A stretch of DNA of 64,000 bases from assembly GCA_963717445.1 (NCBI GenBank), contig OY970334.1, positions 3,891,406 to 3,955,405 of the forward strand, in the 5' to 3' direction. The stretch is from an uncultured Bacteroidota bacterium. GTDB taxonomy: Bacteria > Bacteroidota > Ignavibacteria > UBA10030 > UBA8401. Below the pieces are notes generated by a model, which was given only the letters and a program-made list of their open reading frames with translations, was not told the origin of the DNA and did no database searches. Of the stretch, positions 1 through 64,000 are shown one piece after another; position 1 is the first letter of the stretch, and each line of letters begins with the position of its first letter. The position numbers and the translations under genes were made by a program.

Positions 1-120
1 GTGCCGGAAGTTTCGTCGCTCGCCGGCGCAAAAGAGGGGTGGTTGTTCGATTCAACCCTCAATCGATTGAGCGTCAAGACGCCCGATTCGCAGGAAGAAA
101 TTGATGTTGTCGTTCGATAG
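1..120 (+). CDS. 3' end of an upstream gene (partial, product unknown)
   Basis: Frame 1 is open from the window edge to TAG at 118-120 (…VPEVSSLAGAKEGWLFDSTLNRLSVKTPDSQEEIDVVVR*). No recognisable motif. Confidence 0.3.
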   Translation: MPEVSSLAGAKEGWLFDSTLNRLSVKTPDSQEEIDVVVR

Positions 121-136
121 CCCTTGTCAAAATTTT

Positions 137-290
137 AAACCTTAACAAGGTTTGCTTGGTAGTGCTCAAGTTTGCGTTCTTGCGAGAGGTGACGGACACC
201 TTTCTCCCAAAAATCACGTTATGCGAGATTATTTGGCAAGATAAATCGGTAAGGTGTCCGTCACCTTAACAAACTTGAGCACTACCGTTT
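137..290. repeat. Nested perfect inverted repeats (17 bp outer, 16 bp inner) forming a long hairpin upstream of pfk
   Basis: Outer arms GGTAGTGCTCAAGTTTG (158-174) and CAAACTTGAGCACTACC (270-286). Inner arms AGGTGACGGACACCTT (187-202) and AAGGTGTCCGTCACCT (251-266). Small hairpin AAACC-TTAACAA-GGTTT at 137-153. CCTTAACAA is directly repeated at 140-148 and 264-272. Confidence 0.6.
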
Positions 291-377
291 GCTTTTCCCC
301 CTTTACGATGCATGAAAAATTTCGTACATTATAGGCTGAAGTGAAATATTGTGTGCAACCAATGAGAAGGATTATAC

Positions 378-1478
378 GTGACTGAAAAGAGAGTGAAAAG
401 GGTTGGAATTCTTACCGGAGGCGGCGATTGTCCGGGACTTAATGCTGTCATCCGCGGCGTCGGCAAGTCCGGCATCAACGACCATGGATTGACTGTCGTG
501 GGTATTGAAGATGGCTTCGAAGGGTTTGTGGAAGGAAGAATGCACGAGTTGTCCCGCAGGGAAGTTTCGGGCATCATCGGTTTAGGCGGAACGATTCTCG
601 GAACGTCCAACAAAGGAGACCCGTTTCACTACCCAACGGAAGGAAATAACGGAATTGAAATTGTCGACGCGTCTGCTCGAACGTTGAAGCATTATAGAGG
701 ATGGGGGCTCGATTGCCTTATCGCTATCGGCGGCGACGGGACGATGCACATTTCAAATAAACTTGGCGAAATGGGGATGAATATCATCGGTGTGCCGAAA
801 ACTATCGACAACGACCTTGAAGCAACCGACCAGACTTTCGGGTTCGATACTGCTCTTTCGATTGCGACGGAAGCTATCGACCGCCTCCATACAACCGGTT
901 CGGCACATCATCGTGTGATGGTGATTGAGGTGATGGGACGGTATGCCGGTTGGATTGCGCTGGAGGCGGGCTTGGCAGGCGGCGCGGATATTATCTTGAT
1001 TCCGGAAATTCCGTTTAAGTGGGGATCGGTGTTTGAAAAAGTGATCGAACGAAGCACGCGCGGCAACCGGTTTAGCATCGTCTGCGTCGCGGAGGGGGCT
1101 AAGGCCGCGGACGAAGATGTTGTGGTGAAAGAGACGGACATTAAAAGGACGGACCCTCTTCGGTTCGGAGGAATCGGCGAACACGTTTCGCAAAGGATAA
1201 CCAATGAAACCGGATTGGAGTCCCGTGTTACCGTGCTCGGCCATCTTCAACGTGGTGGAAGCCCGACCGCTTATGATAGAATTCTTGCGACGCGGTACGG
1301 CACCAAAGCTGTTGAGCTCGCCATGCACGGAAAATTTGCCCACATGGTCAGCCTCCGCGGACTTCATGTTACAGCGGTTCCCATTGCCGAAGCCATTGCA
1401 AACCAGCGGCTTGTTCCTTTCGACGGAGAAATTGTGAAATCGGCGCGCGCCGTCGGCATTAATTTTGGGGACGAATAA
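378..1478 (+). CDS. pfkA: 6-phosphofructokinase, possibly PPi-dependent type
   Basis: GILTGGGDCPGLNAVIRGV, GGDGT and GVPKTIDND motifs. The Lys in the GxPKTIDND position is typical of PPi-PFKs. GTG start. Confidence 0.9.
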   Translation: MTEKRVKRVGILTGGGDCPGLNAVIRGVGKSGINDHGLTVVGIEDGFEGFVEGRMHELSRREVSGIIGLGGTILGTSNKGDPFHYPTEGNNGIEIVDASARTLKHYRGWGLDCLIAIGGDGTMHISNKLGEMGMNIIGVPKTIDNDLEATDQTFGFDTALSIATEAIDRLHTTGSAHHRVMVIEVMGRYAGWIALEAGLAGGADIILIPEIPFKWGSVFEKVIERSTRGNRFSIVCVAEGAKAADEDVVVKETDIKRTDPLRFGGIGEHVSQRITNETGLESRVTVLGHLQRGGSPTAYDRILATRYGTKAVELAMHGKFAHMVSLRGLHVTAVPIAEAIANQRLVPFDGEIVKSARAVGINFGDE

Positions 1479-1610
1479 TGCTTGTTCATCATTGCATTGT
1501 TAGGAACCGCGAGACGCAAAGTCGCCAAGAATTGTTTGAATTTCTTAATTCCAGCACTTTGTGTCTTGGCGCCTTTGCGGTTAAAGTTCAGCTTCGCGGG
1601 TGATTAAACG

Positions 1611-1826
1611 ATGACACGCGTTGAACAACATAAAATGATCGACGAGTTGAAGGATTACGCGAGGTTCATGAAGGGGAAGGATGCTTCCGATTTTGAGATG
1701 TTCGTGAAGCGGGATAAAGATGACGAAGACCTCGACGAGCTCTCACAGCAGCGGCTCCGGTTTTTATACGAGACGATCAAAGCGTTGAGGCCAAAATCGA
1801 AGATGAAGAATCCGTTTGAGAAATGA
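1611..1826 (+). CDS. small charged hypothetical protein (71 aa)
   Basis: Intergenic ORF with ATG start, no overlap with other genes, plausible codon usage. No known motif. Confidence 0.35.
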   Translation: MTRVEQHKMIDELKDYARFMKGKDASDFEMFVKRDKDDEDLDELSQQRLRFLYETIKALRPKSKMKNPFEK

Positions 1827-1930
1827 CCGGACTTCGCTCGCATTCCCGTTTTTGGAGAGAGCAAGGGAATTTCCGTTACATGCAATTATCGATGTAGCTC
1901 GCCACCTGCAATGATCCTGGAGTACCTTCC

Positions 1931-2902
1931 ATGAAATTTCGCCCGTTAGGTAAAACCGGAATTAACGTTTCTGAAATCGGCTTCGGTGCATGGGGAATCG
2001 GCGGTCAAATGTGGCAAGGCTCGGATGACCAACAGTCAATGGCTGCGTTACGGAAAGCTGTCGAGCTGGGAGTGAATTTTTTCGACACCGCGCTTGCTTA
2101 CGGTGAAGGGCACAGCGAGCAGCTTCTTGGAAAACTTTTCCGGAGCACCAACAGGAAAATTTATATCGCAACAAAAGTCCCTCCGAAAAACCGCCAATGG
2201 CCTGCACAATCCGGCGTTCCATTTAGCGAAGCATTCCCCAAGAATTACATCATTGCATCGGCGAATCAAAGCCTGAAGAATCTTCGGATAGAATGTATTG
2301 ACCTTCTGCAGTTTCATGTTTGGAGTGATGAATGGGTCGGGGCGGATGAAATTTGGGAGGCGATTCGATTATTGAAAGCGGAAGGGAAGATCAAAGCATT
2401 CGGGATTTCAATGAACGACCACGAGCCTGCTTCGGTGTTAAAAGCCGCGAAAACCGGAATGATCGATACGTTTCAGGTGATCTACAATATTTTCGACCAA
2501 TCCCCGGAAGAAGAATTATTTCCGTACTGTCAGAAAAATGATATCGGCATTATCGCGCGCGTGCCGTTCGACGAAGGGGGACTTACCGGGCGGATCAAAC
2601 CGGATACTGCTTTTCCCACGAGCGATTGGCGTAATAAATATTTCCAAGGGGACAGAAAGCAGCAAGTCTACGACCGGGTTGAAAAACTTAAACCACTTCT
2701 CGGCGCTGAAGCAAAGACACTCCCCGAATTAGCTCTTCGGTTTATCCTTTCGCGGCCCGCAGTCTCGACCGTTATCCCCGGCATGCGAAGCATAGCCAAT
2801 GTTGAGACCAACACCGCCGTTTCCGATGGAAAATATCTTTCCGAAAAGCTGTTGAAAGAATTAAAAAAACATAAATGGGCGAGAAATTTTTACGGCAATT
2901 GA
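1931..2902 (+). CDS. aldo/keto reductase family oxidoreductase
   Basis: Typical AKR N-terminus (GFGAWGIGG…FFDTALAYGEGHSEQLLG), about 320 aa. Confidence 0.85.
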   Translation: MKFRPLGKTGINVSEIGFGAWGIGGQMWQGSDDQQSMAALRKAVELGVNFFDTALAYGEGHSEQLLGKLFRSTNRKIYIATKVPPKNRQWPAQSGVPFSEAFPKNYIIASANQSLKNLRIECIDLLQFHVWSDEWVGADEIWEAIRLLKAEGKIKAFGISMNDHEPASVLKAAKTGMIDTFQVIYNIFDQSPEEELFPYCQKNDIGIIARVPFDEGGLTGRIKPDTAFPTSDWRNKYFQGDRKQQVYDRVEKLKPLLGAEAKTLPELALRFILSRPAVSTVIPGMRSIANVETNTAVSDGKYLSEKLLKELKKHKWARNFYGN

Positions 2903-3444
2903 AGGAGCTTACCTCTAAATCGCAAAGATTGCTGGTTTCTTGTAAAGATTTCGAGAGCTTCTTTTTCTCTTGTAGGATGATTACTTCTAGGATGATAGTT
3001 TGATCCTTCCGATCCTTCGTTCGAAAAATCCTCGATATTGTTTTTAAATTGCAAACTCCCCAACACCGTTAAATTTGAAGGTTACCAGGTTGGAAGTAAT
3101 ACATGATGTCGGAGACCTTATCTAGGAAATCGCGATATGTTGAATCTTTTAGTGTAAAGCAGAAACCCACGGCCTATGGCGGTGGTTATGTTCAGTTGAC
3201 CATGCTTGTCATTCCGGTCGAGTCCCGCTTTCAGGCGGGACGAAGAACCGGAATCCAGTTCCGTTGATTGACTCTGGATTCCGCGTCAAGCGCGGAATGA
3301 CTTGCTTTTTCTTTTCAAAAGCCACCATCTTTGATGGTGGTCGTTTACTCCGATAAATTAAAAAGGTGTCCTCCATCTGCCCAGTCTAGCAGTGCTAGGA
3401 GGGGCGAGGCTTTTTTTTTACCGTGGAATTACCTAAATTGTCGC

Positions 3445-3777
3445 GTGCAGCCAGTTCGTATACAGCAGACCTCCGCGTCGGAACTCTCTATCGTGTGGGA
3501 CAACGGGCATTCCAGCCGGTATATGCTTCGGCATCTCCGCATGTCGTGTCCGTGTGCCTCCTGTAAAATGGAGCGAGAAACGGATCACGACAACGTTCTC
3601 CTTCCGATATTTAAAGCAGGAGAATTTCAGATTACCTCCGCAACGCCGGTGGGGCAGTATGCGATTCAATTTGTGTGGGCAGATGGACATAGCTCGGGTA
3701 TTTATACATTCGAGTACTTGCGAAGCCTGTGCCAATGCGGAGAGTGCTCGGTTGGTATTTCGTCGAATATTCATTAA
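3445..3777 (+). CDS. DUF971 family protein (gamma-butyrobetaine hydroxylase-like N-terminal domain)
   Basis: Repeated W-x-DGH-S-S-(R/G)-Y motifs plus CPCASC and CQCGEC cysteine pairs. The six-frame ORF begins at 3331, but that stretch overlaps a hairpin/terminator region. The likely start is GTG at 3445. Confidence 0.6.
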   Translation: MQPVRIQQTSASELSIVWDNGHSSRYMLRHLRMSCPCASCKMERETDHDNVLLPIFKAGEFQITSATPVGQYAIQFVWADGHSSGIYTFEYLRSLCQCGECSVGISSNIH

Positions 3778-3955
3778 TGGAGACTTCTGAATAATTCCAA
3801 AAGCATGCTTCGCTCAAAGTTGCAAAATGATTTAACAACAACGTCTCCGCCCCTTTACGGCTTCGCGAGAAACGATTTTTCTGATACCTCTCATGCTATT
3901 TTTATTGGAACTTTTAATTCACTCAATTTTTATTGATGTAATTCTCTTCGGAGTT

Positions 3956-5317
3956 ATGATGGCAAAATTCTCAGTCTCGGTATTGTTCATCGGTGTATTC
4001 CTGGCTCTTGTCACGACGAGCAGGGCCGGCGAGCCGATAACATCAACCGATATTTTTCCGTATCCCGTTACCAAAACAGTATTGGAAAACGGTCTCACAG
4101 TCCTGACAATTCCCTACGACAGCCCCGGACTGGTTGCGTATTATACCGTCGTGCGAACCGGTTCGCGCAATGAAGTCGAAGCCGGGCATTCGGGTTTCGC
4201 GCATTTCTTCGAGCATTGCATGTTCCGCGGCACGGTGAAATATCCCGCCGATAAATATAACGATATTTTGAAACGCCTCGGTGCCGATTCCAATGCCTTT
4301 ACGACCGACGATTGGACATGTTACCATATCGTCGCTAGCTCCGATGCCCTTGAGACGCTCGCGGATATTGAGAGCGACCGCTTCATGAACCTCAAATATT
4401 CTGAAGAAGCATTCAAAACGGAATCCGGGGCGATTCTCGGCGAGTACAACAAGAATTATTCTATTCCTTTTGAATCGATGTTCGAGACGTTGCAAAACAC
4501 GGCGTTCACGACACACACCTATAAACACACGACGATGGGTTTCCTCTCCGACATTAGGGATATGCCGAACCAGTACCAGTACAGTTTAAAATTCCACGAC
4601 CGCTTTTATCGTCCTGAAAACTGCACCGTCATCGTCGTCGGCGATGTGAACAATGACGACGTTGTACGCATCGTGAAAAAATATTACTCAGGATGGAAAA
4701 GGGGAACGTACGAGGTTCAAGTTCCCGTCGAGCCGCCGCAAACAGAAGAGAAGGTGGTGGTCATGCCATGGAAGAACAAGACGCTCCCGTATTTTCTCGT
4801 CGGCTACCATGTTCCGGCTTTCAGCGACACGGACGTCGAGCGTGCGTCGCTCGACATCCTCTCGCAGCTTGTGTTCTCCGAAAGCTCGCCCCTGTACCAG
4901 TCGCTGGTGATAAAAAAGCAGCTCGTAGAATTTGTGAGCGGCGGATCGGACGACCATCGGGACCCGTTCCTGTTCACAATAATGTCCCGCATCAAGGATG
5001 CAAAGAAGATCGATTCTGTGCGTGATGAGATCTACGCAGCAATTGAGACCGCCAAAACAGTTCCCGTCGATCCTCAAAAGCTTCAAGACATCAAGTCTCA
5101 CGTCAGGTACGCGTTTGCAATGCAATTGAACAAACCGGATAATGTCGCCGTTACGGTAGCCACCTATATCGCACTCACCGGAAATTATGAGTCGATGAAT
5201 AAAGTCTATTCTCTCTACGACAAGGTTACCGCCGAGGACATTATGCACGCGGCGAAAAAGTACTTCACGAAAGAAAATCGTACCGTCGTGATTCTTGAAC
5301 ACGAGGCGGCCCAATGA
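3956..5317 (+). CDS. M16 family zinc peptidase (pitrilysin-like, catalytic subunit)
   Basis: Inverted zinc motif HFFEH (GFAHFFEHCMFRGT). N-terminal signal peptide MMAKFSVSVLFIGVFLALVTTSRA. The internal ATG at 3956 is preferred over the ORF-track start at 3893. Confidence 0.85.
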   Translation: MMAKFSVSVLFIGVFLALVTTSRAGEPITSTDIFPYPVTKTVLENGLTVLTIPYDSPGLVAYYTVVRTGSRNEVEAGHSGFAHFFEHCMFRGTVKYPADKYNDILKRLGADSNAFTTDDWTCYHIVASSDALETLADIESDRFMNLKYSEEAFKTESGAILGEYNKNYSIPFESMFETLQNTAFTTHTYKHTTMGFLSDIRDMPNQYQYSLKFHDRFYRPENCTVIVVGDVNNDDVVRIVKKYYSGWKRGTYEVQVPVEPPQTEEKVVVMPWKNKTLPYFLVGYHVPAFSDTDVERASLDILSQLVFSESSPLYQSLVIKKQLVEFVSGGSDDHRDPFLFTIMSRIKDAKKIDSVRDEIYAAIETAKTVPVDPQKLQDIKSHVRYAFAMQLNKPDNVAVTVATYIALTGNYESMNKVYSLYDKVTAEDIMHAAKKYFTKENRTVVILEHEAAQ

Positions 5318-6822
5318 ACCTGCGAGCATATTCTTCCACCGTTTTTTTCTTCCTGACGCTTATGGTAACCACGTTCGCTTTCTCACAGCAGATCTCACGA
5401 ATAACGGAGGTGTATGTACCGAATTCGCCCCTCGTATCGTTCCGGGTCGTAATCCGCAGCGGGTCTATTAACGACCCGGCCGGGAAAGAAGGATTGAACG
5501 CGTTGACCGCTGCAATGATCGGCCAGGGAGGCTCGCAGTCTCTCTCGTATCAACAAATTGTCGACAAGCTTTATCCCTGGGCTGCCGAGATTCGCGTCCA
5601 GGCGGACAAAGAAGAGACGGCCATCATCGGCGAAGTGCACCGCGACCATCTGCAGGAATTTTTTGAGATATTCTGGGAGCTGATCGCTTCGCCCCGTTTC
5701 GACTCGGACGACTTCGCCCGGAATAAAGACGAACAGATCAATTTTCTTAAGAACACATTGAGGGGCAACGACGATGAGAATCTCGGCAAATCGGGGTTGA
5801 ATCTCTTGATGTATGCCGATCATCCGTACCGGACAGTCGTTGAGGGAACTGTGCAAGGTTTGAACTCCATAACGATCGACAACGTCAAGGCTTTTCACAA
5901 TGCAATGTACACTCAAAGCCGTATTGTCTTCGGCATCGCCGGCGGTTATCCCAAAGAGTTCATCGAGCAGGTAAAAAAAGATCTTGCCGGGCTGCCGGCC
6001 GGTTCGTATACGGAGGTTGCTCTTCCCACGCCGGCTCAGCCCGTCGGCGTCGAAGGGATGATCATCCAAAAGGAAAATCGCGCTACGGCAATTTCCTTCG
6101 GCTATCCAATCGACGTGACACGCGCGGATAAAGATTATTACGCACTGCTTGTCGCAAATTCCTACCTCGGCGAACACCGGACATTCAACGGCGTATTGAT
6201 GAACCATTTGCGCGGCGACCGCGGGTTGAATTACGGCGATTACTCGTACATTGAAAATTTTATCCAAGACGGCGGCTCGACGTTCCCCGAGCCGAATATC
6301 CCGCGCCGGCAGCAATTTTTCAGCGTCTGGATTCGCCCGGTCGAGCCGAAGAACGCTCACTTCGCCATTCGGGCCGCCATGCGCGAGGTTCAGCTCCTTG
6401 TGGACAGCGGGCTGACGAAAGAAGAATTCGAGACGACGAGAAATTTTCTGATTCATTATTCCAAATTATGGGTTCAAACGCAAAGCCGCAGGCTGGGGTA
6501 TGTGATGGATTCGGAGTTTTACGGTATTCCATACTATATCGATTATCTTGCACGACAATTGTCGGCATTGACGGTCGACGATGTCAATGCGGCGATCAAG
6601 AAGCACCTCCAGGCGAAAAATTATTATCTTTCAATCGTAGCAAAAGATGCCGGGCCGCTGAACGACGCTCTTCTATCGAACTCCCCTTCGCCGATCCAAT
6701 ACAACAACCCGAACGTCCCGGCCGAAATTCTTGAACAGGATAAGGTCATTGAGGTGCTGCCGGTCAACATCAACAAAGAGAATTTCAGTATCGTCCCATC
6801 GGGCGATTTGTTCGAGAAATAA
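5314..6822 (+). CDS. M16 family peptidase-like protein (second, likely non-catalytic subunit)
   Basis: 4-bp ATGA overlap with the upstream M16 gene. Signal peptide present. M16 fold-like length, but no HxxEH motif seen. Confidence 0.75.
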   Translation: MNLRAYSSTVFFFLTLMVTTFAFSQQISRITEVYVPNSPLVSFRVVIRSGSINDPAGKEGLNALTAAMIGQGGSQSLSYQQIVDKLYPWAAEIRVQADKEETAIIGEVHRDHLQEFFEIFWELIASPRFDSDDFARNKDEQINFLKNTLRGNDDENLGKSGLNLLMYADHPYRTVVEGTVQGLNSITIDNVKAFHNAMYTQSRIVFGIAGGYPKEFIEQVKKDLAGLPAGSYTEVALPTPAQPVGVEGMIIQKENRATAISFGYPIDVTRADKDYYALLVANSYLGEHRTFNGVLMNHLRGDRGLNYGDYSYIENFIQDGGSTFPEPNIPRRQQFFSVWIRPVEPKNAHFAIRAAMREVQLLVDSGLTKEEFETTRNFLIHYSKLWVQTQSRRLGYVMDSEFYGIPYYIDYLARQLSALTVDDVNAAIKKHLQAKNYYLSIVAKDAGPLNDALLSNSPSPIQYNNPNVPAEILEQDKVIEVLPVNINKENFSIVPSGDLFEK

Positions 6823-6865
6823 GTTAGCCAACACGAAGTCTTTTACTAACGTTGAGGAGGATGGC

Positions 6866-7399
6866 ATGAGCACTCATGAGCTTGATGATGAGTTGGACGA
6901 AATGTTCGAGCATGAGAAGAAGCTGAAAAAAGTTTTGTCAAACGAGACCATTCAACAGCCGATCCGGATCCTCGAGCTCGGTCGCGCACTTGTCGTTGAG
7001 AGTTCGGCAAATGTCGGAACTACGATTGAGTTGATGCAGCAACGGAAGACAGGCTCTGTTCTGGCAGTGCGCAACGGAGTGCTTACCGGGATTTTTACGG
7101 AGCGGGACATCCTGATGAAAGTCGTCAACAAGAAATTAGACCTTTATAAACTTTCGGTAAGCGATGTCATGAAGCCGTCGCCGGAAGTGCTCCATCTTGA
7201 CGATTCGATCGCGTTTGCGATGAATTTGATGTCGGTCGGCGGATACCGGCACATACCGATTGTCGATGACCAGCGCAAGCCGGTCAGCATTCTTTCGGTG
7301 AAGAATGTCATTTCGTATATTGTCGAACATTTTCCCGATGAAATTCTCAACCTTCCGCCGAAGCCTCTCCGGACGACGACGGAACGAGAGGGTGCGTAA
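6866..7399 (+). CDS. CBS domain-containing protein
   Basis: Tandem CBS-like segments (VAVRNGVLTGIFTERDI…; GYRHIPIVDDQRKPVSILSVKNV). GGAGG RBS ahead of the ATG at 6866, so the ORF-track start at 6731 is probably too long. Confidence 0.75.
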   Translation: MSTHELDDELDEMFEHEKKLKKVLSNETIQQPIRILELGRALVVESSANVGTTIELMQQRKTGSVLAVRNGVLTGIFTERDILMKVVNKKLDLYKLSVSDVMKPSPEVLHLDDSIAFAMNLMSVGGYRHIPIVDDQRKPVSILSVKNVISYIVEHFPDEILNLPPKPLRTTTEREGA

Positions 7400-7415
7400 T
7401 CGAGCGAGAGATCAC

Positions 7416-8012
7416 ATGAACGAAACGATCGCTCGCGATATTATCGACCCCGGGCTTCTGTTAAACGCCTACCGCTGCGGCATTTTTCCGATGGCGGAAA
7501 GTAGGGAGGGAGAAATCCATTGGTACGAGCCGGAGCTTCGAGCGGTGTTTCCTCTCGAAGGGCTGAAAATATCGAGAAGCTTGCGACAGACAATAAGGAA
7601 AAAGATATTCGACATCCGGCTCAATACCTCGTTTGAATCGGTTATGCGGAGATGCGCGGATCGTGAGGAAACATGGATCTCCGAGCCGATTATTCAAAGT
7701 TACTGTGAACTTCACCGGCGTGGTTTTGCTTTCTCGGTTGAATCGTGGCAGGGCAGCGAACTTGCCGGCGGGCTTTACGGGGTTGCGCTCGGGGGAGCTT
7801 TTTTCGGAGAATCGATGTTTAGCAGGATGAAGGATGCATCGAAAGCCGCCCTTGTTGCGCTCGTTCAGCATCTTCGACAACGGCAGTTTGTTTTGCTCGA
7901 TGCGCAATTTATGACACCACATCTTCAGAGTCTGGGTGCGGTCGAAATTTCACAACGCGAGTATTTGAGCCGGCTTCACGCCGCGCTTCAACTCAATCGG
8001 TCATTTGCATAG
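7416..8012 (+). CDS. aat: leucyl/phenylalanyl-tRNA--protein transferase
   Basis: NAYRCGIFPMAESREGEIHWYEPELRAVFPL…GGLYGVALGGAFFGESMFS is the typical Aat sequence. Internal ATG at 7416. Confidence 0.85.
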   Translation: MNETIARDIIDPGLLLNAYRCGIFPMAESREGEIHWYEPELRAVFPLEGLKISRSLRQTIRKKIFDIRLNTSFESVMRRCADREETWISEPIIQSYCELHRRGFAFSVESWQGSELAGGLYGVALGGAFFGESMFSRMKDASKAALVALVQHLRQRQFVLLDAQFMTPHLQSLGAVEISQREYLSRLHAALQLNRSFA

Positions 8013-8074
8013 CACCTTATCCTTATTTTGCACGTAATATTTTTAACTTTTCACTTTTAACTTTTCATTGATTT

Positions 8075-8968
8075 ATGCCCCCCGTTATTATTGAAACAAA
8101 TTTCTCTAAACTTCACTTCGTGAAGCGCGGCAAAGTCCGCGATATGTACGAAGTGGGAGACTTCTTTTTGATTGTTGCGACCGACCGCCTCTCGGCATAC
8201 GATGTTGTTATGCCTCAGGGAATTCCCGATAAGGGAAAGGTGCTGACGCAAATCTCCAAGTATTGGTTCGACCTCACGAAAGGTATCATCAAGAACCACG
8301 TCGTCTCGACAGATGTGCAGGACTTTCCGGCAGAGTGTAAACCGTACGCCGATGAACTGCGCGGACGAAGCATGCTGGTGAAGAAAACGCGCCCTCTCGG
8401 CGTCGAATGCATTGTCCGCGGCTATCTTTCAGGGTCCGGTTGGTCTGAATACCAGGAGATGAAAAGTGTCTGCGGGCTTCCACTCCCGGCCGGGTTGGTC
8501 GAAAGTTCGCGATTGCCGTCTCCTATTTTCACACCGTCGACCAAAGCCGAACTTGGAGTCCACGACGAAAACATTACATTTGAAGAAATGGTGAAGCTTG
8601 AAGGGGAAGCTATCAGCAATAATGTGCGGGATATTGCAGTGCAGATTTTCAACACAGCCTCGGCCATCGCCGAGTCGAAAGGCATCATCATCGCCGATAC
8701 AAAAATGGAGTTCGGTACTCTCAATGATGAATTGATCCTCATCGACGAGCTTCTGACTCCCGACTCGTCTCGTTTTTGGCCGAAAAGCAAGTACAAACCG
8801 GGCGGAAGCCAGCCAAGCTTCGATAAGCAGTTTGTCCGGGACTATCTCACTTCGATAAAATTCAACAGGCGAGCTCCGGGACCGATGATGCCCGAAGAGA
8901 TTATTCAGAAAACGGCTGAGCTGTATCGAGAGGCGCTTGTGACGCTGACCGGTAAACACGTTGAATAA
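8075..8968 (+). CDS. purC: phosphoribosylaminoimidazole-succinocarboxamide synthase (SAICAR synthetase)
   Basis: [45 protein letters not shown] is the long-form PurC signature. Confidence 0.9.
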
Positions 8969-9102
8969 ATTATTTCTCGCAAAGCCGCGAAGATTTTTTT
9001 TAGAATTAATTTGCGACTTTGCGTCTTTGCGTGAGCACCCCTTTTTGAATTATTCAGAACTGTCAGGCTCATTTTATTCCACACCGTCAAAAATAAAGGC
9101 AA

Positions 9103-10206
9103 ATGAAAACACTCACTCGTGACCATGTGCTGGAAGCTTTGCGAAATGTGCGCGACCCCGACCTTCAAAAGGATATTGTCGCGCTTAATTTTGTTAAGGA
9201 TGTACAAATCAACGGGAATGACCTTCGCTTCACCATTGAGCTTACTACTCCATCTTGTCCTGTCCGCGACAAGTTAAAAGCTGAATCGGAAAAAGCAATT
9301 CGTTCCTCAATTTCCGGCATCGGTGCGATTGAAATTGCGATGACATCGAATGTTACGTCGCGGCAATCGGCACAGCCGGGTCCGCTGTTGACGGGCGTGA
9401 AAAACACGATCGCCGTCGCCAGCGGCAAAGGTGGCGTAGGAAAATCGACGGTTGCGGTCAACCTTGCCGTCGCGCTGGCAAGGGATGGTGCGAGCGTCGG
9501 CCTTATAGATTGCGATGTGTATGGACCGAGCATCCCACTGATGTTCAACATCAACGAAAAACCGAAACTTCATAATCAAAAGCTTCAGCCGCTTGAGAAA
9601 TACGGCGTGAAGGTCATGTCGATCGGCTTTTTGGTCGACCCGTTGCAGGCAGTGATCTGGAGAGGCCCGATGGCGAGCGGTGCGGTGCGGCAATTCATGT
9701 CCGATGTCGAATGGGGAACGCTCGATTACTTGATTTTCGACATGCCGCCCGGGACCGGCGATATTCAATTGACGCTGGTCCAGCAAATTCCGTTGACGGG
9801 TGCAGTAATTGTGACGACGCCGCAGGAGATTTCTCTCGCCGATGCCCGAAAAGGGTTGATGATGTTCAACAAAGTGAACGTGCCGATCCTCGGAATTATC
9901 GAAAACATGAGCTATTTTATCTGCTCCCATTGCGGAACGCGCGAGAATATTTTTGATGCCGGAGGAGGCGCGAAAGCGTCGAAAGAGCTTGGCGTGCCGT
10001 TCCTCGGAGAAATACCGATTGACACGAATATTCGTCTCGGCGGCGACGTCGGAAGACCTATCGTTGAATCTGACCCGAAGAGCCCGCAATCCGTGATCAT
10101 TTCACAGATCGCGCGCAACCTTGCGGCGCAGATCAGCATTAAAAATTTATCCCACAATGCAGCTCCGTCAATCGAGATTTCTTTGGGGGCGGCGCAACAA
10201 AACTGA
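9103..10206 (+). CDS. apbC: Mrp/ApbC-type Fe-S cluster carrier ATPase with N-terminal DUF59 domain
   Basis: Walker A AVASGKGGVGKST, CxxC motif (ICSHCG), and an N-terminal MIP18-like domain. Confidence 0.9.
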   Translation: MKTLTRDHVLEALRNVRDPDLQKDIVALNFVKDVQINGNDLRFTIELTTPSCPVRDKLKAESEKAIRSSISGIGAIEIAMTSNVTSRQSAQPGPLLTGVKNTIAVASGKGGVGKSTVAVNLAVALARDGASVGLIDCDVYGPSIPLMFNINEKPKLHNQKLQPLEKYGVKVMSIGFLVDPLQAVIWRGPMASGAVRQFMSDVEWGTLDYLIFDMPPGTGDIQLTLVQQIPLTGAVIVTTPQEISLADARKGLMMFNKVNVPILGIIENMSYFICSHCGTRENIFDAGGGAKASKELGVPFLGEIPIDTNIRLGGDVGRPIVESDPKSPQSVIISQIARNLAAQISIKNLSHNAAPSIEISLGAAQQN

Positions 10207-10433
10207 TGAAAGAAAGAGTCCTAACATCGTTGGCGGCCGTTCGTCCGTTTTTACAGATTGACGGTGGAGATGTCGAGCTTGTCGATATTACGAGCGACGG
10301 CATCGTCAAAGTGAAGCTCGTCGGCGCGTGCGCATCGTGTCCGATGTCGATCATGACGTTGCGCGGTGGGATTGAACGGGCGTTGATGCTGGAAATTCCT
10401 GAGGTGCGGAGGGTGGAAGCAGTGGCGGGCTGA
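10206..10433 (+). CDS. NifU-like (Nfu C-terminal domain) Fe-S scaffold protein
   Basis: LQIDGGDVELVDI…VKLVGACASCPMSIMTLRGGIE. Start overlaps the apbC stop. Confidence 0.85.
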   Translation: MKERVLTSLAAVRPFLQIDGGDVELVDITSDGIVKVKLVGACASCPMSIMTLRGGIERALMLEIPEVRRVEAVAG

Positions 10434-10456
10434 AAAGCCGTGTTTGTGAAGCAGCA

Positions 10457-11122
10457 TTACGCTTTCAATTTTACATCGAAAACTTTCCTTTCTTTGATCT
10501 GCACAATCCTTTCCTGCGCTTTCCTTACCAAATCGTAATTGTGCGTTGCCATGAGCACGGCGGTGCCGTGTGCGTTGATGTCTTTGAGCAGCTTTAAAAT
10601 ATCGAGCGATGTTGAAGGGTCAAGGTTGCCGGTCGGCTCATCTGCCAGAAGGAGGATCGGCTCATTGACGAGGGCACGGGCGATGGCGACACGCTGTTGC
10701 TCGCCTCCCGAGAGTTGATGTGGCATGCTGTTGCGCTTATGGCTGAGCCCGACGCTGGCGAGGACGTTCAACACGTTCTTCTTGATGTCGACCGTGCGTG
10801 TGTTTGTGACGTACAGCGAAAAAGCGACGTTGTCGTAGACGGAACGGTCTTCCAGCAATTTAAAGTCCTGATACACAACGCCGAGTTTTCTCCTCAGCAA
10901 AGGGATCTGTTTTGAGGAAATAGCGCTCGACAGGAATTTTCCAACCATCACCGAGCCGGTGTCTGGAAACAAATCCATGTACAGCAGCCGGAGGAGCGTG
11001 CTCTTGCCGCTTCCGGTTGTCCCGACGAGCGAGACAAATTCGCCCGCCTCGATTGCGAGGTTAACATGGTCCAAAACGGCTTGACGGTTGAACGAGACAC
11101 AGACATCGGAGAGGCGTACCAT
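10457..11122 (-). CDS. ftsE: FtsE-like ABC transporter ATP-binding protein
   Basis: 221 aa with Walker [25 protein letters not shown] signature and Walker B LLADEP. No adjacent ftsX. Confidence 0.75.
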
Positions 11123-11166
11123 GGTGCGGAAAATGATAGAATAAGTTTAGCTTCTTGACAAGATCG

Positions 11167-12162
11167 TTATTTTTTTCTGTTCATTGCAACGGTCCGCGCA
11201 AGCTGAACCGCCGCGATCATGCTTCGTGGGTCCGCGATGCCTTTGCCGGCGATGTCGAAGGCCGTTCCGTGATCGGGCGAGGTGCGGATGATGTTCAGCC
11301 CAGCCGAAAAATTCACGCCTTCATTGAACCCGGTCATTTTCAGCGGAATCAGTCCCTGGTCGTGATACATTGCCAGCACGGCGTCGAACTCTTTCTGCTT
11401 CGATGTTGCAAAGAAGGCGTCCGCAGGGAACGGACCCGACGCGCTGATCCCTTTTTCCACCGCCTTCATTATTGCAGGCTCGATGATTTCAATCTCTTCA
11501 AGCCCGATAGCGCCATGCTCGCCTGCATGAGGATTTAAGCCGAGCACGGCGATTTTTGGAGCCTTAATGCGAAAGTCATTTTTCAGGGAAGCATCGATGG
11601 TCTCGAGCTTTTCAACAATACGTTCGATGAAAATGTTTTCTGCCACTTTTTGAATCGGGAGGTGAATCGTCGTAAGGCCGACGCGAAAGGATTTCGCTAT
11701 CAACATCATCGTTACACGGCTTGACCGGCTCAGCATCGCAAGCATTTCCGTCTGTCCAGGAAAATTGTATCCCGCTATATGAAGCGACTCTTTTGAAACG
11801 GGTCCTGTAACCATTGCATCCGCTTCTCCGTCGATGCACATCCGCACTGCTTTTTCAATCGACATTCCTGCGCAAATGCCGGCATCGGGAGCCGGTTTGC
11901 CGATTTGAAGGTTCTTTACGGTGGCTTGATAGATGTTCACGACAGGAACGGCGTTTGCCGGGACAGCCTCGGACGGCGATTGCACGGCAACCAGCTTTTT
12001 TTTCGTCTTCAGCTTCTTCGCATAATGCTCAAAGATTTCAAACGAGCCGACAAGTATCGGCTGGATCGTTTTTAGGAGGGAGGGGGTGTCGATATTTTTG
12101 AGGATGACTTCAGGAGCGATGCCGTTAAAATCTCCAATGGTAAAAGCAATACGAGGCTTCAT
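11167..12162 (-). CDS. pdxA: 4-hydroxythreonine-4-phosphate dehydrogenase
   Basis: MKPRIAFTIGDFNGIAPEV…HDQGLIPLKM…GLNIIRTSPDHGTAFDIAGKG is the PdxA family signature. Confidence 0.9.
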   Translation of the reverse strand: MKPRIAFTIGDFNGIAPEVILKNIDTPSLLKTIQPILVGSFEIFEHYAKKLKTKKKLVAVQSPSEAVPANAVPVVNIYQATVKNLQIGKPAPDAGICAGMSIEKAVRMCIDGEADAMVTGPVSKESLHIAGYNFPGQTEMLAMLSRSSRVTMMLIAKSFRVGLTTIHLPIQKVAENIFIERIVEKLETIDASLKNDFRIKAPKIAVLGLNPHAGEHGAIGLEEIEIIEPAIMKAVEKGISASGPFPADAFFATSKQKEFDAVLAMYHDQGLIPLKMTGFNEGVNFSAGLNIIRTSPDHGTAFDIAGKGIADPRSMIAAVQLARTVAMNRKK

Positions 12163-13568
12163 TTAGTTCCGGATGCAATGAGTTTATAGTTTCCCTGGCG
12201 GCTTGGGTCTTCAAAGATAAATTCTTTATTGAGTGATGCATAGGTCCAGACTTCTCTCGGCGGCCCTCCCGGTGCGAGCGAACGTTCGATGTTCGACGGC
12301 TTGCCATACAAAATATAGATCTTTCCCCGGTCGGTCAGGACGCCGTTTTCCTCTCTCAACGTTCTGAAATTTGCGAACGCGTAGTCGACTCGTTGGAAGT
12401 ACACCGCCATCATCTCGTTGTATGCGGACCCCGGCACGTTGTTGCGCTTTGCCCAGAACTCTTCAAATTTTTTTATCCGCGCATCTCTGCTTCCGCTCCT
12501 GAGATCGTCGTATTCACTGTCGGTGGTAATGTATCTCATTGCCGAGACGGAAAAATCTAAATCATACAACGACAACGGCATGTCCCTCCAGCGGATGGAA
12601 AATTCTTTGTTCACGGTTGCCGTATCCTTGGCGGAAATGTGAATACGGGCTGTATATTGTCCTTGCTTCAAATGCGAGGTCAATAGCGGGAAATAGACGG
12701 TTGCAGTCGTTGCGTTGCTGTCCAAGACATACTCGATGTTTCCGGAATTTGTCGGGAGCAACCGGAGCAACGAATGGTGGATAACAGTCGCTGTTGCAGT
12801 TGTTTCTTCCTGAACGACGATTCGTTCTCTATCTTCCGGCATGAATTGCGTCAACGAGTATCTCACCGTGACCGGCGCGTTTTCGTCCTTGATTGTAAGA
12901 ACCGTTCCTGTGTTCTTTGAGAACTGTGCGGCGTTGTTGTCGTTCAGCGCTGTAAAACTTCGTTCGGATAATGGCCGGTCGGTCGGTTCGATAAACAGGG
13001 CCGTCGATCGGACGACTGCGTCAGGCCGGAATCGAACGACGCGCAAAATTTGTTTTCGGTCCCCAAATTCTCGTTGAGATTCATTATCCTCGAGGTGGTA
13101 CACAGTCGTGAAACGCCCCGGATGCACAACGAACGATGCCGCCCCCTGATAATATTGGAGTCGCAACTGGGTGATTTCGTTGTCCGGGATATCTAGACTA
13201 ATGGCCTGGACTTTTCTGGAAACCGACGTGTCGGTGGAATCGATCAACTCGATGAGTAATTCGCCATGGGCCCGGTATGACGGCACATTGGTCGAAAAAT
13301 CCCGTGTGAAAACAAAAAAATCGAACCGCACCCGGTAGAGGATATCGACCCGCACCAATCCGGAATCCTCGGCGAACATGTGGGGCTCGAAGCTGACAAT
13401 TTCCATTGGCGATCGCTCTCCGGATCTGCCCCCTTCGCCGAATCGTTCCCGTTCTTCATCCTGTGCCTGTAACGGCGAAAAACCTGCAAGCACACAAAGG
13501 AACCCGCACACGGCGAAAAGAATTTCGATCCAGCCTCTACGCATATTTGATATCATGAAGAAATGCAC
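12159..13568 (-). CDS. GWxTD domain-containing secreted protein
   Basis: C-terminal ENGVLTDRGKIYILYGKPSNIE (a GWxTD-like motif with W replaced by V). N-terminal signal peptide/TM. Confidence 0.6.
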   Translation of the reverse strand: MHFFMISNMRRGWIEILFAVCGFLCVLAGFSPLQAQDEERERFGEGGRSGERSPMEIVSFEPHMFAEDSGLVRVDILYRVRFDFFVFTRDFSTNVPSYRAHGELLIELIDSTDTSVSRKVQAISLDIPDNEITQLRLQYYQGAASFVVHPGRFTTVYHLEDNESQREFGDRKQILRVVRFRPDAVVRSTALFIEPTDRPLSERSFTALNDNNAAQFSKNTGTVLTIKDENAPVTVRYSLTQFMPEDRERIVVQEETTATATVIHHSLLRLLPTNSGNIEYVLDSNATTATVYFPLLTSHLKQGQYTARIHISAKDTATVNKEFSIRWRDMPLSLYDLDFSVSAMRYITTDSEYDDLRSGSRDARIKKFEEFWAKRNNVPGSAYNEMMAVYFQRVDYAFANFRTLREENGVLTDRGKIYILYGKPSNIERSLAPGGPPREVWTYASLNKEFIFEDPSRQGNYKLIASGTK

Positions 13569-15108
13569 CGTCTTGTCTGCCGATAATTTTTTGTGGATTG
13601 AAGATATTCTGTGGGTCGAGCGTTTCTTTAATCTTTTTGAAAATTCCGTATATCTCCGGACCGAACGCCCGCTCTAAGAACGGGGTCCGGACAAATCCGT
13701 CGCCGTGTTCCGCGGAGAGAACGCCGTCGAGCTTGATGATGAGGTCGAACACCTCTTGCGTCGCACCCTCAATCTGCTTTCTTCCGGATTCGGTTGTCAC
13801 CTCTCCAAACGTTGAACAATGGATATGCCCCATCCCCGCGTGGCCATAGACCGTGAAGGCAATGCGGTGCGCGTCGAGGATTTTTTTTAGTCCGGCAATA
13901 TACGCGGGAAGATTTCGGAGCGGTACAGCCCCGTCTTCGACGGTAGAAATCTTGTGTTCATGAGACGGCAAGTGATTAATCATTTCGGAAACCGTTTCTC
14001 TTACCATCCAGAGTGATTGCCGTTCGGCCTCGGTGTTCAATGAAATCCAATCGAGAAGAATGTTTGCCCGTTGAAGCTCACTGCGGAGCGATTCGGCTTG
14101 GTGGCGGAGCGAACCGGCATCGTCGCCTTCGAATTCGATAAGCAGCATCGTTTGGAAATCCCGGTCGATAAACCGGTCGCTTATAGCACTTAATCCCTTG
14201 CCCACGTCGGTGTACGATTTATCGAGCAGCTCTATGGCGGCAGGAGAGAAGCTGCGGGCGATTTGCGTTGCTTCGGCCGTATGTTCATACGAGCGAAAAT
14301 ATGCCGCTGCTGCGACGGTCGCTTTCGGCAAAGGAAGAATGTTCAATGTCGCTTCTGTGACAATTGCAAGCGTTCCCTCGGAGCCGCAAATCAGCCTTGT
14401 CGCATCGAAATGGTTGCCCCGGAGCGATTCGAAAATATTATACCCGCTTGAATATTTTTCTACCGACGGTTTGTGTACGTCAATCACCTGTTGTTGTTGA
14501 TGGAGAATATTTTTCACATGAGAGAAACGGTTGCGCGCTTCAGGGGTTAGACGGCTTTCTTCTTCGTTTGGATTAATAACCGCCGCATCTCCGTTTGAGA
14601 GAACAACGGTGAGACTTTTGACCTGGTTTTTCGTCGACCCATACCGCAAGCCGTGTGCACCGGCAGCGTTGGTGGCGACTGAGCCGCCGACAGTGCACAG
14701 CTTTGCGCTCTGAGGGTCAATCGGATAGAATTTTCCAAGCGGCTGCAGCATGGAGCTTACATCGTTTAGAATGCAGCCGGCCTCGGCAGTCACGGATGAC
14801 GCTTCTTCTGAAATCTTCACCACGTGACTCATATACTTCGTGAAGTCAAGAATAACCCCGAAGCCTACTGCCTGACCGACTAATCCCGAGCCGCCTCCGC
14901 GCGGGATCAGGGCGATCTCATATTCAGCACACAATCGAACGATGCGCTGGACATCCTCAATATTTTTTGGAGCCACAACACCGACAGGCATCACTTTATA
15001 CATGCACGTCGCCGTGCTGAACTCGGTCCGTTTATCTACGTCGAACCAGACATCCCCGGAAATCTGCCGGCGTAATTCTTTTTCGACGGTTGCAAAGGGA
15101 GAATACAT
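13537..15108 (-). CDS. FAD-linked oxidase (GlcD/D-lactate dehydrogenase family)
   Basis: FAD-binding PCMH-type N-domain (ALIPRGGGSGLVGQAV) and a C-terminal FAD-oxidase domain. About 520 aa. Confidence 0.8.
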   Translation of the reverse strand: MYSPFATVEKELRRQISGDVWFDVDKRTEFSTATCMYKVMPVGVVAPKNIEDVQRIVRLCAEYEIALIPRGGGSGLVGQAVGFGVILDFTKYMSHVVKISEEASSVTAEAGCILNDVSSMLQPLGKFYPIDPQSAKLCTVGGSVATNAAGAHGLRYGSTKNQVKSLTVVLSNGDAAVINPNEEESRLTPEARNRFSHVKNILHQQQQVIDVHKPSVEKYSSGYNIFESLRGNHFDATRLICGSEGTLAIVTEATLNILPLPKATVAAAAYFRSYEHTAEATQIARSFSPAAIELLDKSYTDVGKGLSAISDRFIDRDFQTMLLIEFEGDDAGSLRHQAESLRSELQRANILLDWISLNTEAERQSLWMVRETVSEMINHLPSHEHKISTVEDGAVPLRNLPAYIAGLKKILDAHRIAFTVYGHAGMGHIHCSTFGEVTTESGRKQIEGATQEVFDLIIKLDGVLSAEHGDGFVRTPFLERAFGPEIYGIFKKIKETLDPQNIFNPQKIIGRQDGAFLHDIKYA

Positions 15109-15209
15109 GGTTAGAAGATAGAAAGATGATCGCGCAAACGCAATACAATCGACTTCAAGCTATCCGATTGCTTGGAGCAATCGGATAGCTTAATCGCCGA
15201 GGCAAGACA

Positions 15210-16409
15210 TCACAGTGCGATCAATGACGCTTGAATGATCTCGTCTCCTCTCTTTCGTATTTCTGCAAGAACTTCGTCGGTGGGACGGGCGTCGAGCTTC
15301 ATGGTGCAGCAAGCAGTTTGCTGTCCTTCGAAGATCACATTTTCGACTTCCTGGACATTGATCTTCGAGGTCTTTAGATCTTCCAACACGTTGGCAAGAA
15401 CACCCGGCTTGTCGAAATGGCGAACTACCAATTGCCACTTTGCCGCCGTTTTTTTTGCGCGGTTCACCCAATTGCGGACAATTCCTTGATGAATGTAATC
15501 GTTGATAATGGAAACGACCTCTGCGGCGACGGCATTCTGCGCCTGGTTCGTCGATGCGCCGATGTGGTGCGTGCCGTACACTCCCGGCATTGACGCAAGG
15601 GGATGAGAATACGGTCCGCTTTTTTCTTCGGGCTCATTTGAAAAAACATCGGCTCCAGCTTTCACAATCCCTGCTGCAACTGCTTCGCGAAGAGCGGTTT
15701 CATCCACCACCTCTGCACGGGAGGTGTTCAAGAAAATTGTTCCCGGTTTCATCATTTGAATGATGTTTTTGTTGATGAGGTTTCTTGTTTCAGGCTTCAA
15801 CGCGACGTGAACGGAGACGATGTTGCATTGCGGAACGAGGGCTTCAACCGATGCGGCGTATTCGATTTCTAATTTCTCCGCTTTTTCCGGCGTGAGCGAA
15901 CGCGACCATGCGATCACACGCAGGCCGAATGCTTTTGCCCGGGTGATCATTTCTCTTCCGATCTGCCCCACGCCGATGATGCCGATGGTCTTTCCGAAAA
16001 TGCCATCAGCTTTGGAGTACTCGCTTTTGTTCCATTTTCCGTTGCGGAGGTCTGTGACGTTTTCAACGATTCGCCGGTCGAGCGAGAGAAGAAGCGCCAT
16101 CGTTAATTCGGCAACGGCGATCGAATTTTTCCCGGGACAGTTGGCAACATAAATGCCTCGGGTGTTTGCCGCTTTGACGTTGATGGTGTTTACACCGGCC
16201 CCGGCACGAATGATCAAGCTAAGGTGCTTGCCGGCGTTGATGCAGTCGGCGTGGACTTCCGTTGAACGGACGATGAGTACAGAGGCATCGCCGATATTTG
16301 CCGCAAGCTCTTCAGCTTTGAGTTTCGGCTTATATTGCGCTTCGACGCCAAGGTTTGAAATTTCCGAGATGTACGATTGGGGAAATGAATCTGCAATGAG
16401 GATTTTCAT
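15210..16409 (-). CDS. serA: D-3-phosphoglycerate dehydrogenase with C-terminal ACT domain
   Basis: NAD-binding GIIGVGQIGREM motif, 2-hydroxyacid dehydrogenase catalytic residues, and a C-terminal ACT-like region. Confidence 0.85.
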   Translation of the reverse strand: MKILIADSFPQSYISEISNLGVEAQYKPKLKAEELAANIGDASVLIVRSTEVHADCINAGKHLSLIIRAGAGVNTINVKAANTRGIYVANCPGKNSIAVAELTMALLLSLDRRIVENVTDLRNGKWNKSEYSKADGIFGKTIGIIGVGQIGREMITRAKAFGLRVIAWSRSLTPEKAEKLEIEYAASVEALVPQCNIVSVHVALKPETRNLINKNIIQMMKPGTIFLNTSRAEVVDETALREAVAAGIVKAGADVFSNEPEEKSGPYSHPLASMPGVYGTHHIGASTNQAQNAVAAEVVSIINDYIHQGIVRNWVNRAKKTAAKWQLVVRHFDKPGVLANVLEDLKTSKINVQEVENVIFEGQQTACCTMKLDARPTDEVLAEIRKRGDEIIQASLIAL

Positions 16410-16498
16410 AGGATAAGCCTTTCAAATAAATATTTAATGTTTGAAAGGTACGATTGAATTTGTCAATTATCAATGAACAAATAGCAATTGACCAAAGA

Positions 16499-17056
16499 CT
16501 ACGGACTAAGGCCTACGGCCTGCGGACGATCGCTTGAACCTGAACCCAATACGGTGTCTATCTCGGCCTTGAAGGTTTTGTAATTCTTCTGTCCGAACAT
16601 AAACGCTCGCTGTTTGCCAGTTGCGTCAAAGATAAACGTTGCCGGCACTGCGCCACTCCACGACGGGTTGAGCGCATTGATGAAATCCTCATCTTTTTTG
16701 ATGTTTGCAACGTAGACCGTGAACGGGACGTTTTGACTGGCAAGGAATGGCAGGATTTTCGATTCGACTTCATCGGGATAATCTACACTGATGGCCACAA
16801 TATCTACCGCAGCGTTTCGATATTCGTTGGAAAGCTTGACGATGTCGGGAAATTCTTCAACACACGGCTGGCACCACGTTGCCCACACGTTGAGGAATAG
16901 AATTTTCTCTTTTCGGTCGTGAAGAAGCCGGTCGAGGCCTTTCTCATCAATCGGCTCGACTGACCGGAACGTTTGTTTACTCTGGGCGGGTGAAATACTT
17001 ACGCCGGCACAAACGGCGCCGGCGAGGAGAGCGATGTACCAGAGGCACTTCATCAA
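16499..17056 (-). CDS. TlpA-like thiol-disulfide oxidoreductase (thioredoxin fold, periplasmic)
   Basis: WATWCQPCVEEFP active site with a signal peptide. Confidence 0.8.
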   Translation of the reverse strand: MMKCLWYIALLAGAVCAGVSISPAQSKQTFRSVEPIDEKGLDRLLHDRKEKILFLNVWATWCQPCVEEFPDIVKLSNEYRNAAVDIVAISVDYPDEVESKILPFLASQNVPFTVYVANIKKDEDFINALNPSWSGAVPATFIFDATGKQRAFMFGQKNYKTFKAEIDTVLGSGSSDRPQAVGLSP

Positions 17057-17619
17057 TCTACTTTTTTGATGGTGCAGCCGAAGGCCTTTGTCGTGGAGAC
17101 GGAGACCGGTTTCCCGGCGAGAATTTCATCGAGCGCATTTCGAAGGTCGTGCGATGTAACATTCGCTTCCCGTCGTGAGTCATCGATTCTGCCGTGGTAA
17201 AGAATTTCGAGCGATGGATTGAGGATGAAAATTTCCGGGGTCACCGTCGCCCCGAATTTATCGGCGATGACGTTCTTATCGTCTTTGAGGATGGTAAATT
17301 CAAACCCGTGGTCTTTCGCGTGTTGTCTGACTTCTTCAACACTTTCCTGCTTGTTGGAATTGATCCCGATGAAAACAACGTTCTTCCCTTTGTAATCATT
17401 GTATAAAGACACCATGCGGCCATTGTATCCGTTTGAGACCGGGCATTGCGTCGCAATAAACATCACCACGACTGCTTTCGCGTTTTTGTAATCCGTGAGC
17501 GAGTGTTTAACTCCGTTGTAATCTGGGAGAGTGAAGCTTTCCGCTTTCACCGGCTCTCCGGCTAACACTGCCGAGAATATAAAGAGTGAAAGAATAAATA
17601 ACATCACAATATTTCGCAT
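17053..17619 (-). CDS. redoxin/AhpC-TSA family thiol-disulfide oxidoreductase
   Basis: FIATQCPVSNGY active-site region. Signal peptide begins at the internal Met (MRNIVMLFIL…). Confidence 0.7.
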   Translation of the reverse strand: MRNIVMLFILSLFIFSAVLAGEPVKAESFTLPDYNGVKHSLTDYKNAKAVVVMFIATQCPVSNGYNGRMVSLYNDYKGKNVVFIGINSNKQESVEEVRQHAKDHGFEFTILKDDKNVIADKFGATVTPEIFILNPSLEILYHGRIDDSRREANVTSHDLRNALDEILAGKPVSVSTTKAFGCTIKKVD

Positions 17620-17690
17620 GAAGTACCGCTCCTTTCTCTTATTGAAATTAGACGAACGAAAACAACAAAAGTTAAATTGGACGGTCCTTG

Positions 17691-19223
17691 TTATTTCCAT
17701 TTCTTTAAAAATTCGATGAGCAATCGTACCCCGACGCCGGATCCTCCTTTCGGCGCGTAGTCCATATTTTCTTCGAGAATTGCCGTACCCGCAATATCAA
17801 GATGAACCCATCTGTAATCGCCGATGAACTTCTTGAGAAACCATCCCGCAGTAATTGCACCAGCCCACCGCCCGCCCGTATTTTTTACGTCAGCAACGTC
17901 GCTTTTGATCATCTTCTCATATTCATCAAACAAAGGCAGCTGCCATACCCGTTCATACGTTGTATCGCCGGCAATTTTAAGGGCATCCATCGCTTCCTGG
18001 TCATTTCCCATCATGCCGGTCGCAAGATGCCCCAGAGCGACGACGCATGCGCCCGTTAATGTCGCAAGATCGATAACAACGTCGGGTTTATAATGGGATG
18101 CATAACCGAGGGCATCCGCAAGGATAAGCCTTCCTTCTGCATCGGTGTTGTCGACCTCAGAAGTTTTTCCATTATAATGGCGCACAATGTCCCCGGGCTT
18201 CACGGCGGTACCGCTCGGCATGTTTTCTACTGCCGGAATCAATCCCACGACATGCACCGGAAGCTGCAGTTCGGCGAGCGCCTGAAATGTTCCGATGACT
18301 GCCGCCGCACCGCTCATATCCATTTTCATCTCCGCCATGTTTGCTGCCGGTTTTATTGAGATGCCGCCGCTATCGAACGTGACGCCTTTGCCGACGAGGA
18401 CGACAGTCCCGCTTTTTACTTTTCCCGGATTGTGTTCGAGTATCATGAAGCGCGGCGGGTGGTTACTCCCTTTGCTGACGGAGAGAATCCCGCCCATCTT
18501 TAAACTCTCAATTTTTCTTTGGTCGAAGACTGTCGCCTTAAAGCCATGCGCATGTGCCGCCTCCTGCACATTGTACGCCAACGTCTCAGGATAAATTTCG
18601 TTTGAAGGAGCGTTCTCAAGGTCCCGTGCAAGGCACGTTGCGGCTGAAAGGATTTCTCCGTGCCGAACTCCCTCTTGAATTTCGCTCAGCCTTTTTTTGT
18701 CGGACGTGAAGATGGTGAGGCTCTCGAGTTTTTTCTCCTCCTCTTTTATCGTAATGTATTTGTCATATTTATAGACAGAAAGAGCTGCCCCCTCGACAAT
18801 CGCTTGAGCTATCTCGGAAGGGGAGGCTTTTAATGTGAGAGGGGAGAGAGTGGCCATTGGAAATTCAATTCCGAGAGATCCGATTTTCACTGTCTGAGCG
18901 GCTTTGGCGGCGGCGGCAGAGCCCCGGCGGATTTTTTCGAGGGTCAGTTTTTCCGTTTCCCCCATCCCTATAAGGAATAGCCGGGGGGATGCAATTGATT
19001 TCTCGGTATAGAGTGAAAGCAGCTCCCCTTTTTTCGCGGAAAAATCTTTCAGCGAAATCGCCGGCTGTAATTTTTCGCCGATCTGGTTTCCCAAAGCTTC
19101 AATCTGCTCTCCAAGCCCATGCTTATCCTGAAACATAAAAACGGCAATTGCATCTTTCTTTGCATCAGGGAGTGACGTAAGTTCGCATGTAATTTGCATT
19201 TTTTCTCCTTCGTAAAAACTCAA
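17691..19223 (-). CDS. pepA: leucyl aminopeptidase (M17 family)
   Basis: NTDAEGRLILADAL M17 signature and VVLVGKGVTFDSGGISIKP motif. Confidence 0.9.
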   Translation of the reverse strand: MSFYEGEKMQITCELTSLPDAKKDAIAVFMFQDKHGLGEQIEALGNQIGEKLQPAISLKDFSAKKGELLSLYTEKSIASPRLFLIGMGETEKLTLEKIRRGSAAAAKAAQTVKIGSLGIEFPMATLSPLTLKASPSEIAQAIVEGAALSVYKYDKYITIKEEEKKLESLTIFTSDKKRLSEIQEGVRHGEILSAATCLARDLENAPSNEIYPETLAYNVQEAAHAHGFKATVFDQRKIESLKMGGILSVSKGSNHPPRFMILEHNPGKVKSGTVVLVGKGVTFDSGGISIKPAANMAEMKMDMSGAAAVIGTFQALAELQLPVHVVGLIPAVENMPSGTAVKPGDIVRHYNGKTSEVDNTDAEGRLILADALGYASHYKPDVVIDLATLTGACVVALGHLATGMMGNDQEAMDALKIAGDTTYERVWQLPLFDEYEKMIKSDVADVKNTGGRWAGAITAGWFLKKFIGDYRWVHLDIAGTAILEENMDYAPKGGSGVGVRLLIEFLKKWK

Positions 19224-20233
19224 ATATAATCTTCGGACCGTTCAACGACTTTTTTTACGACATCGTCGAGTGTGGCGTTGTAAATTCTAGCTCCTGCGGC
19301 ATTCAGGTGGCCGTTCCCGCCGAATTCTTTGGCGAGTTTATTAATCGGTATCATCCCTTTCGAACGGAAGCTCACTTTCACCCCTTCCTCAAGTTCGATG
19401 AACATCAGACCGACTTTCACTCCGCCGATGCTCATCGCGTAATTGACCATGTTGTCCGTATCCTCCTCCGAGGTCAGCGTTTCGGTGAAATCTTTTCGCC
19501 GGAGAGTCATAGCGGCGACCGCACCATGATGAAGGATGGACAGGGAGTCAAGCGCCAGTCCCAACAGCTTTAATTTGTTCGCAGGGCCTTCTTCAAAAAT
19601 TTTTTGATAGATGCTGGTTGGATCGGCACCGCATTCCAAAAGCTCGGCAGCGATCCGATGGGTCTCCGGATTAGTTTTTGGGAAACGGAATGATCCTGTG
19701 TCGGTCATGATTGCAGCGTAGAGCGCTTCGGCGATCGGAGGTGTTATTGCATTCTCGTCAAGATATTTCAAAAGTTTGAAAACGATCTCACCGGTCGAGG
19801 TTGCCGGCTCGTCGATGATGTACAGGTCGGCGAATGCTTCGGGGTCGGGATGATGGTCGATGCACAGCTTGAGAGCGTGGCTTTGCAACACGGACTCCTT
19901 TAACGCCGAAAAGCGCGATGGCGAGTTAGTATCCAGTGCAATAATTGTTTCAGCGTCTTTAATGATGCTCCCGTGCTTTTCACGGGTGAATGTTTCTATA
20001 GGGAAGAGCGGCCTCATGAACGAGTAATAGGCAGGAGTTTCGCTCTGGTTGATGACTGATACGCTTTTCCCTTTGCCGGTAAGATACAAGGCAAGCGCTA
20101 CTTCGCTCCCCAAACCGTCGCCGTCAGGGTTGACGTGCGTCGTTAAGACAAAAGTTTTCTTGCCCGCAAAAATTTCTTTGCACTGTTCAAACAACTGCTT
20201 CATGTGAATCGCATTGACGTTAAGAACTTTCAA
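19220..20233 (-). CDS. nrnA: DHH/DHHA1 family phosphoesterase (NrnA-like)
   Basis: HVNPDGDGLGS and DHH motifs with a C-terminal GGGH-like DHHA1 domain (GGNGHLNAAGARI). Confidence 0.8.
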   Translation of the reverse strand: MKVLNVNAIHMKQLFEQCKEIFAGKKTFVLTTHVNPDGDGLGSEVALALYLTGKGKSVSVINQSETPAYYSFMRPLFPIETFTREKHGSIIKDAETIIALDTNSPSRFSALKESVLQSHALKLCIDHHPDPEAFADLYIIDEPATSTGEIVFKLLKYLDENAITPPIAEALYAAIMTDTGSFRFPKTNPETHRIAAELLECGADPTSIYQKIFEEGPANKLKLLGLALDSLSILHHGAVAAMTLRRKDFTETLTSEEDTDNMVNYAMSIGGVKVGLMFIELEEGVKVSFRSKGMIPINKLAKEFGGNGHLNAAGARIYNATLDDVVKKVVERSEDYI

Positions 20234-20323
20234 TGGAATTACGTGAAGAACGATCTGTCGGGTTCAATGAGCAAAAAAGTGTGGCGCAAAGATGCCGACT
20301 GAAAGCTCCCTTCAACATCTCTT

Positions 20324-20362
20324 CTAAAAAAGAACGCACTTTCTCGAGAGAGAAAGTGCGTT
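20324..20362 (-). terminator. rho-independent terminator downstream of korB
   Basis: Perfect 13-bp stem AACGCACTTTCTC / GAGAAAGTGCGTT with a 4-nt loop, followed on the minus strand by a T-run (A-run 20326-20332 on plus). Confidence 0.7.
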
Positions 20363-20382
20363 TCCGGATAACTATCTCGAGA

Positions 20383-21432
20383 TTATTGGATTGTCCAGGT
20401 ATCGCCCGACGCCAACAATTTTTCCAGGTCGCCCTTTCCCTTTTTATCGACGGCCGACTTGATTTGAAGCGCCATTTGTGATTCATACGTCGGGCGGTCG
20501 ATGCTCAAGAAAATTCCGACCGGACGCGGGAGCGCTGAGTTATAGGTCATGTTGGCAAGGATGAATGCGAGCGTCGAATCGTTTTCATTGTGGACGATCA
20601 AATCGCTGACGGAATGTGTTCCATCTTTCAACGAAACCACCGTCGGCCTGAACCCATCAAGGTGCACACCTTTGTCCCGTTCTTTGCCGAAGATAAGCGG
20701 CTTGCCGTGTTCGAGGTAGATGACGTTTTCATCTTTGGATTCTTTTTCGGTGAACGTAAAGAATGCGCCGTCGTTAAACACATTACAGTTCTGATAAATT
20801 TCGACAAACGATGTTCCCTTATGCTCTGCCGCCCGTTTCACGATTTGCTGTAGGTGTTTCGGGTCGCGGTCCATCGTTCGTGCTACGAATGTGCCGCTTG
20901 CTCCAAGGGCCAAACTGACCGGATTGAACGGGTAATCGATCGAGCCGTACGGCGTCGACTTTGTCACTTTACCGAACTCGGACGTCGGAGAATACTGTCC
21001 TTTCGTCAACCCGTAAATTTGATTGTTGAACAACATCACGTTAATATCGATGTTGCGTCGGATAAGATGAATCATGTGGTTTCCACCGATGCTTAATCCG
21101 TCTCCGTCCCCCGTCACTACCCACACCGACAAATCGGGACGCGCCATCTTCAAACCGGATGCGATCGCGGTCGCCCTTCCGTGAATACTGTGAAACCCGT
21201 ACGTGTCCATGTAGTAGGGAAACCTGCTCGAGCACCCGATGCCGGAAATAAAAACAGTATTTTCTCTCGCGACATTTAAGTCCGGCATGATCCGCTGTAC
21301 CTGTGCAAGGATCGAATAATCGCCGCAGCCCGGGCACCAACGTACATCTTGGTCCGACTGAAAATCCTTTGCCGTATACTTCACCGCAGGGTGGGCGTCT
21401 TTCGACACTACTTCTTCAACAAGAGTGCTCAT
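20383..21432 (-). CDS. korB: 2-oxoacid:ferredoxin oxidoreductase beta subunit (TPP-binding)
   Basis: WCPGCGDYSIL and TPP-binding GDGDG motif. 4-bp overlap with korA. Confidence 0.9.
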   Translation of the reverse strand: MSTLVEEVVSKDAHPAVKYTAKDFQSDQDVRWCPGCGDYSILAQVQRIMPDLNVARENTVFISGIGCSSRFPYYMDTYGFHSIHGRATAIASGLKMARPDLSVWVVTGDGDGLSIGGNHMIHLIRRNIDINVMLFNNQIYGLTKGQYSPTSEFGKVTKSTPYGSIDYPFNPVSLALGASGTFVARTMDRDPKHLQQIVKRAAEHKGTSFVEIYQNCNVFNDGAFFTFTEKESKDENVIYLEHGKPLIFGKERDKGVHLDGFRPTVVSLKDGTHSVSDLIVHNENDSTLAFILANMTYNSALPRPVGIFLSIDRPTYESQMALQIKSAVDKKGKGDLEKLLASGDTWTIQ

Positions 21433-23270
21433 ACGTTTTTACCTTCCAATATTTCGTCAATTTTTTGCTCAATCTCCGATGATTTAAACGGCAGGCCCTG
21501 AACTTTGTTCAACCCGACCGCCGGAACAAGGTACTTTGCCCGCAACACTTTGATCAGTTGTCCCAAATTGATTTCCGGAACGAGCACATGCTTGAAATTG
21601 TAGAGGATTTCTCCGACGTTTTTCTGCAACGGATTCACATACCGTAGGTGGAGATGCGACACCGATTTTCCCTGTCCCCGTTTCGCTTCCACCGCCGAAC
21701 GAATTGCACCGTACGTTCCGCCCCAGCCTACAACAAGCAAGTCGCCTTTTTCGTCTCCATCAACAGAAGCTAAAGGAATATCGTTTGCGATGCGTTCGAT
21801 TTTTTCTGCGCGGAGGTGGACCATTTTGTCGTGGTTCTCCGGTTCATAGTTTACGTTTCCCGTCTTATCCTGTTTTTCCAATCCGCCGATACGGTGTTCG
21901 AGCCCCGGGGTTCCCGGGATGGCCCATTCACGTGCTAAGGTTGTTTCATTACGCAAGTAGGGGAGATAATTGTTCGGGTCCTTTCTGAATTGAGGAGAGA
22001 TATCGGGAATGTCGGCGAGGTTTGGGAGCTTCCACGGCTCCGAGCCGTTACCGAGATATCCATCGGAGAGCATCATTACGGGCGTCATGTATTTTAAAGC
22101 GATCCGTGCAGCTTCGAAGATTGTGTTGAAACAATCGCTCGGTGTTGCAGACGTGAGGACCGGAACCGGAGCTTCCCCGTTGCGTCCGTACAACGCTTGA
22201 AGTAAATCCGCCTGCTCTGTTTTCGTCGGAAGGCCCGTGCTTGGGCCGCCGCGCTGGATATTAATGATGAGGAGCGGAAGTTCAACCATCACTGCTAATC
22301 CAATGGCCTCCGTTTTCAACGCGACACCGGGACCACTCGTTGTTGTTACTGCCAACGCGCCGCCGAACGAAGCGCCGATCGCGCTGGTGATCGCGGCAAT
22401 TTCATCTTCTGCCTGGAAAGTCTTGACGCCGTATTCTTTGTACATCGCAAGCTCGTGGAGAATGTCGCTCGCCGGCGTGATCGGATAGCTGCCGAGGAAA
22501 AGATCGAGCTTCGCTTTGCTCGCTGCCACAACCAACCCTAACGCGACAGCGGTATTGCCGGTGATATTCCGGTATTTACCCGGTGGCAATGAGGCGGCCT
22601 TTACTTCATACCGCACGTTGAAGATTTCCGTCGTCTCAGCGAAGTTCCAACCGGCCTTTAGCACCCTGGTATTTGCTTCGACAATATCCGGCTTGTTTTT
22701 GAACTTCGACTTGATCCACGCAACGGTGGTGTCGATGGAACGGTTGTACATCCAGTACATCATACCGAGGGCGAAAAAGTTCTTCGTCCTGTCGACGATC
22801 TTTGTCGGCAGATTCATGTCGGCAAGGGCAAGGCTCGTCAACTTTGTGATGTCGGCCTGATAGATTGGGTACTTGGCAAGCGAATTGTCCGTCAACGGAT
22901 TGGACGTGTAACCCGCAAGCTTCAAATTCTTGTCGTTGAACCCGTCTGTATTCACGATGATGGCGCCGCCGTCGACAAGGCCGCGAAGGTTCACTTTTAA
23001 CGCAGCGGCATTCATTGCCACAAGAACGTCGCAGTGGTCCCCCGGCGTGTTGATCTCTGTGCTGCCGAAATGTATCTGGAATCCGCTGACGCCGAAAAGT
23101 GTCCCCTGCGGTGCACGGATCTCGGCCGGGTAGTCCGGGAGCGTGCTCAGGTCGTTTCCCATGATTGCGGAAGTGTTTGTGAATTGCGTCCCGGTAAGCT
23201 GCATACCGTCCCCCGAATCGCCCGCAAAACGGATCGTCACTTCATCAAGGGATTTTGTTTTTTTAACCAT
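21429..23270 (-). CDS. korA: 2-oxoacid:ferredoxin oxidoreductase alpha subunit
   Basis: 613 aa with OFOR alpha/gamma domain architecture. Operon with korB. Confidence 0.85.
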   Translation of the reverse strand: MVKKTKSLDEVTIRFAGDSGDGMQLTGTQFTNTSAIMGNDLSTLPDYPAEIRAPQGTLFGVSGFQIHFGSTEINTPGDHCDVLVAMNAAALKVNLRGLVDGGAIIVNTDGFNDKNLKLAGYTSNPLTDNSLAKYPIYQADITKLTSLALADMNLPTKIVDRTKNFFALGMMYWMYNRSIDTTVAWIKSKFKNKPDIVEANTRVLKAGWNFAETTEIFNVRYEVKAASLPPGKYRNITGNTAVALGLVVAASKAKLDLFLGSYPITPASDILHELAMYKEYGVKTFQAEDEIAAITSAIGASFGGALAVTTTSGPGVALKTEAIGLAVMVELPLLIINIQRGGPSTGLPTKTEQADLLQALYGRNGEAPVPVLTSATPSDCFNTIFEAARIALKYMTPVMMLSDGYLGNGSEPWKLPNLADIPDISPQFRKDPNNYLPYLRNETTLAREWAIPGTPGLEHRIGGLEKQDKTGNVNYEPENHDKMVHLRAEKIERIANDIPLASVDGDEKGDLLVVGWGGTYGAIRSAVEAKRGQGKSVSHLHLRYVNPLQKNVGEILYNFKHVLVPEINLGQLIKVLRAKYLVPAVGLNKVQGLPFKSSEIEQKIDEILEGKNV

Positions 23271-23296
23271 GTCATGCTTGTCCTTTACATTTGTTG

Positions 23297-24031
23297 TTAC
23301 GACAATTCATTGAGAAATGGAAGCCATCGAGAAAAATACGCTGAGAGAATCGTCAGGTAGTTGGTAATGATGAGGAGGCCCAAAACAATCAGCATCGCGC
23401 CGCCAACAATCTCTATCGCATGAAAATATTTTTTTATCCTGTTGAACATCGTGAAGAAAATATTGATGCTGATGCCGGTCAGAAAAAACGGTATGCCAAG
23501 TCCGAGCGAATAGCTTGCGAGCAGACCGATACCTTTGTACACGGTGTCCTGCTGGCTCGCAATGACCAGGATTGCCGCGAGCACCGGCCCGATACAGGGT
23601 GTCCACCCGAACGCGAACGCGGTACCGACCAAAAACGATCCGAACATTCCGAGCTTTTTCTGTCGGACGTGAACCCTTTTTTCATAGTTCAAGAAATTGA
23701 TCTTGAACAGGCCCATCATGTGCAAACCGAACACGATGATCAGCACTCCGGCAACTTTGCTGATCGTCGAATAATACTCGTTGAATGTCTTTCCAAGCGT
23801 TGTTGCTGTCGCACCGAGCAGAATAAACACCATGGTAAATCCGCCGATGAAAAACAACGAGTTCAATATAATTGAACGCAGGGCAGACCTGTTCTGTTCC
23901 ACGTCTTTCATTTCATCGAGCGACACTCCTGAAATAAAAGAGATGTACCCTGGCACGATCGGGAGCACGCAAGGAGAAACAAAGGAGAGCAAACCAAAGA
24001 AAAAAGCCGTTAGAATTCCTACATTCTGCAA
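23297..24031 (-). CDS. ccdA: cytochrome c-type biogenesis / thiol-disulfide transporter CcdA (DsbD family)
   Basis: Polytopic membrane protein with CxxxP-type motifs (SPCVLPIVPGY; WTPCIGPVL). Confidence 0.85.
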   Translation of the reverse strand: MQNVGILTAFFFGLLSFVSPCVLPIVPGYISFISGVSLDEMKDVEQNRSALRSIILNSLFFIGGFTMVFILLGATATTLGKTFNEYYSTISKVAGVLIIVFGLHMMGLFKINFLNYEKRVHVRQKKLGMFGSFLVGTAFAFGWTPCIGPVLAAILVIASQQDTVYKGIGLLASYSLGLGIPFFLTGISINIFFTMFNRIKKYFHAIEIVGGAMLIVLGLLIITNYLTILSAYFSRWLPFLNELS

Positions 24032-24195
24032 TCAAAACCTCATTTTCGTTTACTAATGTAATTCATTTAGTCAAGAATATCAAGGCAAAGATACGGTTTG
24101 AAAAGATGTCGGATACCTTGTTCATTTGCATTATCAAATAATTCCATTTGCCGCGATTTTTTGATAAAGTGTCCGACATTTAAAATGCGGAGCAA

Positions 24196-24234
24196 ATAAA
24201 AAAGCCACCCCGGTTCATTCCGGGACGGCTTTTT
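24196..24234 (-). terminator. putative bidirectional terminator after argG
   Basis: A-run, then hairpin (GCCACCCCGG-TTCATT-CCGGGACGGC), then T-run. Confidence 0.5.
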
Positions 24235-24267
24235 ACTCCATACTGACTACTGCTTATTGAAATCAGT

Positions 24268-25506
24268 CTACTTTCTCCGCTTCAGCAATTTTTTCGCTCT
24301 TCCCCCGCCGGATTTGTTAACCCGGTGGAATGTTTTCAACGGCAAGCCATAAATTTTAATAAATCCTTCCGCTGCCGAATGGTCGAACGTATCCTCGACT
24401 GTGTAGGTTGCGAGTTGTGTATCATAGAGGGAATAGGGGGATGTCCGCCCGCCGACAGTAAGATTGCCTTTATACATCCGCACATTAACCAGTCCCGTTA
24501 CGTTCTTCTGTGTTTCGTTGACGAATTCGTCGATTGCTTTTTTTAACGGAGAGAACCAAAGACCGTTGTAGACGAGCGTTGCGTAGTCGTCCGACAGCTT
24601 CGCTTTGTAATGAAAAACTTCTTTATCGAGCGTCAGCCGCTCTAACTCGCGATGAGCAAAATGGAGCGTGACTGCAGCCGGTGCTTCGTACACCTCGCGC
24701 GATTTGATTCCGACAAGCCGGTTTTCGACAAGGTCAATTCTTCCGATCCCGTTTGCCCCGGCGATTTTGTTGAGCGCTTCAATGAGCGAAACGCCCTCCA
24801 TTTTTTTTCCGTTAAGGCCGACAGGCACGCCTTCTTTGAATTCAATCGAGACATACGTGGCTTTATCCGGCGCATCTTCCGGCGAAACCGTTCGCTGGTA
24901 TGCATCCAGCGGCGGCTCGACCATCGGGTCTTCAAGAATTCCACATTCGATCGCCGTACCCCAAATGTTCTCGTCGATCGAATATGGATTTTTCTTTGTC
25001 GCTGAAACTGGAATTCCGTGGCGCTCACAATATGCTATTTCTTCTTCGCGGGATTTGAATTCCCATTCACGAAGCGGAGCGAGCACCTTCAGTTCCGGGG
25101 CCAGCGCCATCACCGAAACTTCAAAGCGAACCTGATCGTTTCCTTTTCCTGTGCAGCCATGGGCAACGGCGGTGCATCTCTCCCTCTTCGCGACATCAAC
25201 GAGGGCTTTTGCGAGAAGCGGGCGACCGAGCGATGTAGCCATCGGATAAACGTCCTCATACAACGCTCCGGCTTTGAGAGCGGGGAAAATATACTCCTCG
25301 ACAAATTCTTTCTTCAGGTCTTGAATGTAGACTTTTTTTGCCCCCGTTTTATAAGCTTTTTCGGCGACGCCGACAAGCTCTTGTTGTTGTCCGAGGTTTC
25401 CGGTAACGGTGATGACATCCGCATCATATTTTTCCTGAAGCCATTTTACGATAACGGATGTGTCGAGACCGCCTGAATACGCGACTGCAATTCTTTCTTT
25501 CTTCAC
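24268..25506 (-). CDS. argG: argininosuccinate synthase
   Basis: [10 protein letters not shown]-type ATP PPase motif. 412 aa. Confidence 0.95.
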
Positions 25507-25551
25507 AATGATTCTTCCTTATGGTTGTAGGTAATACGTTTATGTTCTGAT

Positions 25552-26010
25552 TCAGTGCTGTCCGGCGCGCTCCACGAGAGCATTTTTGACGTCTTTGAGC
25601 GTTGCGTTGATTTTCTTGATTGTTGATGGTGGTACAACGACCGTATCGTCTCCCGCCACCGTTCCGAGCAGATGAGGATGATGGAGCGAATCAAGGAACG
25701 ATGCAACTCCCGGCGCCCTCCCCGGCAATGTGCGGATGACGATCATCGCTTCGTTTGCATTGATGCTCATTACTTCGAAACCGATAACCGATTTCATCTT
25801 GCGCTCTTCAGCCTCCGTGCTGAGCACATATCGCATGCCGTCTTCTGTATGAACCCGGTCGACGCCGAGTTCTTTGAGGTCGCGCGAAAGTGTCGCTTGT
25901 GTAACGTCGAATCCCCGTTTCTTTAAATCAAGACACAATTCTTCCTGGCTCGGAATCGCTTTCGATTGGATGATTTCTTTGATTGCAAAATGTCTCTTTG
26001 CTTTGTTCAC
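25552..26010 (-). CDS. argR: arginine repressor
   Basis: N-terminal winged helix (QEELCLDLKKRGFDVTQATLSRDLKEL) and C-terminal oligomerisation domain with GTVAGDDT. Confidence 0.9.
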   Translation of the reverse strand: MNKAKRHFAIKEIIQSKAIPSQEELCLDLKKRGFDVTQATLSRDLKELGVDRVHTEDGMRYVLSTEAEERKMKSVIGFEVMSINANEAMIVIRTLPGRAPGVASFLDSLHHPHLLGTVAGDDTVVVPPSTIKKINATLKDVKNALVERAGQH

Positions 26011-26022
26011 CTTCGGCCGGTA

Positions 26023-26880
26023 TTATTTTCTTTTGGAAATGCTTTCCCGGACCATTTGCGTTCCAATTCCTTCGTCGGTGAAAATTTCGAGAAGGAGGGA
26101 ATGCTTGATGCGTCCGTCGACAATATGTACCTTCTTCACGCCAGCGTTCAGTGTTTTGAATGCCGATCGCACTTTTGGAATCATCCCGCCGAAGATCGCC
26201 CCCTGTTCGATGAGGCGCTCAGCCTCTTTTTCAGTGAGGGAAGAAATACGTTCGTTCTTGATGACGATGCCTTCGATGTCGCTTAAATAGACAAGCTTTT
26301 CGGCCTTCAACGCATCGGCGATAGTACCCGCTGCCAGGTCGGCGTTAATGTTGAACACCGTTCCCCCTTTTCCGACTCCAAGCGGTGCAATCACCGGCAT
26401 CATTCCGTTTTTCAGCAGCAATTCGATGAACGGAACATTGACCGACGTGACTCTTCCTACTAATCCCAGGTCGATTCCCCCCTCGATAATTTTTTCGGCT
26501 CGGAGCAGCGTGTTGTCTACTCCGCTCAACCCGATCGCGTCGCCGTCGCTGCTATTGATGAGATTGACGATCTCTTTATTGACTTTCCCTGCCAGCACCA
26601 TCTGCACGACTTCAACCATCGCTTCGTCTGTGTAACGTTGCCCGTCGACGAACTTCGTTTCGATGCCCAGCTTTTTGGCGATTTCCGTGATCTCTTTTCC
26701 CCCGCCATGAACGATAACGATGTTGATCCCGATCTTTCGAAGTATCGTCACGTCTTTGCCGAACGTTTCCCGGAGCAGCGGGTCGGTCATTGCCGCCCCA
26801 CCGTACTTGATCACAAAGGTCTTTCCCTCATACTTCTGGATGTAGGGGAGGGCTTCAATGAGGACTTCTTCTTTTTTCAT
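26023..26880 (-). CDS. argB: acetylglutamate kinase
   Basis: FVIKYGGAAM… amino-acid kinase family. 285 aa. Confidence 0.9.
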   Translation of the reverse strand: MKKEEVLIEALPYIQKYEGKTFVIKYGGAAMTDPLLRETFGKDVTILRKIGINIVIVHGGGKEITEIAKKLGIETKFVDGQRYTDEAMVEVVQMVLAGKVNKEIVNLINSSDGDAIGLSGVDNTLLRAEKIIEGGIDLGLVGRVTSVNVPFIELLLKNGMMPVIAPLGVGKGGTVFNINADLAAGTIADALKAEKLVYLSDIEGIVIKNERISSLTEKEAERLIEQGAIFGGMIPKVRSAFKTLNAGVKKVHIVDGRIKHSLLLEIFTDEGIGTQMVRESISKRK

Positions 26881-26978
26881 TTCTTTCGTTAATGTGATGG
26901 TTACAAGTCACAGGTTAAACGTAGAACGTAAAACTTAAAACATATGACTCCACCGGCAGTTGTTTCCTCGTCGTACAC

Positions 26979-28232
26979 CTAGCTCCTGTAGCTCGCATTG
27001 ATATCTACGTATCCTTTCGACAGGTCGCACGTCCATAATGTCGCAGAGTGGCTTCCACCGTGCAGGTCGATGGTGATGGTGATTTCTTTCCGCCGAAGTA
27101 TCTTTTTTGCTTTTTCTTCAGAGAATGAAATATTGTAGTTCCTTCCAAGGATTCTCAAATTGTCAAAAAATATTTCAGTCGCATCAGGATTAAAACGTAT
27201 TCCCGATCTGCCGACAGCCGCAAGAATTCTCCCCCAATTAGCGTCTTCACCATGAATTGCAGTTTTTACCAACAGTGAATTGCATACGGTACGACCGGCT
27301 TCTTCCGCTTCTTTTTTCGATGGAGCACCATTGACCGTCACCTCAATGAACTTGGTTGCTCCTTCGCCGTCTTTCACGATCATTTTTGACAGAACTACGA
27401 GAACATGTTCAAATGCTTGGTAGAAAAGAGCGTATGATGACGTATGCTCTTTCAATAACGAGTTGCCGGCCTTTCTGTTGGCCAGAACGAGCACCATGTC
27501 GTTTGTACTCGTATCGCCATCAACGGTGATGCGGTTGAACGACATGTCTGTTGCTCGTTGAAGCGCCTTGTTCAGAAGAGTGTGAGGAATATTTGCATCG
27601 GTTGTGACGAAGGCGAGCATCGTCGCCATATTCGGGGCTATCATTCCTGAGCCCTTAGCGATGCCGCCGATTCGCACCGGCACATTTCCGATTGTCAACT
27701 CGACTGCGTATTCCTTAATAAAAGTGTCAGTAGTGCAAATTCCTTCAGCGGCGTCAATGTTACCCGTTTTTCGCAAATATGTTGAAGCTGCGACAATTCC
27801 CGCATTCATTTCTTTCATCGGGAGAAATTGCCCGATGATGCCGGTAGAGGAAACGAGGACGTGCGAAGTGGGGATTTCTAAAGCTCGCGCTGTCGATTTT
27901 ATCGATGCCACGGCATCATTCATTCCACGCTTTCCCGTGCACGCATTTGCATTCCCGCTGTTCACGACTATCGCCGATGCAAACTTCGATTTTGTCAATT
28001 GCTGTTGATCGAGGGTAACGCATGCGGCCTTTGTTGTACTCGTTGTAAACACTCCCGCCGAAAACGCGGGCACCTCCGAAACGATAAGTGTGAGGTCTTT
28101 CTTTTTCTTTTTTATCCCGGCATGAACGCCTGCGGCGATAAACCCATTCGGAGCGCAAACTCCGCCGTCAATCCTTTTAATTTTTTCAGCCGAAGGCTGA
28201 TCCGCCTTTGGCGGAAACTTTTTATTTTTCAC
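26979..28232 (-). CDS. argJ: bifunctional glutamate N-acetyltransferase/amino-acid acetyltransferase
   Basis: ArgJ family with the ATML self-cleavage motif (NMATMLAFVTTD). Confidence 0.9.
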   Translation of the reverse strand: MKNKKFPPKADQPSAEKIKRIDGGVCAPNGFIAAGVHAGIKKKKKDLTLIVSEVPAFSAGVFTTSTTKAACVTLDQQQLTKSKFASAIVVNSGNANACTGKRGMNDAVASIKSTARALEIPTSHVLVSSTGIIGQFLPMKEMNAGIVAASTYLRKTGNIDAAEGICTTDTFIKEYAVELTIGNVPVRIGGIAKGSGMIAPNMATMLAFVTTDANIPHTLLNKALQRATDMSFNRITVDGDTSTNDMVLVLANRKAGNSLLKEHTSSYALFYQAFEHVLVVLSKMIVKDGEGATKFIEVTVNGAPSKKEAEEAGRTVCNSLLVKTAIHGEDANWGRILAAVGRSGIRFNPDATEIFFDNLRILGRNYNISFSEEKAKKILRRKEITITIDLHGGSHSATLWTCDLSKGYVDINASYRS

Positions 28233-28234
28233 TC

Positions 28235-29248
28235 TTATACAAGTCCTTCCGTTTCCTTAAACCCAAGCATAATATTCATATTTTGAACGGCCTGGCCTGC
28301 CGCTCCTTTCACTAAATTGTCGATCACACTGAGAAGAACGAGCGTGTTGTTTCTCTCATCAATGCGAAAACCGATATCGCAGAAGTTGGTATCGTTGACA
28401 TTTTTTATCTCCGGGATTGCCGTGCTGCTGACGCGGACAAACGGTGCGGCTGAATAATACTTTTTATAGAGTGAGAATATTTCTTCATGTTCAACGTTTT
28501 TTTTCAGACGGAGATAGATGGAGGAATAAATTCCTCGTGTGATTGGGATGAGGTGTGGAACAAACGTTACGTTGACGGCATGGGATGCGTTTTCCGTGAT
28601 GGCAGCTTCGATTTCAGGCGTATGTTGATGAACACCTACTTTGTATGCCCTGACGCTTTCATTCACCTCGGAGAATGAATAGTCGAGGGAAGCGCTTCTT
28701 CCGGCACCTGAAACCCCCGAAAGAGAACTGATGATAATTTCCGTTTCCTCGACTAAATTTTCCTTTACGATTGGAATGAGAGGAAGAATTGCGCCCGTCG
28801 CGTAACAACCCGGATTGGCGACAAGCCGGGCGTTTTTGATCTCTTCACAGTTCCATTCCGGCAAGCCGTATGTCGATAACGGCAATGTTTCGGCCGAGAC
28901 GTGCTCGCGCTGGTAATATTTTTGATATGCATTGATATCCTTGAGCCTGTAATCGCCTCCAAGGTCGATGATTCTTTTCTTCGCTTTCAGCAATTCCGGG
29001 ACGACGTGCATTGCTTCTCCCGATGGAAGCGCGATGAAGACCAGGTCTGAATCGGCAGCCTGGCCGACGGAATATCGCTCAAAAACGAGGTCGGTTTGTC
29101 CCCGGAACATCCCATACAATTCGTCGACTCGTTTTCCGGCACTGTTGTGCGCATAAACGCTCTTGATGGTGACGTGGCGGTGCTTCAATAATATTTTGAT
29201 CAGCTCGGCTCCCGAGTATCCGGATGCGCCGACAATTGATACGTTCAT
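28235..29248 (-). CDS. argC: N-acetyl-gamma-glutamyl-phosphate reductase
   Basis: VSIVGASGYSGAEL NAD-binding motif and catalytic Cys region (LVANPGCYATG). Confidence 0.9.
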   Translation of the reverse strand: MNVSIVGASGYSGAELIKILLKHRHVTIKSVYAHNSAGKRVDELYGMFRGQTDLVFERYSVGQAADSDLVFIALPSGEAMHVVPELLKAKKRIIDLGGDYRLKDINAYQKYYQREHVSAETLPLSTYGLPEWNCEEIKNARLVANPGCYATGAILPLIPIVKENLVEETEIIISSLSGVSGAGRSASLDYSFSEVNESVRAYKVGVHQHTPEIEAAITENASHAVNVTFVPHLIPITRGIYSSIYLRLKKNVEHEEIFSLYKKYYSAAPFVRVSSTAIPEIKNVNDTNFCDIGFRIDERNNTLVLLSVIDNLVKGAAGQAVQNMNIMLGFKETEGLV

Positions 29249-29294
29249 AAGAAAATGTCCTTCAAATTTCGAGGGTATAAATATACATTAAGGT

Positions 29295-29308
29295 GCATAA
29301 TTATGCAA
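29295..29308. promoter_or_regulatory. candidate ARG box (ArgR operator) upstream of argC
   Basis: Perfect 14-bp palindrome TGCATAATTATGCA, 47-60 bp upstream of the argC start. It resembles the TGAAT-w4-ATTCA ARG box, and argR is inside the operon. Confidence 0.55.
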
Positions 29309-29426
29309 GTACTTTTTTCCGGCCAATCAACCGAAGACTTTTTTTTGAAACCCGGCTTCTTTTCCGTATCTTTAACTCATTCGAGAAGAAGTTTTTCACT
29401 TTTCATTTTTAACTTTGAACTGAACA

Positions 29427-30524
29427 ATGGGTTTTAATTGCGGTATTGTCGGCCTGCCGAATGTCGGAAAGTCAACGCTTTTCAACGCCATCACTGCTGC
29501 CGGAGCGGAGGCTGCTAATTATCCGTTCTGTACCATCGATCCCAATGTGGGCATTGTCACTGTCCCCGACGCCCGCATCAATACGCTCGCTGCCATCTAC
29601 CGCCCTGAAAAAATCATTCCGTCCGCCATCGAGTTTGTCGACATTGCAGGGCTGGTGAAAGGAGCCAGCAAAGGCGAAGGGCTCGGCAATCAATTTCTCT
29701 CGCATATACGGGAGGTCGACGCGATCGCGCACGTCGTTCGATGCTTCGATGATGCAAACGTTATCCATGTCGATGGAAGCATTAATCCAAAACGGGATAT
29801 CGAAGTTATTGAAGCCGAACTCATCTTCAAAGACCTCGAAACTGTAGAAAAAAAAACCGCCGATGCGGAGAAAAGATCTAAAACCGGAGAGAAGAAGTTT
29901 AAAGCGGAATACGAATTTTGCCTCAAGTTAAAAAATCATCTCTATGAAGGGCGACTCGCTCGTTATTTCTCTCTCAACAACGATGACGAACGCCTCTGGA
30001 TTCGAGAGATGCACTTGCTGACGAACAAGCCTGTGATGTATGTGTGCAATGTCCATGAAAAAGATGTTGCGGGATCGAACGATTATGTCATGCAGGTTCG
30101 GGAAGTCGCGCAGAAAGAAAGCGCAAAAGTGGTGGTCGTCAGTGCAGCGGTTGAAGCAGAGGTTGCAGAACTTCCGATTGAAGAGAGGCCGGGTTTTTTA
30201 GCAGAGCTAGGATTGAAGGAATCCGGCCTTCAACAAGTGATTCATGAAGGATATGATTTACTCCATCTGCTTACTTTTTTTACCGCAGGGCCGAAAGAAG
30301 TCCACGCCTGGACGGTGCGAAAAGGTGCGACTGCTCCGGAGGCTGCCGGGGTCATTCATTCCGATTTTGAAAAAGGTTTCATTCGGGCAGAGATTATGAA
30401 GTGCGAGGATCTTTTTCGACTGGGGAATGAACAGAAGGTGAAAGACGGCGGATTGCTACACATTGAAGGAAGGGAATATCTTATCGAAGATGGAGATATC
30501 GTTCACTTCCGGTTTAATGTGTAA
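29427..30524 (+). CDS. ychF: redox-regulated ribosome-binding ATPase YchF
   Basis: GIVGLPNVGKSTLFNA G1 motif and C-terminal TGS domain. 365 aa. Confidence 0.95.
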   Translation: MGFNCGIVGLPNVGKSTLFNAITAAGAEAANYPFCTIDPNVGIVTVPDARINTLAAIYRPEKIIPSAIEFVDIAGLVKGASKGEGLGNQFLSHIREVDAIAHVVRCFDDANVIHVDGSINPKRDIEVIEAELIFKDLETVEKKTADAEKRSKTGEKKFKAEYEFCLKLKNHLYEGRLARYFSLNNDDERLWIREMHLLTNKPVMYVCNVHEKDVAGSNDYVMQVREVAQKESAKVVVVSAAVEAEVAELPIEERPGFLAELGLKESGLQQVIHEGYDLLHLLTFFTAGPKEVHAWTVRKGATAPEAAGVIHSDFEKGFIRAEIMKCEDLFRLGNEQKVKDGGLLHIEGREYLIEDGDIVHFRFNV

Positions 30525-30614
30525 TACCGCAGTTTACAAGGGCGTGCTCAGATGCAAAAGGCATCTCGATGAAAATGAGATGCCTTTTTTGCCTCGATAA
30601 ATCAAAGGAGCAGT

Positions 30615-30941
30615 TTACGCCCACCCAAGTTTCTTGCGTGCTTCGGGAGCGATCATTGCCGGACTCCACTGAGGCTGCCACACAATCCGAACATCGGCAT
30701 CGCTGACACCGGAAATTTTTTTAATGCGATCGCGCACATTATTGGCAATCATCGATGACATGCCGCAGCCGGGAGAAGTCAACGTCATTTTCACGCCGAC
30801 CCAATCGTCAATGATTTTAACATCGTAGACTAATCCAAGGTCAACGATGCTGACAGGAATTTCGGGATCGTGCACGTCCTTCAATGCTTCGTAGACAAGT
30901 TCTTTAGTTATTGCTGCGGGATGTTCAATCTGATTTTCCAT
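30615..30941 (-). CDS. DUF59/MIP18 family Fe-S cluster assembly protein (SufT-like)
   Basis: PEIPVSIVDLGLVYDV…TLTSPGCGM is the typical SufT/PaaD-like domain. Confidence 0.8.
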   Translation of the reverse strand: MENQIEHPAAITKELVYEALKDVHDPEIPVSIVDLGLVYDVKIIDDWVGVKMTLTSPGCGMSSMIANNVRDRIKKISGVSDADVRIVWQPQWSPAMIAPEARKKLGWA

Positions 30942-31119
30942 TGGTTCCTCAGTGAATTAACGAACTAATAATATACAATTTCGCATAAAAATGAAACTCT
31001 TTATTTGCTCATCTGTTTGAACCACAAAGCAGCAAAGAAGGTTTCATAAAGTCAATAAAAACAATCTTCGCAATCGTCTCGCCTGTGTATGTACTCGAAA
31101 GCTTTTTTTTGAGAAAGCA

Positions 31120-31599
31120 CTAGTTCGATGCACCTTGAGTTTGCTTCGCAAGATAATTTTCGAGCCCCATTTGTTCGATTTGCGAGCGTTGAACCTCGGC
31201 CCAATCGACGTGCCCTTCTTCGATCTTGAGAATGGTGGTAAGGAGATCGGCTGTTGCCTGGTCGGCAACTTCACGGGCAAGAGCGATAGCGCTATTGTAC
31301 GAACGGATTGCACCAATCTCTGCCTCCTGATCGTTACCCACCATATCCTCGACAGTTTTTCCTATTTGCATTGGATTAAGCTTGGAGACCTCCGGCGTTC
31401 CCTCGAGAAATAAAATTCTCTGGATGAGCCACTCGGCATGGTGCATTTCGTCCATGGCTTGCTTTTCAATCGCCTTATGCAATTTATCATATCCCCAATT
31501 TTCGCACATTTCTGAATGAACCATATATTGACTGATAGCTGTAAGTTCGTCCGCGAGCAATTGGTTGAGGGTTCCGATAAGTTTGCTATTTCCTTTCAT
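31120..31599 (-). CDS. bfr: bacterioferritin
   Basis: LNQLLADELTAISQYMVHS…EGHVDWAE…: ferritin-like di-iron ligands and Bfr-type sequence. 159 aa. Confidence 0.9.
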   Translation of the reverse strand: MKGNSKLIGTLNQLLADELTAISQYMVHSEMCENWGYDKLHKAIEKQAMDEMHHAEWLIQRILFLEGTPEVSKLNPMQIGKTVEDMVGNDQEAEIGAIRSYNSAIALAREVADQATADLLTTILKIEEGHVDWAEVQRSQIEQMGLENYLAKQTQGASN

Positions 31600-31774
31600 T
31601 ATCCTTCTCCTTTTTATTGAAAATATTTGGTATCATGCCGTTTCAATCAATAGTTTAAACTACTCTTTCTCAAGTTACAGCGATTTTAAAAAAAATACAA
31701 GCGTGTGGTAGAGTATCTCACAACAAACCAACTTGGAATTTGCCTTTTAACATAGAAGTGTCTCAATTTCATGA

Positions 31775-31803
31775 TGTTACTTTCTTTACGAGAAAGAAAG
31801 TAA
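31775..31803. repeat. perfect 12-bp-stem hairpin in the TonB-receptor/bfr intergenic region
   Basis: GTTACTTTCTTT-ACGAG-AAAGAAAGTAAC. Confidence 0.5.
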
Positions 31804-32271
31804 CCAAAGAAATCTCTCGAAATCGTAACGCGCGGATTCAATCCCAGCCGCACAGGTCATCACTTTCGGTGCAAGAAGGCTGTTTGAATATTCTCCATTG
31901 TGCACGTGCACCGAAATTGAAGCCCTTCGATTGAATCCATCCTCTCGCGCGCACCCAACGATTTCGATATGATCCAACAAATGGTGAAAGATTAGGCTCG
32001 GAATCGGCGGTGTTGTGTGAAGGGGCGATGCGTGCGTTAAGAAAACGGCTAGCTGACGGAGTGTGGCACGAGTAAGCCGTTTTCTTCGGCATGTGCGCTG
32101 GGAAGCATCGCATGGGTTCCGATTCCCCCAAAGGGGTCCTTCGGACGAGATGCTCTCTTTGCTTCTTTCACTGGCAACAGAGAAAGAAGATAGAGATAAG
32201 CACACTCAAACTCAGACACTACTAAGCGTGTTGCACTCTTGTTGGATGATGTATAAAGAATTGAAGAAATA

Positions 32272-34587
32272 TCACATTGCAACTGACAACCCTGCGTAGA
32301 ACATTCGACCGATAGAGGGAATGATCCCTGGTCCGGGATACTCATCCGTCCGCATGGTGAAGTACATGGCATTTGTCAAGTTGTTGACTCCAAACCTGAA
32401 TTCGTATTTCAAAATTTTGTACGCAGCCGACAGGTCAATAACGCTGTATGACGGGATAATCCCTACCAAACCGTCGAGAGAAAATTTCGTGTCGCCTGGA
32501 TCGCTATAGCTGGAGGCGGTGTACGAATATTGTGCGTTCAACGAAAGAGCTCCAAGGCTATAGTCAACACCGAAACGCTCTACATACTTGGGAGCGTATG
32601 GAACATAATTACCGTTATATTCACCTGAAACGTAACGTGCGTCGGTGTACGCAAAGGAATTGTATATAGCCAATCTTCCGAAATTGTCGGTAGCAATGAG
32701 GCCGCCGAGAACGTTCAGCTCTATGTAGGTTTCCACACCTTTGTGATCGTCGGCTCCGGTATTTGTCTCAAATTGGTACGACGAGGTGTCTTCAGTTTGT
32801 TCAACGATCCCGATATCGCTCTTGACATGCATGTAAAAGAAACTTAGGTCAAAGTTCAGGAAGTCGCCGACCAATCCTCTGAACCCAACGTCTACATTAT
32901 TTGCTGATGCATCTTTCAGATTTTGGTCGATTCTTGCGATTGTGCCGAACGGAGTTAAGTCGTCATACGTAACGGGCCTGTATGACTGGCTGAAATTGGC
33001 GTAGATATCCGTTGCCTCAGAAATTTTAAACTCTGCGCTGGTCGCACCTAACAAAAATGTGCGCGTGTGTTCTTCGTTATTTACGAAAACGAATGGAGCT
33101 GAGGTCGCGTCATTATTTTCAGTGTAACCATTTGCTGTTGTGCTCAAATATTCAAAACGCAAAGCGGGTGTTATGCTTAGCGCGTCGCTGATTCTAAAGA
33201 TGTTCTGAATATACGGAGCGACATTCGTTGTATAAAAATTCATATCTCCTCCCCATGGAGAGAATGTGGTGAGATCAAAATCCGATCCAGTGGTTCCTTC
33301 TCCCTCATCCTTTCTCACAAGATGTGAATATGCATACCGCAAACCGAACGAGAAAGTATGGCTTAGGCCTAGGAAGTTGTAATTAGACAAAAACCGTAGC
33401 TCGTTTGTGAATGTATTGAAAAATTCCTCCTCTACCTCGCGCGGAGGATATGTCAGGCTTGCCGTGATGGTATCCGGGACCTCAGGCGGCACATCCTCGT
33501 TCCTCCAAACTAAATCGCGTTGACTGAAAAGATAGGATGACACGAGATTCAGGGATGAGTTATCATCTATTTTGTAGTCAATATGTGAAGCCAAGATGTT
33601 CCATGGGCTCGAGAGCCAGTTCCGGCTCCGAAGAGACGCTCGGGGGTTTGCGTAGAACATTGAATCGTTTTCACCGCCGGGCATTTGGATCAAATTGCGG
33701 AGCATCGTGTATTCTAATCCGATTTGTAGTTTTTCAGTAGGATCGTATTTCAGGGTTCCATAACCCGACCATTGTGTTTGTTGAGAGTTTGTCCTCCAAC
33801 CATCCATCCGTCTATATTGAAGGAAACCATAATAATTGAAAGCCCCGTCTGTACCTCCAATGGAATTAAAACTATTGAAGAGTCCATAGCTGCCGGCGGT
33901 TTGAGAGGAATTGACTTGAAAAGAACTGGGTCCGCCATCTTTCATTTCATAGTTAACAACACCGCCTAATTGTGGGCCGAAGGCCAATGCAGAGCCATCC
34001 TCCAAAATGGCTATACTTTTTACAGCTTCCATTGGAGGGAGGTAGTAGGCTTCATTGTATCCGTACAGGTCTGCGGAAATATTGTAACCGTTTTGGCGCG
34101 TATTGGTCTCGATGCTTTGATAAGGGCTGAATCCTCGTAGGCCGATTCCATTTGCCGTGAATCCGCTCATCTCGTTTTCGGTGATGTCTACTCCCGGTAT
34201 CCGTCCCAGAATCTGCCTCGTGTTATTGATAGCTTTATTGGCGTCAAGGCTGTCTATGTCGAGCACTTCGTTTTTCATTCCCGCATAAACAACGCCGCCC
34301 GCATAGCCCTTCATCTGACCTATACCGTTCATGACCTTGTAGCTTGTAACGATAACCTCTTTCATGATGTAGGTCGAATCGGAAGACGAATTTTCACTGG
34401 AGGAGTTTGCATCTGAATTATTTTGATACGCTTCCTTTCCATAATCGCCGATAACCGCTGTGTGCATCGATGATAAAGCTGATTTGAGTGTGCCCCCGGA
34501 TGTACTCAATGAAACTGTCTGGGAAAATGAGGAGGTGGTAGATGAGAGTACGAAGAGGAGAAAAAAAAAGCAGCGTGGTGAATTCAT
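32272..34587 (-). CDS. TonB-dependent outer-membrane receptor
   Basis: Signal peptide from the internal Met (MNSPRCFFFLLFVLSSTTSSFSQ), plug and beta-barrel regions, and C-terminal aromatic residue. Confidence 0.85.
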   Translation of the reverse strand: MNSPRCFFFLLFVLSSTTSSFSQTVSLSTSGGTLKSALSSMHTAVIGDYGKEAYQNNSDANSSSENSSSDSTYIMKEVIVTSYKVMNGIGQMKGYAGGVVYAGMKNEVLDIDSLDANKAINNTRQILGRIPGVDITENEMSGFTANGIGLRGFSPYQSIETNTRQNGYNISADLYGYNEAYYLPPMEAVKSIAILEDGSALAFGPQLGGVVNYEMKDGGPSSFQVNSSQTAGSYGLFNSFNSIGGTDGAFNYYGFLQYRRMDGWRTNSQQTQWSGYGTLKYDPTEKLQIGLEYTMLRNLIQMPGGENDSMFYANPRASLRSRNWLSSPWNILASHIDYKIDDNSSLNLVSSYLFSQRDLVWRNEDVPPEVPDTITASLTYPPREVEEEFFNTFTNELRFLSNYNFLGLSHTFSFGLRYAYSHLVRKDEGEGTTGSDFDLTTFSPWGGDMNFYTTNVAPYIQNIFRISDALSITPALRFEYLSTTANGYTENNDATSAPFVFVNNEEHTRTFLLGATSAEFKISEATDIYANFSQSYRPVTYDDLTPFGTIARIDQNLKDASANNVDVGFRGLVGDFLNFDLSFFYMHVKSDIGIVEQTEDTSSYQFETNTGADDHKGVETYIELNVLGGLIATDNFGRLAIYNSFAYTDARYVSGEYNGNYVPYAPKYVERFGVDYSLGALSLNAQYSYTASSYSDPGDTKFSLDGLVGIIPSYSVIDLSAAYKILKYEFRFGVNNLTNAMYFTMRTDEYPGPGIIPSIGRMFYAGLSVAM

Positions 34588-34753
34588 AATGCACTCCTGT
34601 GAAATGGTTTGGGGCGCATTCGTGTTGACAAACCGTCGCTTCTTCCGTACATTAAAAGCGAAAGGGGTGTGCACAACGCGCTCCTTTTGATTTGATGCAT
34701 TGCCGTTGACCTTTGGCGAGGAAGCGGCAGTGCATTTTTTTATTTTGGCTACT

Positions 34754-34939
34754 TCAGACTTTTTCGGTTTTTTGCGGCAATGATTTCTTCAATGGAGTAG
34801 CAGATCCGGAACAGCCACAGTCAGAATCACATGAATTCATTTGAGATCGTTTTCGCTTGTGGACTTGTTTTCGCACCAAAAGCAGCGCACTCAGTGCAAC
34901 AATTCCCAGCGAAATTATTTGTTGCCAATCTCCCATCAT
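34754..34939 (-). CDS. FeoB-associated Cys-rich small membrane protein
   Basis: MMGDWQQIISLGIVALSALLLVRKQ…SCDSDCGCSGS: one TM helix plus a Cys-rich tail. Its ATG overlaps the feoB TAA by 1 nt (TAATGATG on the minus strand). Confidence 0.7.
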   Translation of the reverse strand: MMGDWQQIISLGIVALSALLLVRKQVHKRKRSQMNSCDSDCGCSGSATPLKKSLPQKTEKV

Positions 34940-37053
34940 TAGACCGCTAGTAAAAGGCCTACTCGGTATACAATAAATGTCCCTGCATAAGCAAGGGTGG
35001 TCATGTAACAAACCTGAAATATCGGCCATTTCCATCCGTTTGTTTCCCGGCGCATGACAGCAACGGTGGACATACACTGCATTGCCAGGACATAGTACAC
35101 CATCAAACAAATGGCAGTAAGTGCAGTAAACGTCGGTAGACCGGTTGCCGGATCGGTATCGTTGTGGAGATGTTCCTGTAACGACATGATTCCGCTTTCC
35201 TGTTTTGCATCTCTGATGTTGTAGATTGTTCCTAAAGTGCTGACAAACACTTCACGCTGCAAAATTGATCCAATCAATCCGATTCCAACTTTCCAATCGA
35301 ACCCGAGCGGTTTAATAACAGGTTCAATAAAATGTCCTGCGCGGCCGGCAAAGCTCATGTCCAAACTTTGGGATGCTGATGCATTTTCCGTTTTTGGATA
35401 TGTAGCGAGGAACCATAATACGATCGACACGCCGAGGATGATCGTACCGGCCCGTTTCAGAAATAACGCCGATCGTTCCCACATATGAAGAAGCACAGAT
35501 TTCAGCGACGGCATTTTGTATGGCGGCAATTCCATAATGAAGGCTGGAGTTTCGCTCTTCAATAAAGTCTTTTTAAACAACCAGGCCATCGCTAATGCAG
35601 CCAACAATCCTAAAAAGTACATCGCAACGAGCGTGAGGCCGGGAAGTGAAAAAATTCCGAGCACACGCTTTGGTGGAATGAATGCCGCTATCATCAGGGC
35701 GTACACGGGAAGGCGTGCGCTGCAGCTCACAAGCGGAGCAACAAGCATTGTCACAAGCCGGTCCTTCCGGTTTTCGATAGTTCGTGTTGCCATGATGCCT
35801 GGGATTGCGCAAGCAAACGAGCTGAGAAGAGGGATGAACGATTTTCCGTGCAGTCCGACTTTGCTCATCGTTCTATCCATGATGAATGCTGCTCGCGCCA
35901 TGTAGCCGGTGTCTTCAAGAAATCCGATAAAAAGGAACAGGAAGAGTATTTGAGGGAGAAAAGTGACCACGGCCCCTACGCCAGCAATCGCACCGTTGAC
36001 AAGAAGGTCGCGCAGATCTCCCGCAGGCATGACAGCTATTATTTGTGCGTCTATCCAGTTAATCCCGTCGCCGATCATGAGCATTGGAACATTCGCCCAA
36101 GAAAAAATCGCCTGGAACATGACGGTCATGAGTCCGATGAAGATGACAAAGCCCCACACTTTGTGTGTAAGCACTTGATCGATGTTGTCGCTTGTTGTGT
36201 TCGTATTCCGCCGCCCGGCAATAACGGACGATGCGCAGACATGTTTGATCCACTCGTAGCGGGATTCGACAACGACGGAATTCCGGTCGATGCCGAGCCG
36301 TTCCAATTGCAGGTGATCTTTTTTTACGTGGTCAATTAACTCGGGCGCATACCGGTCATCGTGTTCGGATAACGCTGCGGTCGATGTAAGCAGAACGATT
36401 GCCTCGTGGAAGGCGAGAGGTTCGGCGAGATGGTGCATTGTTTGCAGCATCCCTTTAAGCTCATCACATTCTCGTTGCACGGGTTCAGGCAATGTCCATT
36501 GACGCGACTTGCGTGACGGCTCGACAGGAATTGCAATCGCGGCCTTCAGCTCTTCGATCCCGATTGATTTGCTTCCTACGGTGGGAATAATCTTCACCCC
36601 CAACTCTGCCGACAATTTCTCCACATCGATGATAAGGCCTTCGCGTTCGGCAACATCGATCATGTTCAGGGCAATAACTACAGAAAGGCGGTTGTCAATG
36701 ATTTGACTGATGAGGTAGAGGTTCCGCTCGAGGTTGCTTGCATCGACTACGCACACGACAAGCTCGGGAAGGGGAGTGTGCTTAACACGGCCGAGAAGAA
36801 CATCCGTTGCAACTTTTTCGTCGGGAGAGTTTGCAGTGAGGCTGTACGTGCCGGGGAGGTCGAGCAGAACCGCTTCACTCCCATCGTCGAAAACAACTCT
36901 CCCTTCTTTCTTTTCGACCGTCACACCCGGATAGTTCCCGACTTTCTGCCGCAACCCGGTCAGTGCATTGAAAATCGTCGTTTTTCCCGCATTCGGATTT
37001 CCGATGATGGCAATATAGCGAAGCCAAGTTTTAACTTTTAAGGAATTAATCAT
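34939..37053 (-). CDS. feoB: ferrous iron transporter B
   Basis: IAIIGNPNAGKTTIFNALTG G-domain with polytopic membrane domains. 704 aa. Confidence 0.95.
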   Translation of the reverse strand: MINSLKVKTWLRYIAIIGNPNAGKTTIFNALTGLRQKVGNYPGVTVEKKEGRVVFDDGSEAVLLDLPGTYSLTANSPDEKVATDVLLGRVKHTPLPELVVCVVDASNLERNLYLISQIIDNRLSVVIALNMIDVAEREGLIIDVEKLSAELGVKIIPTVGSKSIGIEELKAAIAIPVEPSRKSRQWTLPEPVQRECDELKGMLQTMHHLAEPLAFHEAIVLLTSTAALSEHDDRYAPELIDHVKKDHLQLERLGIDRNSVVVESRYEWIKHVCASSVIAGRRNTNTTSDNIDQVLTHKVWGFVIFIGLMTVMFQAIFSWANVPMLMIGDGINWIDAQIIAVMPAGDLRDLLVNGAIAGVGAVVTFLPQILFLFLFIGFLEDTGYMARAAFIMDRTMSKVGLHGKSFIPLLSSFACAIPGIMATRTIENRKDRLVTMLVAPLVSCSARLPVYALMIAAFIPPKRVLGIFSLPGLTLVAMYFLGLLAALAMAWLFKKTLLKSETPAFIMELPPYKMPSLKSVLLHMWERSALFLKRAGTIILGVSIVLWFLATYPKTENASASQSLDMSFAGRAGHFIEPVIKPLGFDWKVGIGLIGSILQREVFVSTLGTIYNIRDAKQESGIMSLQEHLHNDTDPATGLPTFTALTAICLMVYYVLAMQCMSTVAVMRRETNGWKWPIFQVCYMTTLAYAGTFIVYRVGLLLAV

Positions 37054-37292
37054 TGCGAATATTTAAGGACGATGACGGATTCGGCCTCGACGCGGCGAAG
37101 AGAAAGGCGATACCCGCGAACAGAGATTTCGATGGGGTCTCCCATCGGGGCAAATCGAATTATTTCGATATCCGTTCCTTTTGTCAATCCCATTTCAAGT
37201 AAACGCTGCTTGATCGAAGACTTTACAGATTCCACTCGTTCGACGATGCCATGTTCCCCGGGGAGAAGCGTGTTGAGAGACATTTGTGCCAT
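37050..37292 (-). CDS. feoA: ferrous iron transport protein A
   Basis: 80-aa SH3-like FeoA (GEHGIVERV…LLEMGLTKGTDIEIIRFAPMGDPIEI). Confidence 0.85.
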   Translation of the reverse strand: MAQMSLNTLLPGEHGIVERVESVKSSIKQRLLEMGLTKGTDIEIIRFAPMGDPIEISVRGYRLSLRRVEAESVIVLKYSQ

Positions 37293-37295
37293 AGG

Positions 37296-37532
37296 TTACT
37301 CGAAAGGAGACACGATAATGTCATCCGCGAGCGCATGATTTAACCCGATTCTGGTATTGCACACTTCACAAATAAGATTGCCTTCTCCGTTGACGACCAA
37401 CCTCACTATTGCGTTCTCGCAAAATCCCATCTCACGCAGTCGGAAACAAATGTCCGGTTGCGATTGAAGTCGATGAATGCGCACGAACCTTCCGGCCGGA
37501 ATTTCATTAAGCGTCATTGTTAAACCATTCAT
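37296..37532 (-). CDS. feoA: FeoA domain protein (second copy)
   Basis: LNEIPAGRFVRIHRL…LREMGFCENAIVRLV…ICEVCNTRIGL. Likely starts at the internal Met 8 bp after the fur stop. Confidence 0.7.
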   Translation of the reverse strand: MNGLTMTLNEIPAGRFVRIHRLQSQPDICFRLREMGFCENAIVRLVVNGEGNLICEVCNTRIGLNHALADDIIVSPFE

Positions 37533-37539
37533 ATTATCG

Positions 37540-37980
37540 TTATTCCTTTTCTCGGCATTTTCTGCACGTCCCAAAAATCTGAAGCGTCGAACTTTGCGGC
37601 TTAAAAGCATTTCCCTTGCATACCTCATCTTGAATTTTTGAAAGCTTATCGCTGACGAATTCAATGATGTCGCCGCATTCCAAGCAAATTAAATGATCAT
37701 GATGAGGACGGCCGAACGCTTTTTCGTATCTCGAGTGATTTTCTCCGAAGCGGTATTTTGAAATCAGCCCGCAGTCTTGGAGGAGTTCGAGGGTATTATA
37801 AACGGTTGCACGAGAAACTTTTGACCCGTTCGATTTCAGTTGAAGGAAAAGCCCGTCAGCATCAAAGTGCCCGTCATTGTTCATTACCGATTCCAATACT
37901 TGGAACCTCTCAGGCGTTATCCTGTAGCTGCCCGCTTTCAGATATTTCCTAAAGCTATCTTTTGCGGCTTCTATATCCAT
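37540..37980 (-). CDS. fur: Fur family transcriptional regulator
   Basis: HHDHLICLECGDIIEF metal-binding motif and N-terminal winged helix. Confidence 0.9.
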   Translation of the reverse strand: MDIEAAKDSFRKYLKAGSYRITPERFQVLESVMNNDGHFDADGLFLQLKSNGSKVSRATVYNTLELLQDCGLISKYRFGENHSRYEKAFGRPHHDHLICLECGDIIEFVSDKLSKIQDEVCKGNAFKPQSSTLQIFGTCRKCREKE

Positions 37981-38126
37981 GGAAACATTAATCTTGTTGG
38001 CACGTTTATACCATGGTGGTTACAAAACCCGTACCAATCATTTTATTTAGACTTAATCTAAATAAATATAATGAGGATGGCGATGTGAGTCAATGAAAAT
38101 CTTTGAAAATGTGCAAATTTCGTAAA

Positions 38127-38155
38127 TTGGACTAAATTAGTCTTGTATAGTCCAA
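38127..38155. promoter_or_regulatory. inverted repeat upstream of the fur-feo operon (candidate operator)
   Basis: TTGGACTA-N13-TAGTCCAA, with an inner GACTA-AAT-TAGTC palindrome. About 150 bp upstream of the fur start. Confidence 0.35.
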
Positions 38156-38264
38156 ATAATTTCATTGCAGACTTGGCATCTAATTCGTATATTTAACAGG
38201 AAAACTATCCCAGATTCTGGAAATCACAAATAGCTTCATTTTAAAGAGGATAAAAGAAAGATCA

Positions 38265-39026
38265 ATGATGATAGATATAGAAAATCAGGTTGCTATTGTT
38301 ACAGGAGGTTCGCGCGGAATTGGTGCCGCAACTGCTATCCTCCTGGCCAAAGCCGGCGCAAATGTAATAATCACCTACAATACCAATGAGAAAGCTGCAA
38401 AAGAAGTTCAGGATGAAATAACGTCATTGGGACGCAAATGTATTGCGATGAAAGCAAACGTTTCAAGGCCAAAGAATGCCAAAAAAGTTGCAGAAAAAGC
38501 GGTGCAGAAATTTGGCCAAATTGATATCCTCGTAAATAGCGCCGGCATTTGGACCTATGGTGAGATAGGAAAAATCACCGAGGAACTGTGGAAAGAAACT
38601 ATGGAAATCAACCTCGACGGGACATTTTACATGATTAATGCCGTTGTTCCATACATGAAAAAACGGCATTTTGGGAAGATCATAAGCATTTCAAGCACGG
38701 CAGGTCAACGCGGCGAAGCATTTCATTCTCACTACGCGGCAACAAAAGGGGCGATAATTTCGCTTACGAAATCGCTTTCTACCGAACTTGGCGTCTACAA
38801 TATTAATGTGAATAGCGTTGCGCCTGGCTGGGTGAAAACCGACATGAGCATGGAGGCGCTCCGCAATCCGAGATTTATGGAGGAAGTTGTAAAGGGGATT
38901 CCGCTTGGACGGATTCCCTCCGGTGACGACATAGCCGGTCCAATTTTGTTTTTGGCATCGGATTTAGCCCGTCACATCACAGGGGAGATTCTGAATGTAA
39001 ATGGCGGCAGTGTATTGGTTGGCTGA
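38265..39026 (+). CDS. SDR family oxidoreductase (FabG-like 3-oxoacyl-ACP reductase)
   Basis: TGGSRGIGAA cofactor motif and YxxxK catalytic motif (HYAATKGAI). Confidence 0.85.
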   Translation: MMIDIENQVAIVTGGSRGIGAATAILLAKAGANVIITYNTNEKAAKEVQDEITSLGRKCIAMKANVSRPKNAKKVAEKAVQKFGQIDILVNSAGIWTYGEIGKITEELWKETMEINLDGTFYMINAVVPYMKKRHFGKIISISSTAGQRGEAFHSHYAATKGAIISLTKSLSTELGVYNINVNSVAPGWVKTDMSMEALRNPRFMEEVVKGIPLGRIPSGDDIAGPILFLASDLARHITGEILNVNGGSVLVG

Positions 39027-39064
39027 GAAATCCTTTTTCAAATGAGAAAATTATCTTTACGCTG

Positions 39065-39904
39065 ATGCGGAGAACTAACCCGTTCTTCTTTTTTTTGGGG
39101 ATGGTTCTTCTTGTATTGTTCAGTTCGAATGTTTTGGCCCACCTTGGATATAGAACGCAAATCTATATTTGGGAATTTCCGATAGACCTGAAATCCGCTT
39201 TTCTTGCAATCCTCTGCTACCCTTTCCATAAAAAAATCAACGAAGGTTTTGTTTTAGCGAATATTGGATTGGGCAGATGGGATTGGCCTATAAATCTGGC
39301 AGCATTTTTTTCCCCTGTTTGCCTTCTTGCGGTAATCATAATATCCGGTTATCTCTTCAAAGCAGTTGATTACCAAGGGATGGACAATTCGGGGACTTTT
39401 CTATTGGCGACGTTGTTTGACATTCCCGCCACTTACTTTTTTTCTTTCACGACAGTGCTCTTGGAGGAGGCAATTTTTAGAGGCTTCATTTTTAGTGCAC
39501 TCTTCAAGAGAGGAAATATGTTCATACCAATTCTTCTCTCATCTGTATTATGGACGTTAAATTCCTATACCAACTTTTTTCAGAATCTTGACGTAAGCTT
39601 TAAATCAATTCTTTTTGGATCGTTAAATTTGATTTCTTTGGGATTTGCTTGTTCAGCTTTATTTGTCTTTTCAAGATCAATTTGGCCAGGCTATTCATAC
39701 AGGATTAGTCTTATGGTTTTCTCAACGGCCCTTTTGGGCGGAAGTCAAACTGAGAGCAATTCTTTTTTTGGAACGAATTCGTCCATATTCTCAAGTGGCG
39801 GAATTTTTATTATCCTCCTCAACTTCATTTTTGCTCTCCTTTTGATAAAACTGCATAAAAAACGCCAAAAGCCTGATATCTTGAAAATAAAACGAAGCCA
39901 TTAA
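39065..39904 (+). CDS. CPBP family intramembrane metalloprotease (CAAX protease-like)
   Basis: Polytopic membrane protein with EEAIFRGF (EExxxR) and downstream FxxxH-like motifs. Looks AT-rich by eye. Confidence 0.6.
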   Translation: MRRTNPFFFFLGMVLLVLFSSNVLAHLGYRTQIYIWEFPIDLKSAFLAILCYPFHKKINEGFVLANIGLGRWDWPINLAAFFSPVCLLAVIIISGYLFKAVDYQGMDNSGTFLLATLFDIPATYFFSFTTVLLEEAIFRGFIFSALFKRGNMFIPILLSSVLWTLNSYTNFFQNLDVSFKSILFGSLNLISLGFACSALFVFSRSIWPGYSYRISLMVFSTALLGGSQTESNSFFGTNSSIFSSGGIFIILLNFIFALLLIKLHKKRQKPDILKIKRSH

Positions 39905-40019
39905 GCTTACCTGCGAAAATAGACTGTTTTCGCAAGTTTTTACTTGACTCTGTTCCAAAAATATATTTATCTTATAGCTAGAATAGGTTAAGTAAACCCT
40001 TAAAAGGAAAAACTAAAGG

Positions 40020-41132
40020 ATGGCTTCTAAGTCAAGGTATTTAAGAGGGAGGGCTATAGTCCCCGAGCCAATCACAAAGGACGTAAGTATTGGCCTGCTC
40101 GTGGATTCCTATTTTCAGGCCTATAATGCCGGTCGATTACGAGAAGCTTGCCAACTTTTTGTGAAAAAGTACCTGGATCCAGACGTTACAATTGGGATGA
40201 CTATCACCGGCGCGCTCACTCCTGCTGGTTTAGGTGGCTCGTGCATCGTGCCGTTAATGAAAGCTGGATTTGTGGATTGGATTGTCAGCACAGGAGCAAA
40301 TTTATACCATGATACACACTTTGCGATCGGAAAAACGCTTCACCAGGGAAATCCTTTTATCGATGATCGGGTGCTGCGCAGGGAAGGCGTGATCCGTATT
40401 TACGACATCTTGTTCGACTATGATGTTCTTCTTTCTACGGATGCGTTTTATCGAAAAATAATAATGTCCGCTGAATTTCAAAAGCCGTTAAGCACTGCTG
40501 AATTCCATTTCAAAGTCGGAAAATACGTTTATGAGCGGGAAAAAGCCTTGGGAATCAAAAGAAGCAGCGTTTTAGCCTCCGCCTATAAGTATGGTGTTCC
40601 AATTTATACCTCTTCGCCAGCAGACAGCTCAATTGGAATGAATGTAGCAGAGCAGCAAATTGCGGGCAATAAGCTTAGCTTTGACACGCTTGCCGACGTA
40701 AATGAGACCGCTTCCATTGTTTTTAATGCAAAAAGAAGCGGTGGAAAGAGCGCCGTGCTGATATTTGGGGGAGGGTCACCCAAGAACTTTATTCTTCAAA
40801 CCGAACCACAAATACAAGAGGTACTGGGTATTGAGGAAAAAGGTCACGACTATTTCATTCAGATCACGGATGCGCGTCCGGATACAGGCGGGCTTTCCGG
40901 GGCAACACCGTCCGAGGCCGTCAGTTGGGGAAAAATTGATCCCGACAAGCTGCCGGATGCGGTAGTGGCCTATTTGGATTCGACAGTTGCAATGCCGATC
41001 CTCACGTCTTATGCGCTTGCAAAACACAAACCGCGAAAGCTAAAACGCCTCATTGATCACAGGGTTGAGAATATTGAGAAGCTGAAAAAGGAATATTTCA
41101 GGGTAAAAGATAAACGAAAGTACGCAACGTAA
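40020..41132 (+). CDS. deoxyhypusine synthase-like protein
   Basis: 370 aa with DHS-like core ([35 protein letters not shown]). Confidence 0.6.
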
Positions 41133-41187
41133 TAAAAAACTCGTCAGATTTGGTCTGACATAACTCTAACTTTTTGAGGAGGTATCA

Positions 41188-41394
41188 ATGAGCCGCTACA
41201 GTGAACTTGTGGATCTTGTTCATAGTTTTGAGAAAGACTTCATAAAATTTTACGATAAAGGAAACAAATCTGCTGGGACACGTGTCCGGAAGTCAATGAA
41301 TGAACTGAAGAGAAAGGCGCAAGAAATCCGGAAAGAAGTGCAGGAAGTAAAGGCGCAAGCAAAGGACGAAGCTCCCACAACGCCGGCAATGTAA
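41188..41394 (+). CDS. histone H1-like small basic DNA-binding protein
   Basis: 68 aa, Lys/Ala-rich, with YDKGNKSAGTRVRKSMNELKRKAQEIRKE, as in Bacteroidota histone-H1-like proteins. Followed by a strong terminator. Confidence 0.7.
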   Translation: MSRYSELVDLVHSFEKDFIKFYDKGNKSAGTRVRKSMNELKRKAQEIRKEVQEVKAQAKDEAPTTPAM

Positions 41395-41412
41395 TTATTA
41401 ATTGCCTATTTT

Positions 41413-41443
41413 AAAAAAACGGAGGCTATCCTCCGTTTTTTTT
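41413..41443 (+). terminator. rho-independent terminator
   Basis: AAACGGAGG-CTAT-CCTCCGTTT followed by TTTTT. Confidence 0.85.
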
Positions 41444-41525
41444 GTACCTCTCCTGACTCTATTTTGCCGTTAGCGCTTTCCTTACGTATATTTCTAGGGA
41501 ACATATTGTTCAAGAGCTCGTCTAA

Positions 41526-42155
41526 ATGATTGAATCCAATAACATACCGCAGCGGATGGTTAACCAGGCAGTTGTTAGCGTTACCGATTCTTCTCTTGAC
41601 CAGCAGAGTGATGATGTCCTCATCACCCTTTTTCAGAGCGGGGAAGAGGGAGCGTTCCGATTTCTCGTTGAACGATACAGCCAGCGAGTGAGGAATCTGA
41701 TTTATTCAATTTTTAACGAGTCGTCAATTGTTGACGATATAGCACAGGAAGTTTTTATCCGTGTGTATGAAGCGTTGCCGAGGTTTAGGTTTGAATCCTC
41801 ATTTTACACATGGTTGTACCGCATCACTGTCAACAAAAGCCGTGATGAATTGCGGAAAAAGAGGGCGCGAAGGTTTTTTTCTCTCCATTCGATGCTCAAT
41901 GCCTCGAACGCTGAGTTACAATCAAAAATCAGAGTTTTCCCTGAAGATGGTTCGGCAAAAGAACTCGTTAATAAAGGGTTGCAGCAACTTCCCGAAAAAT
42001 TCCGTATTCCGATCATCCTAAAGGATATCGATGGATTGTCATACGAAGAAATGGCGGAGATCATGCAGTGCGAGGTCGGCACGGTGAAATCGCGGCTCTC
42101 GCGCGCACGTGCGATGATGCGCAAGATCTTAACGCCATTGCTTGATGAACATTGA
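41526..42155 (+). CDS. ECF-type RNA polymerase sigma factor
   Basis: Sigma2 (FRFLVERYSQRVRNLIYSIF…DIAQEVFIRVY…YTWLYRITVNKSRD) and sigma4 (LSYEEMAEIMQCEVGTVKSRLSRAR) regions. Confidence 0.85.
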   Translation: MIESNNIPQRMVNQAVVSVTDSSLDQQSDDVLITLFQSGEEGAFRFLVERYSQRVRNLIYSIFNESSIVDDIAQEVFIRVYEALPRFRFESSFYTWLYRITVNKSRDELRKKRARRFFSLHSMLNASNAELQSKIRVFPEDGSAKELVNKGLQQLPEKFRIPIILKDIDGLSYEEMAEIMQCEVGTVKSRLSRARAMMRKILTPLLDEH

Positions 42156-42177
42156 TTGTTAAGGAAGGAACCGCTCG

Positions 42178-42702
42178 ATGAAATCAATTTCTACAAAAAA
42201 ACTGCAAAGGACGCTGTCTCTTTACATTGATGATGCGCTTGACGAAGGGGCCAAAGTCCGCTTTGAGGAATACCTTGCCGGCAATCCCGACGTTGCATCG
42301 GAATTACAAGCATGGAAGGAACAGCGGGAACTTTTGAAATCCAAGCCGGGCGTTCAGCCGAATGAATGGTTTTGGCAAAAGCTCTCCATTCGTTTGGAGC
42401 AACAAGAGAAAAAGCCGGAGACTCTTTATCCGTTCTCCCGGAAGTACCTGCCTCTTGGCGCGACCCTTACCGTGCTTGTCGCTGCATTTGCCGGAGTGTT
42501 AGTATTTCAGCAGAGATTGTTGTTGACGAGATTTTTTTCAGAAAAAAAGGGGCAGGTGCAACAGCTCTACCAGGGAAACATTTTGCAGGGGAAACTGTTG
42601 CCGCTGTTTACCAATCTCAATAAGGATCAAGTTTTGCAGTTTGCGTTGTTCGGAACGCTGCCCCTCGAATGCACAGGCAAAAACCGCATTGCGGGTGGAT
42701 GA
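42178..42702 (+). CDS. putative anti-sigma factor (single-pass membrane)
   Basis: Immediately downstream of the ECF sigma. N-terminal cytoplasmic segment, one TM helix (LPLGATLTVLVAAFAGVLVF), then an extracytoplasmic tail. Confidence 0.6.
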   Translation: MKSISTKKLQRTLSLYIDDALDEGAKVRFEEYLAGNPDVASELQAWKEQRELLKSKPGVQPNEWFWQKLSIRLEQQEKKPETLYPFSRKYLPLGATLTVLVAAFAGVLVFQQRLLLTRFFSEKKGQVQQLYQGNILQGKLLPLFTNLNKDQVLQFALFGTLPLECTGKNRIAGG

Positions 42703-43615
42703 AAGCAAGGAAGACGGTGCCCGCATCGAGTTTGCAAAGAACGAAGCACAGCAACATCCACCGGTAACTGTGGAGCAGTTTTGCAGGGAAATCAACGCGA
42801 CCCCCGCTCAGCACAAATCAGTCGACTCAATCTTGTCGTCGGCAAGAGACAAAATTCAGGAATCCGTTTTCCTGGGGGAGAACAAATCGCTTGCAGTTCA
42901 CGCTGACCTTGCGAAGTTTAACCGAACGATGATGTCGCGTATCGCTGCGAGCCTGGAATTGCCCCAGCAAAAGAAGTTTCAGAAATTTCTCACGATGTCG
43001 CAATCGCCGTACACGTTTGTTATTGCTCACGCCCCGGCGGCAACTGCCCCTCTGCCGGAGCCGCGAATTCCCCGGATACCGGGGATGGAACAATTTGTCA
43101 TCATAACTCCGGACAGCTGTACGATTGCCCGCGTCAAGATCGACTTTCAGCAAATTCAACGCAATGGGGCTTTGTCGGCGCAGGAGGCGAAGTCCATGGA
43201 TGAAAGAGCGCATGCCTTGATTCGGGAATTTGCCGAACACGCTCACGGGCAGAAAAGGGTGAATTCATCACTCAGTATTTTTTCGGGTTCGGACTATTAT
43301 AGCATTAAAGTAGAGAATAATGTTTTAGAACATTCCCCCGATGCTATGCCTTTCGAAGTCATTGCCCGTGCTCCCCGGGCAGTTCAGTTCCAATACGAGT
43401 TGCATCAAATGCCCGGCGTCCAAAAATTTTTTAATGAAGATTCCGAGCCTTCGGACCACATTTTTCAGAATGTTCCTCCCGGCGCATGGAGAAAAAGTTC
43501 AACCCGCGGGCGTGCCATCGACCTTGACTCCATTATCAGCGCTCCGCGGGACAGGAAATCTCAGCGACAACTGGATCAAGGCAAAAAAAGATACGATAAT
43601 CCGTTCGAGCTATAG
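42695..43615 (+). CDS. hypothetical protein, third gene of the ECF sigma unit; possibly a frameshifted C-terminal domain of the anti-sigma factor
   Basis: ORF in a +1 frame overlapping the anti-sigma 3' end. Candidate GTG start at 42695 in a GTGGATGA overlap. Pro/Ala-rich linker (APAATAPLPEPRIPRIPG). Confidence 0.45.
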   Translation: MDESKEDGARIEFAKNEAQQHPPVTVEQFCREINATPAQHKSVDSILSSARDKIQESVFLGENKSLAVHADLAKFNRTMMSRIAASLELPQQKKFQKFLTMSQSPYTFVIAHAPAATAPLPEPRIPRIPGMEQFVIITPDSCTIARVKIDFQQIQRNGALSAQEAKSMDERAHALIREFAEHAHGQKRVNSSLSIFSGSDYYSIKVENNVLEHSPDAMPFEVIARAPRAVQFQYELHQMPGVQKFFNEDSEPSDHIFQNVPPGAWRKSSTRGRAIDLDSIISAPRDRKSQRQLDQGKKRYDNPFEL

Positions 43616-43847
43616 AACATCATACAGCAACGCTGCGATTCTAAAGAAAGAGCAACATCTCTGGAGTGAGTTTGTGTAAAGACCCGCGAATCAATAATTC
43701 TGTATTCGATCAGCAGATCATTGGCACCTTGAAGAATTCAGATGTTACGCGTGGTACGTCATGGCAGGGAAACTTAGGGGCGCCGTTGGTAGAGGATGGG
43801 CTGGAAAATCTCTTTCGAATGTCTTAACGATTCCGTGGCATTTAATG

Positions 43848-43884
43848 AAAAACCCATCACAATGTCTCATGATGGGTTTTTTTA
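43848..43884. terminator. bidirectional rho-independent terminator
   Basis: AAACCCATCA-N10-TGATGGGTT flanked by an A-run and a T-run, between the hypothetical gene (+) and rpsU (-). Confidence 0.8.
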
Positions 43885-44088
43885 TTACATCTTTTCTTCT
43901 GCATCCGCACGCTGCGAGCGCCGAATAGCCTTGACCTTTTTCATCCGTTTTTTCACCGATGGTTTCGTGAAAAACGTACGTTTTTTGAATTCCTTCAATA
44001 CGCCCGACCGCTCGTATTTTTTCTTGAAGCGCTTTAACGCTCGGTCAATCGGTTCATTTTCATTAACAACGATGCCGACCAAAAACAA
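43885..44088 (-). CDS. rpsU: 30S ribosomal protein S21
   Basis: VVNENEPIDRALKRFKKKYERSGVLKEFKKRTFFTKPS is the S21 signature. The exact start is uncertain. Confidence 0.85.
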   Translation of the reverse strand: MFLVGIVVNENEPIDRALKRFKKKYERSGVLKEFKKRTFFTKPSVKKRMKKVKAIRRSQRADAEEKM

Positions 44089-44127
44089 TCACCTCCTCAA
44101 ATTTGCATTACGCTAGAGTAAATCAAA

Positions 44128-44499
44128 TCATTCTGCCGGCAGGTTTTCTATCAAACGGCGCGACCCGAGTTTTTCGAAAGTGACAAGAATTGCCCGTCCG
44201 CCGCTCGACGTTTTTTCCTTTCCCGTGACTTTTCCCATATCGTCCCAATCGGAATGATAAATCAATTCTCCGACCGTATAACTTCGTTCCGGTGAATAAC
44301 TGATGCAGTCTTCTTTGCTGAATTTTATGACGTTATTTTCTGCCGGGCGTTTCAAGGTGTCGATCATTGTGCTGTGATGGCACCGAGTGCATCTGTACCA
44401 CACCTTGTTCCCTTCGCCTTCCATCGAGCCGACAATAGCCATCTTCGCTTCTTTATTACATGATGCACAAAAATGCAAAACGTATTTTGTTTTACTCAT
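44128..44499 (-). CDS. zinc-ribbon hypothetical protein
   Basis: CASC…CTRCHH Cys pairs. Likely starts at the internal Met (MSKTKYVLHFCASC). Confidence 0.45.
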   Translation of the reverse strand: MSKTKYVLHFCASCNKEAKMAIVGSMEGEGNKVWYRCTRCHHSTMIDTLKRPAENNVIKFSKEDCISYSPERSYTVGELIYHSDWDDMGKVTGKEKTSSGGRAILVTFEKLGSRRLIENLPAE

Positions 44500-44779
44500 G
44501 AGTAAAACTCCCTTCACCTTCAAAAATCTTTTGATTCAAAAGAAAAACGTCGTGATGAAAAATTGGCAGGTAAAACAACCTCGAAGAGTTCTGGTCGTCT
44601 GCAATTCATAATTAAAATTAAACAAACAATGCCTCTAAGTCAAGCATATTTTTGGGAGGTTGGTGCTTCTTCCTGCATCTCGCCGCATGCAAATAAAGAC
44701 ATGATGGTATAGTGTTTATCGTTAATCATCCTTGATATTCGACTCATTTTATGGTAAATTCTTTACATAAAGTGGTTTT

Positions 44780-44853
44780 GGGCCCTTAGCTCAGTTGGTT
44801 AGAGCAGCTGACTCATAATCAGCGGGTCGGAGGTTCAAGTCCTCCAGGGCCCA
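44780..44853 (+). tRNA. tRNA with CAU anticodon (Met, or Ile2 read as lysidine-CAU)
   Basis: Manually folded cloverleaf: acceptor GGGCCCU/AGGGCCC with discriminator A; D-arm GCUC…GAGC; anticodon stem GCUGA/UCAGC with loop CUCAUAA; T-arm GGAGG-UUCAAGU-CCUCC. C4-G69 and C5-G68 resemble tRNA-Ile2. No CCA is encoded. Confidence 0.9.
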
Positions 44854-45072
44854 CATTCGGATATTATTATTCTCCCCTTACGGTGTTTTTCGACCAACCT
44901 AAGGTTTTTGTTTTATGGTTACATTCAGCGGGAGTAGAACAAAGGCTTTCCGGGCATCAATAATTTGGTGAGATTAGTTGAAAGGACGATTTTTGCCTTC
45001 ACGAGCGGACGCATTGTCGGCAGATAAGTCCGCTATTTCACAGCGCTTATTAGCAAACAGAGAGATTATTAT

Positions 45073-45828
45073 ATGACGGAAAATGAGAAGGATATGGAAT
45101 TGCTCCGCTCCGATCCCAACTCTCTGATCATAAAATATCAGGAAACCGTTAAAATTATCGTCAAGACGTATATTATCAGGGGGATATTCAAGGCGACTGA
45201 GCTGGAAGATATCGTGCAGGAAGTGAATGCGTCGCTTCTCTCTAAAATTCCCGCAATGCAGTCCCAGTATAGCGGGATGTCTCTTTTCAAAACGTATTTT
45301 TCTGTCATCGTCCGAAATATTTGTTTGAAAGAGCATGCAAGAGCCGGCAGGGAAATTACAGCCGACCAGAAAAACTCCGCAGGTTTCATCGATCCTCGTC
45401 ACAGTGATGAAAAATTTATTTTTGAGCACGAGATACAGAGATTCAAAACAATTCTCAGTCTTTATTACAGTCAACGTCCAAAACTTCTACTCTGTTTGAA
45501 ACTACATTATAGAATTCCGTTGACCCCGGAAGACATCGATGTATGGTATCCGACATGCAGTTCTGAGGACCGAAGCATTTTGTTGGAACATTTTGGTTCA
45601 CGGTTTGATGAGGAGAACGATGCTGAAATTTATAAAATTATTACGCCCATCATGAACAAAAACGAAAACAAATCTAATTCAGTTGACGCCGTGCGGAAAT
45701 GGACTGATTCCAAGATTCACGAAATTGTGGATGTGTTGAATGGAACCCCAAAAAGGCTGAATTACAATGAGGAAGCCTTAAGGACTTTAGTGGATGACTT
45801 TTTTTCTCCATTTTTGCTCGGAAAGTGA
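45073..45828 (+). CDS. divergent ECF-like sigma factor with C-terminal extension
   Basis: Sigma2-like LIIKYQETVKIIVKTYIIRGIFKATELEDIVQEVNASLL…FKTYFSVIVRNICLKEH and sigma4-like RPKLLLCLKLHYRIPLTPEDI. 251 aa, so longer than typical ECF sigmas, and AT-rich by eye. Confidence 0.6.
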   Translation: MTENEKDMELLRSDPNSLIIKYQETVKIIVKTYIIRGIFKATELEDIVQEVNASLLSKIPAMQSQYSGMSLFKTYFSVIVRNICLKEHARAGREITADQKNSAGFIDPRHSDEKFIFEHEIQRFKTILSLYYSQRPKLLLCLKLHYRIPLTPEDIDVWYPTCSSEDRSILLEHFGSRFDEENDAEIYKIITPIMNKNENKSNSVDAVRKWTDSKIHEIVDVLNGTPKRLNYNEEALRTLVDDFFSPFLLGK

Positions 45829-45870
45829 TATATATGTACATGGGCTCAAACCAGACAAAATTTCAGGAGG

Positions 45871-46632
45871 ATGAGCTTGGGTATCATCCGTAATTATAGT
45901 GCAATCGGTCAATATGCTCATCTAAGTGAGGAAGAGCTTGCGATCTATGTTGATGCTCTAAAACTGAATAAGGTAGACTCGTTGCCAGATGCGGTTCTCC
46001 GGCATGTCAGCGATTGTGCAGAATGCAAATCGGAAATTGTTGAAGTTGCATCCCTCATTAATGAAGAATATCTCCTGATAGAGACTCAACCATACTTGGC
46101 CCGGAAAGCCAAGCTAAAAGTTGCAGGATTCTCGATAACGTATCGAATCGCAGCAGTCCTTCTCATCGGAATAAGTCTCAGCGTAATTTTTTTTCTTTTC
46201 CGATTAATGAATGCCGATCGAGGTGGTTTGAACGTCTCACCGGGGTCGATACAAACCGTGCGTCCGGAAACCGGGAAAGGTCCGGCAACAGGAGAGAGGG
46301 GAATGAGTCAACAAGGAATTCTTGCGGACAATTTTTCCGAGTCGCCAAATTTGGAAGATTATGTAAATTCTGCATCCCGGTCGGCTTCCTCCGTCGTCCT
46401 ATCGCCAAACAATGGTGCTGTAGTGCATCGACAAATTAGGTTTGAATGGAAGCCGCAGGGGGTGGGGCCCGTCACAGTAAAAATTCTTTCGAACAAAGAA
46501 AATGTATTGAAGAGCGTTAAGCTCGTAGGGTCAAAATTTCTTTTCACCGAAAAACTTAAGCCCGGTTTATATTACTGGAAGCTCGAAAGCAAAGACGAGT
46601 TGTTGTATGTTGGGAAGTTTTTGGTGAAATGA
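45871..46632 (+). CDS. zinc-finger (ZAS-type) anti-sigma factor, single-pass membrane
   Basis: H-x3-C-x2-C motif (RHVSDCAECK), one TM helix (AAVLLIGISLSVIFFLF), and a 130-aa extracytoplasmic domain. Confidence 0.6.
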   Translation: MSLGIIRNYSAIGQYAHLSEEELAIYVDALKLNKVDSLPDAVLRHVSDCAECKSEIVEVASLINEEYLLIETQPYLARKAKLKVAGFSITYRIAAVLLIGISLSVIFFLFRLMNADRGGLNVSPGSIQTVRPETGKGPATGERGMSQQGILADNFSESPNLEDYVNSASRSASSVVLSPNNGAVVHRQIRFEWKPQGVGPVTVKILSNKENVLKSVKLVGSKFLFTEKLKPGLYYWKLESKDELLYVGKFLVK

Positions 46633-46640
46633 AAGGTCGC

Positions 46641-49600
46641 TCATTTCCCGACAAGAATAAACCCGCTCCATTTTGATGGAAAAGCTGTTGATCGGTGGCG
46701 GATCATTCGTAATTTTGATTTGCGCAATGCTGAAGAAAAGGAGTCTCCTTCAAGCACGTGGCTGTAGAATTCTACCATGAGTGTATTCGTTTGGTTGTCA
46801 AACACCTTCCACAATGAGAAAATGATATTCCGAGCGCCTGAATAAAAGAACCCGCGCGTCATTGCTATCACTCCCTCTCCTTTGACAAACTTTCCTAAGC
46901 CGCTTTCGCAACTGCTGAGAACAAGTAGGTCTGCGTTGAGACTTAAATTATACATCTCGCTGGCGTATAATATGCCGTCTTCGGCGGCCGATGAATTTTT
47001 AGGCTGAGAAAAGAGAAGCATGGAGAGTTGAGGATGTTCTTCATTGATATACCCATGAGTTGCGATATGGATGCAAGAATATTTTCCTACATTCATCTTA
47101 AAATTTTCTTCAGTAGCGCTGTTATACAAGAAACTCGCTCCGTGCATTCCCTTCTGCTGAAAGTTGCCGGCTACTAAAGCAACTTCTTGTTCAGAATACT
47201 TTAATTCGCTGAACCTTTTACCGTCGACAGTAATCGAGCGAAGGGCAGTCGGGCTTTTCTCAAGTGCCTGGGAGTTTGAAAGAAATATTCCATTGCTGTC
47301 GACATCCCGGAAAACAGGCGCAAACCCAACGAAGCTTGGATGATTTCCAGTCGATGAGTCTATTTGGAGAAGTCGGTTTAAGTAAAAAGAAGAGGAGTAA
47401 GAATATGAAATCTCATACGATTTCACCAGATAATCCAATTTTGTGAAGTCGATCTCTTCGTTTAGCCGGTGAGGAATTCGGGTGATGAGGGCTTCAAACG
47501 GAAGATAATACAGCATGCCATCCGGGATGATGACGAGCCTGGTTTTGCCCGCCAATGTTTTTGCCAATGGACGGACGAGAAGATCGTACAGATCGCTTCC
47601 GGTTCGCACATATTCCGACACCCCAACGGTTTTTATTGCCTGGTAAAAAGTCGATGTAAGACTGTTGAAATTTGCCGGAATCGGAACTGCAAGAACATCA
47701 AACGACGACTTCGTGATCGTAAAAATCGCGAGTGAAGTTCTGCCGATAAAATACTCGATGACAGCTGTTTTTTTATCGATCGCATCTTGTATGTCACGAA
47801 TTGTTGCCGTATGACTTTTGTACTTTAACTCATAATAGTGCGGGTAAACATTCTCAAGGAGCGCCGACAATTTCTGCGATTCATTGTTAAGAGCGAAGCA
47901 CTTGTCCTGCAGTAAAATAATTTTTGTGCTGTCTTTTCCTTCCTTTTTGTCGTTTTCTTTCTGGAGTTGAGTTTCGTTATAGGCTAGATCGATCTTTAAC
48001 ATTCTCTCCTTCTCGATGATAGAGTCGGGAATGTTGGCGAATCGTTTTGCTTCAGAATCGTGAAGGCCGTCGAGTAATACGTTTGCCTTGCTGTTTTCCG
48101 CAAAATAGAAGGCCGATTCCTGGTAACGCGGATCTCTCGTGGCGTTAAATAACTTCAAGCTGGCGCGAACTGCATTTTGAAATAACGAGTAGCTTTGTTC
48201 TTCAAGGAATAGTTTTGAACTCTCGGTAGTAATTTTTTTTCTCAGCTCATTGAGAATTGTTACGGTGCAATCATATGTTGCAAGGCTAGCTTGCAGGTCT
48301 TTCAAGGCATGAGACTTGTACGCATAATATTTTTCTAACGCCAGCGCCTTTACCGAAAGTATCTCTATGAGATCTTTGCTGTTTGCAATGCTGCATTCTT
48401 TTGGGTTAACGTAAATTGATGTGTCTGTAAATTCCTGTAATAGTGCATTTGTTGATTGTTGATAATACTTTAACGCTGCAGTAAAATTGTTTAAATGTAA
48501 ATAAACATCTCCCAAGCCTTTTAATGTCGCAGCTAGCTGGGGCCGGTTTGGATCGGGCAAATTGTTGTGAAGGTGAAGAGCCTTGTTGTAATACTTGAGT
48601 GCTTGATCGAAATTGTTCATTTTCGAATAGACCAAACCAATTTCCGAGTAGAGGTTGGGAATGTCGCTTCGATCATATGATTCTTTTAAGCGCGAACGTA
48701 TTCTCAAAGCTTCTTGCAAATATTTTAATGAAACGGCATACTCGCCACGCTTCCTATAGATATTGCCTAATATTTCATATGTGAATGCCAGTTCTGGATG
48801 ATCCTTTCCTGTTATTTTCCGCTGAAGGGTCAATGCGCCTTTAGATAAAAGAATGGCGTTGGCTAAGTCATTCTTATCTGCATAAACCGATCCTAACTGT
48901 CTCGTTTCTAATGCAACGAATGAATGATTGCTCCCCACATATTTCTTCTCTAATGAGATGGCTTTCTGGTAAAATTCTATTGACTTATCAAAATCACCCT
49001 CGGTTTCGTATAACCTGCCTAACTTCGAGTAGCAACTAGCAAGATATAAATTATCTTCTCCCAAAATGTTCCGATAAAGCTCTACGGCTTTAGTAAGGTG
49101 TAAGATCGCCTGATCGCTCTCGCCCTTTTCTGAGAAGACCCATCCGATCAGGTTTTCGCAATCCGCAGTGACAGAGGCATATTTTCTTTCACTATTGTTG
49201 GTGAGTGAATCTGCACGTTTGAAATAGCTCAAAGCAGAATCAAATTCACTTCTCAAAAAAAATACAAGTCCGATTCCCGAAATAGTAATCACCCGATTAA
49301 ATTGATCACTGTCATTTTGAACATTGTATATTCGTAATGCGTTGTTGAAAGGCTCAACTGCTTGGTCATAATTGCCTTTTTTCATATTTGCAATACCTAA
49401 CAGGTAATTACTTGCTGCGACGTATTTATGATCCTTTCCTAATTTGTTTTCTCTGATTTTCTTACCCTTCAAAATATTTTCAATCGCTAGATCAAATTTC
49501 TCCCTATCGATATATAAAAGGCCAATGATACTGTATGTAAGCGCGCATTCGAGATTATCCGGTTGCAGATTTTGTTCTTCTACATCTCGAGCCCGATGTA

Positions 49601-49898
49601 AAATCGCTTCCATCGAATCGAGGGCGACTTTTCTCGACAGGCAGTCCGCAATAATGTTCAAGCAATGGACATATCGTTCCCAACTTTTTGTTTTCTCAAA
49701 AATTTTAGCGGCTTTTTGGAGATCGATGATAGAACTGTCGTACTCTACTTGAAGATAAAATTCCATCGCTTGTTTGACGAGAATTTCCGCTTGCGCGGTG
49801 TCCTCCGGCGCCGGTTGCGCATGGCAATATTGTGCAATCAGGAATATGCTTGCAATGGACGCACTTCGAAGAGAGTATGTTCCGAAAATACTTCTCAT
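46641..49898 (-). CDS. secreted TPR-repeat protein with C-terminal CHAT (caspase-like) protease domain
   Basis: 1085 aa. N-terminal signal peptide (MRSIFGTYSLRSASIASIFLIAQYCHAQ). Many TPR-like repeats (…A…Y…G.Y..A). C-terminal CHAT with His (CIHIATHGY) and Cys (LVLSSCESGLG) dyad. Confidence 0.8.
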   Translation of the reverse strand: MRSIFGTYSLRSASIASIFLIAQYCHAQPAPEDTAQAEILVKQAMEFYLQVEYDSSIIDLQKAAKIFEKTKSWERYVHCLNIIADCLSRKVALDSMEAILHRARDVEEQNLQPDNLECALTYSIIGLLYIDREKFDLAIENILKGKKIRENKLGKDHKYVAASNYLLGIANMKKGNYDQAVEPFNNALRIYNVQNDSDQFNRVITISGIGLVFFLRSEFDSALSYFKRADSLTNNSERKYASVTADCENLIGWVFSEKGESDQAILHLTKAVELYRNILGEDNLYLASCYSKLGRLYETEGDFDKSIEFYQKAISLEKKYVGSNHSFVALETRQLGSVYADKNDLANAILLSKGALTLQRKITGKDHPELAFTYEILGNIYRKRGEYAVSLKYLQEALRIRSRLKESYDRSDIPNLYSEIGLVYSKMNNFDQALKYYNKALHLHNNLPDPNRPQLAATLKGLGDVYLHLNNFTAALKYYQQSTNALLQEFTDTSIYVNPKECSIANSKDLIEILSVKALALEKYYAYKSHALKDLQASLATYDCTVTILNELRKKITTESSKLFLEEQSYSLFQNAVRASLKLFNATRDPRYQESAFYFAENSKANVLLDGLHDSEAKRFANIPDSIIEKERMLKIDLAYNETQLQKENDKKEGKDSTKIILLQDKCFALNNESQKLSALLENVYPHYYELKYKSHTATIRDIQDAIDKKTAVIEYFIGRTSLAIFTITKSSFDVLAVPIPANFNSLTSTFYQAIKTVGVSEYVRTGSDLYDLLVRPLAKTLAGKTRLVIIPDGMLYYLPFEALITRIPHRLNEEIDFTKLDYLVKSYEISYSYSSSFYLNRLLQIDSSTGNHPSFVGFAPVFRDVDSNGIFLSNSQALEKSPTALRSITVDGKRFSELKYSEQEVALVAGNFQQKGMHGASFLYNSATEENFKMNVGKYSCIHIATHGYINEEHPQLSMLLFSQPKNSSAAEDGILYASEMYNLSLNADLLVLSSCESGLGKFVKGEGVIAMTRGFFYSGARNIIFSLWKVFDNQTNTLMVEFYSHVLEGDSFSSALRKSKLRMIRHRSTAFPSKWSGFILVGK

Positions 49899-50430
49899 CC
49901 TACTCGGGAGTGTTCTGTGTATTGCACATTTTACACCAGGGGCACTTTGTAGGGCATGCTATCTTGTGACGGGTTATTTTAGGTCGGATGTTCCCCAGCC
50001 CCATTTAGACTCTTTCATTCAGAGCGATCAAATATTGATCAAATCAATTGTACAAAATTGGCCAGAAAGAAACAAAGCTTTTATAACCCCTGAACATCGA
50101 GGACAAATAATAAATAGGCTAGTTGAAGAATACTGATTTTGCCTAAAAAGAGAATCGAGTTTTTGTTTAGGCATTATTACTCTCAATCAACAGTGATTTT
50201 TGATGTCGTTGCTAATGCTGTTTCCAAAAAAATAACTCATTTACCGCAAAGGTCGCTAAGGACGTAAGGATTTCTTCGTATTTTTACAAAAACTTCTTCG
50301 CCGCCTTAGCGTCTCAGCGGTTATAATGCAAGATTTCGAATCGGAATCGGCACTTGGTGATGAAATTTTGTAAACGTGGGTAAAAAATAAACGTTCAAAA
50401 AGGGGACATGATTGTTTAACTTCCCAATCG

Positions 50431-50480
50431 ATTGTGCAAGTCGCAGCCGCTCTCCCCCAGTGGCAGACGACTTGCACAAT
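50431..50480. promoter_or_regulatory. 13-bp perfect inverted repeat in the 880-bp divergent intergenic region
   Basis: ATTGTGCAAGTCG (50431-50443) and CGACTTGCACAAT (50468-50480) with a 24-nt G/C-rich spacer. Confidence 0.4.
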
Positions 50481-50779
50481 TCTTTCGTGACAGCGGTTTC
50501 TCCAGTGGCCCGAGCACCTCTATCTCCCACCGAGGAATGGGCTGTTCGTTGATTGGGTTATTTCATATACACATATATATATCCCGGAGTAGTTAATTTT
50601 GGAGATTATTCTTCAAAAATATTTCACTTATTGTTTCATTTTGTATGAGCGACTTTCGCTTAGGTTTGGTCAAAACCAGGCAAAAAAGTATTTTTTAATG
50701 ATAAAAGTGTTGCATAGAGGCATCCATCTTACTTATATTTTAGGCAAGGAGAAATGCCCACTAAGAGTTCTTCCACACA

Positions 50780-51187
50780 ATGACCGAACTTCTTTTCACA
50801 ACGAGAGATGTTGCCGACATGCTTCAAGTCGATAAATCGACAATCAAGCGGTGGACCGATGAGGGGAAACTGAAATGCTTTCGCACGCCCGGGGGACACA
50901 GAAAATTCCGTGCAGAGGACCTGTCCCAGTTTATGGCCGATTACAACTATAACATCTCTGCCGCGAATTTTTTACCGGTCGCTGCGAGCGACGAGGCTAT
51001 CTTGCGTGGAATGATTGTCCAGAAAGAGTTCAATGTTTTGGATTCTGTCTGCTTCTCTACGGCAATCAAAGGGAACAAGAATGATCTGCTTAAATTGTTT
51101 TCGGAAGCATACAAAAACGGAATGAGCCTGCCGTTGATGTTTGACAAAATCCTGCGTCCTACAGGTACAAAAGATATCTACTCTTAA
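50780..51187 (+). CDS. HTH (excisionase/MerR-like HTH_17) DNA-binding protein, N-terminal part of a CarH/LitR-like regulator
   Basis: TTRDVADMLQVDKSTIKRWTDEGKLKCFRTPGGHRKFRAEDLSQFM HTH, followed by a helical region. The ORF ends at 51187 and overlaps the next ORF in another frame. Confidence 0.7.
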   Translation: MTELLFTTRDVADMLQVDKSTIKRWTDEGKLKCFRTPGGHRKFRAEDLSQFMADYNYNISAANFLPVAASDEAILRGMIVQKEFNVLDSVCFSTAIKGNKNDLLKLFSEAYKNGMSLPLMFDKILRPTGTKDIYS

Positions 51188-51692
51188 CACCTCCGGTAAA
51201 TTGCTTTTATCCGAGAAGCAGTTGGCATTGAATTCGCTTTCCAATGCTATCGTTCTTCTCTCTGATATTATCGTTAAGCCCGCTCTCAACGGTAAAATTG
51301 TAATTTGCGCTATGGTTGAAAACGATTCCGACGATCTTGAATTGAAAGCGTTGGCGGTGCTGCTGGAAAGCGGGGGTTTTGAAGTGTTAAATCTCGGGGT
51401 TGGGACTTCGGCCGACTCGATTGCTCAACTTGTGAAAAACAAACAGCCGCATTTTGTTTTCCTGATGGCTTCAAATGTTCACGATGAGGAGCTTTTGGAG
51501 GATGAACACGAGAAAATCCAGAGTGAGTTGCAATCGTACGGCGGTAAGTTAATCGTTAGCGGTCCGGCGTATACTCAAGAACTTCTCACCGGCAGACTTG
51601 CCGGTTTATTCTATAAATTCTGTCCGACTTTTAAAGAGCTTACCATGGTGCAATATGAAAGAATTGAGTTGAAGAAAAAAGAAAAAGAATAG
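51141..51692 (+). CDS. B12-binding-like (Rossmann) domain protein lacking the canonical DxHxxG His; possibly fused to the upstream HTH gene (split or frameshifted)
   Basis: GKIVICAMVENDSDDLELKALAVLLESGGFEVLNLGVGTSADSIAQLVKNKQPHFVFLMASNVH matches the cobalamin-binding domain layout, but ENDSDD replaces GDxHDIG. A TGA in this frame at 51135-51137 limits upstream extension. The start codon is uncertain. Confidence 0.55.
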   Translation: MTKSCVLQVQKISTLNTSGKLLLSEKQLALNSLSNAIVLLSDIIVKPALNGKIVICAMVENDSDDLELKALAVLLESGGFEVLNLGVGTSADSIAQLVKNKQPHFVFLMASNVHDEELLEDEHEKIQSELQSYGGKLIVSGPAYTQELLTGRLAGLFYKFCPTFKELTMVQYERIELKKKEKE

Positions 51693-52255
51693 AAAGGAAT
51701 GAATAATTAAGAATGAAGAATTAATAATTAAGAATTAAGAATTGAAAAAATATCAACTTATTATGTAAGATGTATCTTTGTTTAACTTATAGTAAATGAT
51801 TGAGAAGAAGGAAACTATAATTGCAAATACCAGTTTACGTCTACACACTTTTGGAACAGATTATAAAAAATGCCCTCCTTGCTTGAGCGTACGTACCCTT
51901 TCCATTTCAATAAAGAGACAAAATACCGGCCCGGACAAATTGAGTGAATTCTTGCTCTTGGCTACAACTGCTATACGAAAAACAGTAGGTGTGAACGATT
52001 GTTTTCATCATCAAAGCAATGGCAATGGAGCGCCGGATGATTTTCTCTCCCTTTTTATTGACAGGAGAGCGATTTTTTATTATTTTCATCTTTATTATTT
52101 TTAAAAACAAAGTCACATTCCGATGGAACAAAACAGCGAGAGTGTTCGTCCAATTGGATTGAGGGAGAATTATTACGGTTTGTTGTAAAGTACATTTTTT
52201 TACCTCGTGCAATGCCACTTCAATTGTCTCCGAAATATAATTTAATGAGTGTACT

Positions 52256-53203
52256 ATGTCTATTACCGTTCGTAATCTAACCAAGTTGTACGGTGAAGAG
52301 AAAGCGATCGATGACATTTCGTTTGACGTAAAGACGGGAGAAATTCTCGGCTTCCTCGGACCTAATGGTGCCGGCAAAACGACGACGATGAAAATCATAA
52401 CCTGCTACATGCCCCCGAGTGCCGGGAGTGTGACAGTTGATGACTATGACATCGGCGACCATTCGCTTGAGGTGCGGCGCAAGATCGGTTATTTGCCCGA
52501 ATTGAACCCGCTTTATCTAGATATGAATGTTCTGGAATATCTCGAATACTCCGCTCAACTTCATAAAATGCAAAAACTTCAGATCCGCCAGCGAATGCGG
52601 GAAATGATCGAGGTGTGCGGATTATCCGGAGTTCGGCATAAAGACATCGGCGAGCTGTCGAAAGGATACCGCCAGCGAGTAGGGCTGGCACAGGCGATGA
52701 TTCACGACCCCGACGTGCTCATTTTAGACGAGCCGACGAGCGGGCTTGACCCGAACCAAATTGTCGAGATTCGGAATCTCATCCGCAAACTCGGCAGCGC
52801 AAAGACGGTGATTCTTTCCACGCATATTCTTTCCGAAGTACAGGCAACGTGCGACCGGGTTATTATCATCAACGAGGGAAAAATTGCCGCGGATGGAACC
52901 CCCGATCAACTCCAGCATGAATTCCGCGGCTCCGATATCATCTCCATCGAGCTGAAAGCAAACGTTGAAAACGGCATGACCGAAATTTTTCCGAAAATTA
53001 AATCGCTCGCGAATGTGGAAAACGTTCAGTATCAGAACCCTTCACCGGGGATACACCGGTTGGTCATTACGGCGGGGAAGGGGTCCGATATTCGCGAGGA
53101 CCTTTTCCGCCAGGCAGTGAGCGAACAATGGGTGTTGCTTGAAATCCACCGTGAAGCAACAAGCCTTGAAGAAGTGTTCCATAAGCTCACGACTGTGAAT
53201 TAA
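52256..53203 (+). CDS. ABC transporter ATP-binding protein (GldA-like)
   Basis: Walker A GPNGAGKTT, LSKGYRQRVGLAQAM signature, Walker B LILDEPTSGLD. Confidence 0.9.
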   Translation: MSITVRNLTKLYGEEKAIDDISFDVKTGEILGFLGPNGAGKTTTMKIITCYMPPSAGSVTVDDYDIGDHSLEVRRKIGYLPELNPLYLDMNVLEYLEYSAQLHKMQKLQIRQRMREMIEVCGLSGVRHKDIGELSKGYRQRVGLAQAMIHDPDVLILDEPTSGLDPNQIVEIRNLIRKLGSAKTVILSTHILSEVQATCDRVIIINEGKIAADGTPDQLQHEFRGSDIISIELKANVENGMTEIFPKIKSLANVENVQYQNPSPGIHRLVITAGKGSDIREDLFRQAVSEQWVLLEIHREATSLEEVFHKLTTVN

Positions 53204-53231
53204 TCGTGCTATTCATTGACGGGATTTGTGT

Positions 53232-53843
53232 ATGGGTTCAGAAATGAGCTGCTCGATGAAATATGGCGGGAAGGTATTCAAAGGGAAAGCCCTGCTTGAG
53301 ACCGACGAGCTGATCTTTCGCGGCGAACAACGGCTGACGATTCCGTTCAAGAAAATGAAGTCTGTTGAAGCCAACGATGGAGAACTGACGATTGTCTTCG
53401 ATGGCGGCACAGCTTCATTTGTGATCGATACAGCAGCCGAGAAATGGGAAGAAAAAATTTTACATCCAAAAAGTATTCTGGAAAAAATTGGCGTAAAGCA
53501 CGATTCGCGGGTGAGCGTTGACGGTGTGACGGACAAGGAGTTCCTGGATCAATTGAGAGAGAAAACAGATGATGTCTCAGTCACGGAGCTGCAAAGAGAG
53601 TCCGATATCATTTTGTATGCGGCGGACAGCAAAAAAGAGCTTGTCAAGCTAAAGGGAATTAAACAATTTCTCAAAAAGAATGGGGCCATTTGGATCGTCT
53701 CGTCGAAAGGAAAGCAGGCAAAGATAAAAGACACCGACGTTATGGCAGCGGGAAAAAAGGCGGGCCTTGTCGATACAAAAGTCGTTGGATTTTCCGAGAC
53801 ACATACGGCATTGAAGTTTGTGATACCGGTAAACAGTAGGTAG
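53232..53843 (+). CDS. hypothetical protein
   Basis: ORF between the ABC ATPase and permease genes. No recognised motif. Start uncertain (ATG at 53232, 53244 or 53256). Confidence 0.4.
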   Translation: MGSEMSCSMKYGGKVFKGKALLETDELIFRGEQRLTIPFKKMKSVEANDGELTIVFDGGTASFVIDTAAEKWEEKILHPKSILEKIGVKHDSRVSVDGVTDKEFLDQLREKTDDVSVTELQRESDIILYAADSKKELVKLKGIKQFLKKNGAIWIVSSKGKQAKIKDTDVMAAGKKAGLVDTKVVGFSETHTALKFVIPVNSR

Positions 53844-53935
53844 TAAGCAGTAAGCAGTAAACAGTAAACAGTCATAACGCACCGATACCTAATAGTCAAC
53901 ACCTAAAACCTTTCATTTACAATCTACAACGAACC

Positions 53936-54676
53936 ATGCATTTCGATTTCACAAAATTTTTCAGCGGATATTCGAACGTCGGACCGATTTTTCGGAAAGA
54001 ATTGCGCTCGTATTTTAATTCCGCGGTAGCGTACGTTGTTATCGTCGTTTTCCTCGCCATCGTCGGATGGTTTTTTACCAGCAATCTTTTTTTAATGAAC
54101 GTCGCGTCGATGAGGATGATGTTCGAAGTCGTCCCCGCCGTATTCCTTTTCATTATCCCCGCAATTACGATGAGATTGTTGTCCGAAGAGAAAAAAACCG
54201 GGACGATAGAGCTGCTGACAACGAAACCAATTTCCGATTCCGAGATTGTCCTCGGCAAATTTTTTGCGGCGTGGACTTTGGTCGGAATTGCGATGCTGCC
54301 GACGCTTCTCTATTACATCACGATTGCGTTCCTCGGAAACATCGATAACGGCCCGGTCATCGGGGGGTATTTCGGGTTGATGCTCATGGCGGGGGTGTAC
54401 GTCGCAATCGGTTTATTCGCCTCGAGTTTAACGGACAATCAGGTTGTCGCTTTCATCCTCGGGTTCGTTTTTGTTTTTGCGCTTTATATGCTGGACAAAA
54501 TATTGTTTTATGTGCCGGAATGGATGACGACAACGGTCGAATTTCTCGGTGTTGATTTTCATCTTTCAAACATCGCGCGTGGAGTGATCGACACAAGGGA
54601 TGTTATTTATTTCCTCTCGATGCTGGGGTTCACGCTTTTGCTATCAGTCGGTTCGCTACAGAGAAGAAAATGGTAA
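53936..54676 (+). CDS. ABC-2 type transporter permease (GldF-like)
   Basis: Six predicted TM segments. Follows the ATPase. Confidence 0.8.
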   Translation: MHFDFTKFFSGYSNVGPIFRKELRSYFNSAVAYVVIVVFLAIVGWFFTSNLFLMNVASMRMMFEVVPAVFLFIIPAITMRLLSEEKKTGTIELLTTKPISDSEIVLGKFFAAWTLVGIAMLPTLLYYITIAFLGNIDNGPVIGGYFGLMLMAGVYVAIGLFASSLTDNQVVAFILGFVFVFALYMLDKILFYVPEWMTTTVEFLGVDFHLSNIARGVIDTRDVIYFLSMLGFTLLLSVGSLQRRKW

Positions 54677-54709
54677 ACAGAATTAGCATTTTTACATTGA
54701 AACGGTAAA

Positions 54710-56281
54710 ATGACGACGATGAACACAAAAAGAAATCAAGCAATCATACGGGCGTTACTGGTGCTCGGCATTCTCATCGTTGTGAACGTTATCTCGGTCC
54801 GCATTTTCGACCGGCTTGACCTCACAAAGCAGAAAGTGTACACGCTTTCAGATGCAAGTAAAAAGCTCGTGCGTTCCCTCGATGACAGAGTGACCGTCCG
54901 CGCATATTTTACCGAGGACCTTCCGTCGCCGTACAACGATAACCGGCGCGAAGTCCTGGACCTCTTAAACGAGTACAAAGCGTACGCCGGCGGCAATCTG
55001 CAATACGAATTCATCAATCCCGAAGGAGATAAGGGAGAACAAGAGGCGCAACAGCAGGGAATTCCTCCCGTGAACGTACAGGTTGTGAAGGAAGATAAGT
55101 TCGAAGTAAAGCGAGCGTACCTCGGCCTTGTGATGATGTACGAGGACAAAAAAGAAACGCTGCCGGTGATCCAAAACCTCGGGTCGCTTGAATACGACAT
55201 CAGCAGCGCATTGAAACGATTGACCACGCGCCAGAAGAAACGCATTGGTTATACGCTTGGGCACGATGAAACGGATTTGTCGACGATGAAGGAGGCGTAT
55301 CAGACGCTCTCATCACAGTATGAACTTACGCCGGTGAACTTGACTGGAAACGGAAGTGTTCCCGCCGACCTTGCGGCATTGCTCGTGATAGCGCCTCAGA
55401 AAAAATTCAACGACTCCTCAAAATTTCAGATTGACCAATATTTAATGCGGGGTGGAAAAATAGCGTTCTTGTTGAATAAAGAAAATGCAAGCCTCCAGGC
55501 GCAGTATGCTCAGCCGTTAGACCTTAACCTGGACGATCTCCTTGCCCAATACGGCACGCGTGTCAACAACGATCTCGTTCGAGATGCGCAGTGTGCAAGC
55601 GTCAATGTTGTTCAGCAGCAAATGGGTTTTACGATGCAGAGCCAGGTTCCTTTTCCGTATATGCCGATGGCATCGGGCTTCAACAAAGATAACATGATCG
55701 TCAAGGATTTGCAGAACGTGATCTTCTATTTTGTAAGTTCCATCGATACCAGTTTTGCATCTGCGAAAGGATTGAGGGAGCAAGTGCTGGTGAGTTCATC
55801 AAAACGGAGCGGGCGGCAAACCGGCTTCATCGCGATCGATGCGTTCCACCGCTATACCCCCGATGAGCTTGCAGAATCGAATATTCCGCTGGCCGTGGTC
55901 GTGGAAGGATCATTCAAAAGTTTGTACGCGAACAGGCCGATGCCGGGGCTTATGACATCATCCTCGCCCATGGTGTCGAGCCCTGAAACACGGATCATCG
56001 TTGTTGGAGACGGTGATTTTATGAAAGACGATTTTTCGCGGAACCCCGGCAATCTTACGTTCTTCGTTAATATGGTCGACTATCTTGCGGATGACGCGGG
56101 ATTAATAACCATACGGTCGAAGAACGTTGCGATGCCTCCGCTTGACCAGATCTCGGACGGCACAAAAAATCTTCTCAAGTACGGCGATCTTCTATTACCG
56201 CCCTTTGCTGTTATCGGTTATGGCCTGATTCGATGGCGAACGCGGCTTGCACGGAAAAGAGCAATGGAAGCTTCACTATAA
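54710..56281 (+). CDS. GldG-like ABC-transporter auxiliary protein
   Basis: N-terminal TM, large extracytoplasmic domain, C-terminal TM (LLLPPFAVIGYGLI). Size and position are typical of GldG family. Confidence 0.65.
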   Translation: MTTMNTKRNQAIIRALLVLGILIVVNVISVRIFDRLDLTKQKVYTLSDASKKLVRSLDDRVTVRAYFTEDLPSPYNDNRREVLDLLNEYKAYAGGNLQYEFINPEGDKGEQEAQQQGIPPVNVQVVKEDKFEVKRAYLGLVMMYEDKKETLPVIQNLGSLEYDISSALKRLTTRQKKRIGYTLGHDETDLSTMKEAYQTLSSQYELTPVNLTGNGSVPADLAALLVIAPQKKFNDSSKFQIDQYLMRGGKIAFLLNKENASLQAQYAQPLDLNLDDLLAQYGTRVNNDLVRDAQCASVNVVQQQMGFTMQSQVPFPYMPMASGFNKDNMIVKDLQNVIFYFVSSIDTSFASAKGLREQVLVSSSKRSGRQTGFIAIDAFHRYTPDELAESNIPLAVVVEGSFKSLYANRPMPGLMTSSSPMVSSPETRIIVVGDGDFMKDDFSRNPGNLTFFVNMVDYLADDAGLITIRSKNVAMPPLDQISDGTKNLLKYGDLLLPPFAVIGYGLIRWRTRLARKRAMEASL

Positions 56282-56298
56282 CATTTCTGAACATCGGT

Positions 56299-57180
56299 AT
56301 GAAAAAAAATATTTACGTGCTTCTCGGAATTTTTGCAGTCCTCATTGTGGTCGCATTGTGGTTGATGAACCGGCCGGGGGAGCAGGACATTTCTACCGGC
56401 AACGCCCGGCTTCTTGTGACTTTCGACTCGGCCGCTGTCGACAAAATCGAAATCAAATCGCCGATAAACAGTGTCACGTTGGAAAAAAATGGGGCGGAGT
56501 GGTTTCTTAGCGAACGTGTTGCGTATCGCGCAAATCAATCCAGCGTAACATCGATGGTTCATCAATCGAAAAATCTTGCAGTGAAAGAAATTGTTTCAAG
56601 CAACCCGGAGAAACGTTCTATATTCCAGGTTGATTCGACGGGCACACTCGTCAAAATATTCCAACATGGCCAAGAATGTGCCGCGTTTGTGGTCGGAAAA
56701 CTGGGGCAGAGTTATTCCGAAACATACGTTCGTAATGACCAATCCAACGATGTTGTCGTTGTGGACGGACCTCTCTCATTCTCGTTCAACAAAGCGGCGA
56801 AAGATTGGCGGGACAAAACTGTTTTGAACATTCCTAAAGAAACCATTACGTCAATTTCGTATCAGTATCCCGGGGAATCATTTTCTCTTTCGTTCCATGA
56901 CAGCGTTTGGATGATTGGGGATGCCAAGCCGAAAGCCAGCGATGTGACATCGCTCCTTGGTGCGATATCGAACATCCAGGCGGACGATTTTGTCGATTCG
57001 GTTCTCACACCGGCTCCGAAAATCACAGCGACAATTTCCGTAGGGGATGTTCAACTTCGATTCTCTGAAGTTAAAGGCAAGGACGAATATTTTGTACAAA
57101 CATCCAGCTCTCCGCAATGGTTTGAACTGCAGGGTTGGCGGGCCAAACAGTTGCTAAAACACAAGAAAGACATGCTGTAA
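56299..57180 (+). CDS. DUF4340-like protein partnered with GldG-like gene
   Basis: N-terminal TM (MKKNIYVLLGIFAVLIVVALW) starting at the internal ATG 56299. Conserved partner position after gldG-like. Confidence 0.55.
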   Translation: MKKNIYVLLGIFAVLIVVALWLMNRPGEQDISTGNARLLVTFDSAAVDKIEIKSPINSVTLEKNGAEWFLSERVAYRANQSSVTSMVHQSKNLAVKEIVSSNPEKRSIFQVDSTGTLVKIFQHGQECAAFVVGKLGQSYSETYVRNDQSNDVVVVDGPLSFSFNKAAKDWRDKTVLNIPKETITSISYQYPGESFSLSFHDSVWMIGDAKPKASDVTSLLGAISNIQADDFVDSVLTPAPKITATISVGDVQLRFSEVKGKDEYFVQTSSSPQWFELQGWRAKQLLKHKKDML

Positions 57181-57206
57181 TTGAGATAACGTCCACACGT
57201 GTAGAA

Positions 57207-57246
57207 AAGCGCTCTGATTTACAAATGTAGTCAGAGCGTTTTTTTA
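57207..57246 (+). terminator. rho-independent terminator
   Basis: CGCTCTGA-N13-TCAGAGCG followed by TTTTTTT. Confidence 0.8.
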
Positions 57247-57404
57247 GAACTGATAAATCAGGCCTTTACTTTTTCAATATTTGAGAAAAAGAATAACGAA
57301 TGTTCTGTTATATGAGTTTACCGCGGCATTTTTATGGAATGAAGCTTGCGTACGATATAAACGAGGATTTCTCTATCTATTGGAAGGATGGATCCTGTTG
57401 ATCG

Positions 57405-57419
57405 TTGAATAATATTCAA
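57405..57419. promoter_or_regulatory. Fur-family (PerR/Fur-type) 7-1-7 box upstream of rubrerythrin
   Basis: TTGAATA-A-TATTCAA is a perfect 7-1-7 palindrome (flanked CG…CG), about 105 bp upstream of the rubrerythrin start. Confidence 0.55.
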
Positions 57420-57525
57420 CGCATGTTTCTTCTCAAATTGTCTTTTTGAAAGCAGGCCTCCCGGGCATGCTCCTTCTGACTCACTAGAGAATCATCAGAA
57501 GCTCTTCATCAAAGGAGGGTTCAAA

Positions 57526-58197
57526 ATGAACTCAAGCACATTATCCCACCCTAAAAAATTCCTCGACTTCTTCCCCAAACTTTCCACGCTGGTTTTGATA
57601 AGTTGTCTTATTCCTTTTTCTTTTTTTACAGGGTGTAAAAAAAATGAAGCGAAGGAATCTAAGCCGGAAATTACTCTTCAAAATTTGCAGACCGCATACA
57701 ATCGGGAAATGAGGATCAGCAGAGAATGCGAACTTTTTTCGAAGAATGCAGACAAGAACCGGTATAGTGCAATTGCCAATTTATACAGGGCTGTGTCGCG
57801 TTCTGAAGAAATTCATGCGGAAATGGCCGCTGCGCTGCTGCGAAGCAAAGGTGTCGATGTTACTCCGTATGTGGCGGATCCCATCGCCATCGGCACCGTC
57901 ATGCAAACACTTCGTCTAGCGCTCAGCGAAGAGTCGCTGGAGACCGAATCGATGTATCCTAATTTAGCGCGCACGGCTAACGCCGAGAAATTTGTAGCGG
58001 CGGTGGAATCATTCGGGCACTCTCTCAATGCGGATAAATGGAATGCGGAGCTATTCAAGGATGCCGTAGATAAAAGTGGATACATCACAAGAGTGCAATA
58101 TTTCGTTTGTCCATGCTGTGGATACATTGTTACATCCGATACGGCTAAAGAATGTCCGGAGTGCCACGAGAAAAGAGAGAAGTTCGAAAAAATTTAA
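57526..58197 (+). CDS. rubrerythrin-family lipoprotein (ferritin-like domain + C-terminal rubredoxin-like CxxC…CxxC)
   Basis: Lipoprotein signal (…FFTGCKK), ferritin-like helices, C-terminal CPCCGYIV…CPECH. Confidence 0.75.
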   Translation: MNSSTLSHPKKFLDFFPKLSTLVLISCLIPFSFFTGCKKNEAKESKPEITLQNLQTAYNREMRISRECELFSKNADKNRYSAIANLYRAVSRSEEIHAEMAAALLRSKGVDVTPYVADPIAIGTVMQTLRLALSEESLETESMYPNLARTANAEKFVAAVESFGHSLNADKWNAELFKDAVDKSGYITRVQYFVCPCCGYIVTSDTAKECPECHEKREKFEKI

Positions 58198-58319
58198 GAC
58201 GGGAAGGAGAAGTCATTTTTCGGCCGACAAGAGGGGTTTGCAATTTCTATTCAACAACTGAACATCATCCTCAAAAAGGTAAAACCTCACACCTTTTCTT
58301 CCACTGAAAGCGCATTTCT

Positions 58320-59441
58320 ATGGTCATCATTCAACGCAAAGATTTCGATTTCCTCCTAAGCGCTTTGCAAAAGCGTGACTATGCAATCATGGGCCCGAGC
58401 GTTAGAGATGGTGCAATCATGTATGACGAAATCCGCTCGGTTTCGGATCTCCCCGTAGGCTGGACGGATGAACATGAAAAATCGCGGTACCGGTTGAAGC
58501 GCCGAGCCGATGCGGCTTTGTTTGGCTATACCGTCGGTCCTCAATCATGGAAGAAATTTCTTTTTCCACCTCTTGCAAAGATCCTCACTGTCGTGAAAAG
58601 GGGAAAGGCAATGGAAATTAAGCTTGACGGCTCAAAGGAGATTCCCCCACGGTATGCTTTTTTTGGCGTTCGACCGTGCGAATTGAATGCCATCACGATC
58701 CAGGATAAAGTGTTCAACAATGATCGGTTCTCCGACCCTTCGTATTGCGCCCGTCGGAAGAATGTTTTCATTGTTGCGGTGAATTGCACGGAGAGCGGCG
58801 GAACGTGTTTCTGCGGTTCGATGAACACCGGCCCGGAAGTGAAGGGGGGATATGATATCGCCCTCACGGAAGTTGTGAAAGAAAGCGTTCATTATTTTAC
58901 GGCGGAAGCGGGAAGTGATAAAGGCAGCGAGGTCTTGAATGATGTCCCTCATAAGAATGCCGAAACAAGCGAGGTTGAGGCTGCTCAGGAGTTAGTCAAT
59001 GCCACGAGAACGAACATGGGGAGAACAATGGACACGGATGGTCTCAAAGAGCTTCTCGTCGACAATCTAGAAAGCGCTCATTGGGATGATGTCGCACGCC
59101 GATGCTTGATGTGCGCCAATTGCACCTTGGTCTGTCCCACATGCTTTTGTTCAACCGTTGACGATGTGACAGATTTGAGCGGAGAGCACGCAGAACGGTG
59201 GCGGCGATGGGATTCTTGTTTCACGATGGATTTCGCCAAAGTGACGGGTGGAAATTTTCGCCTGTCTCCCAGAGCACGGTATCGTCAATGGATGACGCAT
59301 AAGTTCTCAACATGGGTTGATCAATTCGGTACTTTAGGGTGTGTCGGCTGCGGGCGTTGCATTACATGGTGCCCGGTTGGCATTGATGTTACGGCTGAGG
59401 TTCAAGCGATCCGGAACAATAGCGTTCGAAGTGATGCATAA
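58320..59441 (+). CDS. hydrogenase/sulfur reductase beta subunit (HydB/AsrA-like, two [4Fe-4S])
   Basis: CLMCANCTLVCPTCFC and CVGCGRCITWCP ferredoxin-type motifs. 373 aa. Confidence 0.75.
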   Translation: MVIIQRKDFDFLLSALQKRDYAIMGPSVRDGAIMYDEIRSVSDLPVGWTDEHEKSRYRLKRRADAALFGYTVGPQSWKKFLFPPLAKILTVVKRGKAMEIKLDGSKEIPPRYAFFGVRPCELNAITIQDKVFNNDRFSDPSYCARRKNVFIVAVNCTESGGTCFCGSMNTGPEVKGGYDIALTEVVKESVHYFTAEAGSDKGSEVLNDVPHKNAETSEVEAAQELVNATRTNMGRTMDTDGLKELLVDNLESAHWDDVARRCLMCANCTLVCPTCFCSTVDDVTDLSGEHAERWRRWDSCFTMDFAKVTGGNFRLSPRARYRQWMTHKFSTWVDQFGTLGCVGCGRCITWCPVGIDVTAEVQAIRNNSVRSDA

Positions 59442-59460
59442 TTTTCTATAGGAGTCGAAT

Positions 59461-59925
59461 ATGCTAAAAGAAGACCTTAGTGAAGTGCTGAGAAAGCATC
59501 CTTTCGTGGGCGACCTGGATGACAAATATCTTCAACTCCTCGTTGGATGTGCGAAGAATGTGCACTTCCAGGAAGGCGAATATCTTTGTCACGAAGGGGA
59601 GGCTGCCGACTTGTTCTTCCTCATCCGGACCGGAAGAGTTGCAATAGAAATTCACGCCGGACACAAAGGGAAGCGGAGGATTCAAACCATCGGACCCGGT
59701 GAAGTGCTCGGTTGGTCATGGTTGATTTCTCCGTACCGCTGGCACTTCGATGGTTGTGCCGTTGCTGAACTTCGGGCATTGGCTCTCGATGGGAAATGCC
59801 TTCGTACCAAATGCAACAAAGACCACGATTTCGGTTATGAAATGCTGAAACGACTGGCGGATGTTTTCCAAAGCCGCATGGAAGCTACACGCCTTCAATT
59901 ACTCGATGTCTACGGTTCACGTTAA
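59461..59925 (+). CDS. cyclic-nucleotide-binding (cNMP-binding) domain protein without DNA-binding domain
   Basis: [19 protein letters not shown]…[13 protein letters not shown] is a Crp-like beta-roll. 154 aa with no HTH. Confidence 0.65.
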
Positions 59926-59936
59926 GGAGTGACTCA

Positions 59937-60801
59937 ATGAATCAACCGGCTTTTGTTGAAGTCGAAGGGCTCGTCGACCCGATGTTGCCGCAGTTGATGT
60001 GCATCAAGAGAATTGTGTGGGAAACGGATGACACGTTTACGCTTCAGTTGGAAAACGTAGGCCGCCCTGCCGCGGAGTTCTCATTCCTGCCGGGGCAATT
60101 CAACATGCTGTATGTATTCGGGATGGGGGAATCGGCTATCTCGATTAGCTCGGATCCGTCGAAGCCAAGCATGCTCGCTCACACGATCCATCGGGTCGGA
60201 ACCGTGACCAATGCCCTTTCGCAGATGAAACGGGGTGATATCATCGGATTGCGCGGTCCGTTTGGCAGCAATTGGCCTATCGAGAAAGCGAACGGATTGG
60301 ACGTCTGCATTGTCGCCGGTGGAATCGGCCTTGCGCCTCTTCGTCCGATGCTATATTCGCTCTTTCGTAGGCGAAGAGATTACGGACGCGTATTGCTCTT
60401 ATATGGTGCGCGCAGTCCGCTCGACCTTCTCTATAGAGTAGAACTTGAACAATGGAGCAAGCAGTACCGATGTTGAAGTCTTGGTGACGGTGGACCGGAG
60501 CGATTCGACATGGAAAGGGTACATCGGTGTTGTCCCCAACCTTTTCTCGTATATCAAGCTCGATGCCCGCGCAACGATCGCGATGGTCTGCGGTCCTGAA
60601 ATAATGATGCAGTACACAATTACGGAGATTTTACGTTGCGGTGTACCGGCGGAACAAATTTATTTGTCGATGGAGAGGAACATGAAGTGCGCCGTCGGCT
60701 TCTGCGGTCATTGCCAGTATGGACCGAAATTCATCTGCAAAGATGGACCGGTCTTTCCTTTTCCTCGCATAAGCAGCTACTTCGGAAAAAAGGAAATCTA
60801 A
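59937..60801 (+). pseudogene. hydrogenase gamma subunit (HydG-like FAD/NAD-binding, 2Fe-2S) with apparent frameshift near 60465-60475
   Basis: N-terminal part 59937..60476 (FAD/NAD-binding: FTLQLEN…PGQFNML; [14 protein letters not shown]) and C-terminal part 60445..60801 (CAVGFCGHCQYGPKFICKDGP) lie in different frames. Both halves are needed for a complete subunit. Confidence 0.65.
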
Positions 60802-60802
60802 G

Positions 60803-61576
60803 ATGAAATCACGCCAACCCAAAGTCGCGATCTACAAATTCGCTTCATGCGATGGTTGCCAGCTTTCGCTCCTCGACGCGGAAGATGAACTGCTTGCCGT
60901 TGCGGGTGCGATCGACATTTCATACTTCCCCGAAGCAAGCCGCAGGGTAGTGCGAGGACCGTACGACCTCGGGCTGGTTGAGGGAAGCGTCACAACTCCG
61001 CACGACGTGGGACGTATCCGTGCAATCAGAAAAGAATGCCGCACCCTTATCACGATAGGTGCATGCGCAACGGCAGGGGGTGTTCAGGCACTGCGCAACT
61101 GGAAGGACGTGAAAGAATTTGCGCGCATTGTTTATCCGAACCCCGAGTATATTTCGACGCTTGACCGCTCCCTTCCCATAGGTTCGTTTGTCCACGTTGA
61201 TTTTGAACTTCGCGGCTGTCCGATCAATAAGCATCAACTCATTGAAGTACTCGTCGCGTTTCTTCACAAAAGGAAACCGAACATTCCTTCACACAGCGTT
61301 TGTATCGAATGCAAGCTCAAAGGGAATGTCTGTGTGATGGTCGCCCAAGGGACACCCTGTCTCGGACCCGTTACGCAGGTTGGATGCGGGGCGCTGTGCC
61401 CGTCGTTTCAACGGGGATGCTACGGGTGTTTCGGCCCGATGGACAGCGCCAATACTGCCTCACTCAGCAAACAATTCGCCGAGGGGGGAGCGACGGAGCT
61501 CGAAATAAAACTTGCGTTTCGCAGTTTCAATGCATATGCCGAAGCATTCCGAAGGGAGAGTGACTCCCATGAATGA
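60803..61576 (+). CDS. [NiFe]-hydrogenase small (delta) subunit, group 3 type
   Basis: [18 protein letters not shown]… is the NuoB-like 20-kDa family. Confidence 0.85.
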
Positions 61577-62855
61577 TAAAACAATAAAAGTCGATTACCT
61601 GGCGCGCGTTGAGGGGGAAGGTTCGGTCTATGTGAAGATCAAAAACAACGAGGTCGCGGATGTCAAATTCAAAGTCTTCGAGCCGCCGCGATTTTTTGAA
61701 GCGTTCTTACGGGGAAGGAAATTTTCCGAGGCGCCGGACATTACTGCACGTATATGCGGGATCTGCCCGATTGCGTATCAAATGAGCTCAGTGCACGCGA
61801 TGGAAAATGCCTTCAACATTTCGGTTGACGGGCAGCTTCGCGCTCTTCAACGTCTGCTATACTGTGGAGAGTGGATCGAGAGCCATGTCCTTCATGCGTA
61901 CATGCTCCATGCTCCGGACTTTCTCGGTTATGAAGACGTTCTGCAATTGGCCAAAGACCATTCTGCGGTAGTACAGCAGGCCTTAAGGATGAAGAAAGTC
62001 GGGAATGATCTTGTCACTCTCCTCGGTGGAAGAGAAATTCATCCCATCAATGTGCGGGTCGGAGGATTCTATAGGGTTCCTGCAAAAAATGAATTTCTTC
62101 CGATCAGCGAGAAATTGAAATGGCTGCGTGATGCAGCCATTGAAATGGTCCGTTGGAGTGCCTCGCTTCCGTTCCCGGAGTTTGAACGAGATTACGAGTT
62201 TGTTGCGCTCTCTCATCCTAATGAGTATCCGTTTAATGAAGGGCGTCTTATCTCCAACAAGGGGCTCGACATCAATGTCAAAGAGTATGAATTTTATTTC
62301 CACGAAGAGCATGCTTCATATTCAAATGCGTTGCAGTCGGTGTTGAAAGAGCGGGGATCGTATCTCGTTGGCCCGTTAGCCCGGTTCAATCTGAACTATG
62401 AGAAGCTCACACCGACGGTGAAAGAACTGGCACAAGAAGTTCATTTTCTTCCTATCGTCCGAAATCCGTTCAAGAGCATCGTTGCGAGGTCAATCGAAGC
62501 GCTCTATGCGTGCGAAGAGGCGTTACGTATCATCGATCAATATGAGCCTCCTGAAAAACCTGCAGTCGATGTGACGCCGAGGCCGGGACTCGGTTTCGCC
62601 TGCACGGAAGCACCTCGTGGGATTCTTTATCACCGTTACCGAATCGGGGAGAACGGCATAATCACCGATGCCAAAATTGTTCCTCCCACCTCGCAAAACC
62701 AGCGTTCAATTGAACAAGACCTTCGTAACGTCGTTGTCAAGAATATAGCGATGCCGAAGGAACAGATGACATTGCTTTGCGAGCAAACCGTGCGCAATTA
62801 TGACCCCTGCATTTCCTGTGCGACGCATTTTTTGACGTTGGAATTCGAAGAATAA
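61569..62855 (+). CDS. [NiFe]-hydrogenase large (alpha) subunit, group 3b-like
   Basis: N-terminal [11 protein letters not shown] (RxCGxC) and C-terminal DPCISCATH (DPCxxCxxH) Ni-Fe ligands. Start ATG overlaps the small-subunit 3' end. Confidence 0.9.
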
Positions 62856-63038
62856 ATCCGAGGCAATGGTGTGATGGAACTCTAAAGAACAACGATGAAA
62901 GGGGCTTTTGAGTTGTCTCTCAGAAGCAAACAAACACAAGAGACACTAAGCGGCAAAGAAGAGCGAACACCTCTTTTCTGTGAGTCTTGGTGTCTTTGCG
63001 TTTAACATGGTACCGCAAATCCAAGACGGAGGTGTATT

Positions 63039-63536
63039 ATGGGAAAGATTACCGACCTTTTGATATATCTTCAAGATAATAAAGTTCAGCACGAGATGAT
63101 TGAACATGACGAAGCATTCACGGCCCACGATGTTGCTCGAACGTCTCATGTTCCAACGAAGGAGTTGGCTAAAACTATCATTGTACGTGCTGACGGTGGT
63201 TTTTGGATGGCTGTCCTACGTGCAGATCAAGTGATTGACCAGAGTTTGTTACGAAGGGCGTTGCAAGCGAAAGAACTGCACTTTGCTAACGAAGAGGATT
63301 TGAGTTTTCTCTTCCCCGATTGCCAGATAGGCGCCATGCCTCCGTTTGGAAATCTTTACGGTGTGCCGGTCATTGTCGATGCCGCGCTTGCCGCAGACGA
63401 AGAGATCGCATTTAACGCTTGCACTCATACAAAAGTCATCAGGATGAAATACGTTGAGTACGAAAGGCTTGTAAGGCCGAGGGTGGGTGTGTTTGCCCAA
63501 TCGCCGTTTGTAGCGAAAGATATTGAGGTTGAGTGA
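63039..63536 (+). CDS. YbaK/ProX-type aminoacyl-tRNA deacylase domain protein
   Basis: 165 aa with the YbaK fold signature (…GAMPPFGNLYGVPVIVD…). Confidence 0.65.
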   Translation: MGKITDLLIYLQDNKVQHEMIEHDEAFTAHDVARTSHVPTKELAKTIIVRADGGFWMAVLRADQVIDQSLLRRALQAKELHFANEEDLSFLFPDCQIGAMPPFGNLYGVPVIVDAALAADEEIAFNACTHTKVIRMKYVEYERLVRPRVGVFAQSPFVAKDIEVE

Positions 63537-63541
63537 AAGGT

Positions 63542-64000
63542 ATGTTGTCATCAGTCCTGATCATAGGAGTCGGAAATGAATTTCGCTCCGACAATGCCGC
63601 CGGTGTTCTTATTGCGCGGGCAATTGAAGAAAAAAAACTTCCGGATGTTCTAGTGATTGAAGGATCCGGCGAGGGCGCCGCGTTGATGGAGGCTTGGAGT
63701 GAGGCTGACAATGTCTTTCTGATCGATGCCGTATCATCCGGTGCAGTACCCGGAACTGTTCATCGTGTTGATGCTCGGATCAAACCACTGCCCAAGGAGC
63801 TTGTTCTATTTTCAACGCACGCGTTTGGCGTGGCACAGGCAGTTGAGTTAGCGCGAAGTATGAATACGCTGCCGCCAAAGTTAGTCCTCTTTGGGGTTGA
63901 GGGTAAAAATTTTAGCTCTGGGACGAATCTGTCATTTGAAGTTTTGGCTGTAGTGCAGAGGATAACACAAATGCTTCTTGATGAAATATCTTCAGTTGTG
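63542..64000 (+). CDS. hydrogenase maturation protease (HycI/HoxW/HybD family), 3'-truncated at the window edge
   Basis: VLIIGVGNEFRSDNAAGVLIA…FLIDAV… is the typical maturation endopeptidase N-terminus. No stop before the window end. Confidence 0.8.
   Translation, partial: MLSSVLIIGVGNEFRSDNAAGVLIARAIEEKKLPDVLVIEGSGEGAALMEAWSEADNVFLIDAVSSGAVPGTVHRVDARIKPLPKELVLFSTHAFGVAQAVELARSMNTLPPKLVLFGVEGKNFSSGTNLSFEVLAVVQRITQMLLDEISSVV

Follow-up and report, generated by a model that had tools for sequence, protein, structure and literature searches.

At one end of the window, the whole stretch of 64,000 nucleotides that was analysed, a set of genes is encoded on the forward strand in the order rubrerythrin, beta, cyclic-nucleotide-binding (CNB) fold protein, gamma, delta, alpha, YbaK-like protein and protease. 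Every gene that an earlier note on this DNA had listed here was recovered, where that note had placed it, by ORF translation and family scans:

57526..58197, + strand: rubrerythrin-like protein of 223 aa (PF02915 and a rubredoxin-like C-terminus)

58320..59441, + strand: beta subunit HyhB/HydB, an AsrA-like Fe-S electron-transfer protein of 373 aa (PF17179, Fer4_22)

59461..59925, + strand: CNB-fold protein of 154 aa (PF00027 as its sole family match)

[quoted passage not shown]

60803..61576, + strand: delta subunit HyhS/HydD, the hydrogenase small subunit of 257 aa (PF01058)

61569..62855, + strand: alpha subunit HyhL/HydA, the [NiFe] large subunit of 428 aa (PF00374)

63039..63536, + strand: YbaK/ProX-fold protein of 165 aa (PF04073, E 2e-28)

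63542..64000, + strand: hydrogenase maturation endopeptidase, partial at the window end (TIGR00072, E 4e-32)

The maturation protease is complete (156 aa) in contig L168, which comes from a separate, independent assembly made for this strain. An Rfam scan of the whole window returned nothing but a tRNA at 44780-44853. A promoter and terminator scan of positions 57100-64000 gave fewer matches than were obtained in shuffled sequence and was uninformative, since its models do not cover Bacteroidota promoters.

Few hydrogenases are as widespread in soils and sediments as those of group 3b, which in mycobacteria are responsible for fermentative H2 production in hypoxia; the working model of the group comprises four subunits and comes from the Pyrococcus enzyme. 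The alpha subunit encoded here (translation of 61569-62855) carries both motifs expected of a large subunit, RxCGxC and DPCxxCxxH, in the form of RICGIC (L1) and DPCISCATH (L2), the latter followed by a C-terminal tail of eight residues, and it also matches PF00374. When compared to the PDB with phmmer, it scored highest against group 3b enzymes (5yxy, 230 bits; 9nez_D, 228 bits), followed by MvhA of group 3c (193 bits), HoxH of group 3d (127 bits), the alpha subunit of an F420-reducing hydrogenase of group 3a (9sfi, 127 bits), and group 1 enzymes (at most 113 bits), so that the groups ranked in the order 3b > 3c > 3d. The best NCBIfam matches were ShyA and HydA for alpha, HydD and ShyD for delta, and ShyB/HydB/AsrA for beta. 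The beta subunit also matched Fer4_22 (E 3e-34) and had the P. furiosus SHI beta subunit as its sole PDB relative (9nez_B, E 3e-32), and the halves of gamma matched NAD_binding_1/FAD_binding_6 and DHODB_Fe-S_bind. According to the family scans and the PDB search, an AsrA-like beta and an AsrB-like gamma subunit are encoded beside the small and large subunits. The group 3b call is a ranking against solved structures combined with best NCBIfam matches, none of the hydrogenase subunits of the cluster having reached an NCBIfam equivalog cut-off. As judged from these protein comparisons, the cluster is a group 3b [NiFe] hydrogenase with a predicted NAD(P)-linked activity. The sulfhydrogenase-type assignment with a beta-gamma-delta-alpha order, proposed in the earlier note, is thus borne out, alpha being nearest to the T. 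kodakarensis and P. furiosus 3b enzymes and beta to SHI beta.

The operon shares the same four families, in the same order and with matching sizes, with other group 3b systems (P. furiosus HydBGDA / ShyBCDA, T. kodakarensis and mycobacterial Hyh); both Cys motifs, L1 and L2, are present, and a dedicated protease is likewise found downstream. It differs from these systems by the addition of the CNB gene between beta and gamma and, in this lineage, of the YbaK-like gene before the protease and of the rubrerythrin gene upstream, and its subunits show a low identity to the archaeal ones (for beta, about 29% to a segment of P. furiosus SHI beta). The enzyme, encoded in a Bacteroidota MAG, would be a bacterial-type Hyh, i.e., a cytosolic, bidirectional [NiFe] hydrogenase in which alpha and delta would form the H2-activating module, and beta (AsrA-like, Fe-S) and gamma (AsrB-like, FAD/NAD(P) and 2Fe-2S) a module exchanging electrons with NAD(P)(H). 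Once the metal has been inserted, the protease is expected to cut the C-terminal tail off alpha.

In the window, one surplus C at 60467/60468 breaks hydG up into two ORFs, 59937-60476 and 60445-60801. Homologues of hydG are single ORFs throughout, and at the site of TACCGAT in the window, relatives have TAC-GAT. This split was not mentioned in the earlier note. In contig L168, hydG is intact and encodes 287 aa; since the additional C is missing from this independently assembled contig, it is probably an assembly error, and we regard this as the most likely origin of the frameshift given the two versions of the gene. Over the 4.4 kb overlap, the window and L168 differ at only three positions (60467, 61849, and 63593), corresponding to the extra C in hydG, to R94Q in HydA, and to D18N in the protease, whose residue 18 is Asn in the window but Asp in 124 of 125 homologues and in L168. 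None of these differences is neutral, each affecting a feature that is either conserved or invariant among more than 120 homologues, and all three are located within forward-strand [AT]CGA[TC]G sites, 16 of which are present in the overlap. Alternatively, the cluster might be decaying in this genome, a truncated HydG, HydA R94Q and protease D18N leaving no active enzyme. The fact that the only differences from L168 fall on conserved or invariant features would agree with such a decay, but a decaying cluster is difficult to reconcile with the lack of any neutral difference over 4.4 kb and with the intact remainder of the cluster, and the [AT]CGA[TC]G pattern fits a base-calling error tied to a sequence motif in a MAG built from long reads (4.2-Mb contig). 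Decay is thus, in our opinion, unlikely.

The CNB gene had been presented in the earlier note as an insert foreign to described operons, whose absence or variability in orthologous clusters would argue against a functional linkage. This objection was not borne out by the survey. In 117 of 121 related loci, which were drawn from species-representative genomes and metagenomes and cover more than 15 phyla, the gene is located between beta and gamma; the median gaps at the beta-CNB and CNB-gamma junctions are -10 and -11 nt, the genes mostly overlapping on both sides. Among the best HydB loci of the species-representative genomes, 77 of 80 contain the CNB gene, and these 77 loci span Nitrospinota, Acidobacteriota, Cyanobacteria, Chloroflexota, Verrucomicrobiota and Planctomycetota, and also Proteobacteria, Actinomycetota, and two archaeal MAGs. 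The gene order is identical on Paraburkholderia and Rhodococcus plasmids, and the same order was found on each inspected contig that was reached from CNB matches. The pairwise-identity matrices of CNB and of the other subunits correlated with r values of 0.47-0.64, a range equal to that of beta against the others. Tandem fusions of two CNB domains exist, the GWSW motif being kept in each half, and a HydB-CNB fusion was found in one case (P0285). An indel or a gene-calling artefact could also account for the P0285 fusion.

Four of the 121 loci (L063, L076, L083, and L126) lack the CNB gene, and the enzyme is therefore able to exist without it, like that of Pyrococcus; CNB is found neither in the archaeal Pyrococcus-type operon nor in the solved SHI complex. 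Conversely, no annotated hydrogenase is found near a Streptomyces homologue that has the GWSW motif, and the CNB family is thus not exclusive to hydrogenases. The gene has been mentioned in passing for Frankia, Rhodococcus equi, and a methanotroph (PMC11879354, PMC13332983, PMC12319191), and was called a small transcriptional regulator in the Frankia paper. In the published table of the M. smegmatis Hyd3 cluster, MSMEG_3931-3927 are the beta, gamma, delta, alpha, and protease genes, and a CNB gene is not among them. The CNB gene, already in print, is the rule in bacterial-type clusters rather than an unusual insert, and its functional linkage to the cluster is upheld: it is a conserved fifth gene of bacterial group 3b operons, near-universal and still uncharacterised.

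The rubrerythrin and YbaK-like genes are lineage-specific, conserved additions in the clusters of Ignavibacteria/Bacteroidota. A rubrerythrin homologue is located directly 5' of beta at a series of related loci (L091, L095, L098, L099, L101, L108, L115, L129, and L169-L172), and at none of the 80 species-representative genome loci. The protein contains both a di-iron ferritin-like domain (PF02915) and a C-terminal rubredoxin-like domain, in which CxxC…CxxC is visible and RUBY_RBDX/PF21349 is just under its cut-off; its matches to the NCBIfam nigerythrin and rubrerythrin models are under the equivalog cut-offs. An N-terminal extension of about 45 aa ends in a lipoprotein-like signal (…FSFFTGC). 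The YbaK-like gene, which lies between the large subunit and protease genes, was found in the same position at L088, L089, L092-L095, L098, L099, L101, L105, L108, L115, and L169-L172. Although it had been considered atypical, it is not a one-off, since related Ignavibacteria/Bacteroidota clusters have it at the same site, as they do the rubrerythrin gene. The encoded protein shares the PF04073 fold, the conserved Lys45, and a G-x-x-x-P loop with YbaK/ProXp trans-editing aminoacyl-tRNA deacylases (INS superfamily), and Lys45 and a GAMPPFGNLY motif are invariant in 14 sequences. In contrast to these deacylases, this subfamily is found inside hydrogenase operons and is far under the cut-off of the curated YbaK/EbsC equivalog (TIGR00011; 33.9 bits for a cut-off of 153). 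The nearest structure, 3op6, is labelled 'uncharacterized protein', and we know of no role for a YbaK-fold protein in hydrogenase operons.

The CNB protein has a CRP-type beta-roll and a long C-terminal helix, but no DNA-binding domain. The PF00027 beta-roll was recognised by the family scan, by the AF2 model (pLDDT 89.7, with a long CRP-like C-helix), and by Foldseek, which returned 3mdp first and then GlxR and CRP (TM 0.75-0.78), and a sequence search of the PDB gave nothing nearer than generic PKG or CRP domains. As previously noted for this gene, no CRP/FNR helix-turn-helix was detected in the family scan, PF00027 being the only match. The C-terminus aligns with the CRP hinge, and the protein stops exactly where the DNA-binding domain would start. 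The beta-roll and C-helix are thus held in common with CRP/FNR sensor domains and stand-alone CNB proteins (Gmet_1532 3mdp, GlxR, and M. tuberculosis CRP), whereas the DNA-binding domain is lacking, Glu/Arg are changed to Trp, and the identity is only 21-26%.

A functional phosphate-binding cassette, with Glu (FGE) and Arg (R-[ST/A]-A), was not found in the CNB protein. Instead, the cassette (residues 84-94) reads G-W-S-W…P-Y-R-W, starting at G84, and in alignments to PKG, PKA, CRP, HCN, and MloK1, the places of the canonical Glu and Arg are taken by W85 and W94, respectively. Among 123 family members, Glu is never found at position 85, and Arg is found at position 94 in one. Because the canonical Glu and Arg, which hold the ribose-phosphate, are replaced by Trp, the protein is unlikely to bind cAMP or cGMP. 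On these residues, 'cNMP-binding', the ligand label used in the earlier note, is probably wrong, and the annotation of the gene as 'cyclic-nucleotide-binding' is probably misleading. The Cys residues were also considered as a general metal site, a possibility that was rejected because the Rhodococcus homologue has neither Cys30 nor Cys113.

HoxI of the C. necator SH (group 3d, HoxHYFUI2) is likewise a small single CNB domain without an HTH, encoded in the operon of a soluble NAD(P)-linked [NiFe] hydrogenase. According to the literature, HoxI is attached to the diaphorase moiety in dimeric form and presumably supplies an NADPH site. An orthology between the two proteins was rejected since their similarity is at the domain level only: with HoxI (pHG1), BLASTP gave an E value of 0.006 over 23 residues and hhalign a probability of 24% with 17% identity. 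The CNB gene lies between the diaphorase genes, whereas hoxI follows the protease gene; the partners are AsrAB-like for CNB and NuoEFG-like for HoxI; the cassette Glu is kept in HoxI but replaced by Trp in the family found in the window; and CNB occurs with group 3b, HoxI with group 3d.

As a bacterial NAD(P)-linked [NiFe] hydrogenase operon, the locus is ordinary, and the window adds just one more example of a known group 3b operon type whose CNB gene has already been noted in print for other bacteria. We favour, as rather probable, the overall explanation of a bacterial group 3b operon with a conserved CNB fifth gene, lineage-specific YbaK-like and rubrerythrin genes, and a hydG frameshift due to an assembly error. 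Bacterial group 3b versions nearly always have a fifth conserved gene beyond the four-subunit model, and the CNB gene is a clear, testable target for enzymologists.

We infer that CNB is a dimeric partner of the beta/gamma module with an accessory or regulatory role, which may parallel that of HoxI in the Cupriavidus soluble hydrogenase although the two are not orthologues. Hints at a dimer and at a complex come from the tandem fusions with GWSW in each half, from the HydB-CNB fusion P0285, and from the long C-helix of the AF2 model. It would consist of a CRP/FNR-type sensor domain and a dimerisation helix, the dimer sitting on beta/gamma. The ligand would not be cAMP or cGMP; the aromatic-rich pocket may accommodate a nucleotide (nicotinamide or adenine) or stay empty. 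PDB searches with CNB, alpha, and beta returned no solved complex containing CNB, the SHI structures 9nez/9nf0 having four subunit types. A more far-reaching proposal, possible but on balance doubtful, is that CNB may be an unrecognised fifth subunit in almost all bacterial group 3b enzymes, dimeric, with a Trp-lined pocket for a non-cNMP ligand (e.g., the NAD(P)H/NAD(P)+ state), that would gate the electron flow through beta/gamma, and that the YbaK-fold protein may have been recruited as a hydrogenase-dedicated accessory in Ignavibacteria/Bacteroidota.

It is unlikely that CNB is a free signal-transduction protein, or half of a transcription factor, that controls the operon from outside the enzyme via a DNA-binding partner. 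A CRP/FNR-type sensor domain that stops at the hinge, the label of transcriptional regulator in the Frankia paper, and the related Streptomyces GWSW protein without a hydrogenase neighbour all point in this direction. Nevertheless, the protein has no HTH of its own, co-varies with the subunits, and is known fused to beta, and its gene is embedded and overlapping between structural genes in the 117 loci, whereas regulators mostly flank operons. Even less likely is a role as an assembly or maturation factor for beta/gamma, for example in FAD or Fe-S insertion, that would be gone from the mature enzyme. The conserved position inside the beta/gamma gene pair and the four-subunit SHI structure, which shows that the core enzyme can do without a fifth subunit, are consistent with it, but no chaperone-like features were found in CNB, the fold is that of a ligand sensor, and the tandem and beta fusions favour a stable association. 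Finally, although CNB, YbaK-like, and rubrerythrin genes are all missing from the archaeal reference operon and the solved SHI complex, it is barely conceivable that they are unrelated passengers brought into the operon by chance, a reading that the neighbourhood survey has effectively refuted, as CNB is found in 117 of 121 loci, the YbaK-like gene occupies the same place in 4 of 4 sampled contexts, which reach down to 55% identity, as well as in 12 metagenome loci, and the rubrerythrin gene co-occurs with the YbaK-like gene.

ORF listing and family scans of the window recovered every gene named in an earlier note on this DNA, all on the forward strand:

57526-58197, + strand, rubrerythrin-like protein (PF02915, rubredoxin-like C-terminus)
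58320-59441, + strand, beta subunit (Fer4_22; top NCBIfam match ShyB/HydB/AsrA)
59461-59925, + strand, 154-aa CNB-fold protein (PF00027 only, no HTH)
59937-60801, + strand, gamma subunit (FAD/NAD-binding and 2Fe-2S domains)
60803-61576, + strand, delta (small) subunit (PF01058)
61569-62855, + strand, alpha (large) subunit (PF00374)
63039-63536, + strand, YbaK-like protein (PF04073)
63542-64000, + strand, maturation protease (TIGR00072), running past the window end

The genes from beta to delta follow one another at distances of 19, 11, and 1 nt, and delta overlaps alpha by 8 nt, a spacing that fits a single operon running from beta to alpha. A gap of 183 nt precedes the YbaK-like gene, which lies 5 nt from the protease gene. 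Upstream of the cluster, an ABC-2 type transporter set (52256-57180) encodes an ATPase, a permease, a GldG-like ABC_transp_aux protein, and a DUF4340 protein, with a DUF3052 gene (53226-53843) between the ATPase and permease genes. The sole Rfam match in the 64-kb window was a tRNA gene (44780-44853).

The motif RICGIC lies close to the N-terminus of the alpha subunit, and DPCISCATH close to its C-terminus. When alpha was compared with all PDB chains, its closest solved relatives were the group 3b enzymes of T. kodakarensis (5yxy, 230 bits) and P. furiosus (SHI, 9nez, 228 bits), followed by MvhA of group 3c (193 bits), HoxH of group 3d and the F420-reducing hydrogenase alpha subunit 9sfi of group 3a (127 bits each), and group 1 enzymes (≤113 bits). 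The SHI beta subunit was the only solved relative of beta, and sulfhydrogenase models ranked first in NCBIfam for all four subunits, with scores well under the equivalog cut-offs, as expected of a distant bacterial relative. These rankings support the group 3b assignment proposed in the earlier note, which holds as a sequence-based classification. About 4 kb downstream of its group 3b cluster, a relative with 87% identity (L091) has genes for the small subunit, large subunit, and protease of another [NiFe] hydrogenase that differs from the first (11134-13660).

A search with the CNB protein returned 2733 homologues, the best 120 of which were all about 153-160 aa long, 59-86% identical, and matched PF00027 only. 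The order beta-CNB-gamma-delta-alpha was found on every contig examined from such homologues (Kryptoniota, Nitrospinae, and others), and was identical on annotated plasmids of Paraburkholderia and Rhodococcus. On one Nitrospinae contig (L004), the gene immediately upstream of beta (1-891) is of response-regulator/HD-GYP type (HD_5). We then surveyed one genome per species, using a HydB alignment as query and annotating the neighbours locally with phmmer. The 80 loci obtained (51-60% identity) came from over 15 bacterial phyla and from two archaeal MAGs; in 77 of them, beta and gamma had the CNB gene as their immediate neighbour on the inner side. With 80 metagenomic loci found with HydA added, 121 loci covered the beta-gamma junction; the gene was present in 117 and absent from four (L063, L076, L083, and L126). 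Because of these neighbourhood data, the concern that the gene might be absent or variable in orthologous clusters does not apply, and what had been described as an unusual insert is the usual arrangement and no anomaly.

Approximate median distances of −10 nt from beta to CNB and −11 nt from CNB to gamma indicate that the genes overlap, and the CNB gene is probably co-translated with its neighbours. Over 84 complete loci, delta and alpha averaged 64-69% pairwise identity, beta and gamma 54-57%, and CNB 50%; the CNB identity matrix correlated with those of the other subunits (r 0.47-0.64) in the same range as that of beta. The CNB gene is both conserved and co-inherited, as a fifth gene of the group 3b operon. 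A paper on Frankia describes its product as a small transcriptional regulator (PMC11879354). The gene has also been listed in a Rhodococcus equi hydrogenase cluster (PMC13332983) and named HoxI in a methanotroph (PMC12319191); the published table for M. smegmatis Hyd3 gives five consecutive genes without it (PMC2799521). We found no functional study of it in the literature. It is a regular component of bacterial group 3b operons, previously noted but never characterised.

The AF2 model of the CNB protein (pLDDT 89.7) shows a beta-roll followed by a 30-residue C-terminal helix. Foldseek relatives were the stand-alone CNB protein Gmet_1532 (3mdp) and the GlxR and CRP sensor domains (21-26% identity). 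Its end aligns with the hinge of E. coli CRP (…LLDVYG to …FLDVTGR), after which CRP continues into its DNA-binding domain, whereas the CNB protein stops. It is a CRP/FNR-type sensor with a dimerisation helix and without a DNA-binding domain. Cassette columns were set by HMMER alignments to PKG and a MAFFT alignment with CRP, PKA-RI, HCN2, MloK1, and PKG. Trp85 falls in the column of the canonical "FGE" Glu, and Trp94 in that of the canonical Arg. Among 123 family members, position 85 was Trp in 95, with Ala, Val, Leu, and Ile as the others listed and never Glu, and position 94 was Trp in 114 and Arg once; G84 (122), S86 (117), W87 (121), P91 (123), and Y92 (100) were also conserved. The fold is that of a sensor from which the cNMP contact residues are missing and, since the cassette Glu and Arg are replaced, canonical binding of cAMP or cGMP appears unlikely. 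HoxI of C. necator (pHG1) was rejected as an orthologue (BLASTP E 0.006 over 23 residues; hhalign 24% probability, 17% identity); it keeps the cassette Glu and has His instead of Arg, whereas the CNB protein has Trp at both positions.

When 50%-identity representatives were searched exhaustively, 156 clusters matched at E ≤ 1e-30. Several were tandem two-copy proteins of 300-350 aa (P0251, P0252, P0254, P0256-P0259, and P0261), with the GWSW motif kept in both halves of the two inspected, P0251 and P0252. In a single protein of 542 aa (P0285), a short linker connects a HydB-type Fer4_22 module to a C-terminal CNB domain; this lone fusion could be an artefact. Larger proteins also occur, with five CNB copies (P0250) or 12 matched stretches in 3779 aa (P0352). 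The tandem and beta fusions are consistent with a CNB dimer associated with beta. We infer that the protein may work in dimeric form at the beta/gamma module, where it would modulate electron exchange with NAD(P)(H); HoxI2 on HoxFU would be a functional analogue. Alternatively, it could be a free regulator or an assembly factor. The family is not exclusive to hydrogenases, because a Streptomyces sp. NBC_01527 linear plasmid (L173, 5992-6429) encodes a stand-alone homologue, 36% identical and with the GWSW…PPH.W cassette, in the vicinity of genes for glucose-6-phosphate dehydrogenase and carbonic anhydrase; no annotated hydrogenase was found nearby in the incomplete gene table.

The position of the YbaK-like gene, described as atypical in the earlier note, recurs in related clusters. 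It lies between alpha and the protease in the closest HydA relatives (79-90% identity; L088, L089, L092, L093, L094, and L105), and the full order rubrerythrin-beta-CNB-gamma-delta-alpha-YbaK-protease is found at 66-69% identity in L095, L099, L108, and L115, the contigs L098 and L101 of this clade stopping after the YbaK-like gene. In L091, the rubrerythrin gene is present and the YbaK-like gene absent. Four YbaK homologues with 55-60% identity were sampled (Ignavibacteria and unclassified MAGs), and each occupied the same position, with rubrerythrin upstream; elsewhere, among the 80 genome loci, only L068 and L073 had one near the cluster. The subfamily conserves a catalytic-type Lys45 and a GAMPPFGNLY loop, and its nearest structure is the uncharacterised 3op6. 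In two retrieved loci, further genes intervene: a 55-aa Zn-ribbon gene between YbaK and protease (L171, 7508-7675), and a 182-aa protein without Pfam match between alpha and YbaK (L172, 6342-6890), the L172 protease (11587-12072) following about 4 kb further downstream, after citrate synthase and malate/lactate dehydrogenase genes.

The rubrerythrin has an N-terminal extension of about 45 aa (57526-57660) with a lipoprotein-type signal (…LIPFSFFTGC), and its homologues upstream of related clusters are of similar length (215-219 aa). This predicted signal would imply export, unusual among rubrerythrins, and because of it rubrerythrin and the cytosolic hydrogenase may act in different compartments. 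YbaK and rubrerythrin are conserved additions in this lineage. Their conservation is added here to the near-universality of the CNB gene in bacterial group 3b operons, the loss of its cNMP-contact residues, and the tandem and beta-CNB fusions.

In hydG, the window reads AAGCAGTACCGATGT where relatives have AAGCA(A/G)TAC-GATGT, and deleting one C restores the frame. A same-strain contig from an independent Logan assembly (L168), found by the YbaK search, encodes an intact 287-aa gamma subunit and is 99.93% identical over 4439 nt. Only three sites differ: the extra C causing the hydG frameshift (60467-60468), a G to A change at 61849 giving HydA R94Q (Arg in 145/145 homologues), and a G to A change at 63593 giving protease D18N (Asp in 124/125). 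All three fall inside forward-strand [AT]CGA[TC]G sites, 16 of which lie in the overlap, and there are no neutral differences. Because of this lack, motif-linked base-calling error in the long-read assembly is the likelier explanation; such errors may be related to methylation, and CpG-targeted mutation would be another possible source of the pattern. Real inactivation or decay of this cluster copy is a less likely alternative: it would agree with the harm done by all three changes to conserved features (the hydG frame, HydA R94, and protease D18), but less well with the absence of neutral differences over the overlap and the confinement to one motif. Downstream of the protease, just past the window end, L168 encodes a NuoE/HoxE-like thioredoxin-like [2Fe-2S] ferredoxin (4814-5236), possibly the first gene of a further redox module.
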